From Kiloniellales bacterium (GTDB taxonomy: Bacteria > Pseudomonadota > Alphaproteobacteria > Kiloniellales > JAKSDN01): a stretch of DNA of 64,000 bases. The notes below the pieces were generated by a model. The model did no database searches. It was not told the origin of the DNA and worked only from the letters and a program-made list of their open reading frames with translations. Positions 1-64,000 of the stretch are shown piece after piece (within the stretch, counting starts at the first letter, position 1; every line of letters starts with the position of its first letter). Both the position numbers and the translations under genes were made by a program. Location of the stretch: positions 4,077 through 68,076 of the forward strand of contig JANQLT010000105.1 in NCBI GenBank assembly GCA_028280455.1. Reading direction: 5' to 3'.

Positions 1-849
1 GACCTGACCATCGCCCGCCTGGCCGAGGACCGCTTCTACATCGTCACCGGCACCGGCTTCGCCACGCACGATTTCTCCTGGATCGCCCGCTCGATCCCCG
101 AGGGGCTCGACGCCCATCTGGTCGACGTCACCTCGGCCTATGCGACCCTGTCGCTCATGGGACCGGCCGCCCGCGACGTCCTGAGCGCGGCGGCCGAGGG
201 CGACTTCTCCAACGAGGCCTTTCCCTTCGCGCGCTGCCGCGAGATCACCATCGGCGGCACGCCGCTCTGGGCCCTGCGCATCACCTACGTCGGCGAGCTG
301 GGCTGGGAGCTGCACGTGCCGGCCGAGTCCGCGCTCGCGGTCTACGGCCGGCTGGCCGAGGCCGGCGCCGGCTTCGGCCTGGCCAACGCCGGCTACCGGG
401 CCATCGAGAGCCTGCGGCTGGAGAAGGGCTACCGGGCCTGGGGCAGCGACATCGGCCCCGACTACACGCCCCTGGAGGCCGGCCTCGGCTGGGCCGTGAA
501 GCTCAAGACCAACATCGCTTTCCAGGGCCGCGAGGCGCTGGCCGAGCAGCAGGGCCGGCCGCTGGCCAAGCGCCTGGCCTGCTTCACCGTCGATGATCCC
601 GAGGTCGTGCTGCTCGGGCGCGAGACCCTCTACCGCGACGGCGAGCGCGTCGGCTGGCTGACCTCGGCGGGCTGGGGCCACACGGTCGCCACGAACATCG
701 GCTACGGCTACGTGCGCCGGGCCGAGGGCGTCGACGAGGCCTTCCTGGCCGCCGGCAGCTACGAGCTGGAAGTGGCCAACGAGCGCGTGCCCTGCCGGTT
801 CCGGGACGGGCCGCTCTACGATCCGGAGAACCGGCGCGTGAAGGCGTGA
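1..849 (+). CDS. GcvT-family aminomethyltransferase/dimethylglycine-sarcosine dehydrogenase-like protein, C-terminal part (5' truncated by window)
   Basis: Frame open from base 1 (DLTIARLAEDRFYIVTGTGF); motifs RITYVGELGWELH, SLRLEKGYR, PLYDPEN. Confidence 0.9.
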   Translation, partial: DLTIARLAEDRFYIVTGTGFATHDFSWIARSIPEGLDAHLVDVTSAYATLSLMGPAARDVLSAAAEGDFSNEAFPFARCREITIGGTPLWALRITYVGELGWELHVPAESALAVYGRLAEAGAGFGLANAGYRAIESLRLEKGYRAWGSDIGPDYTPLEAGLGWAVKLKTNIAFQGREALAEQQGRPLAKRLACFTVDDPEVVLLGRETLYRDGERVGWLTSAGWGHTVATNIGYGYVRRAEGVDEAFLAAGSYELEVANERVPCRFRDGPLYDPENRRVKA

Positions 850-865
850 GCGGAGGCGGGGCGCG

Positions 866-3274
866 ATGAGCGAGCAGGCCGAGATCGTCATCATCGGCGG
901 CGGCGCCATCGGCTGCTCGATCGCCTATCACCTGGCCAAGCTCGGCAAGCGCGACGTCCTGCTGCTCGAGCAGTACGCCCTGACCCACGGCTCGACCTGG
1001 CACGCCGCCGGGCTGGTCGGCCAGCTCCGCAGCAAGCGCAACCTGACGCGCATGATGCAGGACAGCGTCGCGCTCTACGGCCGCCTGGAGGCCGAGACCG
1101 GCCAGGCGACCGACTGGAAGCCGGTCGGCAGCATCCGCGTCGCCTCCTCGCCCGAGCGCTGGCAGGAGCTGAAGCGCAGCGCCTCGACGGCGCGCAGCTT
1201 CGATTTCGAGATGCACCTGCTGAGCGCGCGCGAGGCCGAGGCGCGCTTCCCGCTGATGACGACCCAGGGCGTCGAGGGCGCCGCCTTCGTGCCGAGCGAC
1301 GGCTACGTCGACCCGAGCAGCCTGACCCAGGCCCTGGCCAAGGGCGCGCGCGCCGGCGGCGTCCGCCTGCGCGAGGGCGTGCGGGTCACCGACCTGGTCG
1401 GCCGCCGCGGCCGGGTCGTCGAGGTGGTGACCACGCACGGCCGGATCGCCTGCGAGTCCCTGGTGATCGCCGCCGGGATGTGGGCGCGGCAGGTCGCGGC
1501 CATGGCCGGCCTCGCGCTGCCGGCCGGCGCCGTAGAGCACCAGTACATGGTGACGGAGAAGTTCGAGGGCGTGGATCCCTCGCTGCCGACCTTCCGCGAT
1601 CCCGACAACCTCTTCTACCTGAAGCCCGACGTCGGCGCCCTGGCGCTCGGCGGCTGGGAGGCCGACACGCTGCCCTTCGGCTCGCGCGGCATCCCCGACG
1701 GCTTCCAGCGCAGCCTGCTCGACGCCAACTTCGACCGCTTCGAGCAGCTCGCGGTCAAGGCCGCCGCGCGCCTGCCGATCCTCAACGAGGTCGGCGTGCG
1801 CGAGCTGATCAACGGGCCGATTCCGGTCTCGGCCGACGGCGAGCCGGTCATGGGCCGCGTGCCCGGCTTCGACAACCTCTACGTCGCCTGCGGCTTCACC
1901 GCCGGCATCGCCGCGGCGGGCGGCGCGGGCAAGGCCATGGCGGCCTGGATCGCCGAAGGCGACCCGGGCATGGACCTCTGGGCCTTCGACATCCGCCGCT
2001 TCAGCCCGCACCAGGCGAGCCGGCAGTTCCTCGAGGAGCGCTGCGTCGAGAGCTACGGCGCCTACTACAAGATGCACTGGCCGGGCGCCGAGCCGAGCTC
2101 GGCGCGGCGGCAGAGGCTGAGCCCGCTCTACCCCATGCTCGAGGCCATGGGCGCGGTCTACGGCTCCAAGGCCGGCTGGGAGCGGCCCAACTGGTTCGCG
2201 CGCGACGACGCCGAGCCCGTCGACCGGCCGGCCTTCGAGCGGCCCAACTGGTTCGAGGCGGTCGGCGAGGAGCATCGTGCCGTGCGCGAGCGGGTCGGGC
2301 TGATCGACCTGAGCTCCTTCGCCAAGTTCGAGATCGGCGGCCGGGGCGCCCTGCAGGCCCTGCAGCGCATCGCCGCCAACGACCTCGACCGGCCGGCCGG
2401 GTCGGTGATCTACAGCCAGCTCTGCAACGCCCGCGGCGGGATCGAGGCCGACGTGACCATCGTCCGCCTGGACGAGGAGACCTTCTACCTGATCACCGGC
2501 AGCGGCTTCGCGGTGCGCGATGCCGGCTGGATCCAGAGCCAGCTCCCGCGCGACGGCGACCTCCGGCTGCGCGACGTGACCTCGGCCTGGGCGGTGGTCC
2601 ACATCTGCGGCCCGAACGCCCGCGACCTGCTGGCGCTGGTCGCCGAGGAGAACGTCGAAGGGTCCGCTTTCCCCTACTACACGGCCCGCCAGATCACCAT
2701 CGGCAGCGCCCGCCTGCGCGCCCTGCGCCTCAGCTACACGGGCGAGCTGGGCTACGAGCTGCACTGCCCGAGCGAGACGGCGCCGCGGGTCTTCGGCCTG
2801 CTCTGGCAGGCCGGCCGCGATCTCGGCATCGCCAACGTCGGCTACCGCTGCCTGGAGTCCCTGCGCCTGGAGAAGCGGCACCTCTACTGGAGCGCCGAGC
2901 TGACGCCGGACACCAATCCCTACGAGGCCGGCCTCGGCTTCTGCGTGGCCCTCGACAAGGGCGATTTCCTCGGCCGCGACGCCCTGGCGCGGGTCAAGGC
3001 CGAGGGCCCGAGGCGCAAGCTCTGCTGCTTCACCCTCGAGGCCGAGGTGCCGCTGTTCGGCGGCGAGGCGATCCTGCGCGAGGGCCGGGTGATCGGCGTC
3101 ACCACCAGCGGCGGCTACGGCTACACGGTCGGCAAGCCCATCGTGCTCGGCTATCTGCCGGTCGAGGAGGCGGGGCACCGGGACTACGAGATCGAGGCCT
3201 TCGCCGAGACCCATCCCGCGCGCCGCCACGACCGGCCGCTCTACGACCCGGAGCGCAAGCGGGCGCTGGCCTGA
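866..3274 (+). CDS. FAD-dependent oxidoreductase, GcvT family (sarcosine/dimethylglycine dehydrogenase-like)
   Basis: N-terminal GGGAIG FAD motif, GSTWHAAG, GWERPNWF, C-terminal GcvT domain (SYTGELGYELH, LRLEK). Confidence 0.92.
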   Translation: MSEQAEIVIIGGGAIGCSIAYHLAKLGKRDVLLLEQYALTHGSTWHAAGLVGQLRSKRNLTRMMQDSVALYGRLEAETGQATDWKPVGSIRVASSPERWQELKRSASTARSFDFEMHLLSAREAEARFPLMTTQGVEGAAFVPSDGYVDPSSLTQALAKGARAGGVRLREGVRVTDLVGRRGRVVEVVTTHGRIACESLVIAAGMWARQVAAMAGLALPAGAVEHQYMVTEKFEGVDPSLPTFRDPDNLFYLKPDVGALALGGWEADTLPFGSRGIPDGFQRSLLDANFDRFEQLAVKAAARLPILNEVGVRELINGPIPVSADGEPVMGRVPGFDNLYVACGFTAGIAAAGGAGKAMAAWIAEGDPGMDLWAFDIRRFSPHQASRQFLEERCVESYGAYYKMHWPGAEPSSARRQRLSPLYPMLEAMGAVYGSKAGWERPNWFARDDAEPVDRPAFERPNWFEAVGEEHRAVRERVGLIDLSSFAKFEIGGRGALQALQRIAANDLDRPAGSVIYSQLCNARGGIEADVTIVRLDEETFYLITGSGFAVRDAGWIQSQLPRDGDLRLRDVTSAWAVVHICGPNARDLLALVAEENVEGSAFPYYTARQITIGSARLRALRLSYTGELGYELHCPSETAPRVFGLLWQAGRDLGIANVGYRCLESLRLEKRHLYWSAELTPDTNPYEAGLGFCVALDKGDFLGRDALARVKAEGPRRKLCCFTLEAEVPLFGGEAILREGRVIGVTTSGGYGYTVGKPIVLGYLPVEEAGHRDYEIEAFAETHPARRHDRPLYDPERKRALA

Positions 3275-3294
3275 GCCGGGGGTCTTGACGGTCT

Positions 3295-3310
3295 TGTAAA
3301 AATATTTACA
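3295..3310. promoter_or_regulatory. Palindromic operator TGTAAA-N4-TTTACA in the AT-rich promoter of the Xre-RES operon
   Basis: TGTAAAAATATTTACA in a short AT-rich stretch about 35 nt upstream of the antitoxin gene. Confidence 0.5.
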
Positions 3311-3345
3311 TTATGCTCAATGTTTGACAGTCAGGGAGTCGAGCC

Positions 3346-3786
3346 GTGTTGACGGGCTTCGGTGAGGCGGCGGCGGGCAACATCGGCATGCCCCTCTCGG
3401 CCCTGGCCGACCGGGAGACCGCCAAGAAGATCTCGCCGACCGCCGTCAAGCTGTTCTTCCGCTTGGCCGCGCTCTGGCGGCTCTCCATCGAGCAGCAGCG
3501 AGTCCTGCTAGGCGGCATCTCGCGCCAGACCCACTACAACTGGCGGGAGGGCAAGGTCGGTCCGCTGTCCCGCGACCAGCTCGAGCGGATCTCGCTGATC
3601 CTCGGCATCCATAGCGGCCTGAAGCTGCTCTTCGCCGACGAGGCCAGCGCCGAGCGCTGGTTCACCGCGGCGAACCACGACGTCCCCTTCGGCGGCGCCT
3701 CGCCGTTGGCGCGCATGACGCAAGGCAGCATCGACGATCTCTATGCCGTGCGCCGCTACATTGACGCTTGGCGCGGCATGAAATGA
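3346..3786 (+). CDS. Antitoxin, Xre/MbcA/ParS family (HTH plus C-terminal toxin-binding domain)
   Basis: HTH-like LGGISRQTHYNW; C-terminal W...N...FGG.SPL..M..G...DL..VRRYIDAWRG; overlaps downstream RES gene (ATGA). Confidence 0.85.
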   Translation: MLTGFGEAAAGNIGMPLSALADRETAKKISPTAVKLFFRLAALWRLSIEQQRVLLGGISRQTHYNWREGKVGPLSRDQLERISLILGIHSGLKLLFADEASAERWFTAANHDVPFGGASPLARMTQGSIDDLYAVRRYIDAWRGMK

Positions 3787-4496
3787 GCGCGTGGCGCCGC
3801 ACGCGCGTCCGGCGCCGCACCCACCGCTTGATCGCCAGCCGCTATCCGACGATCGGTGTCTTCGACGACCTGACGGCTGATCCCGATGAGCTGCGCGTTG
3901 CCTTCCTGCTCGCCAACGCGACCAACGACCGGATAACGCTGCTCGGCCAAAGGATCGGTGCGCTGGCGGACGAGGAGATCATCACCGGCCCGACCGCGAG
4001 CCTGGTCATGGCGGCCTTCCTGCACGCCGATCCCGCCGGGGGCCGCTTCACGGACGGGCGTCTCGGCGCTTGGTATGCCTCATTCGACGTGGCGACGGCC
4101 TTGGCGGAAGTCCGCTTCCATAGCATGAGGCGGCTGCGCCTGTCGGCCGGCGGCTTTCCGTCGAGCATCCAGCTTCGCGAGCTGATCGCGCCGGTGCATG
4201 GCGCGCTGTGCGATCTTCGCGGCTTGCAGGCGGACCTGCCATCGCTCTACGACCCCGACGTGGCCGGCTACGGCGAGCCGCAGCGCTTCGCCGTTGCGCT
4301 ACGCTGGCCCGCTGAAGGCGGCGAGCCCGAGGACGGCATCCTCTACGACAGCCTGCGCCGCGCCGGCGGCATCAATGTCTGCGCCTTCCGGCCGACGATG
4401 GTCGCCTTGCCGGTTACGCAAGGCGACCATTACCAGCTTCACTGGGACGAAGCGGGGACGGGGCGGGCGGTCAAGCTGACCAACGTCGCTCTCTGA
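3783..4496 (+). CDS. RES-domain toxin (MbcT/ParT-like NAD+ phosphorylase)
   Basis: THRLIASRYP, GGRF..G..GAWY, ALAEV, GILYDSLR; ATG at 3783 coupled to antitoxin stop. Confidence 0.85.
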   Translation: MSAWRRTRVRRRTHRLIASRYPTIGVFDDLTADPDELRVAFLLANATNDRITLLGQRIGALADEEIITGPTASLVMAAFLHADPAGGRFTDGRLGAWYASFDVATALAEVRFHSMRRLRLSAGGFPSSIQLRELIAPVHGALCDLRGLQADLPSLYDPDVAGYGEPQRFAVALRWPAEGGEPEDGILYDSLRRAGGINVCAFRPTMVALPVTQGDHYQLHWDEAGTGRAVKLTNVAL

Positions 4497-4507
4497 CCCC
4501 AAGATAG

Positions 4508-4542
4508 CGAAACGGGCCGCCGCCCCGGAGAGCGGCGGCCCG
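4508..4542 (-). terminator. Probable intrinsic terminator between convergent RES toxin and SBP genes
   Basis: 11-bp stem CGGGCCGCCGC/GCGGCGGCCCG followed by TTTCG on the minus strand. Confidence 0.55.
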
Positions 4543-4551
4543 GACGCTAGA

Positions 4552-6141
4552 TCAGGCGAACCACCAGCGCTCGACGAAGCGGCCGCCGTCCAGGGCCCAG
4601 TTGGCGGCGACGTTCTCGCCGTGCTGGACCTTGTCGGACATGGCATAGACGTAGTTGGCGAAGGCCCAGACGATAACGCCGCCCTCGTCGCGTACGATCT
4701 GCTGCATCTCGCGGTAGATCTCGGCGCGCTTGTTCTCGTCGAGCTCGCCGCGGCCGGACTTGAGCAGCATGTTGAAGCGCTCGTGGCTCCAGTAGGTGTC
4801 GTTCCAGTTGGCGCCTTCCGCGTAGGCCTGGGAGAACATCCAGTCGCAGGTCGGCCGGCCGCCCCAGTAGCAGGCGACCCAGGGCTTCTGCATCCAGACG
4901 TTGGACCAGTAGCCGTCGTTCGGCTCGCGGACGATGTTCATGTCGATGCCCGCCGGGGCCATCTGCTCCTTCATCAGCACGGCGGCGTCGACCGCGCCGG
5001 CGAAGGCCGCGTCGGCCGCCGAGAAGTCCAGCGTGATGTTGTCGTAGCCCGCCTTCTTGAGGTGGAACTTGGCCTTGTCGATGTCGTAGGTCCGCTGCTC
5101 CAGATCGGCGGCGAAGGGCACCGAAGGCGCGATCGGCTGATCGTTGCCCAGGCTGCCGTGGCCCTTGAGGATCTTCTCCAGGAGCTGCTCGCGGTCGATG
5201 GCATACTTCAGCGCCAGGCGCAGGTCGTTGTTGTCGAAGGGCGCCGCGCGGGTGTCCATCGGCGCCGTGAAGTGCAGGAAGCCGGTCTCCTCCTCGACCC
5301 GCACGCCCGGGCGCCGGGCCAGGAGGTGAGCGGTCTTGAGGTCGACCCGGCTGATGACGTCGACCTCGTCCGAGGCCACGGCGTTCTGCCGCGCGTTGAC
5401 GTCGGCGATCACCAGGAGCTCGAGCTCGTCGAAGTGCGCGCGGTCGGCCTTCCAGTAGTTCGGATTGCGCTTCAGGCTCGTGCGCACGCCGGGCTCGTAG
5501 GAGTCGAGAACGTAGCCGCCGGTGCCGACGTAGTTCTCCCAGTCCGCCTTGCCATCGACGTCGGGCATGATCAGCAGGTGGTAGTCGGCCATGAGATAGG
5601 GAAAGTCGGCGTTGGCTTCATGCAGCTCGACGACAAGAGTCGTGTCGTCGTCCGCCTTCATGTCGGCGATCGGGTCGACGTTCGACTTGGCGGCCGATTT
5701 GGAGTCCTCGCCGCGATGGTGATTGAGCGACGCGATGATGTCCGGCGCCGTCATGGTCTTGCCGTTGGAGAACTCGATCCCGGAGCGCAGCTTGAAGGTC
5801 CAGGTCTTGGCGTCGGCCGAGGCTTACCAAGTCTCCGCCGCGTCGCCGACCAAGGCGCCGTCGGGGCTGATCTCCGTCAACGTGTTGTGCGTCGCGAAGC
5901 CGACCGAGATCATGTAAATGTCGGTGTAGGTCTGCGGGTCGAGAGAATCGGTGGTGGCGCCTTCGCCGAGGCCGGCGCGCAGCTTGCCGCCCTTCTTGGG
6001 TGCCGCCATGGCAGCCTTGGCCAGCAGCGATTCGGCCGCGACCGCCGTCAGCCCGAGCGCCGTCGCGCCCTGCCAGAATTGGCGGCGGCTGATGCGCCCG
6101 GCGACCAGTTGCCGGTGTAGGAATTCGACGTTCTCAGGCAT
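4552..6141 (-). pseudogene. ABC transporter substrate-binding protein (family 5, Tat signal) interrupted by one in-frame TAA
   Basis: SRRQF Tat motif; reads DAAETW*ASADAKTWTFKLRSGIEFSNGKTMTAPD in one frame; stop at 5824-5826. Confidence 0.8.
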
Positions 6142-6266
6142 GCCTGCCTCCCTCTCGTGTTGCTTGACTGGGGGCGAGGCTATCACGGGCTCCGGCCGGC
6201 GACCAAGGGACGGCCGGCCCAATTCGTGCTAAGCAGGCATCAAGATTTTGTAGGTGGGGGAGCAGG

Positions 6267-7184
6267 ATGGACGAAGTCTTCGATGCCTTGGGGCGGATCC
6301 CGGCCTATGCCGGACTGGCGCCCGACAGCGCCGCGGTGGAACGCCTCGGCGGCCTGACCAACCGGGTCTACCGGATCGACAGCGGCGAGGAGCGCCTGGT
6401 GCTGCGCATCCCGGGCGAGGGCACCGAGGACTACATCGACCGCAAGGTCGAGGCCCACAACGCCCGTGTCGCGGCGGAGGTCGGGGTCAGCGCCGAGCTG
6501 CTCTTCGTCGAGCCGGCACAGGGCCTGATGCTGACCCGTCACATCGACGACTGCGTCACCATGACGCCGGAGCTCTTCGCCAGCCGCGCCGGCGCGCCGG
6601 CCCGCGCGGCCGCCGCCTTCAAGGCGCTGCACGAGAGCGGCAAGACCTTCGAGTTCCGCTTCGAGCTCTTCGCCATGATCGACGACTATCTCGGCGTCCT
6701 CGACAAGCTGGGCGCGACCCTGCCGGAGGGCTATCACGACGTGGTCAAGGAGGCCGAGGCCGTGCGTGCCGCGCTCGACGCCCATCCGGCCGCGCTCGCG
6801 CCCTGCCACTGCGATCCGCTCTGCGAGAACTTCCTCGACGACGGCCGGCGCATGTGGATCGTCGACTGGGAGTACTCCGGGATGAACGATCCGCTCTGGG
6901 ACCTGGGCGACCTCTCGGTCGAGGCGGCCTTCGACGACGCGCAGGACCGCGAGATGATGACCGCCTACTGCGGCGGGACGCCGGCGCCGGCGGTCATGGG
7001 CAGGATGGTCGTCTACAAGGCCATGTGCGATCTGCTCTGGACCCTCTGGGGCCTGATCCAGCACGCCAACGACAACCCGGCCGAGGACTTCTGGGCCTAT
7101 TCGATCGGCCGCTTCGAGCGCTGCAAGGCGCTGATGGCCCGGCCCGACTTCGCCGCGCACCTGGCCGCCGTCGCCCGGGGCTGA
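6267..7184 (+). CDS. Choline/ethanolamine kinase-family phosphotransferase
   Basis: GGLTN, LRIPG, CHCDPLCEN (Brenner motif), IVDWEYSGMND. Confidence 0.88.
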   Translation: MDEVFDALGRIPAYAGLAPDSAAVERLGGLTNRVYRIDSGEERLVLRIPGEGTEDYIDRKVEAHNARVAAEVGVSAELLFVEPAQGLMLTRHIDDCVTMTPELFASRAGAPARAAAAFKALHESGKTFEFRFELFAMIDDYLGVLDKLGATLPEGYHDVVKEAEAVRAALDAHPAALAPCHCDPLCENFLDDGRRMWIVDWEYSGMNDPLWDLGDLSVEAAFDDAQDREMMTAYCGGTPAPAVMGRMVVYKAMCDLLWTLWGLIQHANDNPAEDFWAYSIGRFERCKALMARPDFAAHLAAVARG

Positions 7185-7191
7185 CGGCGCT

Positions 7192-7587
7192 TCAGTAGTC
7201 CTCGTAGCTCTTCTCTTCGACCAGCAGGGAGCCGGTGGCCTCGTTGACCTGCCGCTTGAGCGCGGCGCGCTCGTCGTTGCGGCGGTAGACCGAGCGGGCC
7301 AGCTCGATGAAGTCGGCGTCGAAGGCCTGGCTGGCCTCCTTGGCGCGGATCCGGTCCTCGATGTCCCAGAGCTTCTCGTTGATCGCCTTCAGCGATCTGC
7401 GCAGCGGCGCCATCGTGCCTTGATCCAGCGCCAGGGCCGTGAGGGATTCGTTGAGCAGGCCGAGCTCGCGCCGGACGTTGTCCAGGGCGTCGGGGCGCGT
7501 CAGGCGCTCGCTCTTGATTTCGAGAATGGTGATCTTGTCGACGAGCTCGCCGATCGACACGGGCACGGAAACCTGGCTGGCAGTCAA
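7192..7587 (-). CDS. DUF6165-like protein
   Basis: PVSIGELVDKITILEIK, LWDIED.IR, F.ELARSVY..NDERA..K, EEKSY; TTG start with GGAGAA RBS. Confidence 0.8.
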   Translation of the reverse strand: MTASQVSVPVSIGELVDKITILEIKSERLTRPDALDNVRRELGLLNESLTALALDQGTMAPLRRSLKAINEKLWDIEDRIRAKEASQAFDADFIELARSVYRRNDERAALKRQVNEATGSLLVEEKSYEDY

Positions 7588-7616
7588 GGGTCGCTTCTCC
7601 GAATGGGCCAAGGGGA

Positions 7617-9506
7617 CTAGGGGTCGGACGCGGGGCGGGCCGCCAGCGCCTCGGCCATGGCGGCGAAGACGCCGTCCCAGTCGCCGTCGCTCGCCTGACG
7701 GAAGAGACGCAGGCTGGGATACCAAGGCGTGTCGCTCCGCTCAAGCTCCCAGCGCCAGTCGGGCGACCGCTTCAGCGCGAGCCAGGTCGGCCGGCCCAGG
7801 GCTCCGGCCAGGTGGGCGAGGGCGCTGTCCGAGACCACCACGAGATCGACGCATTCCATGACCGCGGCGGCGTCCAGGAAGGCGTCCGGCCCGGCGTCGA
7901 AATCCGGCCCGAGGCTCTCGACGGCCATGCCGGCCGGCAGGCTGTCGAGCTGCTCCAGCCCGTCCTGGGCCTGCAGGCTGATCAGCCTGACGCCCGGCAC
8001 CGCGGCCAGGGGCGCAAAGCAATGCAGCGGGATTGACCGGCCCCGGTCGACGACGCCCTTCGGGTTGCCCTGCCAGCCGATCGCCACCCGCGTGCCCCGC
8101 TCGCCGATCCGCGCGCGCCAGGCGGCGACCCGGTCCGGCTCGGCCCTGAGGTAGGGCGCCGGCGCCGCCAGGCTCTCGGCGCTCGCACCGAGCACCCGCG
8201 GCAGGCTCATCAGCGGCAGGCGGTAGTCGAAGTCGCCGGTCAGCGGCGCCTTGGCGTCGAGCATCTGGATGCCGTCGAGGGCGCCCGCCAGGAGCCGCAT
8301 CAGGCGCGGGACCACCCAGAAGACAACCTGGCCGCCGTCGGCCGGGATCCGGCGCAGGAAGCGCGCGAACTGCAGGCAGTCGCCGAGGCCCTGCTCCGCA
8401 TAGACCAGCAGGCGCTTGCCGGCCAGCGGCTCGCCGGCCCAGAGCGGCGCGTCGAGCTCGGGTCCCTTGCCCTTGAAGTCGTCGGTCCGCCAGCGGGCCT
8501 CGTAGTCCTGCCAGCCGGCCGTCATGTCGCCCCGCTGCAGCAGGATGACGCCGCGGCCGAACAGCGCCACCGCGTCCTCGGGATCCTGCCGCAGCACCTC
8601 GTCGTAGCGCGCCAGGGCCTCGTCGAGGCGCCCGAGCAGGCGCAAGCCGTGACCCAGAAGGTTCTTGGTTTCGAGCGACGCGGGGTCCAGGGCGAGGGCC
8701 TGCTCAAGGGCCTGAAGCGCCTCCTCGAAGCGGCCCAGCTCCTGCAGCGCCTGGCCGCGCTGGCGCTGGGCCTCGTCGGAGTCCGGCCGCATCGCGATCA
8801 CCCGGTCGAACTCCGCCAGGGCCGCCTCTGGCCGGCCCAGGCCGCGCAGGGCCAGCCCGCGGTTGGCCAGGGCCTGCGGGTAGTGGGGGCGCAGCGCCAG
8901 GGCCCGCTCGGCCGCGGCCAGCGCCGCTTCGTGATCCTCAAGGGCATGCAGGCTGCGGGCCCGGTTGCAATGGGCCGCGGCGAAGTCGGGCTGCGTGGTC
9001 AGCAGGGAGTCGTAGGCGGCCAGTGCCTCCTCGTAGCGCTCCAGGGCGTGCAGGGCGGCGGCGCGGTTGAGCAGCGCCACCGGCTCGCCCGGGCTGAGCG
9101 CGAGGGCCTCGTCGAAGGCGACCAGCGCCTCCGCGTCGCGGTCCAGGTCGGCCAGCGCGTTGCCGCGGTTGCAGTGGCTGGCCGCATCGTTCGGGTTGAG
9201 CGACAGCGCCTGGTCGTAGCTGGCCAGCGCCTCCTCGGGCCGGCCGAGGTGGCGCAGCGCCTGGCCGCGGTAGGCGTGGGCCTCGGCCAGACCCGGTGCC
9301 TTCTCAAGCGCGGCGTCCAGGGCCTGCAGCGCCTGGCCCCACTCGCCACGCTGGTGATGCAGGATGCCGAGCAGGGTCAGGCCGGCCTCGTGGCGCAGCG
9401 CCAGGCCGTCGTGCCCGCCCAGGGTCTGCTGCGCGCCCGCCAGGTCGCCGCCCTGAAGTTGCTGGACGGCCTGGTTCAGGATCTGCTGCAGGCGCTCGGC
9501 GCTCAT
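7617..9506 (-). CDS. TPR-repeat protein with C-terminal glycosyltransferase family 9-like domain
   Basis: About 9 TPRs; YEARW, EQGLGD, PLMSLP, DLVVVSDSALAHLAGALG, DWRW, PWYPS.RLFRQ. Confidence 0.88.
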   Translation of the reverse strand: MSAERLQQILNQAVQQLQGGDLAGAQQTLGGHDGLALRHEAGLTLLGILHHQRGEWGQALQALDAALEKAPGLAEAHAYRGQALRHLGRPEEALASYDQALSLNPNDAASHCNRGNALADLDRDAEALVAFDEALALSPGEPVALLNRAAALHALERYEEALAAYDSLLTTQPDFAAAHCNRARSLHALEDHEAALAAAERALALRPHYPQALANRGLALRGLGRPEAALAEFDRVIAMRPDSDEAQRQRGQALQELGRFEEALQALEQALALDPASLETKNLLGHGLRLLGRLDEALARYDEVLRQDPEDAVALFGRGVILLQRGDMTAGWQDYEARWRTDDFKGKGPELDAPLWAGEPLAGKRLLVYAEQGLGDCLQFARFLRRIPADGGQVVFWVVPRLMRLLAGALDGIQMLDAKAPLTGDFDYRLPLMSLPRVLGASAESLAAPAPYLRAEPDRVAAWRARIGERGTRVAIGWQGNPKGVVDRGRSIPLHCFAPLAAVPGVRLISLQAQDGLEQLDSLPAGMAVESLGPDFDAGPDAFLDAAAVMECVDLVVVSDSALAHLAGALGRPTWLALKRSPDWRWELERSDTPWYPSLRLFRQASDGDWDGVFAAMAEALAARPASDP

Positions 9507-9531
9507 GGCCGCAGCTCGCCGTCGGGCCCGC

Positions 9532-9990
9532 TCATGCGCCGTCCCTTCGCACCGGCCCGTACGCCACCGGCTTGCCGGCCCGGCTGCCAGAGCGGGCGAA
9601 GCGGGGCAGGGCGTCGTGCACCTCGAACCAGGCGATCTGCTCGGCGGTGTGGACGTGGCCGCTCGGCTCGACGGCGTTCGGGTCGTCGAGCGTGGCGACG
9701 TAGAGATGGACCTCGCCGGGGTAGCGGTCGGCCTCGTAGGCCAGGGGCGTGCCGCAGCGCGCGCAGAAGCTGCGCCGCACGCCGGGCGAGGATTCGAAGA
9801 CCTGCGGCCTGCCCTCGCTCCAGCGGAAGCCCTTGTCGGCGACGCCGACGAAGGTGGTGACCGGCGAGGCGGTCTGGCGCCGGCAGCTCTCGCAGTGGCA
9901 GTGGGCGACCCACAAGGGCTTGCCCTCGTAGGCGAAGGTGATGGCGCCGCACAGGCAGCGACCCTGCCGTCCGCCGTTCGCTTCGGCCAT
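9532..9990 (-). CDS. GFA/CENP-V family zinc protein
   Basis: GRCLCGAI, HCHCESCRR, RSFCARCGTPL. Confidence 0.88.
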   Translation of the reverse strand: MAEANGGRQGRCLCGAITFAYEGKPLWVAHCHCESCRRQTASPVTTFVGVADKGFRWSEGRPQVFESSPGVRRSFCARCGTPLAYEADRYPGEVHLYVATLDDPNAVEPSGHVHTAEQIAWFEVHDALPRFARSGSRAGKPVAYGPVRRDGA

Positions 9991-10059
9991 CCGCCCTTGC
10001 TCCCCTGCGAGAATCGAGTCCCGGAAACGGGGCGCCAGCATAGCGAAGCGCGGGGCCTT

Positions 10060-10698
10060 TCACCAAGGCCGAGCGGCGGGCTCCTTCGCCTGGCTCGGCA
10101 GGACGTCGCCCGGCGCGCCGACGCCGGTCACCCGGACCCGGCCGGCGGGGTCGACCTGCACCTCGGCCTGCGGCAGGTTCTCCAGGTCGGACGGCACATA
10201 GCGGTCGGAGAGGAAGTGGATCTCCTGGTTGCTGGAGCCGAGGAGGCCGTGTCCCTGGTGGCGGGCCGGGACGTAGCGGCCGGCCACCAGCAGGTCGATC
10301 TGATCGAGGCAGGCGCGGCCGACCGGCCCGCGGCCGATCTCCTCGAGGCGGTAGCCGGAGAACACCAGGGTCGAGAGGCCGCTGCCGCCGCGCAGGCCCG
10401 TCAGCAGGGCGAGCAGGGCCTCCGGCTGCTGCAGCGGCTCGCCGCCGCTGATCGTCACGCCCTCGATCGCCGCGGTGTCGCGGAGGATCTCGTCGACCAG
10501 GCCGGCGACCTCGATGTCGCGACCGGCCGTCGGAACGTGGCTCTCCGGGTTGAAGCAGTCCCGGCAGGCCAAGGTGCAGCCCTGGAACCAGATCACCGAC
10601 CGGAGACCCGGCCCGTTGGCCCGGCTGCGGGCGAGCCGGCCGTGCAGGCGCAGGTAGCGCCCGGCCGCCTTCGCGGTGGCTGCCGCCGTCGCGGTCAT
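10060..10698 (-). CDS. Radical SAM protein, NrdG-like 4Fe-4S single-cluster family
   Basis: NGPG.R.VIWFQGCTLACRDCFNP (CxxxCxxC), GVTISGGEPLQQ, DLLVAGRY, GSSNQ; ATGA overlap with upstream gene. Confidence 0.85.
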   Translation of the reverse strand: MTATAAATAKAAGRYLRLHGRLARSRANGPGLRSVIWFQGCTLACRDCFNPESHVPTAGRDIEVAGLVDEILRDTAAIEGVTISGGEPLQQPEALLALLTGLRGGSGLSTLVFSGYRLEEIGRGPVGRACLDQIDLLVAGRYVPARHQGHGLLGSSNQEIHFLSDRYVPSDLENLPQAEVQVDPAGRVRVTGVGAPGDVLPSQAKEPAARPW

Positions 10699-10904
10699 GA
10701 CGCCTGGCTCAGCCTCCGCGTCTGCTCGACCGCCGCGCCCTGACGGAAGCAGTCCTTGTGGCGGCGCTCCAGGACGACGCCGCCGAGGGCCTGCTCCAGT
10801 TGCGCGGTCAGGCTCTCGCAAGCCGGGCCGGTCACGCCATTGACCTCCAGCGCGACGGTCCCGTCCGGCGCGATCGCCACGGTGATCTCCTGAATCTCGG
10901 TCAT
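10695..10904 (-). CDS. DUF2997 family protein
   Basis: 69 aa; ITVAIAPDGTV.LEVNGVTGPACESLTAQLEQALG. Confidence 0.82.
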   Translation of the reverse strand: MTEIQEITVAIAPDGTVALEVNGVTGPACESLTAQLEQALGGVVLERRHKDCFRQGAAVEQTRRLSQAS

Positions 10905-10917
10905 GGCTCCTTCTCCC

Positions 10918-11625
10918 CTAGCGTCCGCTCGCCGTGGCCGTTCCCTCGTCGTCTTCGGCCTCGAGGGGCTGCAACGGGATGAACGCCGGCTCTTCCCTGG
11001 ACTTGGTATCACGAGTCGTCATCTGCGCATCGGCGCGCGCCTTCAGCTTCTCGACGATCTCCGCGTTGGCGTTGGCGCCGGCCGCCGAGGCGCTCGAGGT
11101 CTCGAGCAGCGACTGCGCGGCCGGGCTCATGCCGTGGCCGGCGGCGAACTGGGACAAGGTCTCGAAGGCGCTGGGCTTCGCCGGCGAACCGGTTTTCGGG
11201 CTGCCGAACCAGATGGCGCCGTCGGCGGTCTCCTCCAGCAGGTCCAACCCGCCCGGCAGGGCGGCGACGAGCTGCCGGGCCAGGGCCTTGTGGTCGCCCG
11301 CCTTGAGCAGCCGCTCCATGGCGCCGGGCAGCGACAGGCCCTTGGCGGCGACGAGCTGCTTGAAGCGGGTCGCCTCCAGCTCGAAGAAGCGCTCGGCCGA
11401 GCGCCGGCGCATCGGGCTCAGGACGAAGTGGGCGCCCCAGGCCAGGGCGCCGGCGATCGCCAGGGCGACGAAATCGGGCTTGCCGACGGGCAGGGTGGCG
11501 GCGACGAAGCCGGACAGGCCGATCATCGCCGGCACCACCACGAGCACCTGCCGCCGCTTCTTGTTGCGGCGGCTCATGGCCTTCAGGAAGTCGCGGGCCG
11601 TGGCCTGGAGCTGGAGGTCCGACAA
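10918..11625 (-). CDS. Hypothetical membrane protein (2 TM) within the AAA operon
   Basis: Co-oriented, tightly packed; basic RRNKKRR then two hydrophobic segments; TTG start. Confidence 0.65.
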   Translation of the reverse strand: MSDLQLQATARDFLKAMSRRNKKRRQVLVVVPAMIGLSGFVAATLPVGKPDFVALAIAGALAWGAHFVLSPMRRRSAERFFELEATRFKQLVAAKGLSLPGAMERLLKAGDHKALARQLVAALPGGLDLLEETADGAIWFGSPKTGSPAKPSAFETLSQFAAGHGMSPAAQSLLETSSASAAGANANAEIVEKLKARADAQMTTRDTKSREEPAFIPLQPLEAEDDEGTATASGR

Positions 11626-11635
11626 GGCGCCGCTC

Positions 11636-12043
11636 CTAGGCCATGCGTCGGACGGTGCAGCGGATCGTGCCCTGCTCGTCGATCTCCTCCTGCACCAGGT
11701 CGAAGTCCTGGCCGGCCAGGGTCTCGCGGGTCAGGCGATAGGCGTAGCGCTGGCTGAGCTGGCCGAGCCAGGCCTCGCCGTAGCGCTCGCGGTCGTAGTC
11801 GGAGATGATCGCTTCGAAGCTGCCGTCGGGCCGGCGCGCGAAGCCGATGTCGTTGCTCGCCTGGCCGACGTGACGGCGCCGGATGATCACCTCGGCGCTC
11901 TGCTGCCGGAAGTCGCCGAGCCAGCCGACGAGGGGCTGCGGCGTCTCGTGGACCTCGACGTCGAGGAAGCCGAGATCCGCCAGGGACTCGAGCAGCAGGC
12001 GGGTATCGTGGAGGCGGGTCTGGAGCACGGTGTAGTGGGACAT
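11636..12043 (-). CDS. DUF1257 (Ycf35-like) protein
   Basis: MSHYTVLQTRL, LADLG, SNDIGF...DGSFEAIISDYD, L.QRYAY. Confidence 0.85.
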   Translation of the reverse strand: MSHYTVLQTRLHDTRLLLESLADLGFLDVEVHETPQPLVGWLGDFRQQSAEVIIRRRHVGQASNDIGFARRPDGSFEAIISDYDRERYGEAWLGQLSQRYAYRLTRETLAGQDFDLVQEEIDEQGTIRCTVRRMA

Positions 12044-12054
12044 GGCGTCGGGTC

Positions 12055-12630
12055 CTAGACGGCGTCGCTGCTTTCGCCCCGGCCGTAGGGGTCGAGCGGC
12101 AGGGGCTCGCGGCCTTTCGGCGCCTGCTTCCTCTTGGCCGGCTTGAGGTCGTCGAAGCTGCCGAGCAGGCCGGGGCCGATCTTCGTCGGGCCCGGCAAGC
12201 TGCCGCCGTTTGGCGCTCCGGCGCTGAACTGGATGTTCTCGCCCAGGGCCTTCAGGAGGTCCTTCTCGACCTCGGACTCGCTCTTGACCGTCTTGAGCAG
12301 CAGCAGCGCGTCGCCGTAGTCGCCGCTCGCCAGCGCGAAGGACTCCTGGAAGCGCAGCGCCAGCTTGGCGGCCCGCCGGCTCGAGATCACCTCGTCCAGC
12401 AGGGCGCAGGGGATCAGCGCGACCAGGCCGGCGCCGCAGGCCAGCAGCCCGGCCACGAAGCCGCCGAAGCCGAGCGACTCCGCCAGCAGGCTGTAGGCGA
12501 AGCCGAGGCTGCCCAAACCGGCGACGCAGGCGCAGATCGCCATGCCGATCGCCTGCCGGTTCTTCCGGCGGTCGGCCTCGGCCAACAGGTCGCGGAGCTG
12601 GCCTTTGATCTCTTCAGGTGACTGGGCCAC
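12055..12630 (-). CDS. Hypothetical membrane protein (2 TM) within the AAA operon
   Basis: Co-oriented, 10-11 nt spacers; basic RRKNRQ then two hydrophobic segments; GTG start. Confidence 0.65.
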   Translation of the reverse strand: MAQSPEEIKGQLRDLLAEADRRKNRQAIGMAICACVAGLGSLGFAYSLLAESLGFGGFVAGLLACGAGLVALIPCALLDEVISSRRAAKLALRFQESFALASGDYGDALLLLKTVKSESEVEKDLLKALGENIQFSAGAPNGGSLPGPTKIGPGLLGSFDDLKPAKRKQAPKGREPLPLDPYGRGESSDAV

Positions 12631-12640
12631 GGCCGTCGCC

Positions 12641-14182
12641 TCAGGCCGGCGAGACTTGCAGCGGCAGGGTCTCGACCGCCGCTTCCGGCCGGTCGGGCTT
12701 CGAGGCCGACTGCGCCCGGCCCTCGATGACCCAGCTTCGCAGGTACTGGATGTGCTCGCGCTGGGCGCGGCTCATCGGCACCAGGTGGTGCAGGGCGGCC
12801 TCGATGTCCGCGTCCGTCATCTCGCGGCCGAAGCTCTTCGGGTCGCTGTAGGCCCGGAACAGGCCGTCGATCACGCTCTGCTCGATCTCGGCGCCGACGT
12901 AGCCCTCGGCGGCGCGGGCCAGGGCCTCGAGGTCGAAGTCGTCGGGGTTGCGGCCGTGCTTGCGCAGGTGGACCGCGAAGATCGCCACGCGCTCGGTCTG
13001 GTTGGGCAGGTCGAGGAAGAAGATCTCGTCGAAGCGGCCGCGCCGCAGCAGCTCCGGCGGCATGCGCTCGATGTCGTTGGCGGTGGCGACGATGAAGATC
13101 GGCCGCTTCTTGTCCTGCATCCAGGTCAGCAGGCTACCGAGCACGCGCCGTCCGGTGCCGCCGTCGCCATCGCCGACCGACAGCGCCTTCTCCATCTCGT
13201 CGATCCAGAGCACGCAGGGCGCCACGGCCTCGACGAGCTGCAGCGCCTTGCGCGTGTTGGCCTCGGACTCGCCGACCAGGCCGCCGAACAGCGCGCCGAC
13301 GTCGAGGCGGATCAGCGGCAGTTGCCAGAGGCTGGCGACCATCTTGGCGGAGAGCGACTTGCCGCTGCCCGGGATGCCGATCAGGGCCATGCCCTTGGGC
13401 GAGGGCAGGCCGTAGGCGCGGGCCTCCTCCGTGAAGGCCAGCTCGCGCTGCCGCAGCCAGTTCTTCAGGACCTCCAGGCCGCCGACGTCGTCGATCGTCT
13501 CGCTCACCACGGAGAACTCGAGGGCGCCGGAATCGCGGATGATCTCGCGCTTCTCCTGGGCCACCACCTCGAGGTCGCTCTCGTCGAGCACACCGCCGGT
13601 GATCAGCGCCTTGGAGAAGACCCTCTGCGCCTGGTTGGCGGAGAGCCCGAGGGCCAGATCGATCAGCCGCTTGCGGCTGCGCTGGTCGAGCTCGACGCGC
13701 ACGCCGGGCGTCTTCTCCAGGTGCTGCAGGATGGCCTCCAGCTCGCCCTCGTCGGGCGGCGGCACGTCGATGACGACGGCGTCGTCCTTCAGCTCCTCGG
13801 GCAGGCTGCCGCTCGGCGCCGAGACGATGATCGAGCTGCGGGTGTACTTCAGCGCCTGGGCGACGTTGCGCAGCTTTCGGATGACCTGCGGCTGGTTCTT
13901 CCAGCACTGGTGGAAGTCGCGCAGCAGGTAGAGGCTCTCGCCCTGGCTCTTCTCGATGGCTTCGAGGGCGGAGAGCGGGTCGCGCGCCGCCTGCGGCTCG
14001 GGCTCGCTGCCGACCACCTTGCGGAAGTGGTCCGCGTGGTCCCAGAGGAAGAGCGAGCGCTTGGAGCGTTGGCAGAGCCGGCCGAGCAGCTCGAGCATGC
14101 GCCCGTCCTCGCCGGTCGCCAGCAGCAGCAAGGTGACGCGGGCGCGCAGGCAGACGTCGATGTCTCTGCTGAGATCGCTCAT
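12641..14182 (-). CDS. AAA+ ATPase, Ycf46/SpoVK-like
   Basis: Degenerate N-terminal AAA (LLRDFH), DVGGLEVLKNWL, Walker A GIPGSGKS, Walker B LWIDEMEK, ATAN, PPELLRRGRFDEIFFLDLP. Confidence 0.92.
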   Translation of the reverse strand: MSDLSRDIDVCLRARVTLLLLATGEDGRMLELLGRLCQRSKRSLFLWDHADHFRKVVGSEPEPQAARDPLSALEAIEKSQGESLYLLRDFHQCWKNQPQVIRKLRNVAQALKYTRSSIIVSAPSGSLPEELKDDAVVIDVPPPDEGELEAILQHLEKTPGVRVELDQRSRKRLIDLALGLSANQAQRVFSKALITGGVLDESDLEVVAQEKREIIRDSGALEFSVVSETIDDVGGLEVLKNWLRQRELAFTEEARAYGLPSPKGMALIGIPGSGKSLSAKMVASLWQLPLIRLDVGALFGGLVGESEANTRKALQLVEAVAPCVLWIDEMEKALSVGDGDGGTGRRVLGSLLTWMQDKKRPIFIVATANDIERMPPELLRRGRFDEIFFLDLPNQTERVAIFAVHLRKHGRNPDDFDLEALARAAEGYVGAEIEQSVIDGLFRAYSDPKSFGREMTDADIEAALHHLVPMSRAQREHIQYLRSWVIEGRAQSASKPDRPEAAVETLPLQVSPA

Positions 14183-14327
14183 GGCAAGGGCTGGTCCGCT
14201 GAGTCTCGCGCCCTTGAAGTCATAGCAGGGCGCCGTAAAGGACCCCTTAAGGGTGATCTCCCAGGGCCGGAAAGGACTGGCGGTGCGCACGCGGGCGCGG
14301 GAAGCTGTCGGCCAGGGAGGCAAAGCC

Positions 14328-15257
14328 ATGGATCAGCAGCAGAAGCCCGGCCGCGACTTCGTCGGCTACGGCGGCCGGCCGCCCGATCCGGCCTGGCCGG
14401 GCGGCGCGCGGCTCGCCGTCAACCTCGTGCTCAACTACGAGGAAGGCGCCGAGTACAGCCTGGGCGAGGGCGACGGGATCGCCGAGTCCGTGCTCTCGGA
14501 CCTGGCCGCCGCGCCGCCGATCGAAGGCGGCCGCAACCTCAACATCGAATCGCTCTACGAGTACGGCAGCCGGGTCGGCTTCTGGCGCATCCTCGAGCTG
14601 TTCCGGGAGCGCGCGCTGCCCTTCACGGTCAACGCGGTGGGCCGGGCCCTGGAGCTGAACCCGCGGGCCGCCGCGGCCATCGCCGAGGCCGATGCCGACG
14701 TGCAGTCGCACGGCTGGCGCTGGATCGACTATCACGCGGTCCCCGAGGACGTCGAGCGCGAGCACATCGCGCAATGCGTCGAGACCATCGAGCGGCTGGT
14801 CGGCGCGCCGCCGCTCGGCTGGTACACCGGCCGGCCGAGCCCTAACACCCGGCGCCTGGTCGTCGAGCATGGCGGCTTCCTCTACGATTCCGACGCCTAC
14901 AACGACGACCTGCCCTATTGGACGACGGACTACGGCCGGCCCCACCTGATCCTGCCCTACAGCCTGGACTGCAACGACAGCCGCTGCGCCCGCAATCAGG
15001 GCTTCGACCATGCCGACGACTTCTTCGTCTTCATGCGCGACGTCTTCGATTGGCTCTACCGGGAAGGCGAGAAGACGCCGCGCATGATGTCGGTCGGCCT
15101 GCACTGCCGGCTGATCGGCCGGCCGGGGCGGATCGCCGGCCTGGCGCGCTTCCTCGACTACCTGATGGCCCACGACAAGGTCTGGATCTGCAAGCGCCTC
15201 GAGATCGCCCGACACTGGCTGGAGCATCACCCACCAAGGCCGCAACACTCGGACTAA
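14328..15257 (+). CDS. puuE: Allantoinase PuuE / polysaccharide deacetylase family
   Basis: RDFVGYG..PP...WPGGARLAVNLVLNYEEGAE, ESLYEYGSRVGFWR, HGWRWI, MMSVGLHCRLIGRPGR. Confidence 0.8.
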   Translation: MDQQQKPGRDFVGYGGRPPDPAWPGGARLAVNLVLNYEEGAEYSLGEGDGIAESVLSDLAAAPPIEGGRNLNIESLYEYGSRVGFWRILELFRERALPFTVNAVGRALELNPRAAAAIAEADADVQSHGWRWIDYHAVPEDVEREHIAQCVETIERLVGAPPLGWYTGRPSPNTRRLVVEHGGFLYDSDAYNDDLPYWTTDYGRPHLILPYSLDCNDSRCARNQGFDHADDFFVFMRDVFDWLYREGEKTPRMMSVGLHCRLIGRPGRIAGLARFLDYLMAHDKVWICKRLEIARHWLEHHPPRPQHSD

Positions 15258-15354
15258 TCCTCCGATCGAGGACCAATGGCAGAGCCGCTGGGCCGTTGCG
15301 CCCGGCCTTGCCTCTGCGCATGATCTCCGGGAATCGCCGGAGAAAGGCAAAGCC

Positions 15355-15651
15355 ATGAGCAAAATCGCTCTCGCCGTGACCCTGACGCTCGCCCCGGGCC
15401 AGCGCGATCGCTTCCTGGAGCGGGTCCGCCAGCAGCGGGAAACCTGCCTCGAGCTGGAGCCAGGCTGTATCCAGTTCGATATTCTGGTGCCGGAGGAGGA
15501 GGAGAACGAAGTGCTCCTCTACGAGGTCTATGCCGACGACGACGCCGTCGAGACCCACCTCGCGACCAGCCACATGAAGGAATACCTCGAAGAGACCGGC
15601 CCCTGGGTCGTCGACCGCCACCGGCGGCGCTGCAAGCTGCTCGACGACTGA
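15355..15651 (+). CDS. ABM-family (putative quinol monooxygenase/LsrG-like) protein
   Basis: EPGCIQFD, LYEVYAD..A...H..T.H. Confidence 0.82.
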   Translation: MSKIALAVTLTLAPGQRDRFLERVRQQRETCLELEPGCIQFDILVPEEEENEVLLYEVYADDDAVETHLATSHMKEYLEETGPWVVDRHRRRCKLLDD

Positions 15652-15812
15652 CCGCTGGCCGGCCGGTCGGGCCGGCCGGACCGGCTCGGGCCGGGAGGTG
15701 TCATCGCCGGCCGGCGGGCGCCCGGCCCCTTGGGCGCCTCGGGGCGTACGTGCTACCAGGCAGGAGAGCCTGAGCCGGGCTTTCGAGAACAGCCGTCTCT
15801 ACGAGGTCCGTC

Positions 15813-16886
15813 ATGGTGCGACCGCCGCGTCCGCAGCCCCAAGACCCCTTGGTTCGCGCCAAGGTCGAGGTCGGCAGTGCCGGTGACCTCGCCGAGCACA
15901 CGCTGTCCGTCTGCTTCGAGGAGGCGCTCAACCGGCCCGGCCGCTGCCGCCTGCTGCTGGACGACTGGGGCCCCGACGGCTTCCGCTTCTCCGAGACGCC
16001 GGCCGTCGACTTCGCCGTCCCGCTGGCTCTCGAGCTGAGCGGCGCCAGCGGCAACCTGGAGCCGGTATTCCAAGGCAGGATCTACGCGCTCGGCCGACGC
16101 CTGGAATGGCAGCAGACGCCGACGCTCGCGCTCGAGGCCTTCGATCCCCTGCAGTCCCTCGCCATGACCCGGCGCAGCCGGCATTTCGAGGAGCTGCCGA
16201 TCGCCGATATCCTCGGCCAGGTCGCCGCCGACCACGGCCTGACGGCGTCGGTCGATCTCGATGCCGCGGTGCCGGGCAGCGTGGTGCAGGCGAACGAGAG
16301 CGACCTCGACTTCGTCGTCCGGCTGCTCGCGGCGGAGGACGCCGAGCTCTGGGTCGAGGGCAGCGTCTTGCATGTCGCCCGCCATACGCAGCGGCCCGGC
16401 GCGACCCTGGAGCTACGGAGCGAGCGCGACCTCTTCGACCTGAGCATCGACGCGACGCTCGCCGGCCAGCGCGAGCGGCTCAGCGTCCATGGCTGGGACA
16501 TGCGGGCCAAGGAGGCCGTCGTGGCCTCGGCCGATCCGACGGACCTGGCCGACGAGCTGGACGGCGGCTTGAGCGGCGGCGCGCTGCTCGGCCACGCGGC
16601 GGCCGAGGCGGCGGAAGAGCATCTGGTCCACAGACTCGCGGACGGCCAGGTCTCGGCCGGCGCGCTGGCGAGCGCGCGCTACGCCCGGCTGTCCCGCCGC
16701 TTCGTGACGCTCCGGGCGACCGCGCGCGGCCAGGCCGGCCTGCGGGTCGGCACGAAGATCGATCTGGTCGGCGCCGGCCTGCGCTTCGACGGCCGCTACG
16801 TGATCGCCGCCGTCAGCCACCGGGTCGATCCGGACGAGGGATACCGTTGCGACATCGAAGCCAGACGAAGCGGGGTCGAGCGATGA
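15813..16886 (+). CDS. Phage late control D (gpD/gp27-like hub; VgrG/Afp8 N-terminal part) of a contractile injection system
   Basis: Q.NESDLDF..RL, V.GWD...KE, GLRFDGRYVI..VSHR. Confidence 0.8.
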   Translation: MVRPPRPQPQDPLVRAKVEVGSAGDLAEHTLSVCFEEALNRPGRCRLLLDDWGPDGFRFSETPAVDFAVPLALELSGASGNLEPVFQGRIYALGRRLEWQQTPTLALEAFDPLQSLAMTRRSRHFEELPIADILGQVAADHGLTASVDLDAAVPGSVVQANESDLDFVVRLLAAEDAELWVEGSVLHVARHTQRPGATLELRSERDLFDLSIDATLAGQRERLSVHGWDMRAKEAVVASADPTDLADELDGGLSGGALLGHAAAEAAEEHLVHRLADGQVSAGALASARYARLSRRFVTLRATARGQAGLRVGTKIDLVGAGLRFDGRYVIAAVSHRVDPDEGYRCDIEARRSGVER

Positions 16887-17593
16887 GCGAAGTGATGCAG
16901 AGCGAACAGCCGAGGTCGCAGGAGCGCACGGCCCAGGACCTGGGCGGCCTGTTCTACGGCGTCTATCCGGCGCTGGTGGTCGAGGCCGACGACCCCGAGC
17001 AGCTCGGCCGGGTCAAGCTGCGCTTCCCCTGGCTGTCGGCCGACGGCGGCCCGGAGGTCTGGGCGCGCCTGGCGAGCCTCGCCTCCGGCGACCGCAGCGG
17101 CGCCTGGTTCCCGCCTGAAGTCGACTCGGAGGTGCTGGTCGCCTTCGAGGCCGGCGACGTGGCGCGGCCCTACGTCATCGGCCAGCTCTGGAACGGCCGG
17201 GAGCGGCCGCCCTCGACGGACATCAAGCAGGGCCAGGAGACGCAGGTCCTCAGCACGCCCAGGGGCACGCGCATCGTCTTCGACGAGGTGGCCGAGGGCG
17301 GCAGCCTGCGTCTGGAGACGGCGGACGGCCAGCGGGTCTTCCTCTCCGACGAGCCGGACGGCCTGCTGATCGAGGACTCCGGCGGCGCCAAGGTCACCCT
17401 CAAGGACGGCAGCGTCGAGGTGGTCAGCGCCGGCACGATCACCCTGTCGGCGGCGCAGATCGACCTGAAGGCCGGCGCGGCCAAGGTCGAGACGGCGCTG
17501 CTGGCGGTCTCCGGCATCGTCAAATGCACGGTCCTGCAGACCGAGACCGTGGTCGCCACGACCTACACGCCGGGCGCCGGCAACGTCTGGTGA
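16883..17593 (+). CDS. Baseplate assembly protein V / gp5 OB-fold spike of a contractile injection system
   Basis: GVYPALV..DDPEQLGRVKLRFPWL, WARL, G.WFPPEVDSEVLVAFEAGD..RPYVIGQLWNG, C-terminal YTPGAGNVW; ATGA overlap. Confidence 0.87.
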   Translation: MSEVMQSEQPRSQERTAQDLGGLFYGVYPALVVEADDPEQLGRVKLRFPWLSADGGPEVWARLASLASGDRSGAWFPPEVDSEVLVAFEAGDVARPYVIGQLWNGRERPPSTDIKQGQETQVLSTPRGTRIVFDEVAEGGSLRLETADGQRVFLSDEPDGLLIEDSGGAKVTLKDGSVEVVSAGTITLSAAQIDLKAGAAKVETALLAVSGIVKCTVLQTETVVATTYTPGAGNVW

Positions 17594-17603
17594 GGGGAGG
17601 CGT

Positions 17604-18767
17604 CTAGGCGGTCTTGAAGCGCGACCACTCGGCCTCGTAGGCCTTGCGGTGGGTCGGCCAGCGCTGCTGCCAGACGCCGCCCATCTCGAAGCGCAGGCGG
17701 CCGCCGCTGTCGATGGCCTGCAGGCGGACGGCCTCGTCGGCGGTGAAGTCCTCGCTGTTCTCTTCCAGGTACTTGAGCGCCGCGGGATTGGTCATGGCGC
17801 CGCGGGCCAGAGCGAGCCTGGCGCCGTACCAGCCGCCCAGCAGGAAGTCGATCAGGTCGTAGAGCGCTTCCTCGGCCTCGGGCTCGCGCTCCGGCGCGGC
17901 CACGATGGAGGCGGTCAGCGCCCAGAGCAGGTAACCCTCGACGGGTGCCGCCTGCACCGCGTTCACGCCGCCGCTTTGGGCCATCGGCAAGAGGGCCACG
18001 GGGCACTCGATGGCGACCACCTCCTTGCTCAGCAGCAGCTTCAGCGCCTCTTCCTGGCTGGCCCAGAGCGTGCGGAACTGGCCCTGCCGCTTCTGGTCGA
18101 TCAGGAAGTCGACCACGCTGCGGATCTCGCCCGGCTGCAGGTCGCCGGGGTCCTCGATCGGCGCCAGGCCGCTCTCCTTGAGGTAGAGCGCGGTCTTGTG
18201 GCCCGTGTTGATCATGTCGTCCTGGATCGCCACCCGGCCGCGCCACTGCGGATCGAAGAGCGCGGCGTAGGTCTCGAGCTTGCCGGTCGCCTCCGGCAGG
18301 TAGAGGAAGGACTCGGCCTGCAGCAGGGTCGGCACGCCGAAGACCTGCTCCTCCCGGCCGATCAGGCGGAAGCCCGGCCGCTCGGGCGCGAAGTAGTCCC
18401 GGATGTAGTCGTTGTCCTGCCAGGCGGTCAGGCGCTCGACGTCGATCGGCTCGACCAGGCGGTTGTCGGCCAGGACCGGGACCAGGCCACCCACGGCATG
18501 CAGCAGATCGAGGCCGCCGCCGGCCGCTTCCAGCGACAGGAGCTGCCGGATCGCCTGGGGCGCGTCGCTGATGGTCAGGGCCTCGACGGACCAGCCGGTC
18601 TGCTCGGCGAAGCGCGCCCAGCCGTCGCCGGGGTCGCCCGGCGGGCTGCCCGCCAGCCGCAGGCGCCGCTCCGGTCGCGTGGGGGCCGGCTGGGCGGCCC
18701 AGGCCGGCATCGCGCTGCCGGCCAGCAGCAGGCCCAAGAGGCGGCGGCGGGATAGGGGCATGGGCAT
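17604..18767 (-). CDS. PotD/PotF-like extracellular solute-binding protein with Tat signal
   Basis: SRRRLL signal; FGVP, LFDPQWRGRVAI, PVEGY..W. Confidence 0.75.
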   Translation of the reverse strand: MPMPLSRRRLLGLLLAGSAMPAWAAQPAPTRPERRLRLAGSPPGDPGDGWARFAEQTGWSVEALTISDAPQAIRQLLSLEAAGGGLDLLHAVGGLVPVLADNRLVEPIDVERLTAWQDNDYIRDYFAPERPGFRLIGREEQVFGVPTLLQAESFLYLPEATGKLETYAALFDPQWRGRVAIQDDMINTGHKTALYLKESGLAPIEDPGDLQPGEIRSVVDFLIDQKRQGQFRTLWASQEEALKLLLSKEVVAIECPVALLPMAQSGGVNAVQAAPVEGYLLWALTASIVAAPEREPEAEEALYDLIDFLLGGWYGARLALARGAMTNPAALKYLEENSEDFTADEAVRLQAIDSGGRLRFEMGGVWQQRWPTHRKAYEAEWSRFKTA

Positions 18768-19033
18768 ATGTCCGGCTGGCTGCTTTCGGGGCTGACGGAG
18801 GCGGCGCCGATGGATTGGCGTTGGAGCGAGAGTGGCACGCGGCGGCGCGGCGCGACAGGCCACCCGGGGCAACTGACACAGCCATGCCACGATACCTTGC
18901 CCATCCCGGCCACCGCGTGAAAAGGGCGTCCATTACAAGTTGTTAAGCTGATCTTGAAAGCACCGGAATTCTGCCCTACATCGGCGCCCGAGGTGATTCG
19001 GCCAGCCCAGATCGGAGGCCCTGCGAGACGGCC

Positions 19034-19972
19034 ATGGACCGCCTGCTTCAGCTAGACGATGTCACCAAGCGCTTCGGGCCGGTGACGGCCGTCGACGGCA
19101 TCAGCTTCGCCGTCGAGCGCGGCGAGGTGCTGGGCTTCCTCGGGCCGAACGGCGCCGGCAAGACCACCACCATGCGCATCGTCACCGGCTACCTGCCGGC
19201 CAGCTCCGGAAGCGTCACGGTCTGCGGCTTCGACGTGCTGCGTCAGCCGATCGAGGTCAAGCGGCGGGTCGGCTACCTGCCGGAGGGCGCGCCCGCCTAC
19301 GGCGACATGTCGCCGGCGGGCCTGCTGGGCTTCGTCGCCGATCTGCGCGGCCTCAAGGGACCGGAGCGCAAGCGGCGCCTGGAGAAGGTGGTCGAGCAGC
19401 TCCAGCTCGAGGCGGTGCTGCAGCGGCCGATCGAGACCCTGTCGAAGGGCTTCAAGCGCCGCGTCGGCCTGGCCCAGGCGATCCTGGCGGACCCGGAGGT
19501 GCTGATCCTCGACGAGCCGACCGACGGCCTCGATCCGAACCAGAAGCACGAGGTCCGCCAGCTCCTCGACGAGATGGCCGGCGAGAAGGCCATCGTCATC
19601 TCGACCCACATCCTCGAGGAGGTCGAGGCGGTCTGCAGCCGGGCGATCATCGTCTCCCAGGGCCGCATCGTCGCCGACGACGAGCCCGCCGCCCTGATGG
19701 CGCGCTCGCGCTACCACAACGCCGTCGAGCTGCGGGTCGAGCAGGGCAAGGCCGAGACGGTCGGCGCCTGCCTGGCGCGCCTGCCGGGCGTCGCCTCGGT
19801 CGAGCCCGGCGACGCGGTCAACGGCCAGGCCGCCCTGCGCGCCCTGCCGCGCGAGGGCGGCGACATCCTCGCCGAGGTGCGCGACGCGGTGGCCCGCGAG
19901 GGCATCCAGATCAGCGAGCTCAACGTCGAGCGCGGCCGGCTCGACGAAGTCTTCCGCCAGTTGACGACCTAG
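19034..19972 (+). CDS. ABC transporter ATP-binding protein (GldA-like)
   Basis: GPNGAGKTT, LSKGFKRRVGLAQA, ILDEPTDGLDP, STHIL. Confidence 0.92.
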   Translation: MDRLLQLDDVTKRFGPVTAVDGISFAVERGEVLGFLGPNGAGKTTTMRIVTGYLPASSGSVTVCGFDVLRQPIEVKRRVGYLPEGAPAYGDMSPAGLLGFVADLRGLKGPERKRRLEKVVEQLQLEAVLQRPIETLSKGFKRRVGLAQAILADPEVLILDEPTDGLDPNQKHEVRQLLDEMAGEKAIVISTHILEEVEAVCSRAIIVSQGRIVADDEPAALMARSRYHNAVELRVEQGKAETVGACLARLPGVASVEPGDAVNGQAALRALPREGGDILAEVRDAVAREGIQISELNVERGRLDEVFRQLTT

Positions 19973-19989
19973 AGCGGCGCGGAGGCTCT

Positions 19990-20724
19990 ATGGGTAACAT
20001 CGCGATCATCTTGCGGCGGGAGCTGGCCTCTTACTTCGCCTCGCCCCTGGCCTACCTCTACATCATGATCTTCCTGGCGCTGAGCGGCGGCCTGACCTTC
20101 TTCCTCGGCGGCTTCCTGGAGCGCGGCCAGGCGGACCTGCAGCCCTTCTTCCAGTTCCACCCCTGGCTCTATCTCTTCCTGATCCCGGCGATCGGCATGC
20201 GGCTCTGGGCCGAGGAGCGCAAGTCCGGCTCCATCGAGTTCCTCATGACCCTGCCGGTCTCGACCGGCCAGGCGGTGATCGGCAAGTTCCTGGCGGCCTG
20301 GCTCTTCGCCGGCATCGCGCTGGCGCTGACCTTCCCGATCTGGCTGACGGTCAACTACCTCGGCCAGCCGGACAACGGCGTCATCCTCAGCGCCTATCTC
20401 GGTAGCTGGCTGATGGCCGGCGGCTATCTGGCGATCAGCGCCTGCGTCTCGGCGCTGACCCGCAACCAGGTCATCGCCTTCGTGGTCGGCGCCGGGCTCT
20501 GCTTCCTGTTCCTGATGAGCGGCATCGAGCTGATCCAGGCCGCCTTCCGCGGCTGGGTCGGCGAGGCCCTGCTCGAGACCCTGGCCGACGTCAGCTTCCT
20601 GTCGAACTTCCACGGCATCGGCCAGGGCGTCATCGACCTGCGCAACGTCATCTACTTCCTGTCCATGATCGGCGGCTGCCTGGTGATCAACACCGCGATC
20701 GTCGAGCTGAAGAAGGGGGCGTGA
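19990..20724 (+). CDS. ABC-2 permease (GldF-like)
   Basis: RREL.SYF.SPLAY, MRLWAEERKSGSIEFL.TLP, multiple TM segments. Confidence 0.9.
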   Translation: MGNIAIILRRELASYFASPLAYLYIMIFLALSGGLTFFLGGFLERGQADLQPFFQFHPWLYLFLIPAIGMRLWAEERKSGSIEFLMTLPVSTGQAVIGKFLAAWLFAGIALALTFPIWLTVNYLGQPDNGVILSAYLGSWLMAGGYLAISACVSALTRNQVIAFVVGAGLCFLFLMSGIELIQAAFRGWVGEALLETLADVSFLSNFHGIGQGVIDLRNVIYFLSMIGGCLVINTAIVELKKGA

Positions 20725-22628
20725 GGGCTGCGATGGCGTTCCTGAACGGCAAGGCCGACCGCGGCGCCCTGGCCTTCGGGGTCATCGTCCTGGTCGTGAT
20801 CTTCTTCTTCTCGGTCAACCTGCTGGCCGGCAACCTGTTCCGCTCGGCCCGGCTCGACCTGACCGAGGACCGGCTCTTCACGGTCACCGAGGGCACCTTG
20901 CAGACCCTCGCCCTGCTCGAGGAGCCGATCACCCTGCGCTACTACCGCTCGACGGAGCTCGACCTGCTCGGGCCCTTCTACACCGGCCTCGCCAGCCGCG
21001 TGGAGGACCTGCTGAGCGAGTACGTCGAGCGTTCCGGCGGCCTGCTGCGGCTGGAGCGCTACGACCCGGCGCCCTTCTCGCCGGAGGAGGACCTCGCGGT
21101 GGCCGACGGCCTGCGCGGCGTCACCGTCGACGTCGACGGCAGCCAGGTCTACTTCGGCCTCAGCGGCATCAACAGCACGGACGACCGCCGCGCCCTGCCG
21201 TTCCTGGCGCCCGAGCGCGCCAACTTCCTGGAATACGACCTGACGCGCCTGATCTACGACCTAGCCCAGCCCGACAAGCCCAAGGTGGCCGTGCTCGGCA
21301 GCCTGGAGATGCGCGGCTCGCAGGCCGACGGCTTCACGCCCTGGGCGGTGATCGAGCAGGCCCAGCAGTTCTTCGACGTCAGCTTCCTCGGCGGCGAGAT
21401 CCAGAGCATCGAGCAGGACATCTCGATCCTCATGCTGGCCCAGCCGCAGAGCTTGGACGAGGCCAGCCTCTATGCCATCGACCAGTTCGTGCTGCGCGGC
21501 GGCCGGGTGCTGGCCTTCGTCGATCCCCACGCCGAGGCGCTGACCGCGCCGCGGCCCGGCATGCCGCCGCCGGAAGGCAACGCCGTGACGACCATGGCGC
21601 CGCTGCTGGAAAGCTGGGGCGTCGCCATGGAGGCCGAGCGTTTCGTCGGCGACCGGACCTACGCCTCGCGGGTCCAGGCGCTGCACGACGGCCGCCAGGT
21701 TATCGTCGACTATCTCGCCTGGCTCGGCATGCGCGCCGAGGCCTTCGAGCGGACCGACGTCATCATGGCCAACGTCGAGCAGCTCAACCTGCGCAGCGTC
21801 GGCGCCATCAGCGCGGCCGAGGGCGCCGAGACCAGCCTGACGCCGATCCTCCGCTCGAGCCCCAACGCGATGCTGATCGAGACCGAGGCGATCGCCTTCG
21901 CGCCGAGCCCGGTCGACCTGATCAACGACTTCGAGGCCGACGGCGAGAGCCGGATCATCGCCGCGCGCATCGCCGGGCCGGCTGCCAGCGCCTTCGCCGA
22001 GGGGCCGCCCGAGGCGATCACCGACGAGGCGGTCAAGGCCGCGCACCGGGCGCAGTCCGAGCGGCCGATCAACGTCATCCTGGTGGCCGACGCCGATATC
22101 CTGGCCGACCAGAACTGGGTGCAGCGGCGCAACCTGCTGGGCCAGGCCCTGCTGATTCCGATCGCCCACAACGGCGACTTCGTGATCAACGCCCTCGACA
22201 ACCTGAGCGGCAGCGAGGGCCTGATCTCGCTGCGCGGCCGGGGTCTCAGCGTGCGCCCCTTCGAGGTGCTGCAGGACATGGAGCAGGCGGCGGAGGACCA
22301 GTTCCGCGCGAAGGAGCAGGAGCTGCTGCAGCGCATCGAGCAGGCCAACGCCAGCATCACCGACCTGCAGCGGCAGGAGCAGGAGGCCGGCGTGCTGCTG
22401 ACAGGCGAGCAGCAGGCCGAGATCGACAAGTTCCGCCAGCAGATGCTCGACCTGCGCGGCGAGCTGCGCGAGGTGCAGCACGCCCTGCGCCAGGACGTCG
22501 AGACCCTGGAATCGCGGATCAAGCTGATCAACATCTGGGCCGTGCCCTTGGCGGTGGGCCTGATCGCCCTGGTGCTGGCGCTGCTGCGGCGGGCCCGGCG
22601 CGGCGGCCGCCAGGCGGCGCTCGGCTAG
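20721..22628 (+). CDS. GldG-family ABC auxiliary protein
   Basis: RLDLTEDRLFT, EYDL.RLI, IDQFVLRGG, ILVADAD, NGDF..NALD.L, C-terminal coiled coil and TM. Confidence 0.88.
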   Translation: MRAAMAFLNGKADRGALAFGVIVLVVIFFFSVNLLAGNLFRSARLDLTEDRLFTVTEGTLQTLALLEEPITLRYYRSTELDLLGPFYTGLASRVEDLLSEYVERSGGLLRLERYDPAPFSPEEDLAVADGLRGVTVDVDGSQVYFGLSGINSTDDRRALPFLAPERANFLEYDLTRLIYDLAQPDKPKVAVLGSLEMRGSQADGFTPWAVIEQAQQFFDVSFLGGEIQSIEQDISILMLAQPQSLDEASLYAIDQFVLRGGRVLAFVDPHAEALTAPRPGMPPPEGNAVTTMAPLLESWGVAMEAERFVGDRTYASRVQALHDGRQVIVDYLAWLGMRAEAFERTDVIMANVEQLNLRSVGAISAAEGAETSLTPILRSSPNAMLIETEAIAFAPSPVDLINDFEADGESRIIAARIAGPAASAFAEGPPEAITDEAVKAAHRAQSERPINVILVADADILADQNWVQRRNLLGQALLIPIAHNGDFVINALDNLSGSEGLISLRGRGLSVRPFEVLQDMEQAAEDQFRAKEQELLQRIEQANASITDLQRQEQEAGVLLTGEQQAEIDKFRQQMLDLRGELREVQHALRQDVETLESRIKLINIWAVPLAVGLIALVLALLRRARRGGRQAALG

Positions 22629-22643
22629 GAGGGGCGGCTTGCC

Positions 22644-23699
22644 ATGAGTCCGAGAGTCTTCCTCGCTTGGCTGGTCGTCACCGCCGCGACCCTGGCGGCG
22701 GCGATCGTGGTCACGCTCAACCGGCCCGGCACCACCAGCGTGCGCCTCGACAACGAGCCGGTCCTGCCGGCCTTGCGCGACAACCCGGACGCCGTCGCCG
22801 CGCTGGAGATCCAGGGCGGCGGCCAGCGCTTCACCCTGGCCCGCGGCGAGGCCGGTGCCTGGACCGCGCCCGACAAGCACGGCTATCCGGTGGACGGCGG
22901 CAAGGTGCGCACCTTGATCGTCGGCTTGAGCGACATGCGCCTGATCGAGGCCAAGACCGCCCGCGAGGACCGTCTGGTCCGGCTCGAGCTGGAAGACCCG
23001 GAGCTGCCGGAGGCCAAGTCCCGCGTCATCACCCTCAAGGACTCGGCGGGGCAGGACCTGGCCGCCCTGATCGTCGGCAAGGGGCAGTCGCGCCCGACCG
23101 GTCAGGTCGAGGGCGGCACCTATGTCCGCCGGTCCGGCGAGAGCCAGGCCTGGCTCGCCAGCGGCCGCATCGAGCCCGGCGCGACGCTCGAGGACTGGCT
23201 GGACGACGACGTCGTGCACCTGCCCAGCACCTCGATCAAGGCGCTCGCGGTGACGCCGCTGGAAGGCGAGCCGGTCCGCCTGTCGCGCGAGGCGCCCGAG
23301 GCCGGCCTGGTGCTCGACGCCATGCCCGAGGGCCACGAGCTCGACGGCTCGCTGGCCAACCGCCTGGCCTCCGGCCTGGCCTTCCTGACCTTCGACGACG
23401 TCAAGCCGCGCGACCGGCTCGACCTGGCGGTGGTCTCGCACCACGGCGTCTACACCGACTTCGACGGTCTGCAGGTCAGCGTCGAGATCGTGCCGATCGG
23501 CGAGGAGGAATGGGTCACCTTCGAGGCGACGCAGGTCGAGCTGGAGGGACAGGACGAGGCGGCCCGGCAGGCGACCGCGGCGAAGGCCAAGACCATCACC
23601 GAGCGGGTGACGCCCTGGGCCTACAAGCTGCCCGGCTATGCTCTGGAGCGGCTCAAGACCAGCTTCGAGTCCCTGCACAAGCCGCCCGAGGCCTCCTGA
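22644..23699 (+). CDS. DUF4340 domain protein
   Basis: N-terminal TM, W.....GYPVD, LIVGK, YVRR.GE.Q.WL; usual position after gldG. Confidence 0.75.
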   Translation: MSPRVFLAWLVVTAATLAAAIVVTLNRPGTTSVRLDNEPVLPALRDNPDAVAALEIQGGGQRFTLARGEAGAWTAPDKHGYPVDGGKVRTLIVGLSDMRLIEAKTAREDRLVRLELEDPELPEAKSRVITLKDSAGQDLAALIVGKGQSRPTGQVEGGTYVRRSGESQAWLASGRIEPGATLEDWLDDDVVHLPSTSIKALAVTPLEGEPVRLSREAPEAGLVLDAMPEGHELDGSLANRLASGLAFLTFDDVKPRDRLDLAVVSHHGVYTDFDGLQVSVEIVPIGEEEWVTFEATQVELEGQDEAARQATAAKAKTITERVTPWAYKLPGYALERLKTSFESLHKPPEAS

Positions 23700-23720
23700 G
23701 CCGACGGGGCCCGAACAAGG

Positions 23721-24830
23721 TCAGGCGTAGCGCTGCACCGCCGCGGCGGTCTCCTTGAGCAGCGCGCGGCCGATCTCGCCGCCTTCGCCGCGGATCCGGT
23801 TGGCGAAGACGGTGCGGATCGCGTCGATGTGGGCGCCGATCAGGGTCAGGCGGTTGGCCGTGACGTCTTTCTGCTGGTCCTTGGTCGTCTCGAAGAGCGA
23901 GCGGCCGAGGGAGGTGATCAGCGGGTAGCCGAAGATGCCGCCCTGGCCGCGCAGCTCGTGGGCCGTGCGGCTGATCTCGCCGAGAAAGCGCCGGTTGCCG
24001 AGCATGGTCAGCTCTTCTTCGTCCTCGCCTTCCTCGTCGTCCTCGCCGGGCGGCCCGCCCGGCACGACCAGCGCCGCGTGCGCCGTGGACATGCGGTCCA
24101 GGGCCTTGCTCATCCAGTCGCTGTAGTCGCCGGCCATGTCCTGGATGCGCTCCTCGGCGACGGCGATGATCTCCGGATCGATCGCCACCTCGGTGTTGAC
24201 CGCGTTCGGCCCGAGCTTCTCGCGCAGCCGGTTCGGCAGATGGAAGTGAATGGCGCGGACGTCGTCCCGCAGGGACTTGTTGCTGGACTGGCTGTAGACA
24301 TGCTCGATGTCGCTCTTCTCGTAGGAGCGGCGCTCCTCCTTGACGCCGAGGACCTTGCGCCGGCGGTCGGGCCCGAAGTACTCCGGCGCCAGGATGTAGG
24401 CGCGCGGGTGATTGATCACGTGAAGGATGCGCTCGGCGACGGAGGAGACGGAGAAGGGCTTGGCCAGGAACTCGGTGACGCCGGCCTGGCGGCACTGCTG
24501 CACCACGTCCCGGTCGGCGGCGCCGGAGAGCATGATGAAGGGCACGAAGCGGTCGAAGGTGTCGCTGCTGGTGCGGATCCAGCGCAGGAACAGCGCGCCG
24601 TCGACCGTCGGCATGAGGAAGTCGGAGATGATCAGGTCGATGTTGCTGAAGCCGGCGCCGACGGGATCGCTCTGCGCCTGCTGCAGGCGCTTGATCGCGC
24701 CGCTGCCGTCGGACTCGATGATCATGTTGCGGAAGCCGATGGCGTGGAGCGTCGAGCGCAGGAGCCCCGCGACGAACTGATTGTCCTCGACCAGAAGGAC
24801 AGTCAATCGATCCCAGTTCAGATCGGACAA
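23721..24830 (-). CDS. Response regulator: receiver with Cle-like arginine-rich motif fused to an Hpt-like domain
   Basis: LLVEDN, DLIISDFLMP, FLAKPFS; YFGPDRRR; C-terminal AHELRGQGGIFGYPLIT. Confidence 0.8.
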   Translation of the reverse strand: MSDLNWDRLTVLLVEDNQFVAGLLRSTLHAIGFRNMIIESDGSGAIKRLQQAQSDPVGAGFSNIDLIISDFLMPTVDGALFLRWIRTSSDTFDRFVPFIMLSGAADRDVVQQCRQAGVTEFLAKPFSVSSVAERILHVINHPRAYILAPEYFGPDRRRKVLGVKEERRSYEKSDIEHVYSQSSNKSLRDDVRAIHFHLPNRLREKLGPNAVNTEVAIDPEIIAVAEERIQDMAGDYSDWMSKALDRMSTAHAALVVPGGPPGEDDEEGEDEEELTMLGNRRFLGEISRTAHELRGQGGIFGYPLITSLGRSLFETTKDQQKDVTANRLTLIGAHIDAIRTVFANRIRGEGGEIGRALLKETAAAVQRYA

Positions 24831-24970
24831 GGCCTATCGCTCCCGTTGCGACGAGGGCGCGCGAGCGCCGCAGCGGCTCCATGGAATAGATCGACAGACT
24901 GCCCTCGACCGGGTTACTGGAACGTTTAGGCGGCAGCCATGGGCTGGGCGGCGGAGGTTAACGGAATCTT

Positions 24971-25726
24971 ATGGGCGACCAGGCGGACGAGGCGGCGGGC
25001 GGCACCTGGAGCGAGGAGAACAGCGCCACCTTTCTCGACATCGGCCGCTACGCCGTGCCGGAGCGCGAGGTCCAGATCGACACCATCTGCGGCCTGATCG
25101 CCGCGCAGGGCGAGCCTCGCTCGATCCTCGAGCTCTGTTGCGGCGGCGGGCTGCTGGCGAAGGCGCTGCTGGAGCGCTTCCCGGCGGCGAGGCTGCTGGC
25201 GCTCGACGGCTCGCCCAAGATGCTCGAGGCGACCCGGGCGGCGGTCGGCGAGGTGCTGGCCGCTCGGCTGGAGACCCGGCTCTTCGACCTGGCGTCCGAC
25301 GACTGGCGGCAGGCCGAGGCGGCGCCGCAGGCGGTGGTCTCCAGCCTGGCGATCCATCACCTGGACGGTCCCGGCAAGGCCCGGCTCTTCGCCGGCGTCC
25401 TGCGCATGCTGGCGCCGGGCGGCCTGTTCCTGGTGGCGGACATGATGTTGCCGGCGGGCGAGGGCGCGACGCGCTGGGCCGCCCGGGCCTGGGACGACGA
25501 GGCCCGCAGACGCGCGCTGGAATTCGACGGCGACCTCGCCGGCTTCGAGCGGTTCCGCGACGACGGCTGGAACTACTTCAGCGACCCGGAGCCGGACCCG
25601 ATCGACCAGCCCTCGACGCTCTACGACCAGCTTTCCTGGCTGCGCGAGGCGGGCTTCGCCGAGGTCGACGTCTTCTGGATGAAGGCCGGCCACGCGGTCT
25701 TCGGCGGCCGCAAGCCGCTGGCCTAG
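24971..25726 (+). CDS. Class I SAM-dependent methyltransferase (CmoA-like)
   Basis: ILELCCGGG, LDGSPKML, VSSLAIHHL, LAPGGLF..AD. Confidence 0.87.
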   Translation: MGDQADEAAGGTWSEENSATFLDIGRYAVPEREVQIDTICGLIAAQGEPRSILELCCGGGLLAKALLERFPAARLLALDGSPKMLEATRAAVGEVLAARLETRLFDLASDDWRQAEAAPQAVVSSLAIHHLDGPGKARLFAGVLRMLAPGGLFLVADMMLPAGEGATRWAARAWDDEARRRALEFDGDLAGFERFRDDGWNYFSDPEPDPIDQPSTLYDQLSWLREAGFAEVDVFWMKAGHAVFGGRKPLA

Positions 25727-25812
25727 AGCGGTACTGGCTTATACCGAACGGCGATGAGCATGACGCATCGCCGTCTGGTTGTAGGTGGCATCGCCGGCCT
25801 GTTGCGTATAGG

Positions 25813-26055
25813 GAAACGAACCGCCCCCTCACCCAGCTCCGGCTAAGCTCAGCCGTCGGCTTCGCTAAGCCTCCACGTCCCTCTCCCCCGTCGGGGGAGA
25901 GGGCTGCGCAGGCTTGGCGAGGCGCAGCCGAGCCTAGCCGGAGCTGGGTGAGGGGGCGGTTCGTTTCGATGTCGACGGCGACTGCCGCGAGCGGCCATCA
26001 CCAGGGCGTTGCCGCAGGAGCAGACCGCTGCCGATTCCACGCAAGCAAGGAACGC
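25813..26055. repeat. Palindromic interspersed element, copy 1 (155-bp hairpin plus 88-nt tail)
   Basis: 33-bp perfect inverted arms 25813.. / ..25967 enclosing CCCTCTCCCCCGTCGGGGGAGAGGG; homologous to 30461-30640. Confidence 0.85.
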
Positions 26056-26073
26056 CCTAGACGGTAGGGGCGC

Positions 26074-26505
26074 TCAGGGCTCCGCTTGATCGCCGTCTTC
26101 GGCCGGGGCGGCGATGACGTATTCGCTGACCGGCCGGCCGCCCAGGACGTGCTCCTGGAGAATGCGCTCCAGCACCTCGGGCGTCGCCCGCTGGTACCAG
26201 ATGCCGTCGGGCCAGACCACGCAGATCGGCCCGTGGGCGCAGACCCGCAGGCAGTCCACCTTGCTGCGATAGACGACCCGCTTGCCCTGGGTCAGGCCGA
26301 GCTCGCCGATCCGCTTCTTGAGATAGACCCAGCTTTCGGTCGAGTCCTCGAAGCTGCAGCACTTGGGCTTGCTCTGCTGGGCGCAGAGGAAGATGTGCCG
26401 CTCGATCTTGGCGAGGCCCAGGCGCTCGACCTGGCCGGCCAAGTAGGCGGGATCGTCCTGCGTAATTTCCGACGGCTCGTCTGGCGGTGAAGAGTCAGGC
26501 GGCAT
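26074..26505 (-). CDS. Thioredoxin-like (2Fe-2S) ferredoxin
   Basis: RHIFLC....KPKCC, SKVDCLRVCAHGPI.VVWPDGIWY. Confidence 0.88.
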   Translation of the reverse strand: MPPDSSPPDEPSEITQDDPAYLAGQVERLGLAKIERHIFLCAQQSKPKCCSFEDSTESWVYLKKRIGELGLTQGKRVVYRSKVDCLRVCAHGPICVVWPDGIWYQRATPEVLERILQEHVLGGRPVSEYVIAAPAEDGDQAEP

Positions 26506-26595
26506 GAAGAACCGTCACGCAGAGCTCGGGAAGGCCAGGGCCGCCGGTTCGGCGAGCCAGCGGCCGTCTCCGCCGCGCGTCGGCGCGGGCCGGAC

Positions 26596-27999
26596 TCAGT
26601 CGAAGAGCTGCTCGCCGAAGGTCGGGATGACCGGCGAGGCCTGCTCCGGCGCCTGCACGCCCATGGTGTCGAGGAGGCGGCCGATCAGCGCTAGGATCCG
26701 ATAGGAGGCGAGCTCGACGTTGGTCTGCGAGGTGACGAGCTGGCCCTTGGCCACGAAGAGCTCGTTCTCGGCGTCGAGCACATCCAGCAGCGTCCGCTGC
26801 CCGACCTCGAACTGCTGGCGATAGGCGTCGCGGGTCTCGGTCTGGAAGTCGACGTCGATCGCCGACTCCTCGACCTGGGTCCGGTTGGCCTCGAGGGCGA
26901 ACCAGGAGCGGCGCATCTCTTCCTCGGCCTCGAGCAGGGAGGCGTGGCGGATCGCCTTGCTCTGCTGGACCTGCGACACGGCTTCCTGCCGGGCGGCCGA
27001 GTCGATGCCGCCGCGAAACAGGTTCCAGCGCAGCCGCAGCATGATCTGGTTGTTGAACTCCTCGTCCTCGATGCCGTCGCGGTTGATGTTGTACTCCGAC
27101 TCACCTTCGAGGGTGATCGCCGGATAGAAGGGCACCTCGGAGAGGTCGACCTCGGCCTCGGCCGCGCGAACGTCGGCGTCGAAGATCTTGAAGGTCGGGT
27201 TGTCCGCCCAGACCTGGTCGACGGCGGTGTCGAGATCGGGCGGCAGCACGTTCGGCGGGAAGACCGGCAGCGAGAGGTCGTCCGGGTACTGGCCGACGAC
27301 CCGTGCATAGGAGGACTCGGCGTCGCGCAGCGTGTTGAAGGTCTGCGACAGCGTCGAGCGCGAGCGGGCCAGGCGCGCTTCGGTCTGCGCCACGTCGGCC
27401 TGGCTGCCGACGCCGCCGGAGAGCTGCTCGCGCAGGAAGCCGAGGATCACCTGGTGGACCTGCACGTTCTCTTCGGCCAGGCGGACCAGCTCGCGCTGGC
27501 GCAGCACCTCGAGGTAGGCGCCGATCGCGTCGAGACCGGTGAACTCGGCGTTCTCGAAGACCCGGCGCGCGGCGGAGAGGACGCGGGCCTTCTCGCGCTG
27601 CACCGTGCTGCTGGCCTCGAAGCCGTCGAACACCCGCTGCTGGACGGTGAAGGAGGTCTCGGAGCGTGTCAGGGTCAGGGAGCCGTTGGCGTCGTTGGGG
27701 TTGGAGCGCGTGTTGGTGTCGCGGGTGCGCTCCTTGCCGACGCCGGCGGCCACGTCGAACTGGGGCAGATAAAGACCGCGGGCCTGGCGCAGCTCGTGCT
27801 CGATCGCCTCGCGGTTATGGGAGACGTTGCCGATGTCCGGGCTGTGCGAGATCGCCAGCCGCATCGCATCGACCATTGTCGTGGCCGAGGCCGGCAGGGC
27901 CAAGGCGGCGCCGACGAGCCCGGCGGCGACGATACTGGAGACCTTGGCAGCTCTGCGCCTCACGTCGCGCTCCATGATGAAAACCCCCACCTGCCTCAT
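26596..27999 (-). CDS. TolC-family type I secretion outer-membrane protein (LapE-like)
   Basis: Signal peptide, YLPQFD, QRVFDGF, QFEVGQRTLLDVLDAENELF; exact start uncertain. Confidence 0.9.
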   Translation of the reverse strand: MRQVGVFIMERDVRRRAAKVSSIVAAGLVGAALALPASATTMVDAMRLAISHSPDIGNVSHNREAIEHELRQARGLYLPQFDVAAGVGKERTRDTNTRSNPNDANGSLTLTRSETSFTVQQRVFDGFEASSTVQREKARVLSAARRVFENAEFTGLDAIGAYLEVLRQRELVRLAEENVQVHQVILGFLREQLSGGVGSQADVAQTEARLARSRSTLSQTFNTLRDAESSYARVVGQYPDDLSLPVFPPNVLPPDLDTAVDQVWADNPTFKIFDADVRAAEAEVDLSEVPFYPAITLEGESEYNINRDGIEDEEFNNQIMLRLRWNLFRGGIDSAARQEAVSQVQQSKAIRHASLLEAEEEMRRSWFALEANRTQVEESAIDVDFQTETRDAYRQQFEVGQRTLLDVLDAENELFVAKGQLVTSQTNVELASYRILALIGRLLDTMGVQAPEQASPVIPTFGEQLFD

Positions 28000-28323
28000 C
28001 GCTTAACGTGGTTTACCGGACTTCGCCCCGATTCGCGCCTAGCTTACCCGAGTAGGACCGTCATTAGAATAGGTTATCGGGCAGAGGCGGCGGCGCACGC
28101 CCGCCTTGTCGTGACAAGATCGGGCGCGAAGGAGCGGGTCAAGGCCGGTTGCAACTCGCTGTTCAAAGCACCTGGCGACTATCGGTTCCGGAGCCTTGCT
28201 GAATCCTTAGCGGTCTTCGGGACCGTGACTCGGCCCGCGGACAGGCCGAAAGGCCTTATATCTCCGGTCCTTGGGATGAACAAGCCGGTTCTGGGACCGG
28301 CCCGCTGAGCGCTTCTGGGCCGC

Positions 28324-29142
28324 TCAGCGCTTCTGGGCGACCAGGGTCGGGATCTTCTTGGCGTGGACGTGCGCCCAGCGCGTGGTCTCGTTCATCGAGT
28401 ATTGCGGGATGTAGTGCTTGTAGCGCTCGTGCGAGACGATCAATTCGGAGAGATTATCCAGAATCACAATGCCTTGCGGCTGGTAGACCGCCAGGACCGC
28501 GTGGCCGATGCCGCGGATCTCGTCCCACAGGATGACGATCCGCAGCGCCTCGGCGTCGTAGCCGAGCTGGCGCAGGGCGAAGAACTTGGCGATGGCATAG
28601 TCCTCGCAGTCGCCGGACAGGCGCAGGAACTCGTCCGGAGTCGCCCAGTATTCGTTGACCCCGTAGACCGCGCTGTCGAGTCGGTAGGGCAGCCGGTTGA
28701 AGTACTGGTTAACAATCTTAAGGCGGTCGCGCGGCGCGCCTTTGGCGGCGAGCTGGACGACCTCGCGCCAGGCACGCTGGGCCTCGCTTTGGCAAGCCGA
28801 GGCGTCCTCGGAGCAGCGCAGGTAGCCGGCGCGCTGCTGCTTCATCTTGGCCAGGACCCGCTGCCATTGCGGCAGGCCTTGCAGGGAGCCGGCCTTGAAC
28901 TCGCGCGAGCCGAAGATTGCCGCGGCACCCGGGGGCAGACCGGCGTCGCCGTTGGGCGCGACTCGGGCGGCCTGGGCGCTGCTCACCAAGTCGGCCAGGC
29001 TCTGCGCCGCCGCCGGTGCCGCCATGGTGGCGGCCGCCAGGGCGAGGAGGGCGGCGGCGATGTGCCTGACTGTGAACACTCGGGGCAAGATCGGCTCTCC
29101 GGGGATCTGGAACCGGCGGAAAGCGCCGGCCCGGGGTCGCAT
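28324..29142 (-). CDS. Transglutaminase-like cysteine proteinase (LapG/BTLCP)
   Basis: YWATPDEFL..SGDCEDYAIAKF, HAVL, ILDN (Cys-His-Asp); signal-like segment; true start probably downstream of 29142. Confidence 0.88.
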   Translation of the reverse strand: MRPRAGAFRRFQIPGEPILPRVFTVRHIAAALLALAAATMAAPAAAQSLADLVSSAQAARVAPNGDAGLPPGAAAIFGSREFKAGSLQGLPQWQRVLAKMKQQRAGYLRCSEDASACQSEAQRAWREVVQLAAKGAPRDRLKIVNQYFNRLPYRLDSAVYGVNEYWATPDEFLRLSGDCEDYAIAKFFALRQLGYDAEALRIVILWDEIRGIGHAVLAVYQPQGIVILDNLSELIVSHERYKHYIPQYSMNETTRWAHVHAKKIPTLVAQKR

Positions 29143-29463
29143 GGACCATTCTCCACGGAGGCCTTTAATTTCACGTTCAGAACTATCTAGACTTTGAGAT
29201 AGTTTCGGGCCATTGGCAGGCAGGCCGCGAATTCAGACGATTCGTGGCCCGGCGCGGTGAAGCCGCGAGAAAGCCCCGGATATCAGTGCAGCGCGCTCAT
29301 TCGATTGAATTTTCTTGGATTGCGGCTATGCTAGATTCGAATTCGGGACGTCTCGCCGCAAACCTGCGCTGGCGCGTCGGGCCTTGGTTAGCGAGGATCC
29401 GCGGTTAGGGCATGACCTCGACGGGGTCCAAGACGGACCGGCACTAGGGGGTAATGGATCGCA

Positions 29464-30354
29464 ATGACTGTGAAGCGAATGCTACTCAGCGCCTGCTTCG
29501 CGTTGGCCTTGCCGGCCGGCGCCCAGGCGGGGCCGTTGGATGGCTTTTTGGTCGGGATCTTCGACACCGATAGCGGCTTCGACTTGGAGACGAGCGGCAT
29601 CGTCTTCATGAATACGCTCAACGACGGCTACAAGAACCTGTCGGATTCGCGGACCAGCTCCTTCGATCTGCACGACGGCGAGCACTTCAACGGCAAGGCG
29701 CGGACCGCCGCCCGGCGCTCCATGGTGCCGATGGACGAGGTGACCGACCGCGACCTGAACGAGACCGACAACGCCGCCCTGTCGCAGGCCTATCTCCGGC
29801 TGCGCCGCGCCTTCATCAAGGGCGCCAAGGAAGTGGCGCCGGTCGACACCGCCTATGCCCAGGTCGCCTACGACTGCTGGATCGAGGCGGCGGAAGCCGG
29901 CCGCGACGAGGACGCCGCGCGCTGCCGGCAGGAGTTCAACGACCGCATGGCCCGGGTCGAGGAGCTGGCCAACTACGGGCTGCGCGAGGCCTCGCTGTTC
30001 CCGGGACCGCCGGAGCCGGCCGAGCCCGAGCGCTACATGGTCTACTTCCAGTTCGACAGCACGGTCATGACGCAGGCCGGGCGCGAGGCGCTGGAGCGGG
30101 CGATCCGCGACGCGCTCGCCGACCCCAACACCTCCGTCAAGCTGGTCGGCCATGCCGACACCTCCGGCCCGCGGGGCTACAACCAGGGCCTCTCCGAGCG
30201 CCGCACGAAGGTCGTGCTGCAGGAGATGGAGGCCGCCGGCATCGACATGTCGCGACTCCAGGGCAGCTCGGTCGGCGAGGGCATGCCGCTGGTGCCGACC
30301 GGCGACAATGTCCGCAACCCCTTCAACCGCGTGGTCGAGGTCGATCTGCTGTAA
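29464..30354 (+). CDS. OmpA-family peptidoglycan-binding protein
   Basis: Signal peptide; VYFQFDS, VGHADTSG..GYNQGLSERR, NRVVEV. Confidence 0.88.
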   Translation: MTVKRMLLSACFALALPAGAQAGPLDGFLVGIFDTDSGFDLETSGIVFMNTLNDGYKNLSDSRTSSFDLHDGEHFNGKARTAARRSMVPMDEVTDRDLNETDNAALSQAYLRLRRAFIKGAKEVAPVDTAYAQVAYDCWIEAAEAGRDEDAARCRQEFNDRMARVEELANYGLREASLFPGPPEPAEPERYMVYFQFDSTVMTQAGREALERAIRDALADPNTSVKLVGHADTSGPRGYNQGLSERRTKVVLQEMEAAGIDMSRLQGSSVGEGMPLVPTGDNVRNPFNRVVEVDLL

Positions 30355-30385
30355 GCTGATCGATCGGCCGGCGCGCCGCGAACAG

Positions 30386-30420
30386 AAAAGCCCCTTCGGC
30401 CGCTGCCGGAGGGGCTTTTT
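30386..30420. terminator. Bidirectional-type intrinsic terminator after ompA-like gene
   Basis: AAAAGCCCCTTCGGC-loop-GCCGGAGGGGCTTTTT. Confidence 0.8.
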
Positions 30421-30460
30421 CGTTGCGCTGCGATAGCGGTGCCGCGCGCGCTGCCGAAGG

Positions 30461-30640
30461 GAAGCGAACCGCTCCCTCACCCGGCTCCGGCTAAGCTCAG
30501 CCTTCGGCTTCGCCAAGCCTAGCCGGAGCCGGGTGAGGGGGCGGTTCGCTTCGATGTCGACGGCGACGGCCATCGGCGGCGATCGCCGGAGCGTCACCGG
30601 ACGAGCCGACCGGTGACGAGTCCGCCCAAGCAGGGAACGC
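30461..30640. repeat. Palindromic interspersed element, copy 2 (92-bp hairpin plus 88-nt tail)
   Basis: GAAGCGAACCGCTCCCTCACCCGGCTCCGGCTA...TAGCCGGAGCCGGGTGAGGGGGCGGTTCGCTTC then GATGTCGACGGCGAC...CAAGCAGGGAACGC. Confidence 0.85.
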
Positions 30641-30641
30641 T

Positions 30642-31973
30642 TCAGCGTTCCCGCAGGGCGCGGTCGCGGGCCTTGAGGATCGGCTTGAGCAGGTAGTCGA
30701 GCACCGACTTCTCGCCGGTCAGGATCTCCACGGTCGCGGTCATGCCGGGGATGATCGGCAGATCCTTCTCGGCATGGACCAGGGTGTTGCGGTCCGTGCG
30801 CAGATAGACGTGGTAGAAGCTCTCGCCCTGCTCGTCCTTGATGGTGTCGGCGCTGATGTTCTCCAGCGTCGCCTTGAGCCCGCCGTAGATCGAGAAGTCG
30901 TAGGCCGTGACCTTGATGGTCGACTGCTGGCCGGGGCTCAGGAAGGCGATGTCGGCCGGCCGGATGCGCGCCTCGACGAGCAAGGTGTCGTCGAGCGGCA
31001 CGATCTCGAGGATGTCCTCGGCCGGCCGGATCACGCCGCCGACGGTGTTGTGCATGATCTGCTTCACCGTGCCACGCACCGGCGAGCGCACCTCGGTGCG
31101 GGTCACCGTGTCCTCGCCGGCGAAGAGCGCCTCGGTGACCGACTGCAGCTCGGTCTTGGCCTGGCCCAGCTCGTCGGAGATCTGCGCCCGGTTGGTCGCG
31201 CGCAGCTCCTTGACCCGCTGCTGAGCCTCCTTGGCGCCCTGCTGCAGGCGCGGCACCGAGATCCGCACGGTCTTGATCTGGCCCTCGAGGTCGGCGATCT
31301 CCCGCTCGACGCGCAGCAGGTCGACCTTGGGCATCAGGTTGCGGGCGACCATCGGCTGGGTGATGGCCAGCTCCTCGCGCGCCAGGGCGAGGCTGCGCTG
31401 GAGCTGATCGAGGCGGCTGCGCGCCTCCTGGATCTCCTGGGCCCTTTGGCTCGCCTGGGTCTCGAGCACGGCGACCTGGGCGTCGAGCTGCGCCTTGCGG
31501 TTCTCGTAGAGCAGCGACTCCGAGGCCGCCGCCTGCGGTGCTTCCTCCAGCACGTCGTTGGGGAAGCTCAGCTCTTCGCCGTCGAGCTCCGACTCGAAGC
31601 GGGCGATCTTCGCCAGCAGGCTCAGGTAGCGCGAGCGCATGTCGCGGAAGTCGGCCTGGGCGGAGGTGTTGTCGATGCGGATCAGGATGTCGCCCTGCTC
31701 GACGATGTTGCCCTCGCGCACCAGGATGTCGGCCAGGATGCCACCCTCCAGGTTTTGGATCACCTGGGTCTTGCTCGAGGGGATGATCGTCGCCTCGCCG
31801 CGGGTCACCTCGTCGAGCACGGCGTAGTGGGCCCAGACCAGGAAGCAGATGAAGAACAGCACGCTCATGATGGTGAGCATGTAGGCGAAGCGGTGGCCGC
31901 GCCGCCGGGTGGCGGCCTCGACCTCGGGCATGTAGTCGAGGTCGTCGGCGTCGTAGAGCTTGCCGAGGCTCAT
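30642..31973 (-). CDS. HlyD-family type I secretion periplasmic adaptor (LapC-like)
   Basis: LDEVTRG, QVIQNLEGGI, RSPVRGTV, VTAYDFSIYG, PGMTATVEILTGEKSVLDYLLKP. Confidence 0.92.
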   Translation of the reverse strand: MSLGKLYDADDLDYMPEVEAATRRRGHRFAYMLTIMSVLFFICFLVWAHYAVLDEVTRGEATIIPSSKTQVIQNLEGGILADILVREGNIVEQGDILIRIDNTSAQADFRDMRSRYLSLLAKIARFESELDGEELSFPNDVLEEAPQAAASESLLYENRKAQLDAQVAVLETQASQRAQEIQEARSRLDQLQRSLALAREELAITQPMVARNLMPKVDLLRVEREIADLEGQIKTVRISVPRLQQGAKEAQQRVKELRATNRAQISDELGQAKTELQSVTEALFAGEDTVTRTEVRSPVRGTVKQIMHNTVGGVIRPAEDILEIVPLDDTLLVEARIRPADIAFLSPGQQSTIKVTAYDFSIYGGLKATLENISADTIKDEQGESFYHVYLRTDRNTLVHAEKDLPIIPGMTATVEILTGEKSVLDYLLKPILKARDRALRER

Positions 31974-34462
31974 GCCTGCTCGCCCTGCTTGGCCGGTGCT
32001 TTGGGCGCGCTGCCGCTGCGCACCTGGCCGGACTTCAGCGCCTTGAGGACCTGGTCCTTGGGCCCGTCGGCGACGATGCGGCCGTGGTCGATGACCACCA
32101 GCCGGTCGACGAGGGACAGCAGCGAGCCGCGGTGGGTGACCAGGATCAGGGTCTTGCCCTCGAGGATCTTCTCGAGCCGGCTCTTGAACTGGCCCTCGGT
32201 GGCGTTGTCCATCGAGGAGGTCGGCTCGTCGAGCATCAGGACCGGCGGGTCGTGCAGCAGCGCCCGGGCGATGACGATCGACTGGCGCTGGCCGCCGGAC
32301 AGCGCCATGCCGCGCTCGCCGACCGGCAGGTCGAAGCCCATGGGATGGGACTGCAGGAACTCGGTCACCCCGGCCAGGTCGGCGGCCCGCCGGACCGTCG
32401 CCTCGTCGAGATGGGGCGCGCCGAAGGCGATGTTGTCGCGCACCGAGCCGAAGAAGAGATAGTTGTCCTGGCTGACGTAGCCGATGTTGCGGCGCAGGTC
32501 CGCCGGATCGATCTGCCGCAGGTCGGTGCCGTCCATCAGCACCGCGCCCTCGGCGGGCTCGTAGAGGCCGAGCAGGAGGCGGGCGATGGTGCTCTTGCCG
32601 GAGCCGATGCGGCCGAGGATGCCGACCCGCTCGCCGGGCTCGACCGTGAAGCTGATGCCGGCCAGCGCCTTGTCCTCCTGACCGGGATAGGCGAAGGCGA
32701 CGTTGTGCAGCTCGATCTGGCCGCTGAGGCGTGGGCGGTGCAGGAAGCTCTTGCCCGGCTCGCGCTCGACCGGCGTCTTCATCAAGGAGTCGAGCGCCTT
32801 GAGGGCGACCCGCGACTGCTGCAGGCGTGTCAGCATGGTGGCGACGGCGCCGAGCGGCTGCAGGGCGCGCCCGGTCAGGATGGTCGCGGCGATCAGCGCG
32901 CCCATGGTGATCTCCGCCAGAGCGATCTTGTGGACGCCGTAGACCACGACCGCCACGGTGGTGAGCTGGATCGCCACCTGGGTCAGGGTCGTCGCCAGGC
33001 CGGAAAGCCACTGCGCCTTGGCGGCCGAGCGCGCGGTCATGCCGACGAAGCGCTCCCAGGCCCGCTGCACCCGGCCCTCGGCCGAGATCGCCTTGATGGT
33101 CTCGACCCCCTCGATGGCCTCGAACAGCAGGGCATGCTTCTGGCTCTGCTCGCGGTGGGTCTTCTCGATGACGTTGCGCAGCGGATACTGCAGGATCGCG
33201 CCGACCAGGATCACCAGGGGCACCACGGCCAGCGGGATCAGCGCCACGTCGCCGGCGACCAGCCAGATCACGCCGATGAAGAGGAACACGAAGGGCAGGT
33301 CGACGAAGGCGACCAAGGTGCCCGAGGTGAAGAAGTCGCGCAGCGATTCGAAGTCGCGCAGATTGTTGGCCAGCGCCCCCGTCGAGGGCGGCTTCTTGTC
33401 GAGCCGCATGGCCATGACCTGCTCGAGCAGGCGGCTGGCGATGATCACGTCGGCGTTCTTGCCGGCGGTGTCGACGAAGTAGGTGCGCATGTTGCGCATC
33501 ACGAACTCGAAGACGAAGACGATGCCGACGCCGAGCGCGAGCACCCAGAGCGTCTCCAGCGCGTTGTTCGGCACCACCCGGTCGTAGACGTTCATGATGA
33601 ACAGCGGGCTGGCGATCGCGAACATGTTGATCAGGATCGAGGCCAGCGCGACGTGGTTGTAGATCGGCCAGAACTTGCGGATCGTGCCCCAGAACCAGGC
33701 CTTGGGATCTGCCAGGCGGATCTCCGAGGAGCGGGCGTCGAACTTGTAGTCGGCCCGCAGGAAGATGGCGTAGCCGCTGTAGTCGCTCTGCAGCTCGGCG
33801 ATGTCGCAGCGCTTGGCGCCGCCGCCTTCCGGCATGACGATCTCGGCCGAGCTGTTGTCCGGGTAGCTGACCAGGACGCAGGCGTTGCCGCCCTTGAGCA
33901 GCAGGATGCAGGGCAGGGTCAGCGGCAGGATGTCGGTGATCTTCTTGCGGGCCACCAGCTTGGCGCCCAGGCCGGCGCGGCCGGCGGCCTGGATCGCCAG
34001 CTCCGGCGTGAAGCGCGCGCCGCCGTGGGGCAGGCCGGCCTTGAGGGCCTGCTCCGAGATCGGCTTCTGGATCATGGTCGCGACCAGCGACAGGCAGGAG
34101 ACCAGCGGGTCCTCGAAATCGACCGCCGCCGGGGAGATCTTCCAGCTCTGGGCCTCGCTCTCGCCGCCAGGCGTCGCCTTGAGGGCCTCGGTGATGGCCT
34201 TGGCCGCCGCGGCGGTCACGCTTTCCGCGGGCTGGGGCTCGGTCTCGGGGGCGGCCGGCGGCTCGGCACCCGGCTCAACCCCGGCTTCCACGCTCTCGAG
34301 GCGGCGCAGGGGCTCGGGCTGGCCGGCGGGCTCGCCGGCGGCGGCCTCGGGCGCGGCGCCGTCGGACATGCCGCCGTCGGGCATGCCCGCGTCGGGCGTC
34401 GCCTCGTCGAGCGTGCTGTCGGGCTCCGGCTCTTGCCGTGTCGCCTGCGTGCCGTCCGCCAT
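31970..34462 (-). CDS. Type I secretion permease/ATPase (LapB-like, C39-like N-terminal domain)
   Basis: PLFIMNVYDRVVPN, GRIGSGKST, LSGGQRQ, LDEPTSSMD; acidic N-terminal extension. Confidence 0.93.
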   Translation of the reverse strand: MADGTQATRQEPEPDSTLDEATPDAGMPDGGMSDGAAPEAAAGEPAGQPEPLRRLESVEAGVEPGAEPPAAPETEPQPAESVTAAAAKAITEALKATPGGESEAQSWKISPAAVDFEDPLVSCLSLVATMIQKPISEQALKAGLPHGGARFTPELAIQAAGRAGLGAKLVARKKITDILPLTLPCILLLKGGNACVLVSYPDNSSAEIVMPEGGGAKRCDIAELQSDYSGYAIFLRADYKFDARSSEIRLADPKAWFWGTIRKFWPIYNHVALASILINMFAIASPLFIMNVYDRVVPNNALETLWVLALGVGIVFVFEFVMRNMRTYFVDTAGKNADVIIASRLLEQVMAMRLDKKPPSTGALANNLRDFESLRDFFTSGTLVAFVDLPFVFLFIGVIWLVAGDVALIPLAVVPLVILVGAILQYPLRNVIEKTHREQSQKHALLFEAIEGVETIKAISAEGRVQRAWERFVGMTARSAAKAQWLSGLATTLTQVAIQLTTVAVVVYGVHKIALAEITMGALIAATILTGRALQPLGAVATMLTRLQQSRVALKALDSLMKTPVEREPGKSFLHRPRLSGQIELHNVAFAYPGQEDKALAGISFTVEPGERVGILGRIGSGKSTIARLLLGLYEPAEGAVLMDGTDLRQIDPADLRRNIGYVSQDNYLFFGSVRDNIAFGAPHLDEATVRRAADLAGVTEFLQSHPMGFDLPVGERGMALSGGQRQSIVIARALLHDPPVLMLDEPTSSMDNATEGQFKSRLEKILEGKTLILVTHRGSLLSLVDRLVVIDHGRIVADGPKDQVLKALKSGQVRSGSAPKAPAKQGEQA

Positions 34463-34849
34463 GGGCCTCCTGCATCCCTTGCCCGCTTGGGGGTCGAATT
34501 CTTGAGGTCTAGGCCGTCCGCTCGCCGATTTGCCGAAGGGGGCAGGGCGGTAGGCGCCCGCGATCCCGGCTCGGCCCGGTGGTCCGCTGGGCTTAACCTA
34601 AACTACTTCGCAAAATCTTAACAGGTTCGGCTACTTGGCCGGATTCCTTGGCTTGCGGCTCCAGATGGAGATCGCGGCGCCGGCCGGCAAATCAAGTGAC
34701 GGCGATCACCTCGGCCGGCCTCGCCGCGCCGCTCGTCGGGTCGGCGCCCTTCACAAATGATTATGACTTTTGGCAGAGGATCGGTCTCGCGGGTCAGGCA
34801 GACCCGCGCCCGAAGCCTGTGGTTCGGGCCTCTCTACAGGTAGTAGAGC

Positions 34850-37300
34850 ATGTCACTGGCTGTGCTCCACAATGCGGCGGCGAACGTTGCCAGTCGCTTT
34901 CTGACGGCGAACGACGCCGCGGTCTCCCGCACGGTCGCCAAGCTGTCGGCGGGCCAGCGCGTCCTGGCCGCCCGTGACGACGCCGCCTCCCTCGCCATCG
35001 GATCCCGCCTCCGGGCCGAGGTCGCCTCCCTGGCGCAGGCCTCGATCAACGCCGGCCAGGCCGCCTCGATGCTGCAGGTGGCGGACGGCGCGACGGCGCA
35101 GATCGACGCCGCCATCGTCCGCATGAAGGCCCTGGCGGTGCAGGCCTCCTCGGGGCAGGTCGGCTCTGTCGAGCGGGCCATGCTGGACACCGAGTTCCAG
35201 GCCCTGAAGGCGGAGCTCGACCGCATCGCCAAGGTCACCAACTTCAACGGCCGCAGCCTGCTCGAGGGCGACGTCGAGGACGGCGTGGTCTACACCCTGC
35301 GCAGCAAGACGAGCAGCGGCGTGCTGTTCCTGAACGACCGGGCGCTCGGCCTCGGCGCCCAGTTCAGCCAGGATGACCTCAACGCCGGCCGGGTGACCTA
35401 CCGGCACGACGGCACGACTGCGACCAGCGAGACCCTGATCGTCTCGCTGTCGGACCGCGACGGCAACGCGATCGGCACGCAGACCGGCGAGGTCGACCGC
35501 CTGCAGTTCGAGACCGACGAGTACCACACCTCCACCGGGCTCGATAACATCAAGGCCTCCGCCGCCTATGCCCGCGGCGCGACCGGTGCCGGAGTCACCC
35601 TGGCCGTGATCGACACCGGCATCGACATCGACCACGCCGATTTCCAGAACAACCTCTCCCTCGCGGCCGACATCGTCGACAACACCGTCGAGGGACTGTC
35701 CTTCAGCTTCGCGGCCAACAGCTTCGTGTCCGGCGGCGGCGGCGAGGTCTCCGCGATCCGGGTCTACGACGTCGCCGAGGGCGTCGACCTCTTCGAGGCG
35801 GGCTACGTACCGACGGTGGACATCACCGGCGCGGCGGCGGCCGCGGCGACGGTCACGCTGTCGCTCGGCGGCACGACCTACAGCGGAGCGATCAACCTGG
35901 TGTCCGGCGGGCCGCTGCAGACTCACCTGGTGACCCTGACCGAGACGAACGGCAGCAAGACCATCGACATCGGGCTCGACACCACCATGTCGGCCGGCGC
36001 CATCACCTCGGCCGGCGCGCAGCTCGTGCAGTTCACGACCGCGACCACCGGCGACGGCAACGACGATACGGTGACCCCGGACCAGGGCCACGGCACCCAT
36101 GTGGCCGGCATCGCCGCGGCCGAGAGGAACGGCATCGGCAGCCACGGCGTCGCTTTCGATTCCCGGATCGTCTCGGTCAACGTCGCCGCGGCGGGCGGCG
36201 GGCTCGACTTCAACGACGTGGCCGACGCGATCGACCTGGCGCGGGCCAACGGCGCGGACGTCATCAACATGAGCCTCGGCACCGCCGGCTTCGGCACGCA
36301 CAGCGCTCTGCAGACCGCCATCCAGCGCGCCGTCGAAGCCGGCATCGTGCTGGTCGCCTCGGCCGGCAACGACGCGCTTTCCGATCCCGGCTTCCCCGCC
36401 AACTTCGCCATCCAGTCGGAGGCCGGCGGCATGCTGGTCGCCGTGGTCGCCACCGACGATGGGGATGCGCTCGCCAGCTTCTCCAACCAGGCCGGCGTGG
36501 TGCAGCAGTTCTCGGTCGCCGCGCCCGGCGTCGGCATCATCTCGACGACGAACGACGGCCAGACCGGCAGCAACAGCGGCACCTCCATGGCGGCGCCCAT
36601 GGTCGCGGGCTCGCTGGCCGTCCTGCGCGAGGCCTTCCCGGAGCTGTCCGGCGAGGAGCTGGTCAGCCTGCTGATGACCAGCGCGACGGACCTCGGCACG
36701 GCCGGCATCGACAGCACCTTCGGCCATGGCCTGATCGACCTGCAGGCGGCGACCAATCCGCTGCTGTCGCTGACCATCAACGTCAACGCGACCACGACCG
36801 TGGCGGGCGCGGTCAACCTGGCGCCGGAGACGACGGCGACGCTCGGCAAGAACGTCTTCGACTATACGACCCCCTTCGAGGGCCGCGTGGCGGTGGCCGA
36901 CCGCGCCTTCACCTACCGGGTCGGCACCGGCTCCGCCGCGGCCGACGACATCTCCGTGGCCATCGGCTCGCTGACCGCCAACAGCCTCGGCCTGGACGAC
37001 CTGACCATCGCCGGCGACGCCGGTGCGGCCGCGGCCAACGAGGCCCTGGACGCCGCGCTGTCGCAGGTCGTCTCGGTGCGCTCGGCCATCGGCGCCTCGC
37101 AGAACCGGCTGGAGGTCGCCATCAACAACCTGACCGTGATCGGCGAGAACACCGAGGCGGCGCGCAGCCAGCTCGTCGATCTCGACGTGGCCAGCGAAGT
37201 CGTCCGCTTCACCAGCCGCAGCCTCCTGGCGCAGGCCAGCATCAGCATGCTGGCCCAGGCCAATCAGCAATCCGAGCTTCTGCTGGAGCTGCTCAACTAG
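34850..37300 (+). CDS. Flagellin with an S8 subtilisin-like peptidase and a cadherin/CSPG-like segment in the hypervariable region
   Basis: Flagellin N-terminus (LSAGQRV..ARDDAASLAI, ELDRIA..TNFNG..LL) and C-terminus (RSAIGASQNRL, DLDVASE, MLAQANQ); central VIDTG / HGTHVAG / SAGND / GTSMAAP. Confidence 0.9.
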   Translation: MSLAVLHNAAANVASRFLTANDAAVSRTVAKLSAGQRVLAARDDAASLAIGSRLRAEVASLAQASINAGQAASMLQVADGATAQIDAAIVRMKALAVQASSGQVGSVERAMLDTEFQALKAELDRIAKVTNFNGRSLLEGDVEDGVVYTLRSKTSSGVLFLNDRALGLGAQFSQDDLNAGRVTYRHDGTTATSETLIVSLSDRDGNAIGTQTGEVDRLQFETDEYHTSTGLDNIKASAAYARGATGAGVTLAVIDTGIDIDHADFQNNLSLAADIVDNTVEGLSFSFAANSFVSGGGGEVSAIRVYDVAEGVDLFEAGYVPTVDITGAAAAAATVTLSLGGTTYSGAINLVSGGPLQTHLVTLTETNGSKTIDIGLDTTMSAGAITSAGAQLVQFTTATTGDGNDDTVTPDQGHGTHVAGIAAAERNGIGSHGVAFDSRIVSVNVAAAGGGLDFNDVADAIDLARANGADVINMSLGTAGFGTHSALQTAIQRAVEAGIVLVASAGNDALSDPGFPANFAIQSEAGGMLVAVVATDDGDALASFSNQAGVVQQFSVAAPGVGIISTTNDGQTGSNSGTSMAAPMVAGSLAVLREAFPELSGEELVSLLMTSATDLGTAGIDSTFGHGLIDLQAATNPLLSLTINVNATTTVAGAVNLAPETTATLGKNVFDYTTPFEGRVAVADRAFTYRVGTGSAAADDISVAIGSLTANSLGLDDLTIAGDAGAAAANEALDAALSQVVSVRSAIGASQNRLEVAINNLTVIGENTEAARSQLVDLDVASEVVRFTSRSLLAQASISMLAQANQQSELLLELLN

Positions 37301-37826
37301 CGCCGCTGGCCAGCGCGATCGATCTCTCGATCATCCGGCAGGCCTCGTCGGCTTCGCCCCAGCGCTTGATCTCGACCCACTTGTCGCTCTCCAGGTCCTT
37401 GTAGTGCTGGAAGAAGTGCGAGATCTGGTCGAGCAGGACCTGGGGCAGGTCGCGGTAGGAGCTGACGTTCTTGTAGTAGGGGTGCAGGGCGTCGACCGGC
37501 ACGGCGAGGAACTTTTCGTCCAACCCGGCCTCGTCTTCCATGATCAGGACGCCGATCGGCCGGGCCCGCACCACGCCGCCCGGCACCACCGCCGAGCGCG
37601 CCGCCACCAGCACGTCGGCCGGGTCGCCGTCGTCCGCCAGGGTGTGCGGGATGAAGCCGTAGTTGCAGGGGTAGCGCATCGCCGTGTGCAGGAAGCGGTC
37701 GACGAACATGGCGCCGGAGTCCTTGTCCATCTCGTACTTCACCGGCTCGCCGTGCAGCGGCACCTCGATCACCACGTTGATGTCCCAGGGCGGGTTCTGC
37801 CCCACCGGCACCTTGGAGAGATCCAC
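37293..37826 (-). CDS. ppa: Inorganic pyrophosphatase
   Basis: PVKYEMDK, VDRFL, YPCNYGFIPHTLADDGDPADVL, HFFQHYKDLE; GTG start. Confidence 0.95.
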   Translation of the reverse strand: MDLSKVPVGQNPPWDINVVIEVPLHGEPVKYEMDKDSGAMFVDRFLHTAMRYPCNYGFIPHTLADDGDPADVLVAARSAVVPGGVVRARPIGVLIMEDEAGLDEKFLAVPVDALHPYYKNVSSYRDLPQVLLDQISHFFQHYKDLESDKWVEIKRWGEADEACRMIERSIALASGAS

Positions 37827-37963
37827 GTCGTTTCGCCTCTTTGCCCCGTGAAGGGCGCAGTGGAGCGCGTTTGACCGGGCTCTGCAACCCAGGGGCCCTT
37901 GTCCGCCGCGCGCGCCGGGGTTAACGCTGGGCGGCATCGAAACCTCGAGGGAAGGCTGACGAG

Positions 37964-39397
37964 ATGACGATCGTTCTGGAGAGCCGTGCGGACTTGACCC
38001 TGGACGCCTACTACCGGGCCGCCTGGACCGGGGAGGGGGTCCGCTTCCACGAGCGCGCCCTGGCCCGCATGGCCGCGTGCCGCGAGTCCTTCATGCGGCT
38101 GATCGACAGCGACGAGTCGATCGTCATCTACGGCGTGACCACCGGCTACGGCCAGCACGCCAGCCATCGCCTCTCGCCCGAGGAGCGCAAGGCGCACGCG
38201 GCGCGGATACCGCTCGCCACCCTGACCTCGTTCGGCGAGCCGTTGCCGGAGCGGGTCAGCCGCGGGATCGTCTTCGCCCGCCTGACCAACTTCGTCGAGG
38301 GCCACGCGGCCATCACGCCGCCCCTGGCCGAGGCCGTCGCCGCCATGCTCGACGGCGAGACCCTGCCGCCGGTGCCGGCCCTCGGCAACGGCTGCCCGGG
38401 CGAGATATTGGCGTTGGGTCATCTTTTCGTGCCCCTGGCCCGCGACTTCGAGCTCGGCGAAAAGGACAGTCTGTCTCTGGTCAACGGCAGCCCCTGCGCC
38501 AGCGCCCTGCTGGCCGACGGCGCGCTGGCGGCGCGCGGCCGCCTGGCCCTGGCCGTGCAGGTCTTCGCCCTGGCGGCCGAAGCGCTGATGGCGCCCCTGG
38601 GGCACTACGACGCGGCGCTCGACGGGCTTTGGGAGGACCCGCACGAGGCCGAGGCCCTGCGCGGCCTGCGCCATTGGATGGCGGGCGGCCAAGAGGATCG
38701 TCGCTACTACCAGGCGCCGGTCTCCTGGCGCATCGTGCCGCGGATTCTCGGCCAGGCGGCGCGCGCCGCCGCCCAGGCCGAGGAGGCGGCCGAGATCTCC
38801 CTGCGCGCGGTCTCCGACAACCCGGTCTATATCCCGCCCGACGCCGACCACCCGCACGGCCGCGCCATCTCCACCGGCGGCTACCACAACGCCAAGGCGG
38901 CGCCGGCGCTGGACAACCTGGCCGCGTCCTGGGCCGACCTGGCGCTGCTCTGCGACCGCCAGGTCTCCAAGCTGCTCGACGGCAACATCTCGCAGCTACC
39001 GAATCAGCTTCTGATGGGCGAGGCCGCCTATCTGGGCTGCCTGGGCATGACCTCGGTGGCGCTCGCCGAGCAGGCCCGCAGCGCCGCCCAGCGGACCTTC
39101 CTGCCCGGCAGCGAGGGCGGCGGCTTCGGCCAGAACGACGTCGCCGTGCCGACCTTCCTGGCCTGGCGCAAGGAGGCCGAGGCCGGTCGCTGCCTCGACG
39201 CGGCCCTGGCGGTGCTCGCGGCCGTCGCCAGCCAGGCCTTCGCGGTGACCGACCGCGCGCCGCCGGCCCGCCTGGCGCCGATGATCGAGGAGCTGCGCGA
39301 CCTCTTCCCGCTGGTCCGCGAGCCCCGCGCCCTCGGGCCGGATGCCGAGCGCCTGCAGGCCGCCTTCACGGCCAAGGTCTTCCAGGCCGCCGCCTGA
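37964..39397 (+). CDS. Histidine/aromatic amino acid ammonia-lyase superfamily protein lacking the canonical ASG (MIO) motif
   Basis: IYGVTTGYG, KDSLSLVNG, YQAPVSWR..P, SDNP, GG.HN, GQND; GNGCPGEI where GSVGASGDL is expected. Confidence 0.82.
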   Translation: MTIVLESRADLTLDAYYRAAWTGEGVRFHERALARMAACRESFMRLIDSDESIVIYGVTTGYGQHASHRLSPEERKAHAARIPLATLTSFGEPLPERVSRGIVFARLTNFVEGHAAITPPLAEAVAAMLDGETLPPVPALGNGCPGEILALGHLFVPLARDFELGEKDSLSLVNGSPCASALLADGALAARGRLALAVQVFALAAEALMAPLGHYDAALDGLWEDPHEAEALRGLRHWMAGGQEDRRYYQAPVSWRIVPRILGQAARAAAQAEEAAEISLRAVSDNPVYIPPDADHPHGRAISTGGYHNAKAAPALDNLAASWADLALLCDRQVSKLLDGNISQLPNQLLMGEAAYLGCLGMTSVALAEQARSAAQRTFLPGSEGGGFGQNDVAVPTFLAWRKEAEAGRCLDAALAVLAAVASQAFAVTDRAPPARLAPMIEELRDLFPLVREPRALGPDAERLQAAFTAKVFQAAA

Positions 39398-39504
39398 GTC
39401 ACCGACGGTCAACCATGCGCGCGCATGCCACAATATTGTCCTTTCGCCGTCGTGGGTTGGCCCTTAGAGTCCCGGCGTCCACGCGCGCGCTCTCGTGACT
39501 GGAG

Positions 39505-39963
39505 ATGGCCATGGCGACCGCCCCGGGGAAACCAGCTCAACGACCTGACTCGGGCCAGGGGCCGAGCCCCGTGCTGCCCCGGCCGCCCGGCGCCTCGGTG
39601 GTCGGCCTGCCGGGCCCGCGCCCGGGCCGCGCCACGGCGACCGGCGAGGGCGTCCTGGTCATCGGCCGCGAGATCGAGGTCAAGGGCGAGATCGGCTCCT
39701 GCCGCATCCTGGTGGTCGAGGGCCGGCTCGAGGCCTCGGTCGAGGTCGGCTCCCTGGAGCTGGCCCGCTCCGGCGTGGTCGACGGCGAGGCCGAGGTCGA
39801 GCCCGCCGACATCGCCGGCCACTTCGACGGCGAGCTGACGGCACGCGGCGAGCTGCGCCTGCGCCCGACCGCCCGGGTCAAGGGCAAGATCCGCTACGGC
39901 CAGATCGTCATCGAGGCCGGCGGCGAGATCTCCGGCGACGTCGCGGTCCTGCCGAAGAACTGA
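39505..39963 (+). CDS. Bactofilin (polymer-forming cytoskeletal protein)
   Basis: LVIGREIEVKGEI, LVVEG, V.G.I.Y..IVIEAGGEISGDV. Confidence 0.85.
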   Translation: MAMATAPGKPAQRPDSGQGPSPVLPRPPGASVVGLPGPRPGRATATGEGVLVIGREIEVKGEIGSCRILVVEGRLEASVEVGSLELARSGVVDGEAEVEPADIAGHFDGELTARGELRLRPTARVKGKIRYGQIVIEAGGEISGDVAVLPKN

Positions 39964-40059
39964 GGCAGCGCTGGCCAAGCCGGCTGCTTCCTTCGCTTAG
40001 CTCATGCTTCGTCAGGCTCAGCATAAGGGCGTGTGAGGCCAGGCCTCGCTAGCAGGGCC

Positions 40060-40998
40060 TCACCCTGAGCTTGACGAAGGGCGAGGCCCGGCCTGCCGGC
40101 TGCGGCCTAGGGAGCCGAGGATCTCCCGGTGCACGGCGATGTAGCCCGGCGCCGAGACCGCGATCAGCGGCGCGATGTGACCATGGGCCGCCGGCAGGGC
40201 GTGGAAGGGCACGGCCGGGTAGGCGTGGTGCTCGACGTGGAACGGCATGTTCCAGGCCAGCCAGCGGACCAGGGCGTTGCTCCTGGTGGTCCGGCTGTTG
40301 CGCAGCATGTCCGGCACCAGCGGACAGAGCCCGTGCTCGGCCATCAGGTAGGCGCGCAGCGCCGGCTGGCAGAGCAGCATCGGGATGACCCAGAGCCAGA
40401 GCAGCAGCGCGCTGCCGGCCGCCAGGCTGACCGCCAGCAGGCCGAGGTAGAGCGCCCAGAGCAGCCGCGCCTCGCGGACGATCTTGGGGGCGAGGCGCGC
40501 CGGGATGAAGTTGGCGGCGGCGACGCCGCTGGCGTGCAGCAGGGAGGTCGAGATCCGCTCGCGCCAATAGGGCACGCCGGTTAGCTGCCAGAGATAGGCG
40601 CCCAGCGTCGCCGGCTTGGGCGTCGCCAGCTCCGGGTCGCGCACCGGGTCCTGGGTGAAGCGGTGATGGGCGAAGTGGAAGGCCCGGAAGTACTCCGGCG
40701 GCAGCACCAGCACCGCGCCGCAGACCCAGGCCACCGCGTCGTTGAGGGCTCGATTGTGAAAGGCCGTGCGGTGAATGGTCTCGTGCAGCGGCGCGAAGAG
40801 GAAGGTCAGCAGCAGCCCCTGGGCGACCAGCGCCGGCAGCAGCCAGAGCCCCTCGGCCAGCAGCAGCGCCGTCGTCGAGAGCGCGATGGCGCCCAGGTGG
40901 CTGCCGAGCTGCAGCAGCCCCTTGGCGTCCGAGCGCGTCGCCAGCGCCTTCAGCGCCGCCTTGTCGATCCCGCCCTTGGTGACGAAACTCTCTTCCAT
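40060..40998 (-). CDS. Fatty acid desaturase family (MocD-like) membrane di-iron protein
   Basis: His boxes HETIH, HFAHH, HVEHH. Confidence 0.87.
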   Translation of the reverse strand: MEESFVTKGGIDKAALKALATRSDAKGLLQLGSHLGAIALSTTALLLAEGLWLLPALVAQGLLLTFLFAPLHETIHRTAFHNRALNDAVAWVCGAVLVLPPEYFRAFHFAHHRFTQDPVRDPELATPKPATLGAYLWQLTGVPYWRERISTSLLHASGVAAANFIPARLAPKIVREARLLWALYLGLLAVSLAAGSALLLWLWVIPMLLCQPALRAYLMAEHGLCPLVPDMLRNSRTTRSNALVRWLAWNMPFHVEHHAYPAVPFHALPAAHGHIAPLIAVSAPGYIAVHREILGSLGRSRQAGPRPSSSSG

Positions 40999-41774
40999 GA
41001 CGCCAGTCTACGTCTACGCGCGCCGATCGTCAGGCCCTGGGGACAGCACTTCGAAAGCCGCGAGACCGCCGCCATGAAGCCGCCAGTGGGACAGACCGAC
41101 GTCGACGTCGCTTGGGGCTTGAACGGTCTCCAGTCCCTGGCGCCGACCAGCGACGTCGTGGTTATCGTCGATGTTCTCTCCTTCTCGACCGCCGTCGATA
41201 TCGCGGTCGGTCGTGGCGCGGTCATCCTCCCCTATCCCTATGACGAGGCGAGCGCCCCGACCTTCGCCGAGGAGCAGAATGCCGTCCTGGCGCAGCCGCG
41301 CCGGGCCGGCGGCGGTCAGCTAAGCCTCTCGCCGAGCAGCCTGGAGTCTCTCGTGCCGGGCACGCGCCTCGTCTTGCCGTCGCCCAACGGCTCGATGCTG
41401 TCTCGCGAGACCGGGAGCTTGCCGACCCTGGCCGGCTGCCTGCGCAACACGAGCGCTGTCGCTCGACAGGCCTTGTCGCTCGGCCGCTCGATCGCCGTCA
41501 TCGCGGCGGGCGAGCGCTGGCCCGACGGCAGCCTGCGGCCTGCGCTCGAGGATCTTCTGGGGGCCGGCGCCATCGTCGATCGGGCGATTGTGTACTTAAC
41601 AAATGCAGAACCGAGACCCACATAGAGACGGACAGGCCGGCGCACGATACCTGGGGCACTCCCTCCCCACTGGTATGAGCTTGGAGTGTGCCTCCGATCT
41701 CGTATGGTTGATCGCGGAACATGAGCGGCTGAACCACTATAATGACGATGACGCGCCGGAGCCCATTCAGACAG

Positions 41775-42320
41775 CTATTCGGGTTTTCGCAGCCGTTCAA
41801 TCCCATCTGGCGTGAACAACTCGGACGAGATTTCCCAGAGCCATTTGTTGGCTGTGTTAGTCACTGCCGCGAAGCTCGAAACGCTTTTGAGCGACGTCTT
41901 GTGAAGCTTGATCTTGAAGTTCCCATCTCCCTCGAATCGGAGGGATCGAAAGGTGAGCGTTTCAGTGTCGGGACTATAGCCCTCAAGAATCGAGTGCAGC
42001 ATAGCGTTTCGCTCTGCCCCAAGGCTCTTTAGCCGCGAAGTTAGGTCACGGATATCCTGGGTTCGTTCCTTCAAGGCAGGGTGCTGGTTGAACCATCGCT
42101 TTAGCATTTTGATCTTGTTGCCAAACGCGATGGGATGTTCGGGGTTGTACAGTTCCTCAGAATGCTGGGCTTTGTTAAGCTGAAACAGCAGTGCGTCTAT
42201 CTGCTGCTCTAACCGAGCCCAGGCAGCGGCCGCATGCCCGAGGGCAATCCATGCTTGGCCAGCTTGGTCGGGGTTGTCGATTGGACCGCCAGTGAACTGG
42301 AATGTGTAGAGATCATCCAT
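41775..42320 (-). CDS. IS passenger, helical protein with HEPN-like RxxxxH motif
   Basis: ALG......WARLE helix and ERNAMLHS. Confidence 0.65.
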   Translation of the reverse strand: MDDLYTFQFTGGPIDNPDQAGQAWIALGHAAAAWARLEQQIDALLFQLNKAQHSEELYNPEHPIAFGNKIKMLKRWFNQHPALKERTQDIRDLTSRLKSLGAERNAMLHSILEGYSPDTETLTFRSLRFEGDGNFKIKLHKTSLKSVSSFAAVTNTANKWLWEISSELFTPDGIERLRKPE

Positions 42321-42465
42321 GGCGAAATCTCCGAAGCAATCTGAGGATCAAGAGCGGCGCCCCCCGGAAGACGAAGTCTTGCGCCGGATGCTGAACACGC
42401 CGCCGAAGCCTCATAAGGATGAGCCGCCGAAGCGGCAGCCGGCCAAAAAGGACCGAGAAGACTGA
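42319..42465 (+). CDS. Small charged IS passenger peptide (48 aa), antisense to transposase
   Basis: ATG GCG AAA...TGA: MAKSPKQSEDQERRPPEDEVLRRMLNTPPKPHKDEPPKRQPAKKDRED; below ORF-track cutoff. Confidence 0.45.
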   Translation: MAKSPKQSEDQERRPPEDEVLRRMLNTPPKPHKDEPPKRQPAKKDRED

Positions 42466-42492
42466 TGGCCAGCGAATTGCGTAACGGCGCAG

Positions 42493-42732
42493 CTATTGCC
42501 AGCTTGGCGGAGCAGCCCCGCTCGCCGGCTTCTTCGATTCCCGAATCAGGGCTTCTCCGAGTTCGGTGGCTAGTTCACGGTCCAGCCCGATCACAACCGA
42601 TTCCATTTCGCCGCTGGCTAGTTTTTCCTGACTGGTTGCATAAGCCAAGAGAAGCGCGAGGTAGCCGCCCGGAAGTTCGCCAATCTTGAAAGTAGCTAGG
42701 CTGTGGATTGTGCTGCTGTCGTCACCGCTCAT
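42493..42732 (-). CDS. IS passenger hypothetical protein (79 aa)
   Basis: Co-oriented with transposase, GGGGGA RBS-like sequence upstream of ATG. Confidence 0.5.
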   Translation of the reverse strand: MSGDDSSTIHSLATFKIGELPGGYLALLLAYATSQEKLASGEMESVVIGLDRELATELGEALIRESKKPASGAAPPSWQ

Positions 42733-42806
42733 TACGTCCCCCTGTGACTTTGAGCCACAGACGGTAGCGCAGAACTAGCTCAGAGTCCCCAAAGGTAGTC
42801 TCGGGC

Positions 42807-43724
42807 TCAAGCCCCTGCTGCAATCGGCCGATATGTGAGGCGCTTCCCCTCAATGCCCTTAAGGGCAATGTCGGCGCGCTCACTATCTGAAATGTCTTTG
42901 TGGTTGAACCTGAAATCAAATTCGCCGAGGTAGCGTCTCAGGTGCTTCTGCGAGACGTGGTGATAGGTTCCCGTGATGCCGCGCTTGAGCAGCGAGAAGG
43001 CGCATTCAATCGTGTTCGTGTGCCAGAACGTGGCGCGGACATACTCTTTGGCCGAGTGGTTCACCGTGCCGTGGCCGGCAAACTCTTCGCCAGGGGCAGG
43101 GTAGACCGTGCTTTCGTCGGTCATGAGGTAGGAGCCGCGATCAATGTGGCTGACCATGATGGGGCGAAGGGTCTTGGACGTGACCTCGGGCACATGGAAC
43201 ATGCGTAGCTTGCCTTCGCGCTCGACCAAGCCCATCACCGCTTCTTTCTTGGGAGGGGGCGCAAAGGCACGGTTCTTGGCTTTGCCGCCGACGTAGGTTT
43301 CATCAACTTCAACGACCTTATTCTGTCCGCCGACAGGATCGGGCTTAGGGTCGCGCATAGCTTCCCTTATGCGGTGCGACATGAACCAAGCAGTCTTGTA
43401 GGTCACGCCCAGCATGCGAGCGAGCTGGTGGCTGCTGATCCCCTTCTTGGAAGAGTTGATCAGATGATTGGCCAGAAGCCACTTGTGCAAAGGCACCTTG
43501 GATCGTTCGAAGACGGTTCCGACCGTGACCGTAAACTGAGTCCTGCAATCACCACAGAACCACAGGCCGGGCCGCACCTTGGCCTTCTTGTTCGCCTTGA
43601 GCTTGCTTGCGTTGTCGATAGAGCCGCAGTGAGGGCAGACAGGGCCATCGGGCCATCTGATCTTCTCTAGGTGCTTCCTGGCGGCTGCCTCGGTCTTGAA
43701 GCGGGGTGCGGTAATGTCGGTCAT
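42807..43724 (-). CDS. IS1595-family (ISXO2-like DDE) transposase with zinc ribbon
   Basis: RWPDGPVCPHCG, C..CR.QFTVTVGTVF, VEVDETYVGG, MTDE, VNHS..EYV, HTNTIE, YL.EFDFRFN. Confidence 0.95.
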   Translation of the reverse strand: MTDITAPRFKTEAAARKHLEKIRWPDGPVCPHCGSIDNASKLKANKKAKVRPGLWFCGDCRTQFTVTVGTVFERSKVPLHKWLLANHLINSSKKGISSHQLARMLGVTYKTAWFMSHRIREAMRDPKPDPVGGQNKVVEVDETYVGGKAKNRAFAPPPKKEAVMGLVEREGKLRMFHVPEVTSKTLRPIMVSHIDRGSYLMTDESTVYPAPGEEFAGHGTVNHSAKEYVRATFWHTNTIECAFSLLKRGITGTYHHVSQKHLRRYLGEFDFRFNHKDISDSERADIALKGIEGKRLTYRPIAAGA

Positions 43725-44054
43725 GGCTTATCTCCCTGATATCTAATAGATAGTCAGGAATATGCGTTTGTCAAGTACACAATCGCCGTCGATCGCCTGG
43801 GCGGCCGGCCATCGCCGGACGCGGCGGCACTGGCTGCCGGCTATGGCGCGCTGCGCGGCCAGCTCGGTGAAGCCGTCCAGGCCTCCACGTCGGGTCAGGA
43901 GCTGATCCTAGCCGGCTTCACCGGCGATGTCGCGCTGGCGGTCGAAGAGGACGTCAGCGGGGTTGCGCCGTTGCTGCGCAATGGCGCTTATGTCGATGCT
44001 GCCAAAGGCGCGACGGGCCAGCCCGGCGACGCGCCCTAGACCGAGGAGCCGCCC

Positions 44055-44450
44055 ATGCGCCCGAGCATCGACCAGTCCATCGTCTTCACCTACACGGACG
44101 ACCTGCCGGCCGCCTCGACCTTCTTTCGCGAGGTCATGGAGCTGGAGCTGGTGGTCGATCAGGGCCGCTGCCGGATCTTCCGGCTGACGCCCGAGAGCTT
44201 CCTCGGCGTCTGCGACCTGCCGCACAAGGCCGACGAGAAGTCGGGCGTGATGATCACCATCGTCACCGACGACGTCGACGGCTGGCACGACTTCCTGACC
44301 GCGAAGGGCGTCGTCTACGTCAAGGGCCCGCTGCACCGGCCGGAATTCGGCATCTACACCTCGCTCTTCGTCTCGCCCCACGGCTACCAGATCGAGATCC
44401 AGAAATTCGACGATTCCCAATGGCATAAGGGCGCTCTGCCCAATGCCTAG
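44055..44450 (+). CDS. VOC/glyoxalase family protein
   Basis: DL.AA..FF.EV..L, VTDDVD.W...L, F.SPHGY.IEIQ; GAGGAG RBS. Confidence 0.82.
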   Translation: MRPSIDQSIVFTYTDDLPAASTFFREVMELELVVDQGRCRIFRLTPESFLGVCDLPHKADEKSGVMITIVTDDVDGWHDFLTAKGVVYVKGPLHRPEFGIYTSLFVSPHGYQIEIQKFDDSQWHKGALPNA

Positions 44451-44576
44451 GCAGTCTTTGGGGCGATCTTTGAGGCTGGATCCGGCCGGCCGCTTGCCGC
44501 TCCGGGTCGCAGGCGATAGACCTTGCGGCAAGCCCGAAAGGGGCAGGCGCAAGGCTACCAAGAGGTGTTACCAGGC

Positions 44577-46238
44577 ATGTCGGATTCCGTCGTCGCGTTC
44601 CCCGTCCCGTCGTCGCCAGAGCTCAGCAAGGCGGCCCAGTTCCGCGCCCTGCTGAAGGACCCGGCGCTCGCCTTCATCATGGAGGCGCACAACGGCCTCT
44701 CGGCCAAGATCGCCGAGGAGGCCGGCTTCAAGGGCATCTGGGCCTCAGGCCTGTCGCTCGCCACGGCCATGGGCGTGCGCGACCGCAACGAGGCCTCCTG
44801 GACCCAGGTGATCGACGTCCTGGAGTTCATGTCCGACGCCACCTCGATCCCGATCATGCTCGACGGCGACACCGGCTACGGCGACTTCAACAACTTCCGC
44901 CGGCTGGTGACCAAGCTCTGCCAGCGCGACATCGCCGCGGTCTGCATCGAGGACAAGATCTTCCCCAAGACCAACTCCTTCGTCGCCGGCGACCAGTCCC
45001 TGGCCGACATCGACGAGTTCTGCGGCAAGATCAAGGCCGGCAAGGACAGCCAGAGCGACGAGGACTTCTCGGTCGTTGCGCGCATCGAGGCGCTGATCGC
45101 CGGCTGGGGCCTGGACGAGGCCCTGAAGCGCGCCGAGGCCTATCACGCCGCCGGTGCCGACGCCCTGTTGATCCACTCCAAGAAGAGCGGGCCCGACGAG
45201 ATCCTCGCCTTCGCGCGCGAGTGGGGCAACCGCTGCCCGGTGGTGATCGTGCCGACCACCTACTACGCGACGCCGACCGAGCGCTTCCGCGACGCCGAGA
45301 TCTCGATGGTGATCTGGGCCAACCACAACCTGCGTGCCTCGATCACCGCCATGCGCGAGCTGAGCCAGCGCCTGCAGGCCGAGGAGAGCCTGCTCGGCAT
45401 CGAGGGCAGCGTGGCGCCCCTGGCCGAGGTCTTCGACCTGGCCGGCAACAAGGAGCTGGCCGAGGCGGAGCGCAAGTACATGGCGGCGCGCGCCGAGACC
45501 AAGGCGGTGGTGCTCGCCGCCTCGCGCGGCAGCGCCCTGGAGGCGCTGACCGAGGACCGGCCGAAGTGCATGCTCGACCTGCGCGGCGAGCCGCTGCTGC
45601 GACGCATGGTGCGCGGCTTCAACGACGCCGGCCTGCGCGACGTCACCGTGGTCTGCGGCTACAAGCAGGAGGCGGTCGACCTGCCGAACGTCAAGAAGGT
45701 GGTCAACGAGGCCTACGGCGAGACCGGCGAGCTGGCCTCCTTGGTCTGCGGCCTCGAGGACCTGGAGGGCCCGGCGCTGATCGCCTACGGCGACATCATC
45801 TTCGAGTCCTTCATCCTCGACCGGCTGCTGCAGAGCGAGGCCGACATCGCCCTGGTGGTCGACGCCAAGTGGCGCGAGCACCGCAAGGACGCGCCGAAGC
45901 ACGCGCCCGACCTGGTGATCTGCGACCGGCCCTTCGGCGAGGACCTGCTGCTCGACGAGGCGCCGGTGCTCCTGCAGGGCTTCGAGGGCCTGATCGCCCG
46001 CGACGTCGCCCACGGCGAGTGGATCGGCCTGGCCAAGGTCTCCGCCAAGGGCCTGGCCCTGCTGCGCAAGGCGATCGCCGCCATGGAGGCCGACGGCGGC
46101 GTGGCCCGCGCCGACCTGCCGGACCTCTTCAACCGGCTCATCCGCGACGGCGCCCGCCCCGAGGTGATCTACATCGCCGGCCATTGGCTCGACGTCAACG
46201 ACGCCTTCGACCTGGCCTGGGCCCGCAACGTGCTGTGA
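44577..46238 (+). CDS. aepX: Phosphoenolpyruvate mutase fused to a C-terminal nucleotidyltransferase (PntC-like) domain
   Basis: [16 protein letters not shown], PepM signature [10 protein letters not shown]; C-terminal [22 protein letters not shown]. Confidence 0.92.
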
Positions 46239-46280
46239 TCCCGGTGAGCAGGCGCAGCTTGTCAGGCGTCGAGAGAACGT

Positions 46281-46415
46281 TCCCTCCCCCCGCGAGGGGG
46301 AGGGCTAGGGAGGGGGGCGGCTGGGCAATCGGCCCGGCCTTCCATGAAGAGTCTCTTAGATCGGCGGACGCCGATCGCCCCCCTCCTCGATCCTCCCCCT
46401 CGAGGGGGGAGGAGG
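46281..46415. repeat. Inverted pair of REP-like CCCTCCCCC-N-GGGGGAGG hairpins
   Basis: TCCCTCCCCCCGCGAGGGGGAGGGCTAGGGAGGGGGG and its near reverse complement about 60 nt downstream. Confidence 0.7.
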
Positions 46416-46455
46416 CTTGCCGGTTTCGGCATGAAGTCTCCGTGGACGCCGGCCC

Positions 46456-46908
46456 GTGACCGAGGTCCGCTTCTACCACCTGACCCGCACCAGCCTGGAA
46501 GGCGCGCTGCCGCCGATGCTGGAGAAGACGCTGGAGCGCGGCCAGCGGGCGGTGGTGATCGGCGGCTCGGAGGAGCGGGTCGAGGCGCTGAGCAGCCACC
46601 TCTGGACCTACCGCGACCGCAGCTTCCTGCCGCACGGCAGCGCCCGCGACGGCTACGCCGAGTTCCAGCCTGTCTGGCTGACGGCGCGCAACGAGAACCC
46701 CAACGGCGCCCAGGTGCTGTTCCTGACCGACGGCGCCAGCTCGCGCTCGCTCAGCAGCTACGCGCTCTGCGCCCTGCTGTTCGACGGCACCAACGAGCCG
46801 GCCCTGCAAGCCGCCCGCGCCGAGTGGCGCCGCCTCAAGGAGGAGGGCCACGCGCTGACCTACTGGCAGCAGGACGACAACGGCCGCTGGGCGAAGAAGG
46901 AGAGCTAG
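46456..46908 (+). CDS. holC: DNA polymerase III chi subunit
   Basis: EVRFYHL, LLEK-like MLEKTLERG, LWTY...SFLPHG, QPVWLT, LLFDG, AR..WR, YWQQ. Confidence 0.92.
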   Translation: MTEVRFYHLTRTSLEGALPPMLEKTLERGQRAVVIGGSEERVEALSSHLWTYRDRSFLPHGSARDGYAEFQPVWLTARNENPNGAQVLFLTDGASSRSLSSYALCALLFDGTNEPALQAARAEWRRLKEEGHALTYWQQDDNGRWAKKES

Positions 46909-47855
46909 CGCCGGGCCTGCAGCTTGCGGGCGATGCCGCGGGGCAGGCCGAGACGGGCCTCGCGGTAGAGGATGTAGAGCCCCGAGGCCGTGACGATGCT
47001 GACGCCGATCCAGACGTTGTTGCCCGGGATCTCGCCCCAGACGAAGAAGCCCAGGGCCGCCGCCCAGATCATCGCCGTGTATTCGAAGGGCACCACCAGC
47101 GAGACCTCGGCGTAGCGGAAGGCGTTGGTCATGGCGATCTGCGCCATGCCGCCGATCAGGCCGACGGTGATCAGCAGGGCGAGGTCCGGCAGGCTCGGCG
47201 TCACCCACTGGAAGGGCAGCAGCGCCGCCGAGACCAGGGTGCTGCAGACGGTGAATGAGATGACGATCGAGACGCTGCTGTCGGTCCGCGACAGCTTGCG
47301 CACGGCGATCGCCGCCAGGGCATAGAAGAGCGTGCCCAGCAGGGCGATCAAGGCGATCGGCTCGAAGCCGCCGTCGCCCGGCTGGACGATCACCAGCACG
47401 CCGGCGAAGCCGACCAGGATGGCGCTCCAGCGCCGCGGCCCGACCTTCTCGCCGAGCATCGGCACCGAGAGCGCCGTGATGAAGATCGGCGCGGCGAAGG
47501 TGATGGCGATCATGTCCGCCAGGGGCATGCGCGGGAAGCAGTAGAAGTAGGCGGCCATGGAGAGGATGCCGACCAGGCAGCGGAAGACGTGGCCCCGGCC
47601 GTTCTTGATCGTCAGGGCCTGGCGCAGCCCGACGCCGGCGACCACGAAGGCGATCGGGATGAAGGCGAAGGCCGAGCGGAAGAAGACGAGCTGCGCCGTC
47701 GGGTAGACCTCGCCGAGCCACTTGATCATGGCGTCCATGACCGCGAAGAGCCCGACCGCGGCCAGCATGTAGGCGATGCCGGTCCCGGCGCCCGGCCCGG
47801 CCCTGACCTGGCTCGGCGAGGGGGCGGACTCGGCGGTGGCGACGGGCGCGGACAT
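46905..47855 (-). CDS. DMT/EamA family transporter
   Basis: About 10 TM; QLVFFR, LGEKVG.RRW, PFEY. Confidence 0.88.
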   Translation of the reverse strand: MSAPVATAESAPSPSQVRAGPGAGTGIAYMLAAVGLFAVMDAMIKWLGEVYPTAQLVFFRSAFAFIPIAFVVAGVGLRQALTIKNGRGHVFRCLVGILSMAAYFYCFPRMPLADMIAITFAAPIFITALSVPMLGEKVGPRRWSAILVGFAGVLVIVQPGDGGFEPIALIALLGTLFYALAAIAVRKLSRTDSSVSIVISFTVCSTLVSAALLPFQWVTPSLPDLALLITVGLIGGMAQIAMTNAFRYAEVSLVVPFEYTAMIWAAALGFFVWGEIPGNNVWIGVSIVTASGLYILYREARLGLPRGIARKLQARR

Positions 47856-48023
47856 GATCGGCTCTGGCTGCGAGGAAAGGGACGGGCCGGATGATAGGTC
47901 CGATCGGTCCAGGCCCGATGCGCCAAGCCTGCGGGTCAGCGTCCCGCCCGGCGCAGGTCTCTGTCGGCCGTTCCTTAGGAAGGCGGCGGCCGCTTCCGTG
48001 ATTCCGCGTGAGCGGAAAACGCT

Positions 48024-50048
48024 CTAGAAGTCCGCGATGGTGACCGAGCCCGGGAAGGCAGCCTCGAGGTCGGTGAAGCTTGTGAAGGCCGCCAGGTCGG
48101 CGATGGAGAGGATATCGCCGTTGCTGAAGGTGACCGAGACGTCGGCCGTGCCGGCGTCGCCCAGGCCGAGGTTGCCGACCGTCACGCCGCCCGGGGCGAT
48201 CAGCCCGTCCAGGCTCGCCAGGGAGGGCGTCAGGCTGATCGCCGCGAAGCTGCCGAACAGCAGGGTCTCGGTCGCCGGGTCGAAATCGAGCAGGATGTCG
48301 TGGTCGAACACCGGCGAGCCCGCCGGCAGGCCGAAGACGCCGACGGCGAAGCTGAAAGTGTCCGCGCCGGCGTCCCCGAGCAAGCTATCGGTCCCGCCGT
48401 TGCCGGACAGGATGTCCTCGCCGTCGCCGCCGAACAGCAGCTCGTCGCCGCTGCCGCCGCTCAGGTCGTCGTTGCCGTCCTGACCGAAGAGCGTGCCGCC
48501 GCCGCCGAAGGGAGAGTTCCTCAGGAAGTCGTCGCCGTTGCCGCCCTCGAGCCGGTTGGTCCCCGTTCCGCCGTCGAGGAAGTCGGTGTCGTCGCCACCG
48601 AAGAGCGTGTCGTCGCCGTTGAAGCCGAACAGCCGGTCGACGCCGGCGCGGCCGTCGAGGATCGAATCCCGGCCGGGGATCGGATCGTTGTCGAACAGCA
48701 TATCGAGCACCAGGGGATCGTCGGAGCCGACCAGCGGCGAGGCGATCGTGTCGGAGCGGACGGTTACGGTGATGCTCGAGGCCGTCTCCGCGCCGTCGAC
48801 GAGGTTCTCGACTCTGTAGTCCGAGCCGCCGGTCACGGTCCTGTCGTCGGCCAGGTCGAGGAACGGAAAGAAGAACAGGAAGGTCCCGAAGACGGAAAGG
48901 CCGGCCTCGGCCGGGATCGTGTTGGGCCCCGTCAAGGCGACCGAGAGGTCGAAGAAGGGGTCGGCGACTTCGAAGTCGTCCGCCGGCAGGAACTCGCTGA
49001 AAGAGCTGGTGCCCGGCGTGCCGAAGCCGATGCCCTCGTACTGCAGGATGTTGATGTCGCCGGCCATCGGCGGGCTGTTGATGCCGTCGATCCGGACCTC
49101 GGCGCGGGCCTGGTCTTCGGTCGTGCCGTTCGAGCCGGCGCCGTAGTCGAAGGAAACGACGAGCTGGTCGCCGCTGGTCATCGACCCCAAGGGCACGCGG
49201 TCGACGACTTCGAGGAAGACCTTGCCCTCCGCCAGCACACGGATGTTGAGCGTGCCCCTAAGAAAGGTGAAGGCACTGAACAGCGAGACGTCGACGTTCA
49301 GCACTTCGCCCGGGCCGAGCGGGTTGACGGTCCTACCGGTTTCCGAGATGTCGCCGGGAAGCGCGAGCTCGAGCGAGGCGGGGTCGACCTCGGTGATCGC
49401 CAGGCCGGCCGGGCCTTCGTCGTTTTCGAGCAGATCCGCCATGAAGGGCGCGGCGCGCACGGCGACGTCCGTGGTGCTCAGCGCATCGTCTTCCGCCACG
49501 GCGGGAACCGGCGGTGGCGCGGCAGCCTCCGCCATGACCACGTCGTTGGTCTCGACGAGATTGGGGTCGACGTCGGGCAGGTCGAATCCCGGCAGCAGCG
49601 GAATGCCGATGTCGCCGAGCGGACTGGCGCCGAAGGGGGCGCCGAAGCCGTCCTCGCTGTAGGGCTCGACCGGAATGATCGAGCCGCCGCCGCTCGGCCC
49701 GTCGCCGCCTTGGCCGTTTCCGGCCGCGGTCGCCAGGGCCGTCTCGAGCGAGTGGATCGCGAGCCGGCCGTCGGGGCCGGCGATGCCGTCGCTCCTGTCG
49801 GCGTCGGTGAAGAGGGGAACCAGTCCCTCGAAGGTCAGCGTCGTGCCGTCCGGCAGGACGAGGATGTAGTCGTCGCCGGCGATCCGGCCGGTCAGGACCG
49901 AGGGATCCAGGACCGGCCCCGGCACGCCGTTCTCGTCCGGCAGGCGGATCTGATAGACCAGCCCGCCGCCGGCCGGCACGGCGACCGCGCCGTTGTCGGG
50001 AATAGTGCGGCTTTCGCCGGTCGATGTGACCGTGACGAGGATGGCCAT
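48024..50048 (-). CDS. RTX (Ca-binding) T1SS-secreted surface protein with N-terminal retention-like module and TAAG motif
   Basis: GGxGxD repeats near C-terminus, DILLDFD, no signal peptide; TAAG at aa 107-110 followed by Gly-rich linker. Confidence 0.82.
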   Translation of the reverse strand: MAILVTVTSTGESRTIPDNGAVAVPAGGGLVYQIRLPDENGVPGPVLDPSVLTGRIAGDDYILVLPDGTTLTFEGLVPLFTDADRSDGIAGPDGRLAIHSLETALATAAGNGQGGDGPSGGGSIIPVEPYSEDGFGAPFGASPLGDIGIPLLPGFDLPDVDPNLVETNDVVMAEAAAPPPVPAVAEDDALSTTDVAVRAAPFMADLLENDEGPAGLAITEVDPASLELALPGDISETGRTVNPLGPGEVLNVDVSLFSAFTFLRGTLNIRVLAEGKVFLEVVDRVPLGSMTSGDQLVVSFDYGAGSNGTTEDQARAEVRIDGINSPPMAGDINILQYEGIGFGTPGTSSFSEFLPADDFEVADPFFDLSVALTGPNTIPAEAGLSVFGTFLFFFPFLDLADDRTVTGGSDYRVENLVDGAETASSITVTVRSDTIASPLVGSDDPLVLDMLFDNDPIPGRDSILDGRAGVDRLFGFNGDDTLFGGDDTDFLDGGTGTNRLEGGNGDDFLRNSPFGGGGTLFGQDGNDDLSGGSGDELLFGGDGEDILSGNGGTDSLLGDAGADTFSFAVGVFGLPAGSPVFDHDILLDFDPATETLLFGSFAAISLTPSLASLDGLIAPGGVTVGNLGLGDAGTADVSVTFSNGDILSIADLAAFTSFTDLEAAFPGSVTIADF

Positions 50049-50327
50049 GGTCGGTCCCTGTTCGGCCCTGTCCCTTGAGGCCTCTAGCGGCCACAGCGGC
50101 TGCTTGGCCGGCCGCCGAGGTGATTGCCGAAGAAGTCACCGCCGGTGTTCTGGCTCTATTCTTGTTCTGCCCAAGACGCTGCCCCGATCGCATCTTGGTT
50201 AATTGGTGTCTTCTAAGGCTGCGATGGCTCGCATTTGCAAAGCACTGTGATACTCTACGCCGTGACGGAAACCGCTCAATACGCCCGCCGGCGTATTCAG
50301 GGGTCGACTGCATGAGGGTCGGGTGGT

Positions 50328-51125
50328 TTGAGCGCTCCTTCCCAAAGGCAGCTTGCCATCATGTTGGAGGGCGTGCGGCGCCTCCACGATGCCGCCTCCT
50401 TGGATGCCCTTCGCGCGGAGATGATGACGCTGGTCGATGCGCTCGTTGCCAACGAGCACATCGCCTACAACGACATCGACGTGGAGCTCGATCAGGTCTT
50501 CACCCGCTTCAGCGCGCAGGAGCACGACGAGGACTATACGCAGTACGCGCGGACCTTCGAGCGGCTGATGCACCAGCATCCGATCCTGCAGTACTGCATC
50601 GACAACCCCAATCCGACGGCGCAGCGCCTGTCGGATTTCGTCAGCCAACCGGCCTTGCGGGATCTCGGCCTCTACCAGGAGGTCTACAGCAAGGTCGACA
50701 CGCAGTACCAAACGATCATCGATCTGGGCGTGCCGGGCCGCACGATCTCGGCCCTAGCGGTCAACCGCAAGCGCAGCGATTTCGAGGATGGCGACCTGGC
50801 GCTGCTGCGGCTGCTGCAGCCCCACTTGCGCCAGGCCCTCGCGAGCTGCCGGCAACGCTTCCTGATCGATAGCTTCCTTGCGGGCGTGCCCTCGGCGCTG
50901 CTCTTCGACCGGGTCATGACGCTCGGCCTGAGCGAACGTGAGGCCGAAGTTTGCTTCTGGATCGCTCAAGGCAAGAGCAACCCGGAGATCGGCGAGCTGT
51001 TGAAGATCAGTCCGCTGACGGTCAAGAAGCACGGCGAGAACATCTACCGCAAGCTCGGTGCCGGCGGCCGGGTCGAGGTCGTGCGCCAGGTTCTCAGGGT
51101 GCTGGCCGATAGCGTGGAAGACTGA
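50328..51125 (+). CDS. LuxR-family transcriptional regulator
   Basis: C-terminal LSEREAEV..WIAQGKSNPEIG.LL.ISP.TVKKH..NIYRKLG; start uncertain. Confidence 0.85.
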   Translation: MSAPSQRQLAIMLEGVRRLHDAASLDALRAEMMTLVDALVANEHIAYNDIDVELDQVFTRFSAQEHDEDYTQYARTFERLMHQHPILQYCIDNPNPTAQRLSDFVSQPALRDLGLYQEVYSKVDTQYQTIIDLGVPGRTISALAVNRKRSDFEDGDLALLRLLQPHLRQALASCRQRFLIDSFLAGVPSALLFDRVMTLGLSEREAEVCFWIAQGKSNPEIGELLKISPLTVKKHGENIYRKLGAGGRVEVVRQVLRVLADSVED

Positions 51126-52064
51126 TCAGGGCAGCGCCGCGGCGAAGTGCTCGTCGACCAGCGCCCAGAAGCGCTGCCGGTAGCTGTCGGCCTCGATGAA
51201 GAGCTCGTGCAGCGCGCCCTCGATGGTCTCGAAGCGGGCCTTCGGCATGTGCCGGCAGAGCTGCCGCTGGGCCTCGTTGTCGACGATCTTCTCCTCGCCG
51301 GCGCTGGCGATCAGCACCGGCGTGGCGATGCGGCTCGCGTAGTCCGGCGCGGTCAGCCGGTCGATGGACTGGAAGCTGGCCTGCAGCCAGCTCCAGGTCG
51401 GGCTGCCCAGGGCCAGCTCCGGGTTGCGCCGGATCTGCGCGACCATCTGCTCGAAGCGCGCGCGGTCCGACGTCAGGATGTTGCCCTCGAAGCGCTCGTC
51501 GGACTCGTCATAGGGCCCGCCTTTGAGGACGTAGGACTCCGGCATGGTCGCATGGCCGAGCCAGGCCAGGGCCTTGGCCGGCGGCCGCAAGAGGCCGCGC
51601 GGCCCGATGCTCACCATGGGCGAGGAGAAGGCCGCGGCCGCGAAGCGCGCCGGCTGCTCCTGCAGGAACCGAAGGGAGATGTGGCCGCCCATCGAATGGG
51701 CCAGGAGCACCAGGGGCGGCTCGGTGGCGGGCGCCACATGGCGCTCGACGAAGACCGCCAGGTCGTCGAGGAACTGCCGATAGTCTTGGATGTGCCCCTT
51801 GTGGCGGTCCTCGAGGGCGCGCTGCGACAGGCCCTGGCCGCGCCAGTCCAGAGTCCAGACGGTGAAGCCGCGCCGCAGCAGCTCTTCGGTGGCCGCCAGG
51901 TTCTTCTCGATGAACTCGGTGCGGCCGCCGAGCAGCAGCGCCGTGCCCCGGCGCTCAGCCGTCGGCTGCTCCCAGGCCGCGCCGCGCAGCTTGGCGCCGT
52001 CCCGGCCCTCGAACCAGAAGGCGCGGCCACCGGTCGATTCGATGCTGGGCGGGTCGCTGGTCAT
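51126..52064 (-). CDS. Alpha/beta hydrolase (lysophospholipase PldB-like)
   Basis: GRTEFIEK, DWRGQGLS, AHSMGG, GALHEL..E. Confidence 0.88.
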   Translation of the reverse strand: MTSDPPSIESTGGRAFWFEGRDGAKLRGAAWEQPTAERRGTALLLGGRTEFIEKNLAATEELLRRGFTVWTLDWRGQGLSQRALEDRHKGHIQDYRQFLDDLAVFVERHVAPATEPPLVLLAHSMGGHISLRFLQEQPARFAAAAFSSPMVSIGPRGLLRPPAKALAWLGHATMPESYVLKGGPYDESDERFEGNILTSDRARFEQMVAQIRRNPELALGSPTWSWLQASFQSIDRLTAPDYASRIATPVLIASAGEEKIVDNEAQRQLCRHMPKARFETIEGALHELFIEADSYRQRFWALVDEHFAAALP

Positions 52065-52074
52065 GTCGGGCTCC

Positions 52075-53967
<1,893 letters not shown>

Positions 53968-54118
53968 GGCCCGAGGGATAGCACGGCGGCCCCGCCGCCC
54001 GAAAGCCGAGCCAGGTCGTTGGCGGGCCGTCGGGGCTCATTGTGGCCTCTCGACAAAGCGTCTATAAGGCCGCGCGAATCCTCACCGGAGACCCGAAACA
54101 CAAAGGAGAGTCGGCGCC

Positions 54119-54541
54119 ATGGCCGTCCAGCGGACCCTGTCGATCATCAAGCCCGATGCCACCCGTCGCAACCTCACCGGCAAGATCGTCGACCGCCTCG
54201 AGCAGGGCGGCCTGCGCGTGGTGGCCCAGCGCCGGGTCCATTTGACCCGCGCCCAGGCCGAGGCCTTCTACGACGTCCACAAGGAGCGGCCCTTCTACGA
54301 CAGCCTCTGCAGCTTCATGACCTCCGGGCCGGTCGTGGTCCAGGTGCTCGAGGGCGAGAACGCCATCGAGCGCAACCGCGAGGTGATGGGCGCGACCAAC
54401 CCGGAGAACGCCGACGCCGGCACGATCCGCAAGGACTTCGCCGAGTCCCTGGAGGCCAACTCGGTGCACGGCTCCGACGCGCCGGAGACCGCGGCGCGCG
54501 AGATCGCGTTCTTCTTTGCGGAGGTCGATATCGTCGGCTGA
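54119..54541 (+). CDS. ndk: Nucleoside diphosphate kinase
   Basis: [27 protein letters not shown]. Confidence 0.97.
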
Positions 54542-54558
54542 GGCCGACGGCGGCACCC

Positions 54559-54681
54559 TTAGAGCAGGAAGGCCGCCAGCAGGACCAGGGTGACGATGAT
54601 AACTACGGTGGACCAGACCGAGCCCTTGACGAAGCCGTTGAAGGTGGCGCGGTTGTTCCGCAGCAGCTCATCTTCCGACAT
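54559..54681 (-). CDS. aa3-type cytochrome c oxidase subunit IV-like small membrane protein
   Basis: 40 aa: ...ATFNGFVK followed by one TM ending LAAFLL; GGAG RBS. Confidence 0.65.
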   Translation of the reverse strand: MSEDELLRNNRATFNGFVKGSVWSTVVIIVTLVLLAAFLL

Positions 54682-54793
54682 GGCGCGTTCTCCGTCCTGA
54701 TCCCGCGGCCGACGGCGGGCGACCGGGCTCTCTAATACTGACAAAGCGCGCGGCTCGCAAGCCGTTGCGCCCCAGCTTCGCGGCCCGCGAGAC

Positions 54794-56482
54794 TCAGGCG
54801 CTCGGCCGGACGTCGAAGGCGATGGAGACCCGGATCGCCTCGTCCTCGAAGGGGATCGTCCGGTGGTAGAGGTAGCTCGGGAAGAGCAGCATCAGGCCTT
54901 CCTCGGGCCGGAAGGCGACGACCTTCGGCGCTCGCCGGCAGTGGAAGTGGTCGGGCGGGCGGCCGAACTCGATCCAGCCGGCCTGGCCGAGGCCGTGAGC
55001 GTCGACCGCCGCCGGCACCCTTGGGTAGTAGACGCCGCTCAGCCAGGCCGAGGGGTGGATGTGCGGGATCTGATGGCCGGCGCCGCTCAGCACCACGCCC
55101 CAGACCGATAGCGCGAAGCGCGGCGGCCGCGCGGCGAGGAAGGGGTGGGGCGAGGCGGCCTCCCGCTCGCGGCCGTAGGTTTCGACGGCCCGCCGGATCA
55201 GCCGCTCGAGCTGCGCGACCGGGCCCTTGGGCTCGACCAGCAGCTCGCCGGAATGCCGCCCCTCGCGGGTCGCGTGGCTGGCCGGCGCCTCGACCAGGGT
55301 CGGGTGGGCCAGCAGATGCTCGACCAGGGCCGCGTTCAGCGCCGCGATGTCCTCGCCCCCCGGGCCTTCCGCGAAGCGGATCGGCTCGATCAAGGCCGCG
55401 TCGCCGGTCAGGGCCCGCAGGCCGGCCTCGTCGCCGATCTCGTTCAGCAGCACGGCCTTGAAGGCGAGCATCGCCGTGTTGGCCGGGTGCTCGGCCAGGA
55501 AGGCGTCGCAGCCGGCCAGCGCCGCCTCGGCCTCGCCGAGCTCGAGCCGCAGCTCGGCCAGGTTGACCTGGGCCTCGGCCAGGTGGGGCGCCAGGGCCAC
55601 GGCCCGTTCGTAAGCCAGGACGGCATCGCTGTGCCGCCCCGTGCTTTGCAGCAGGTAGCCGAGGTTGATCAGGGCCTGGACGTAGTCCGGCGCGACGCCG
55701 AGGACCTGGCGGTAGCTGGCCTCGGCTTCCTCCAGGCGCTCCTGGTCCTGCAGGGCGATACCGAGGTTGTAGTGGGCGTCCGGGTCCTGCGGCGCCAGGG
55801 CGATGGCCCGGCGGTAGACGGCTTCGGCCTCGGCGGCCCGGCCGCGCTCGCGCAGCACCACGCCGAGGTTGATCTGCGCCGCCACGGCGCCCGGCGCCAG
55901 GGCGATGGCGCGGCGGTAGGCGGCCTCCGCCTCCGCCAGGCGGTCGAGCCGCTTGAGCGCGTTGCCGAGGCTCAGGTGGCCGTCGGCGAAGTCCGGCCGC
56001 TGGGCGACAACGCGCTCGTGGTTGGCGGCGGCCTCCTCGGGGCGCTCGAGCGCCTCCAGCACCAGCCCGAGATTGAACAGGGCGTCGCCGTGCTCGGGCG
56101 CGATCGCCAGGGCCCGGCGATAGGCCGCTTCGGCCTCCTCGAAGGCGCCCGTCATGCGCAGCACGTTGCCCAGGTTGTTGTGGGAGTCGACGTGGTCCGG
56201 CCGGCTCTTTGTCGCCCGGCGCAGATAGTCCAGGGCGCGCTCGCCCTGGCCGCTATGGAAGGCGGCGATGCCGGCCAGGTTCAGCGCGTCCGGCTGGTCC
56301 GGCCGGCGTTTCAGCACCTGGCGGCAGAGCTTGGCCGCCTGCTGCGGGCGCCCGCCTTCGAGGTGGCCGACCGCCTCGCTCAGGCTCTGGGCGATGCCGG
56401 CTTCCTCGGCGGCGGCCTTGGCCGGGCTCGGGCCCGCGCGCTTCTGCTGCTTGGCGAGCCGGCGCCGCTCGCTGCGGTTCAT
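54794..56482 (-). CDS. TPR-repeat protein with C-terminal putative 2OG-Fe(II) oxygenase domain
   Basis: About 8 TPRs; WGVVL...GHQIPHIHP.AWLSGVYY, LFPSYLYH.T.P, RVSIAFD. Confidence 0.85.
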   Translation of the reverse strand: MNRSERRRLAKQQKRAGPSPAKAAAEEAGIAQSLSEAVGHLEGGRPQQAAKLCRQVLKRRPDQPDALNLAGIAAFHSGQGERALDYLRRATKSRPDHVDSHNNLGNVLRMTGAFEEAEAAYRRALAIAPEHGDALFNLGLVLEALERPEEAAANHERVVAQRPDFADGHLSLGNALKRLDRLAEAEAAYRRAIALAPGAVAAQINLGVVLRERGRAAEAEAVYRRAIALAPQDPDAHYNLGIALQDQERLEEAEASYRQVLGVAPDYVQALINLGYLLQSTGRHSDAVLAYERAVALAPHLAEAQVNLAELRLELGEAEAALAGCDAFLAEHPANTAMLAFKAVLLNEIGDEAGLRALTGDAALIEPIRFAEGPGGEDIAALNAALVEHLLAHPTLVEAPASHATREGRHSGELLVEPKGPVAQLERLIRRAVETYGREREAASPHPFLAARPPRFALSVWGVVLSGAGHQIPHIHPSAWLSGVYYPRVPAAVDAHGLGQAGWIEFGRPPDHFHCRRAPKVVAFRPEEGLMLLFPSYLYHRTIPFEDEAIRVSIAFDVRPSA

Positions 56483-57144
56483 GACTCCGGACCCGCGGGG
56501 CCCGGATGGATCAGCAGCGGGCCGGAAGGCGCGACGCCGTCGATCTCCACCCGGTTCTCGACCACGCGGGTACGGCCCTCGGCGATCAGGCGCAGGCAGC
56601 GCGGGTAGAGCTGGTGCTCGGCCGCCAGGACCCGGGCCGCCAGGCTCGCTTCGTCGTCGCCCGTCAGCACCGGGACGGCGGCCTGGCCGACGATCGGCCC
56701 GGCGTCGACCTCCGGCCAGACGTAGTGGACCGTGCAGCCGTGCAGCTTGACCCCGGCGGTCAGCGCGCGGGCGTGGCTGTCGGTGCCCGGGAAGCTCGGC
56801 AGCAGGGCAGGGTGGATGTTGATCGCCCGCCCGAGCCAGTGCCGCACGAAGCGGTCGGTCAGCACGCGCATGAAGCCGGCCAGGCAGACGAAGTCGGCGC
56901 CGGCCGCCTCCAGCGCCTCGGTCAGTGCCGCCTCGAAGCGGCCCCGGTCGGCGAAGTCCCGATGGTCGATCGCCCGGGCGTCGAGCCCGGCTTGGCGCGC
57001 CCGCCCCAGGCCGGCGGCCGCCGGCTCGTTTGAGATGACGGTGACGATCTCGGCCGGGAAGTCGGCGGCCGCGCAGGCGTCGATCAGGGCCTGCAGGTTG
57101 CTGCCGCGCCCCGAGATCAGGACGCCGACTTTGAGCCCTGCCAT
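56479..57144 (-). CDS. purN: Phosphoribosylglycinamide formyltransferase
   Basis: [38 protein letters not shown]. Confidence 0.96.
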
Positions 57145-58205
57145 GGCGCGTCCGGGTGCTCGATGACGATGGCCGGCGCGGCCGCGTCGCGGGCTTCCAG
57201 CGCGCCGATCTCATGGACGGTCTCGCCGGCCTCGCGCAGGACGGCGGCGAGGCTCTCGGCCCGTGCCGGGTCGACGACCAGGACCATGGCGAGCCCGCAG
57301 TTGAAGGTGCGCAGCATCTCCTCGCTGGGCAGGCCGCCGGCCCCGGCCAGCCAGCCGAACACCGGCGCGGCCGGCCAGGCCCGGCCGTCGACGCGGGCGG
57401 CCAGGTCCGGCGGCAGCACGCGCGGCAGGTTCTCCGTCAGGCCGCCGCCGGTGATGTGGGCGAGGGCCTTGACGCCGCCGGCGCGGATCGCCGCCAGGCA
57501 GGCGCGCACGTAGATCCGCGTCGGCGTCAGCAGGGCGGCGCCCAGGGGCCGGTCCGGCGCGAAGGGGGCGGCGGCGGCGTAGTCCAGGCCCCGGTCCTCG
57601 ACGATGCGGCGGACCAGCGAGAAGCCGTTGGAGTGGACGCCGTCCGAGGCCAGGCCGAGCAGGCGGTCGCCGGCCGTCAGGTCGGCGCTCGGCAGCAGGC
57701 CGCCGCGCTCGGCGGCGCCGACCGCGAAGCCGGCCAGGTCGTAGCAGCCGGCGCCGTAGAAGCCCGGCATCTCGGCCGTCTCGCCGCCGATCAGGGCACA
57801 GCCGGCCTGGGCGCAGCCCTCGGCGATGCCGGCGACGACGTCGCGGGCGACCGCCGGCTCGAGCCGGCCCGTTGCCATGTAGTCGAGGAAGAACAGCGGC
57901 TCGGCGCCCTGGACGATCAGGTCGTTGACGCACATGGCCACCAGGTCGATGCCGACCGTGTCGTGGCGGCCGGCGGCCTTGGCGACCTCCAGCTTGGTGC
58001 CGACACCGTCGGTGGCGGCCACCAAGATCGGGTCCCGGTAGCCGGCGGCCTTGAGGTCGAAGAGGCCGCCGAAGCCGCCCAGCTCGGCCTCGGCGCCCGG
58101 CCGCGCGGTGGCCTTGGCCAGGGGCTTGATGGCCTGGACCAGGGCATTGCCGGCATCGATGTCGACGCCGGCCTCCCGGTAGCTCAAGCGGCCTTCGGCT
58201 GCTAT
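57117..58205 (-). CDS. purM: Phosphoribosylformylglycinamidine cyclo-ligase (AIR synthetase)
   Basis: [48 protein letters not shown]; start ATA 58205 or TTG 58187. Confidence 0.95.
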
Positions 58206-58339
58206 GGTCGCCTCCCGAGGAGCCTGGATGTCGGCGGGCCGGGGTTGCGAGGTGGGCCCATCGTCGCGGGGCGGTTTCCGCCGCGTGGCGCCGACCGGTA
58301 GAGTTCGGGGCGAAGATACTTTTTCCGGGAACCGATGCA

Positions 58340-59590
58340 ATGAGCTTCCGCCGCCTGCAGAGCGCGCCCAGCCTGGTTCTACTCGCGAGTCTCCTGGTTT
58401 TCCTGGGCTTCGCGGGCGAGGCGTCGGCGCAAAGCGGTGCCTTCGCCGTCGGCGGCGTCAAGGTCGACGCCCGCGCCGAGACCGCCACCCTGGCGCGCGA
58501 ATCGGCCATCGCCGAAGGCCAGAGCCGGGCCCTGAGCCGGCTCTTCCGGCGGCTGGTGGTGCGCGAGGACGTGCCGCGCCTGCCGCAGCTCAGCCCGGCC
58601 CAGGTGGCCGAGCTGGTCCAGGGCTTCTCGGTGGCCGACGAGAAGACCAGCAGCGGGCGCTACCTGGCGACCTTCACGGTGCAGTTCAAGCCGAACGGGA
58701 TTCGCGGCCTGCTGCGCCAGGCGCGGGTCCGCTTCGCCGAGACGGTGAGCCGGCCGCTCCTGGTCTTCCCGGTCTTCGGCGCCGGCGGCTCGGCGCTGCT
58801 CTGGCAGGAGCCCAATCCCTGGCGCGCCGCCTGGGCCCGGGCGACGACTCGCGGCGGCCTGGTGCCGGTCGAGGTGCCGCTCGGCGACCTCGCCGACATC
58901 GGCGCGGTGACCGCGCAGCAGGCCCTGGCCGGCGACGCCGATGCCCTGCGCGCCGTGGCCCAGCGCTACGGCGGCAGCGACATCATCGTCGCCCAGGCGC
59001 AACTCGACGGCAAAGACCTGCGGGTCGACAGCCTGCAGGGCCGGCCCGGCGGCCTGGCGCCGGCGCCCTCGGTCGGCTTCCAGCAGCAGCCGGGCGAGAG
59101 CCGCGCCGGCCTGCTGGCGCGGGCCGTCGAGGACAGCATCTCCCGGCTGGAGACGGCCTGGAAGCTGCGCAACGCCATCGACTACTCGACGCAGAGCGTG
59201 TTGCGGGTGGCTGTGCCCTTCGCCGACATCCGCCAGTGGGCCGAGATCCGCCGCCGCCTGAGCGGCGTGCCGGCCATCGTCTCCAGCGCCGTGACCCGCC
59301 TCAAGCGGGACCGCGCCGACTTGACCCTGACCGTCGTCGGCCGCATCGAGCAGTTCGTCCAGGTCCTCGCTCAGCGCGACCTGGTGCTGGCCCAGCCGGC
59401 CGCGCTGCAGGCCACGGCGGGGCAGCAGGCCACCTTCCCCGACCCACTGGCACCGCCGCCGCCCGACTGGGAGTTGCGTCTGGCCGGCGCCTTCACTACC
59501 AGTGGCGGAGGGGCCACCAACGGCGGGGCGACGGACAGCGGTGCCGACAACTTCATCGAGCGGGTCGAGGACGACGACTCCAGCCAATGA
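58340..59590 (+). CDS. DUF2066 domain exported protein
   Basis: Signal peptide; F.V.GV.VD..A..A..AR; divergent from purM as in the usual purM-DUF2066-perM-hda layout. Confidence 0.75.
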
Positions 59591-59641
59591 CGGCGGCGCG
59601 ATGAGCAGCGCCTCGGATCGTCCCCCGCGCGGAGCCTTGCC

Positions 59642-60763
59642 ATGACACTGCCCCTGCGGCGGCATCTGCTGTTCTGGCTGATCGGCACGCTGGTCTTCTT
59701 CTTCCTGGTCTTCCTGTTCCGCAGCATCCTGCTGCCCTTCGTCGCCGGCATGGCCACGGCCTACTTCCTCGACCCGGTCTGCGACCGCATCGAGTCCTGG
59801 GGGCTCAGCCGGACCCTGGCGACCACGCTGGTGACGCTGGTCTTCGCCATCCTCGTGATCCTGCTGATCCTGATCCTGGTGCCGGCCTTGATCGGCCAGC
59901 TCGCCGCCCTGCTGGAGCGCATGCCGACCTATCTCGAGAGCCTGCGCAACGGCGTCGCTCAGCTCGTCTCGACCATCGAAGAGCAGCTCGATCCGGCGCT
60001 CTTGGAGCGCGCGCGCGAAGCCGCCACGGCCTCGATCGGCCGCTTCGTCGACTGGATCACCTCGGTGGTCGCCGGCGTGGTGACCGGCGGCGTCGCCTTC
60101 GCCAACCTGATCTCGCTCCTGGTCATCACGCCGATCGTCGCCTTCTACCTGCTGCGCGACTGGGACCGGATCGTCGAGCGGGTCGACTCATGGCTGCCGC
60201 GCGCCCAGGCCGACGTGATCCGCGAGCAACTCGCCGCCATCGACCGGACCCTGGCCGGTTTCGTGCGCGGCCAGGCGACTGTCTGTCTGATCCTCGGCAT
60301 CTTCTATGCCGCGGCCCTGACCGTCGCCGGCCTCGACTTCGGTCTGGCGATCGGCCTCTTCGCCGGGCTGGTCTCCTTCATCCCCTACGTCGGCTCGCTG
60401 TCCGGCGGCCTGCTGTCGATCGGTCTCGCCCTGGTGCAGTTCGACGACCTGGCGCGGGTCGCGATCATCGCCGCCATCTTCTTCGTCGGCCAGGCCATCG
60501 AGGGCAACTTCCTGACCCCCAAGCTGGTCGGCGACCGCGTCGGGCTGCATCCGGTCTGGGTGATCTTCGCCCTGCTCGCCGGCGGCTCGCTGTTCGGCTT
60601 CGTCGGCGTGCTGATCGCCTTGCCGGTGGCCGCCACCATCGGCGTGCTGGTCCGCTTCGCCCTGGAGCAGTACCTGGACAGCGACATCTACCGCGGCCAC
60701 GCGGAGGACGCCCCGCCCGATGGCCCGTCCAATGGCCCATCCCATGGCCCATCCCATGGCTAG
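59642..60763 (+). CDS. AI-2E family transporter (PerM-like)
   Basis: LLPF...AYFLDP, FYLLRDW, FIPYVG, EGNFLTPKLVG..VGLHP. Confidence 0.92.
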   Translation: MTLPLRRHLLFWLIGTLVFFFLVFLFRSILLPFVAGMATAYFLDPVCDRIESWGLSRTLATTLVTLVFAILVILLILILVPALIGQLAALLERMPTYLESLRNGVAQLVSTIEEQLDPALLERAREAATASIGRFVDWITSVVAGVVTGGVAFANLISLLVITPIVAFYLLRDWDRIVERVDSWLPRAQADVIREQLAAIDRTLAGFVRGQATVCLILGIFYAAALTVAGLDFGLAIGLFAGLVSFIPYVGSLSGGLLSIGLALVQFDDLARVAIIAAIFFVGQAIEGNFLTPKLVGDRVGLHPVWVIFALLAGGSLFGFVGVLIALPVAATIGVLVRFALEQYLDSDIYRGHAEDAPPDGPSNGPSHGPSHG

Positions 60764-60779
60764 GAGGGCGGCCGAGCGC

Positions 60780-61481
60780 ATGCGGCAGCTCGCCCTCGAC
60801 CTGCCGCATCGGCCGGCCCTGGGCCGCGGCGATTTCCTGGTCGCCCCGAGCAACGCGGTCGCCGTCGAGTGGATCGACCGCTGGCCCGCCTGGCCCGGCC
60901 GCGGCCTGGTGCTGACCGGGCCGGCCGGCGCCGGCAAGAGCCACCTGGCCGCCGTCTGGCGCGCGCTCGGCGAGGCCGTGGCGCTGACGCCGGCCGCCCT
61001 GGCCGAGCGCGAGCCGCCGGCGATTCTCGGGCAGGCGACGGCCGCCGTGCTGGACGACGCGGACCGGGTCCTGGCCCGCTCGCCGGCGCTCGAGCGGCCC
61101 TTGCTGCATCTCTACAACCTGATCGCCGAGCGGGGCGGCACGCTGCTGCTGACTGCCCAGGAGGGGCCGGCGCGCTGGGCCGTGGCGCTGCCGGACCTGC
61201 GCTCGCGCCTGGTCACCTTGCAGACCGCCGCGCTCGGCGCGCCGGACGATACCCTGCTGCGCGCGCTCCTGGTCAAGCTCTTCGCCGACCGCCAGCTCAC
61301 CATCGACGAGGCGGGCCTGCGCTTCCTGTTGCCGCGCATGGAGCGCAGCTACGCCGCCGCGCGCCGCCTGGCCGCGGCCGCCGACCGCACCGCCCTGGCG
61401 CGGCGCAAGGACATCACCGTGCCGCTGCTGAGCAGCGTGCTGCAGGAGATCGGCGGCGATGCAGCCGTCGCAGAGGACTGA
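60780..61481 (+). CDS. hdaA: DnaA regulatory inactivator HdaA
   Basis: QLALDL clamp-binding motif, GPAGAGKSHL, LPDLRSRL, KLFADRQL, RMERS. Confidence 0.88.
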   Translation: MRQLALDLPHRPALGRGDFLVAPSNAVAVEWIDRWPAWPGRGLVLTGPAGAGKSHLAAVWRALGEAVALTPAALAEREPPAILGQATAAVLDDADRVLARSPALERPLLHLYNLIAERGGTLLLTAQEGPARWAVALPDLRSRLVTLQTAALGAPDDTLLRALLVKLFADRQLTIDEAGLRFLLPRMERSYAAARRLAAAADRTALARRKDITVPLLSSVLQEIGGDAAVAED

Positions 61482-61507
61482 GCCAACCGGAGGAGGGGAG
61501 TCGCGCC

Positions 61508-62287
61508 ATGGATCTGGGAATTGCCGGCCGCAAGGCGATCGTCTGCGCCGCGAGCAAGGGCTTGGGGCGGGCCTGCGCCCACTCGCTGGCCCGCGAGGGC
61601 GTCGAGGTGACGATCATCGCCCGCCACGAGGAGGCGCTGAAGGCCGCCGCCGAGGAGATCGGCGGCGCCACCGGCAGCCGGGTGACCGCGGTCGCCGGCG
61701 ACGTCACCCGGCCGGAAGACCGGGAGCGCCTGCTGGAGGCCTGTCCGTCGCCCGACATCCTGGTGAACAACTGCGGTGGCCCGCCGCCGGGCGATTTCCG
61801 CGACTGGACCCGCGACGACTGGATCAGCGCGCTGGACGCCAACATGCTGACCGCCATCGAGCTGATCAAGGCGACCGTCGACGGCATGATCGAGCGCCGC
61901 TTCGGGCGCATCGTCAACATCACCTCCTCGGCGGTGAAGGCGCCGATCGACATCCTCGGCCTGTCCAACGGCGCGCGGGCGGGGCTGACCGGCTTCGTCG
62001 CCGGCGTCTCGCGCAAGACCGTGCGCCACAACGTGACGATCAACAACCTGCTGCCCGGCCCCTTCGACACCGACCGGCTCAACGCGACCATCGAGGCCGG
62101 GGCCAAATCCAGCGGCCGCTCCCTGGAGGAGATCCGCGCCGAGCGCAGCGCGGCGGTGCCGGCCGGCCGGTTCGGCTACCCGGAGGAGCTCGGCGAAGCC
62201 TGCGCCTTCCTCTGCGGCCGGCACGCGGGTTTCATCACGGGACAGAACCTCTTGCTCGACGGTGGCGGATTCCCTGGCACTCTCTAG
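61508..62287 (+). CDS. SDR family oxidoreductase
   Basis: MDLGIAGR.AIVCAASKGLG, DILVNNCGGPPPG, GRIVNITS, ITGQN. Confidence 0.92.
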   Translation: MDLGIAGRKAIVCAASKGLGRACAHSLAREGVEVTIIARHEEALKAAAEEIGGATGSRVTAVAGDVTRPEDRERLLEACPSPDILVNNCGGPPPGDFRDWTRDDWISALDANMLTAIELIKATVDGMIERRFGRIVNITSSAVKAPIDILGLSNGARAGLTGFVAGVSRKTVRHNVTINNLLPGPFDTDRLNATIEAGAKSSGRSLEEIRAERSAAVPAGRFGYPEELGEACAFLCGRHAGFITGQNLLLDGGGFPGTL

Positions 62288-62386
62288 GTAAACTCAACGT
62301 TGAGCCTTTGTCATATTTCTGTCATCTAAGCGTCGCTTGACTGAAACCTGCGCCCAAGACCTAGTCCCCCGGTCGTAGGGAAAGCG

Positions 62387-63937
62387 ATGAACGACGAGAT
62401 CGAGCTCAAGCTGGCGTTGACGCCTGAAGATCTGAAGCGCTTGCGGCGTCACCCCTTGATCCGCTCGCTTGCCCGCGGTCGCGCCCGAACGCGCAAATTG
62501 GTCAGTGTCTACTACGACACGCCGGACCGGACCCTGCAGCGGCAGGGCATGGCCTTGCGCGTCCGCCATATCGGCCAGAAGCGGGTCCAGACCCTCAAGG
62601 CCGTGGCCGAGGACGCGCTGCGCTCCCTCAAGCACTATCGCGAGTTCGAGGCCGAGCTGGAGGGCGAGCAGCCGGACCTGGCGCTGATCGACGACGAGGA
62701 CCTGCAGGCGCGGCTGCTGGCCGACGGCGTCGCCGACAAGCTGGCGCCGGTCTTCACCACCAACTTCCAACGCGCCTCGATCCCGCTGCGCTTCGCCGAC
62801 AGCGACCTCGAGCTGGCGCTCGACCAGGGCGAGATCGTCTCCGGCGAGGGCCAGGTGCCGATCTGCGAGGCGGAGCTGGAGCTGGTTTCCGGCCGCTCCT
62901 CGCGGATCTACGAGCTGGCGCTGGCGCTCGGCGAGCGGGTCACCTTCAGCCTGGAGCGCCGGACCAAGGCGAGCCGCGGCTACTCGCTCGGCGAGAAGGT
63001 CGACCTCAAGGCGGTCAAGGCCCAGGAGGCGAGCCTCGACCCGGCCATGACGGCGCGCGCCGCCTTCGAGCTGGCGGCCCGCTCCTGCCTGACGCAGATC
63101 TGCGCCAACGAGCCGGTGGTGCTGGCCGCCGGCGACATCGAGGGCGTGCATCAGCTCCGCGTCGGCGTGCGCCGGCTGCGCGCGGTGCTGGCGGCTTTCG
63201 CGCCGATCGTCCGGCCCGACGCCCTGGACTACCTGCGCCTCGAGCTGCGCTGGCTGCAGCAGTGCCTGGGCGCGGCGCGCGAGTGGGACGTCTTCATCGA
63301 CGAGACCCTGCAGCCGCTCGGCAAGCGCTGCAGCGACGCCACGGGCCTGGCCGAGCTGAGCGAGGCCTCCAAGGAGCTGCGCAGGGAGGCCTACCGGCAG
63401 GCCGGCGAGGCCCTGCGCTCGCAGCGCTACACCGAGCTGCTGCTGCGCCTGGACCTCTGGCTCGAGGACGGCGGCTGGGCTTTCGAGGCGCCGCCCGGCG
63501 AGCCCAACCTGGCCGTTGCGCCGGTCGGCAAGCTGGCGCGGCAGATCCTCGACCGGCGCGACCGCCGGCTGCGCAAGCTCTCCAAGAAGCACGACAAGCT
63601 GACCGAAGCCGAGATGCACGGCATTCGCCTGCTGGCCAAGAAGAAGCGCTACTGCCTGGAGTTCTTCGGCTCGCTCTACCGCCGCAAGCTGGTCCGCGAA
63701 TCGCTCGAGTCGCTGAAGGCGATCCAGGACAAGCTCGGCACCTACAACGACGCGGTGGTCGGCGCCGAGCTTCTGAAGCAGGTCGCCGAGGCCAAGGGCG
63801 ACGAGGCCACGCCGGAGCTGGCGATCGCCTGCGCCACGGTGCGCGGCTGGCACGCGGCGACCATGGACCACGACATCAGCGACTTCCGCGAGGCCTGGAC
63901 CGAGTACGAGGCCGGACCGCGCTTCTGGCGCGACTAG
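62387..63937 (+). CDS. CYTH and CHAD domain protein (inorganic triphosphatase-like)
   Basis: EIELKL, YYDTPD, LRVR, EAELEL; CHAD motifs HQLRVGVRRLR, H.IRL.AKK.RY, QD.LG..ND. Confidence 0.9.
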   Translation: MNDEIELKLALTPEDLKRLRRHPLIRSLARGRARTRKLVSVYYDTPDRTLQRQGMALRVRHIGQKRVQTLKAVAEDALRSLKHYREFEAELEGEQPDLALIDDEDLQARLLADGVADKLAPVFTTNFQRASIPLRFADSDLELALDQGEIVSGEGQVPICEAELELVSGRSSRIYELALALGERVTFSLERRTKASRGYSLGEKVDLKAVKAQEASLDPAMTARAAFELAARSCLTQICANEPVVLAAGDIEGVHQLRVGVRRLRAVLAAFAPIVRPDALDYLRLELRWLQQCLGAAREWDVFIDETLQPLGKRCSDATGLAELSEASKELRREAYRQAGEALRSQRYTELLLRLDLWLEDGGWAFEAPPGEPNLAVAPVGKLARQILDRRDRRLRKLSKKHDKLTEAEMHGIRLLAKKKRYCLEFFGSLYRRKLVRESLESLKAIQDKLGTYNDAVVGAELLKQVAEAKGDEATPELAIACATVRGWHAATMDHDISDFREAWTEYEAGPRFWRD

Positions 63938-64000
63938 ATGTGAGCTTCCAACAGGTTGTCCGCTCCCCCTCCCGGCCACCCAATAGGATACTGCCGTGGG

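Follow-up and report, generated by a model that had tools for sequence, protein, structure and literature searches.

To our knowledge, the enzymatic flagella described to date all belong to a single catalytic class, that of the zinc metallopeptidase flagellinolysins. A gene from a Kiloniellales bacterium raises the question of whether a second class exists. A sequence-only reading of this locus had proposed a flagellin that carries a complete subtilisin-type (S8) serine protease, is exported by the flagellar type III secretion system and displays its protease along the filament. Here, we analyzed this gene (hereafter S8-flagellin) with regard to domain architecture, family conservation, genomic context and likely export route. 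The window, that is, the whole stretch of DNA analyzed, comprises 64,000 nucleotides of contig JANQLT010000105.1 (assembly GCA_028280455.1), and positions below refer to it.

Domain architecture and predicted structure of S8-flagellin

The gene starts with an ATG at 34850 and stops with a TAG at 37298-37300, and its GC3 (0.95) is similar to that of neighbouring genes. Its features are as follows:

34850..37300, + strand: S8-flagellin gene, a single intact ORF of 816 aa
34850..35269, + strand: flagellin N-terminal D0/D1 helices, residues 1-140 (Pfam Flagellin_N)
35276..35485, + strand: cadherin-like beta domain, residues 143-212 (Pfam Cadherin_3, model strands)
35534..36757, + strand: subtilisin-type (S8) protease domain, residues 229-636 (Pfam, BPN' alignment, Foldseek)
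35612..35614, + strand: catalytic Asp255 codon (GAC)
35702..36064, + strand: beta-rich insert, residues 285-405 (about 120 aa), separating catalytic Asp from catalytic His
36089..36091, + strand: catalytic His414 codon (CAC)
36368..36370, + strand: oxyanion-hole Asn507 codon (AAC)
36584..36586, + strand: catalytic Ser579 codon (TCC)
36758..37015, + strand: beta-strand return segment from the protease to D1, residues 637-722 (model strands 638-705)
37016..37297, + strand: flagellin C-terminal D1/D0 helix, residues 723-816 (Pfam Flagellin_C, model helix)
within the C-terminal D1/D0 helix: predicted FliS-binding stretch, residues 774-815 (complex-model contacts)

The Pfam scan of this ORF bore out the proposal that a flagellin and a complete S8 protease are joined in one protein. 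Flagellin_N (PF00669) matched residues 5-140 (E 2e-30, above the cut-off), Cadherin_3 matched residues 143-204 (E 8e-8), Peptidase_S8 (PF00082) matched residues 246-627 over the whole profile (1-288 of 288; E 2.6e-55) and Flagellin_C (PF00700) matched residues 732-815 (E 1.4e-20). The four residue numbers given earlier for the catalytic set were all right, and the motifs VIDTG, HGTHVAG, SAGND, GTSMAAP and FGHGLIDL, as well as the lead-in EY..STGL..IKA..AYARGATGAGV, are present as quoted. The triad order Asp, His, Ser together with the oxyanion Asn places the domain in MEROPS family S8. No metallopeptidase domain was detected by Pfam, whose hits were limited to S8, Cadherin_3 and the two flagellin domains; a gluzincin (HExxH, M9-like) domain is likewise absent by Pfam, and S8-flagellin is thus not a member of the flagellinolysins.

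Subtilisin BPN' and Savinase (MEROPS S8A; PDB 1s01 and 1st3) have the same fold and the same order of triad and oxyanion Asn as S8-flagellin. The sequence alignment to BPN' (E 3.4e-36) covers its mature residues 6-43, where Asp255 lies, and 60-274, which contain the motifs around His, Asn and Ser. The lead-in had been likened to autotransporter-type S8 proteases; it corresponds to the mature subtilisin N-terminus (residues 6-43 of BPN' 1s01_A) and is not specific. S8-flagellin differs from BPN' in lacking a propeptide (by both Pfam and the BPN' alignment), in an insert of about 150 residues between the equivalents of BPN' 43 and 60 and in being embedded in a flagellin.

As for the flagellin part, residues 5-143 align to 3-143, and residues 686-815 to 146-275, of chain 6t17_A, a filament-forming flagellin of 276 residues that served as the reference for a minimal core. 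The D0/D1 core is thus complete, in agreement with the earlier description of intact N- and C-terminal regions, and the 542-aa insert (residues 144-685) is located at the D1 tip, the usual place of outer domains. The return segment contains an FTYRVGTG motif common to S8-flagellin and canonical flagellin. The N-terminal 140 aa and the C-terminal 95 aa are 64% and 52% identical, respectively, to fla1, a canonical flagellin of the same genome, and the corresponding values between fla1 and the second canonical flagellin, fla2, are 72% and 73%. The gene is best explained as encoding a third flagellin paralog in this alphaproteobacterium, whose surface-exposed outer (hypervariable) region consists of the cadherin-like domain and the propeptide-less S8 protease. 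An FlgL identity was considered and rejected: the TIGR02550 score (88.4 bits) is below the cut-off (127.2), and the genome has a distinct FlgL-like gene (538 aa), located after flgK on contig C240.

The AlphaFold2 model of S8-flagellin had a mean pLDDT of 88.2 and a pTM of 0.71, with block pLDDT values of 93, 92, 97 and 96 at the four catalytic positions. Helices were predicted at residues 2-100 and 106-129 and at residues 723-815, and strands at 147-211 (cadherin-like domain), 283-387 (Asp-His insert, block pLDDT mostly 84-93) and 638-705 (return segment). A Foldseek search with this model returned 369 PDB matches at E <= 0.001, with subtilisins on top (TM 0.86-0.92, normalised to the target) and 1st3 as the best match (E 1.3e-21, TM 0.92 on the same basis). 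The subtilisin alpha/beta fold is therefore present in the predicted model. The model also agrees with the earlier statement that there is no Sec signal, as the N-terminus is predicted to be the flagellin D0 helix (residues 2-100).

A small conserved family in Alphaproteobacteria

The architecture search suggested in the sequence-only reading did recover the same fusion, in 34 further 90%-identity clusters (P0002-P0035) among 119 other proteins listed. The known range of the family is limited to Alphaproteobacteria, in which S8-flagellins are a small conserved family. Asp255, His414, Asn507 and Ser579 did not vary across the 27 members aligned, each of which also has the cadherin-like domain. 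Mean pairwise identity was highest for D0/D1-N (0.62), followed by the S8 core (0.57) and D1/D0-C (0.53), and lowest for the return segment 637-722 (0.34); the figures for the flagellin core and the protease indicate that both are under constraint. The Asp-His insert is found in 10 of the 27 members, with a gap in the rest, and is limited to a subfamily of 809-816 aa; the member in genome G027 has a lengthened form. None of the 35 family proteins contains a cysteine, and their pI ranges from 4.05 to 4.7. In a tree of D0/D1 sequences, 33 of 34 S8-flagellin cores formed one clade (SH-aLRT 96), separate from the canonical flagellins that these genomes encode; a diverged function would fit this result.

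The genome in question is a 241-contig assembly with an estimated contamination of 4.93%, which leads to the question of whether the fusion is a chimera, a pseudogene or an inert protease-like domain. No positive point for such an artefact was found beyond these assembly statistics. Logan contigs of runs X1-X3, possibly the source sample, cover the gene with no differences and span the two domain junctions, and diverged pieces from run X4, which belongs to another study, bridge 35302-35702 and 36704-37173. The junction check that had been called for thus gives no support to a chimera, and the S8-flagellin gene is not one. In addition, the 34 other clusters come from independent sources, the fusion also occurs in three other genomes, the ORF is intact with a host-like GC3 and the catalytic residues are invariant. 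This explanation is effectively refuted, and we assign it almost no probability. Many other joints and loose ends were also seen; these stem from short diverged contigs, either from other organisms or from paralogous S8 and flagellin genes, at 85% likeness.

A scan of genome contigs gave 80 loci, nearly all of them plain S8 proteases or plain flagellins and none a new family locus; a seemingly full-length candidate, L021, turned out to consist of two 375-aa flagellins in tandem. In a scan of metagenome contigs, the junction-only query matched as a generic S8 pattern (at least 591 stretches, of which 50 were confirmed), and L092 was the sole family member among the matches listed. With regard to the origin of the insert, Pfam detected no Cadherin_3 plus S8 module that could have served as donor in six high-scoring non-flagellin S8 proteins (P0124, P0127, P0128, P0138, P0140 and P0143), and the closest non-flagellin S8 domains were 43-51% identical. 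The cadherin-like domain matched 30 stretches of P0122, a giant adhesin of 4060 aa with repeated cadherin-like domains. Members are annotated in databases either as 'S8 family serine peptidase' or as 'flagellin-like hook-associated protein FlgL' (the latter name, on some members, comes from JGI), and the fusion is thus hidden in public databases. One member is a RefSeq record of Hypericibacter sp., and because this genus includes cultured species, the idea is directly testable.

Genomic context, promoter and export route

The S8-flagellin gene lies next to a Lap-like type I secretion system (T1SS). The relevant features in the window are as follows:

26599-27999: TolC-like protein (Lap-like T1SS)
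28327-29142: BTLCP protease (Lap-like T1SS)
30645-31979: HlyD (Lap-like T1SS)
31970-34462: T1SS ABC transporter, divergent from the S8-flagellin gene
34463..34849, + strand: intergenic region of 387 bp, 5' of the S8-flagellin gene and common with the divergent T1SS ABC-transporter gene
48024-50048: RTX protein

This arrangement suggests a reading in which the T1SS has S8-flagellin as its substrate or works together with it, the protein being either exported by the system or acting on an adhesin that the system exports, with the flagellin ends as a relic. The divergent adjacency with a common intergenic region is retained in genome G069, the cadherin-like domain is of the type repeated in giant adhesins such as P0122, and the family resembles typical T1SS cargo, which is acidic and free of cysteines. 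However, among the five loci compared (G000, which is the genome studied here, G069, G253, G027 and L092; the distant P0014, P0015, P0026 and P0027 lie outside this set), the T1SS adjoins the S8-flagellin gene in only two, G000 and G069, which are close kin of the same family and also have the downstream genes in common. The G253 locus has metabolic neighbours only (10 kb on each side), and the flanking sequence available for G027 and L092 contains no T1SS genes. Moreover, Pfam found no RTX repeats (HemolysinCabind) in S8-flagellin, more conventional putative cargo is at hand in the RTX protein at 48024-50048 and in an open frame (at least 3067 aa) that encodes a Cadherin_3 domain and lies on contig C239, and the flagellin ends are strongly conserved. 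We therefore consider a T1SS role improbable.

Flagellar genes did not adjoin the S8-flagellin gene in any of the five loci either. Upstream of the canonical flagellin genes, sigma-54-type sites were found in three of three cases (10, 10 and 9 of 11 matches; the background was 5 sites with at least 10 of 11 in 1.48 Mb on one strand), whereas no sigma-54-like site with at least 9 of 11 matches was found upstream of any of the five S8-flagellin genes, and none at 8 of 11 in 34463..34849. S8-flagellin is thus not in the canonical flagellin promoter class. A sigma-28-type site (TAAA-N14-16-GCCGATAA, at least 9 of 12 matches) was found neither upstream of the S8-flagellin gene in four genomes nor upstream of fla1 and fla2; L092 had a lone bare 9/12 match at -240. 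Neither a sigma-70-type site nor an intrinsic terminator was found in 34300-37500. A Shine-Dalgarno-like AGGTAG is located 8-13 nt upstream of the ATG and is kept in G069. A CtrA-box-like site, judged by eye, was unconvincing and was dropped.

The flagellar apparatus itself is encoded elsewhere in the genome, which contains FlhA, two FliS genes, FliD, FlgK, FlgL and an FlgJ-like protein. With lengths of 777 and 776 aa, the genome's two canonical flagellins show that subunits of about the size of S8-flagellin are already accommodated. FlhA, FliS and a canonical flagellin were also identified in G253, a 99% complete genome that carries a family member. A complex model of FliS (1-125) with residues 723-816 of S8-flagellin, a textbook pair, scored 0.80 as against 0.01 for the best of three controls. 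It thus passed its controls. Among solved complexes, 58 of 80 reached the mark used for such models, as did 2 of 110 mismatched pairs; because our own alignment was used, these counts apply only roughly. The model runs had at least 72% of contacts in common, with a partner pLDDT of at least 63. FliS-flagellin complexes have already been solved structurally, and the predicted score may only mirror likeness to them.

Taken together, the complete D0/D1 core, the presence of FlhA, FliS, FliD, FlgK and FlgL, the FliS-tail model and the lack of cysteines fit flagellar type III export. This part of the earlier proposal has gained ground, whereas we infer display on the filament from the same features, and the promoter difference and the location of all five loci away from flagellar genes cut against a simple co-assembly with the canonical flagellins. 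Judging from sequence, the best explanation is that the protein leaves by flagellar type III export and that an active serine protease is then displayed on the filament, to which we give slightly better than an even chance. According to this mechanism, the acidic, cysteine-free protein would be held unfolded by FliS via its C-terminal D0 helix, exported via the flagellar type III apparatus and passed down the filament channel. It would then fold at the tip, where its D0/D1 helices would join the two canonical giant flagellins in the polymer, leaving active Asp-His-Ser protease domains on the filament surface. Based on its own non-sigma-54 promoter, S8-flagellin probably makes up a small share of the subunits or is expressed only under certain conditions. 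Classical subtilisins require a propeptide to fold, and since S8-flagellin has none, the proposed folding step at the filament tip is a weak point of this mechanism.

The main rival of filament display is flagellar export without assembly. Campylobacter FlaC is a flagellin-like secreted protein, and the termini of S8-flagellin could similarly be only a type III export and chaperone tag, with a soluble extracellular subtilase being released. Its own promoter class, its position away from flagellar clusters at all five loci and the separate clade of its D0/D1 core speak for this reading, and the FliS-tail model fits export as well as assembly. On the other hand, the D0/D1 core is whole, with no deletions compared with the minimal filament flagellin, and is only slightly further from fla1 than fla1 is from fla2. 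D0/D1-N, the most conserved module, would not be needed in that form by a mere export tag. The precedent also points to the filament, as flagellinolysin is described as filament-bound (Eckhard 2017, PMC5595980). We consider soluble release unlikely on balance, and display on the filament is still the preferred reading.

Relation to known systems and implications

The comparison with flagellinolysins made at the outset, zinc metallopeptidase class versus S8, holds. Flagellinolysins (FlaMP), described in Clostridium haemolyticum, Hylemonella gracilis and others (PMC5595980, PMC7643111), have the same order of Flagellin_N, protease in the hypervariable region and Flagellin_C. According to these descriptions, they also resemble S8-flagellin in occurring beside ordinary structural flagellins in the genome and in having no separate secretion signal. 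For metallopeptidase flagellins, Eckhard 2017 (PMC5595980) reported assembly into filaments with proteolytic activity, and the same outcome is proposed for S8-flagellin. S8-flagellin differs in its chemistry (an Asp-His-Ser subtilase instead of an HExxH gluzincin) and in its extra cadherin-like domain, and its known range is confined to Alphaproteobacteria.

Other systems share single aspects. Giant flagellins, as presented in a preprint (10.1101/221366), are about 800 aa long with a large outer region, as is S8-flagellin, and PDB 9au6 is a flagellin of 793 residues; no enzymatic domain is reported for them in the preprint text considered here, whereas the outer mass of S8-flagellin is a recognisable enzyme. 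Vpr of Bacillus, as described in PMC10657474, is an S8-family protease that forms an extracellular, enzymatically active filament, akin to the role proposed here. Unlike S8-flagellin, it is described as polymerising by itself, with no flagellin fusion and no flagellar apparatus. Our literature search found no described S8 flagellin, which agrees with the novelty suggested earlier. It should be noted that Table 1 of Eckhard 2017 (PMC5595980) gives the top 10 domains, without S8, and that the full list of 61 domains in flagellin hypervariable regions is in its Supplementary Table 1, where S8 may be included.

Thus, S8-flagellin probably represents a second, undescribed chemical class of protease-bearing flagella. 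In its widest form, which we hold to be somewhat short of an even chance, this idea would mean filaments carrying up to thousands of active subtilisin-type proteases and built on demand, a second independently evolved catalytic class under a regulator other than the sigma-54 programme. In Kiloniellales these filaments would perhaps be coupled to Lap-type adhesin secretion, and the swimming organelle would double as a tool for remodelling surfaces or host matrix. If true, it would also raise the question of how a propeptide-less subtilase folds after unfolded passage through the narrow flagellar channel, and would provide a natural scaffold, in the form of a self-assembling nanofilament, for the display of an enzyme class that is robust and of industrial use. 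Serine-protease flagella would then show that the fusion of flagellin and enzyme is a recurrent evolutionary solution.

Domain architecture and predicted fold

The S8-flagellin gene (window 34850-37300, + strand) is one unbroken reading frame of 816 codons with stop TAG, and its third-position GC (0.95) is comparable to that of adjoining genes. A convergent inorganic pyrophosphatase gene (37293-37937, - strand) overlaps its final 8 bases (37293-37300), and no intrinsic terminator was found between the two. The sequence-only reading had described intact flagellin ends and a full S8 protease in one protein, which was borne out by a Pfam HMM scan; Asp255, His414, Asn507 and Ser579 were each found at the position it named. 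This observation is confirmed down to every detail, and the protein genuinely belongs to two families, flagellin and S8.

Pfam domains of the S8-flagellin (residues)
5-140: Flagellin_N, E 2e-30
143-204: Cadherin_3, E 8e-8
246-627: Peptidase_S8, E 2.6e-55, all 288 profile positions
732-815: Flagellin_C, E 1.4e-20

Comparison with solved structures aligned residues 5-143 and 686-815 with residues 3-143 and 146-275 of 6t17_A, a filament flagellin of 276 residues. Because the two ends together span this structure, the flagellin core is complete, and the protein amounts to a whole minimal flagellin into which 542 residues have been inserted at the D1 tip, the usual site of outer domains. The match of the protease part to subtilisin BPN' starts at mature residue 6, and no propeptide is present; the lead-in, previously likened to autotransporter-type S8 proteases, proved to be an ordinary mature subtilisin N-terminus. 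About 150 residues fall between the counterparts of BPN' 43 and 60. The beta-rich insert between Asp and His (285-405) occurs only in a subfamily of 809-816 aa (10 of 27 aligned members), and is longer in the family member of genome G027.

The AlphaFold2 model (input alignment of 81 rows; mean pLDDT 88.2, pTM 0.71) has long terminal helices (2-100, 106-129 and 723-815), a beta domain (147-211), the protease domain and a return segment of beta structure (638-705), with block pLDDT of 92-97 at the four catalytic positions. Foldseek searches with this model gave 369 matches at E <= 0.001, with subtilisins at the top (1st3, E 1.3e-21, TM 0.92 on the target).

Family, distribution and assembly

Searching 5.8 billion protein clusters (8000 candidates scored, 120 proteins listed) revealed the same architecture in at least 34 clusters (P0002-P0035; 646-816 aa, 42-87% identical) among the matches listed, in which P0036 was a truncated copy and P0037 onward were ordinary flagellins. 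Judged by match range in a 50%-identity library of 1.84 billion representatives, the full span was present only in P0001 (the S8-flagellin itself), P0016, P0030, P0034 and the fragment P0123. The family is small but real. Its distribution is sporadic: of 126 further genomes from this order 2 have a member, as does 1 of 400 genomes sampled across the class. Sources include Kiloniellales and Alphaproteobacteria MAGs and a Hypericibacter sp. (Rhodospirillales, Dongiaceae); existing annotations read only 'S8 family serine peptidase' or 'flagellin-like hook-associated protein FlgL'.

The four catalytic residues were unchanged in all 27 proteins aligned out of 35 (P0004, P0010, P0013, P0017, P0020, P0025, P0029 and P0032 were omitted as presumed near-duplicates). 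Mean pairwise identity by module was 0.62 for D0/D1-N, 0.50 for the cadherin-like domain, 0.57 for the S8 core, 0.34 for the return segment and 0.53 for D1/D0-C, so that constraint acts on flagellin core and enzyme alike. All 35 proteins lack cysteine and are acidic (pI 4.05-4.7).

An assembly artefact or a dead gene is hardly credible as an explanation. Logan contigs from three runs labelled as coral metagenomes, from which the assembly may derive, tiled the gene with 0 differences and bridged both domain junctions. One run from another study has diverged pieces, and these too bridge the two junctions. The S8-flagellin is a genuine, conserved flagellin-subtilase fusion.

The neighbouring type I secretion genes

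A Lap-like type I secretion set lies upstream of, and divergent from, the S8-flagellin gene (window 26599-34462), with no giant adhesin gene beside it.

Lap-like type I set (window coordinates)
31970-34462, - strand: ABC transporter bearing a long N-terminal extension
30645-31979, - strand: HlyD-type protein
29464-30351, + strand: OmpA-family protein
28327-29142, - strand: BTLCP (LapG-like) cysteine protease
26599-27999, - strand: TolC-like OEP

The arrangement is identical, downstream genes included, in the same-family relative G069, whose copy is accompanied by a PAS/HD-domain protein. This adjacency might suggest that the S8-flagellin is exported by, or functionally linked to, the type I system, which we regard as very unlikely: it holds in two of five loci, a pair that is not independent. 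In G253 the S8-flagellin gene has solely metabolic neighbours within 10 kb on either side, in G027 it has tRNA-Gln and a lipid-synthase-like gene upstream, and at the metagenome locus L092 unrelated genes lie downstream. Moreover, Pfam finds no RTX repeats in the S8-flagellin, and the source genome has ordinary cargo candidates, namely an RTX protein (48024-50048, - strand, 674 aa; HemolysinCabind repeats, E 2.8e-10) and an open frame of at least 3067 aa with a Cadherin_3 domain, which begins at a contig edge (C239:1-~9200, locus L149). The former, encoded about 14 kb from the type I genes, is a conventional cargo candidate for them; the latter is probably a giant adhesin and has the Cadherin_3 domain in common with the S8-flagellin.

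Elsewhere in the window, genes for an AAA ATPase (12644-14329, - strand), a polysaccharide deacetylase-like protein (14253-15257, + strand) and a Phage_GPD/VgrG-like baseplate-hub protein (15813-16886, + strand) may be the leftover of a contractile-injection or phage-tail-like locus. A bactofilin gene (39505-39963, + strand) and a PEP-mutase-nucleotidyltransferase fusion (44523-46238, + strand), which suggests phosphonate biosynthesis, were also found.

Flagellar background, regulation and known enzymatic flagellins

The source genome (5.94 Mb, 241 contigs, 96.9% complete) has a late flagellar cluster on C240:25992-48000 (loci L005 and L006).

Genes of the late flagellar cluster
FlgJ-like gene, FlgK, FlgL
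Two large TPR-methyltransferase genes, with frames of 763 and 1028 aa, in the flgL-fla1 interval
fla1, flagellin, 777 aa
FliD, 999 aa
FliS, first paralog
fla2, flagellin, 776 aa
FliS, second paralog
FlhA

The TPR-methyltransferases are possible flagellin-modifying enzymes. No Pfam match was found in the ~550-aa outer regions of the 'giant' fla1 and fla2. Since these two match the S8-flagellin in size, subunits this large are already accommodated; room on the filament for the protease domain can be presumed. Identity between S8-flagellin and fla1 is 64% over the N-terminal 140 aa and 52% over the C-terminal 95 aa, versus 72% and 73% between fla1 and fla2. A complex model of FliS (1-125) with the S8-flagellin tail (723-816) scored 0.80 against 0.01 for the best control (58 of 80 solved complexes attain the mark, as do 2 of 110 mismatched pairs), with at least 72% of contacts common to runs, partner pLDDT of at least 63 and contacts at residues 774-815; because structures of FliS-flagellin complexes have already been solved, this textbook-like pair indicates likeness, not proof. 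FlhA, FliS and a canonical flagellin are all present in G253 (99% complete). G069 (93% complete) has FlhA; its sole Flagellin_N match is the S8-flagellin, and neither FliS nor a second flagellin was found in it. Its canonical flagellin/FliS cluster may just be unassembled.

Several findings weigh against simple co-assembly. None of the five loci examined has flagellar genes beside the S8-flagellin gene. Near-perfect sigma-54 sites (10/11 matches) precede fla1 and fla2 (at -120 and -154); across 1.48 Mb of a single strand of this genome, just 5 sites score 10/11 or better. The canonical flagellin gene of G253 has a 9/11 site at -170; none of at least 9/11 occurs in the five regions upstream of S8-flagellin genes. 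In a D0/D1 tree of 34 S8-flagellins and 86 canonical flagellins (120 rows; the N-terminally truncated P0035 was dropped), 33 of the 34 S8-flagellin cores formed a single clade (SH-aLRT 96); at least two state changes are needed, and well-supported branches force only one. The tree fits one old fusion event, after which S8-flagellins would have been a separate lineage. Given the non-flagellar neighbourhoods, the missing sigma-54 site and the separate clade, the gene is probably under separate regulation, and its product may be a minor or conditional filament subunit. At the G027 locus (L091, C33), the gene lies directly 3' of tRNA-Gln (2495-2568), with three 24-nt tandem repeats in its 5' region (2645-2716); these features could mark a site of integration and an array for regulator binding.

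Metallopeptidase flagellins assemble as active filaments (Eckhard et al., 2017; PMC5595980). S8 is absent from the ten commonest hypervariable-region domains reported there, the full list of 61 being in the supplement. Flagellin outer-domain folds were surveyed in 2024 (PMC11532411); the available text of that study lists clusters of M61-like peptidase, pectate-lyase-like and WD40 type and no subtilase, and the accessible portions of PMC7643111 and PMC7018530 make no mention of a subtilase flagellin. Full-text literature searches for flagellin-S8 or flagellin-subtilisin fusions found no description, in agreement with the earlier statement that no characterised S8 flagellin was known. We favour, with somewhat better than even confidence, export by the flagellar apparatus and display on the filament as a predicted active serine protease. 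The same export followed by release as a soluble protease appears rather unlikely, and what probability these and the two readings discussed above leave falls to a reading not considered here. The S8-flagellin resembles flagellinolysin in its predicted way of working, but the HExxH gluzincin domain that defines flagellinolysins is missing, which places it outside that family.
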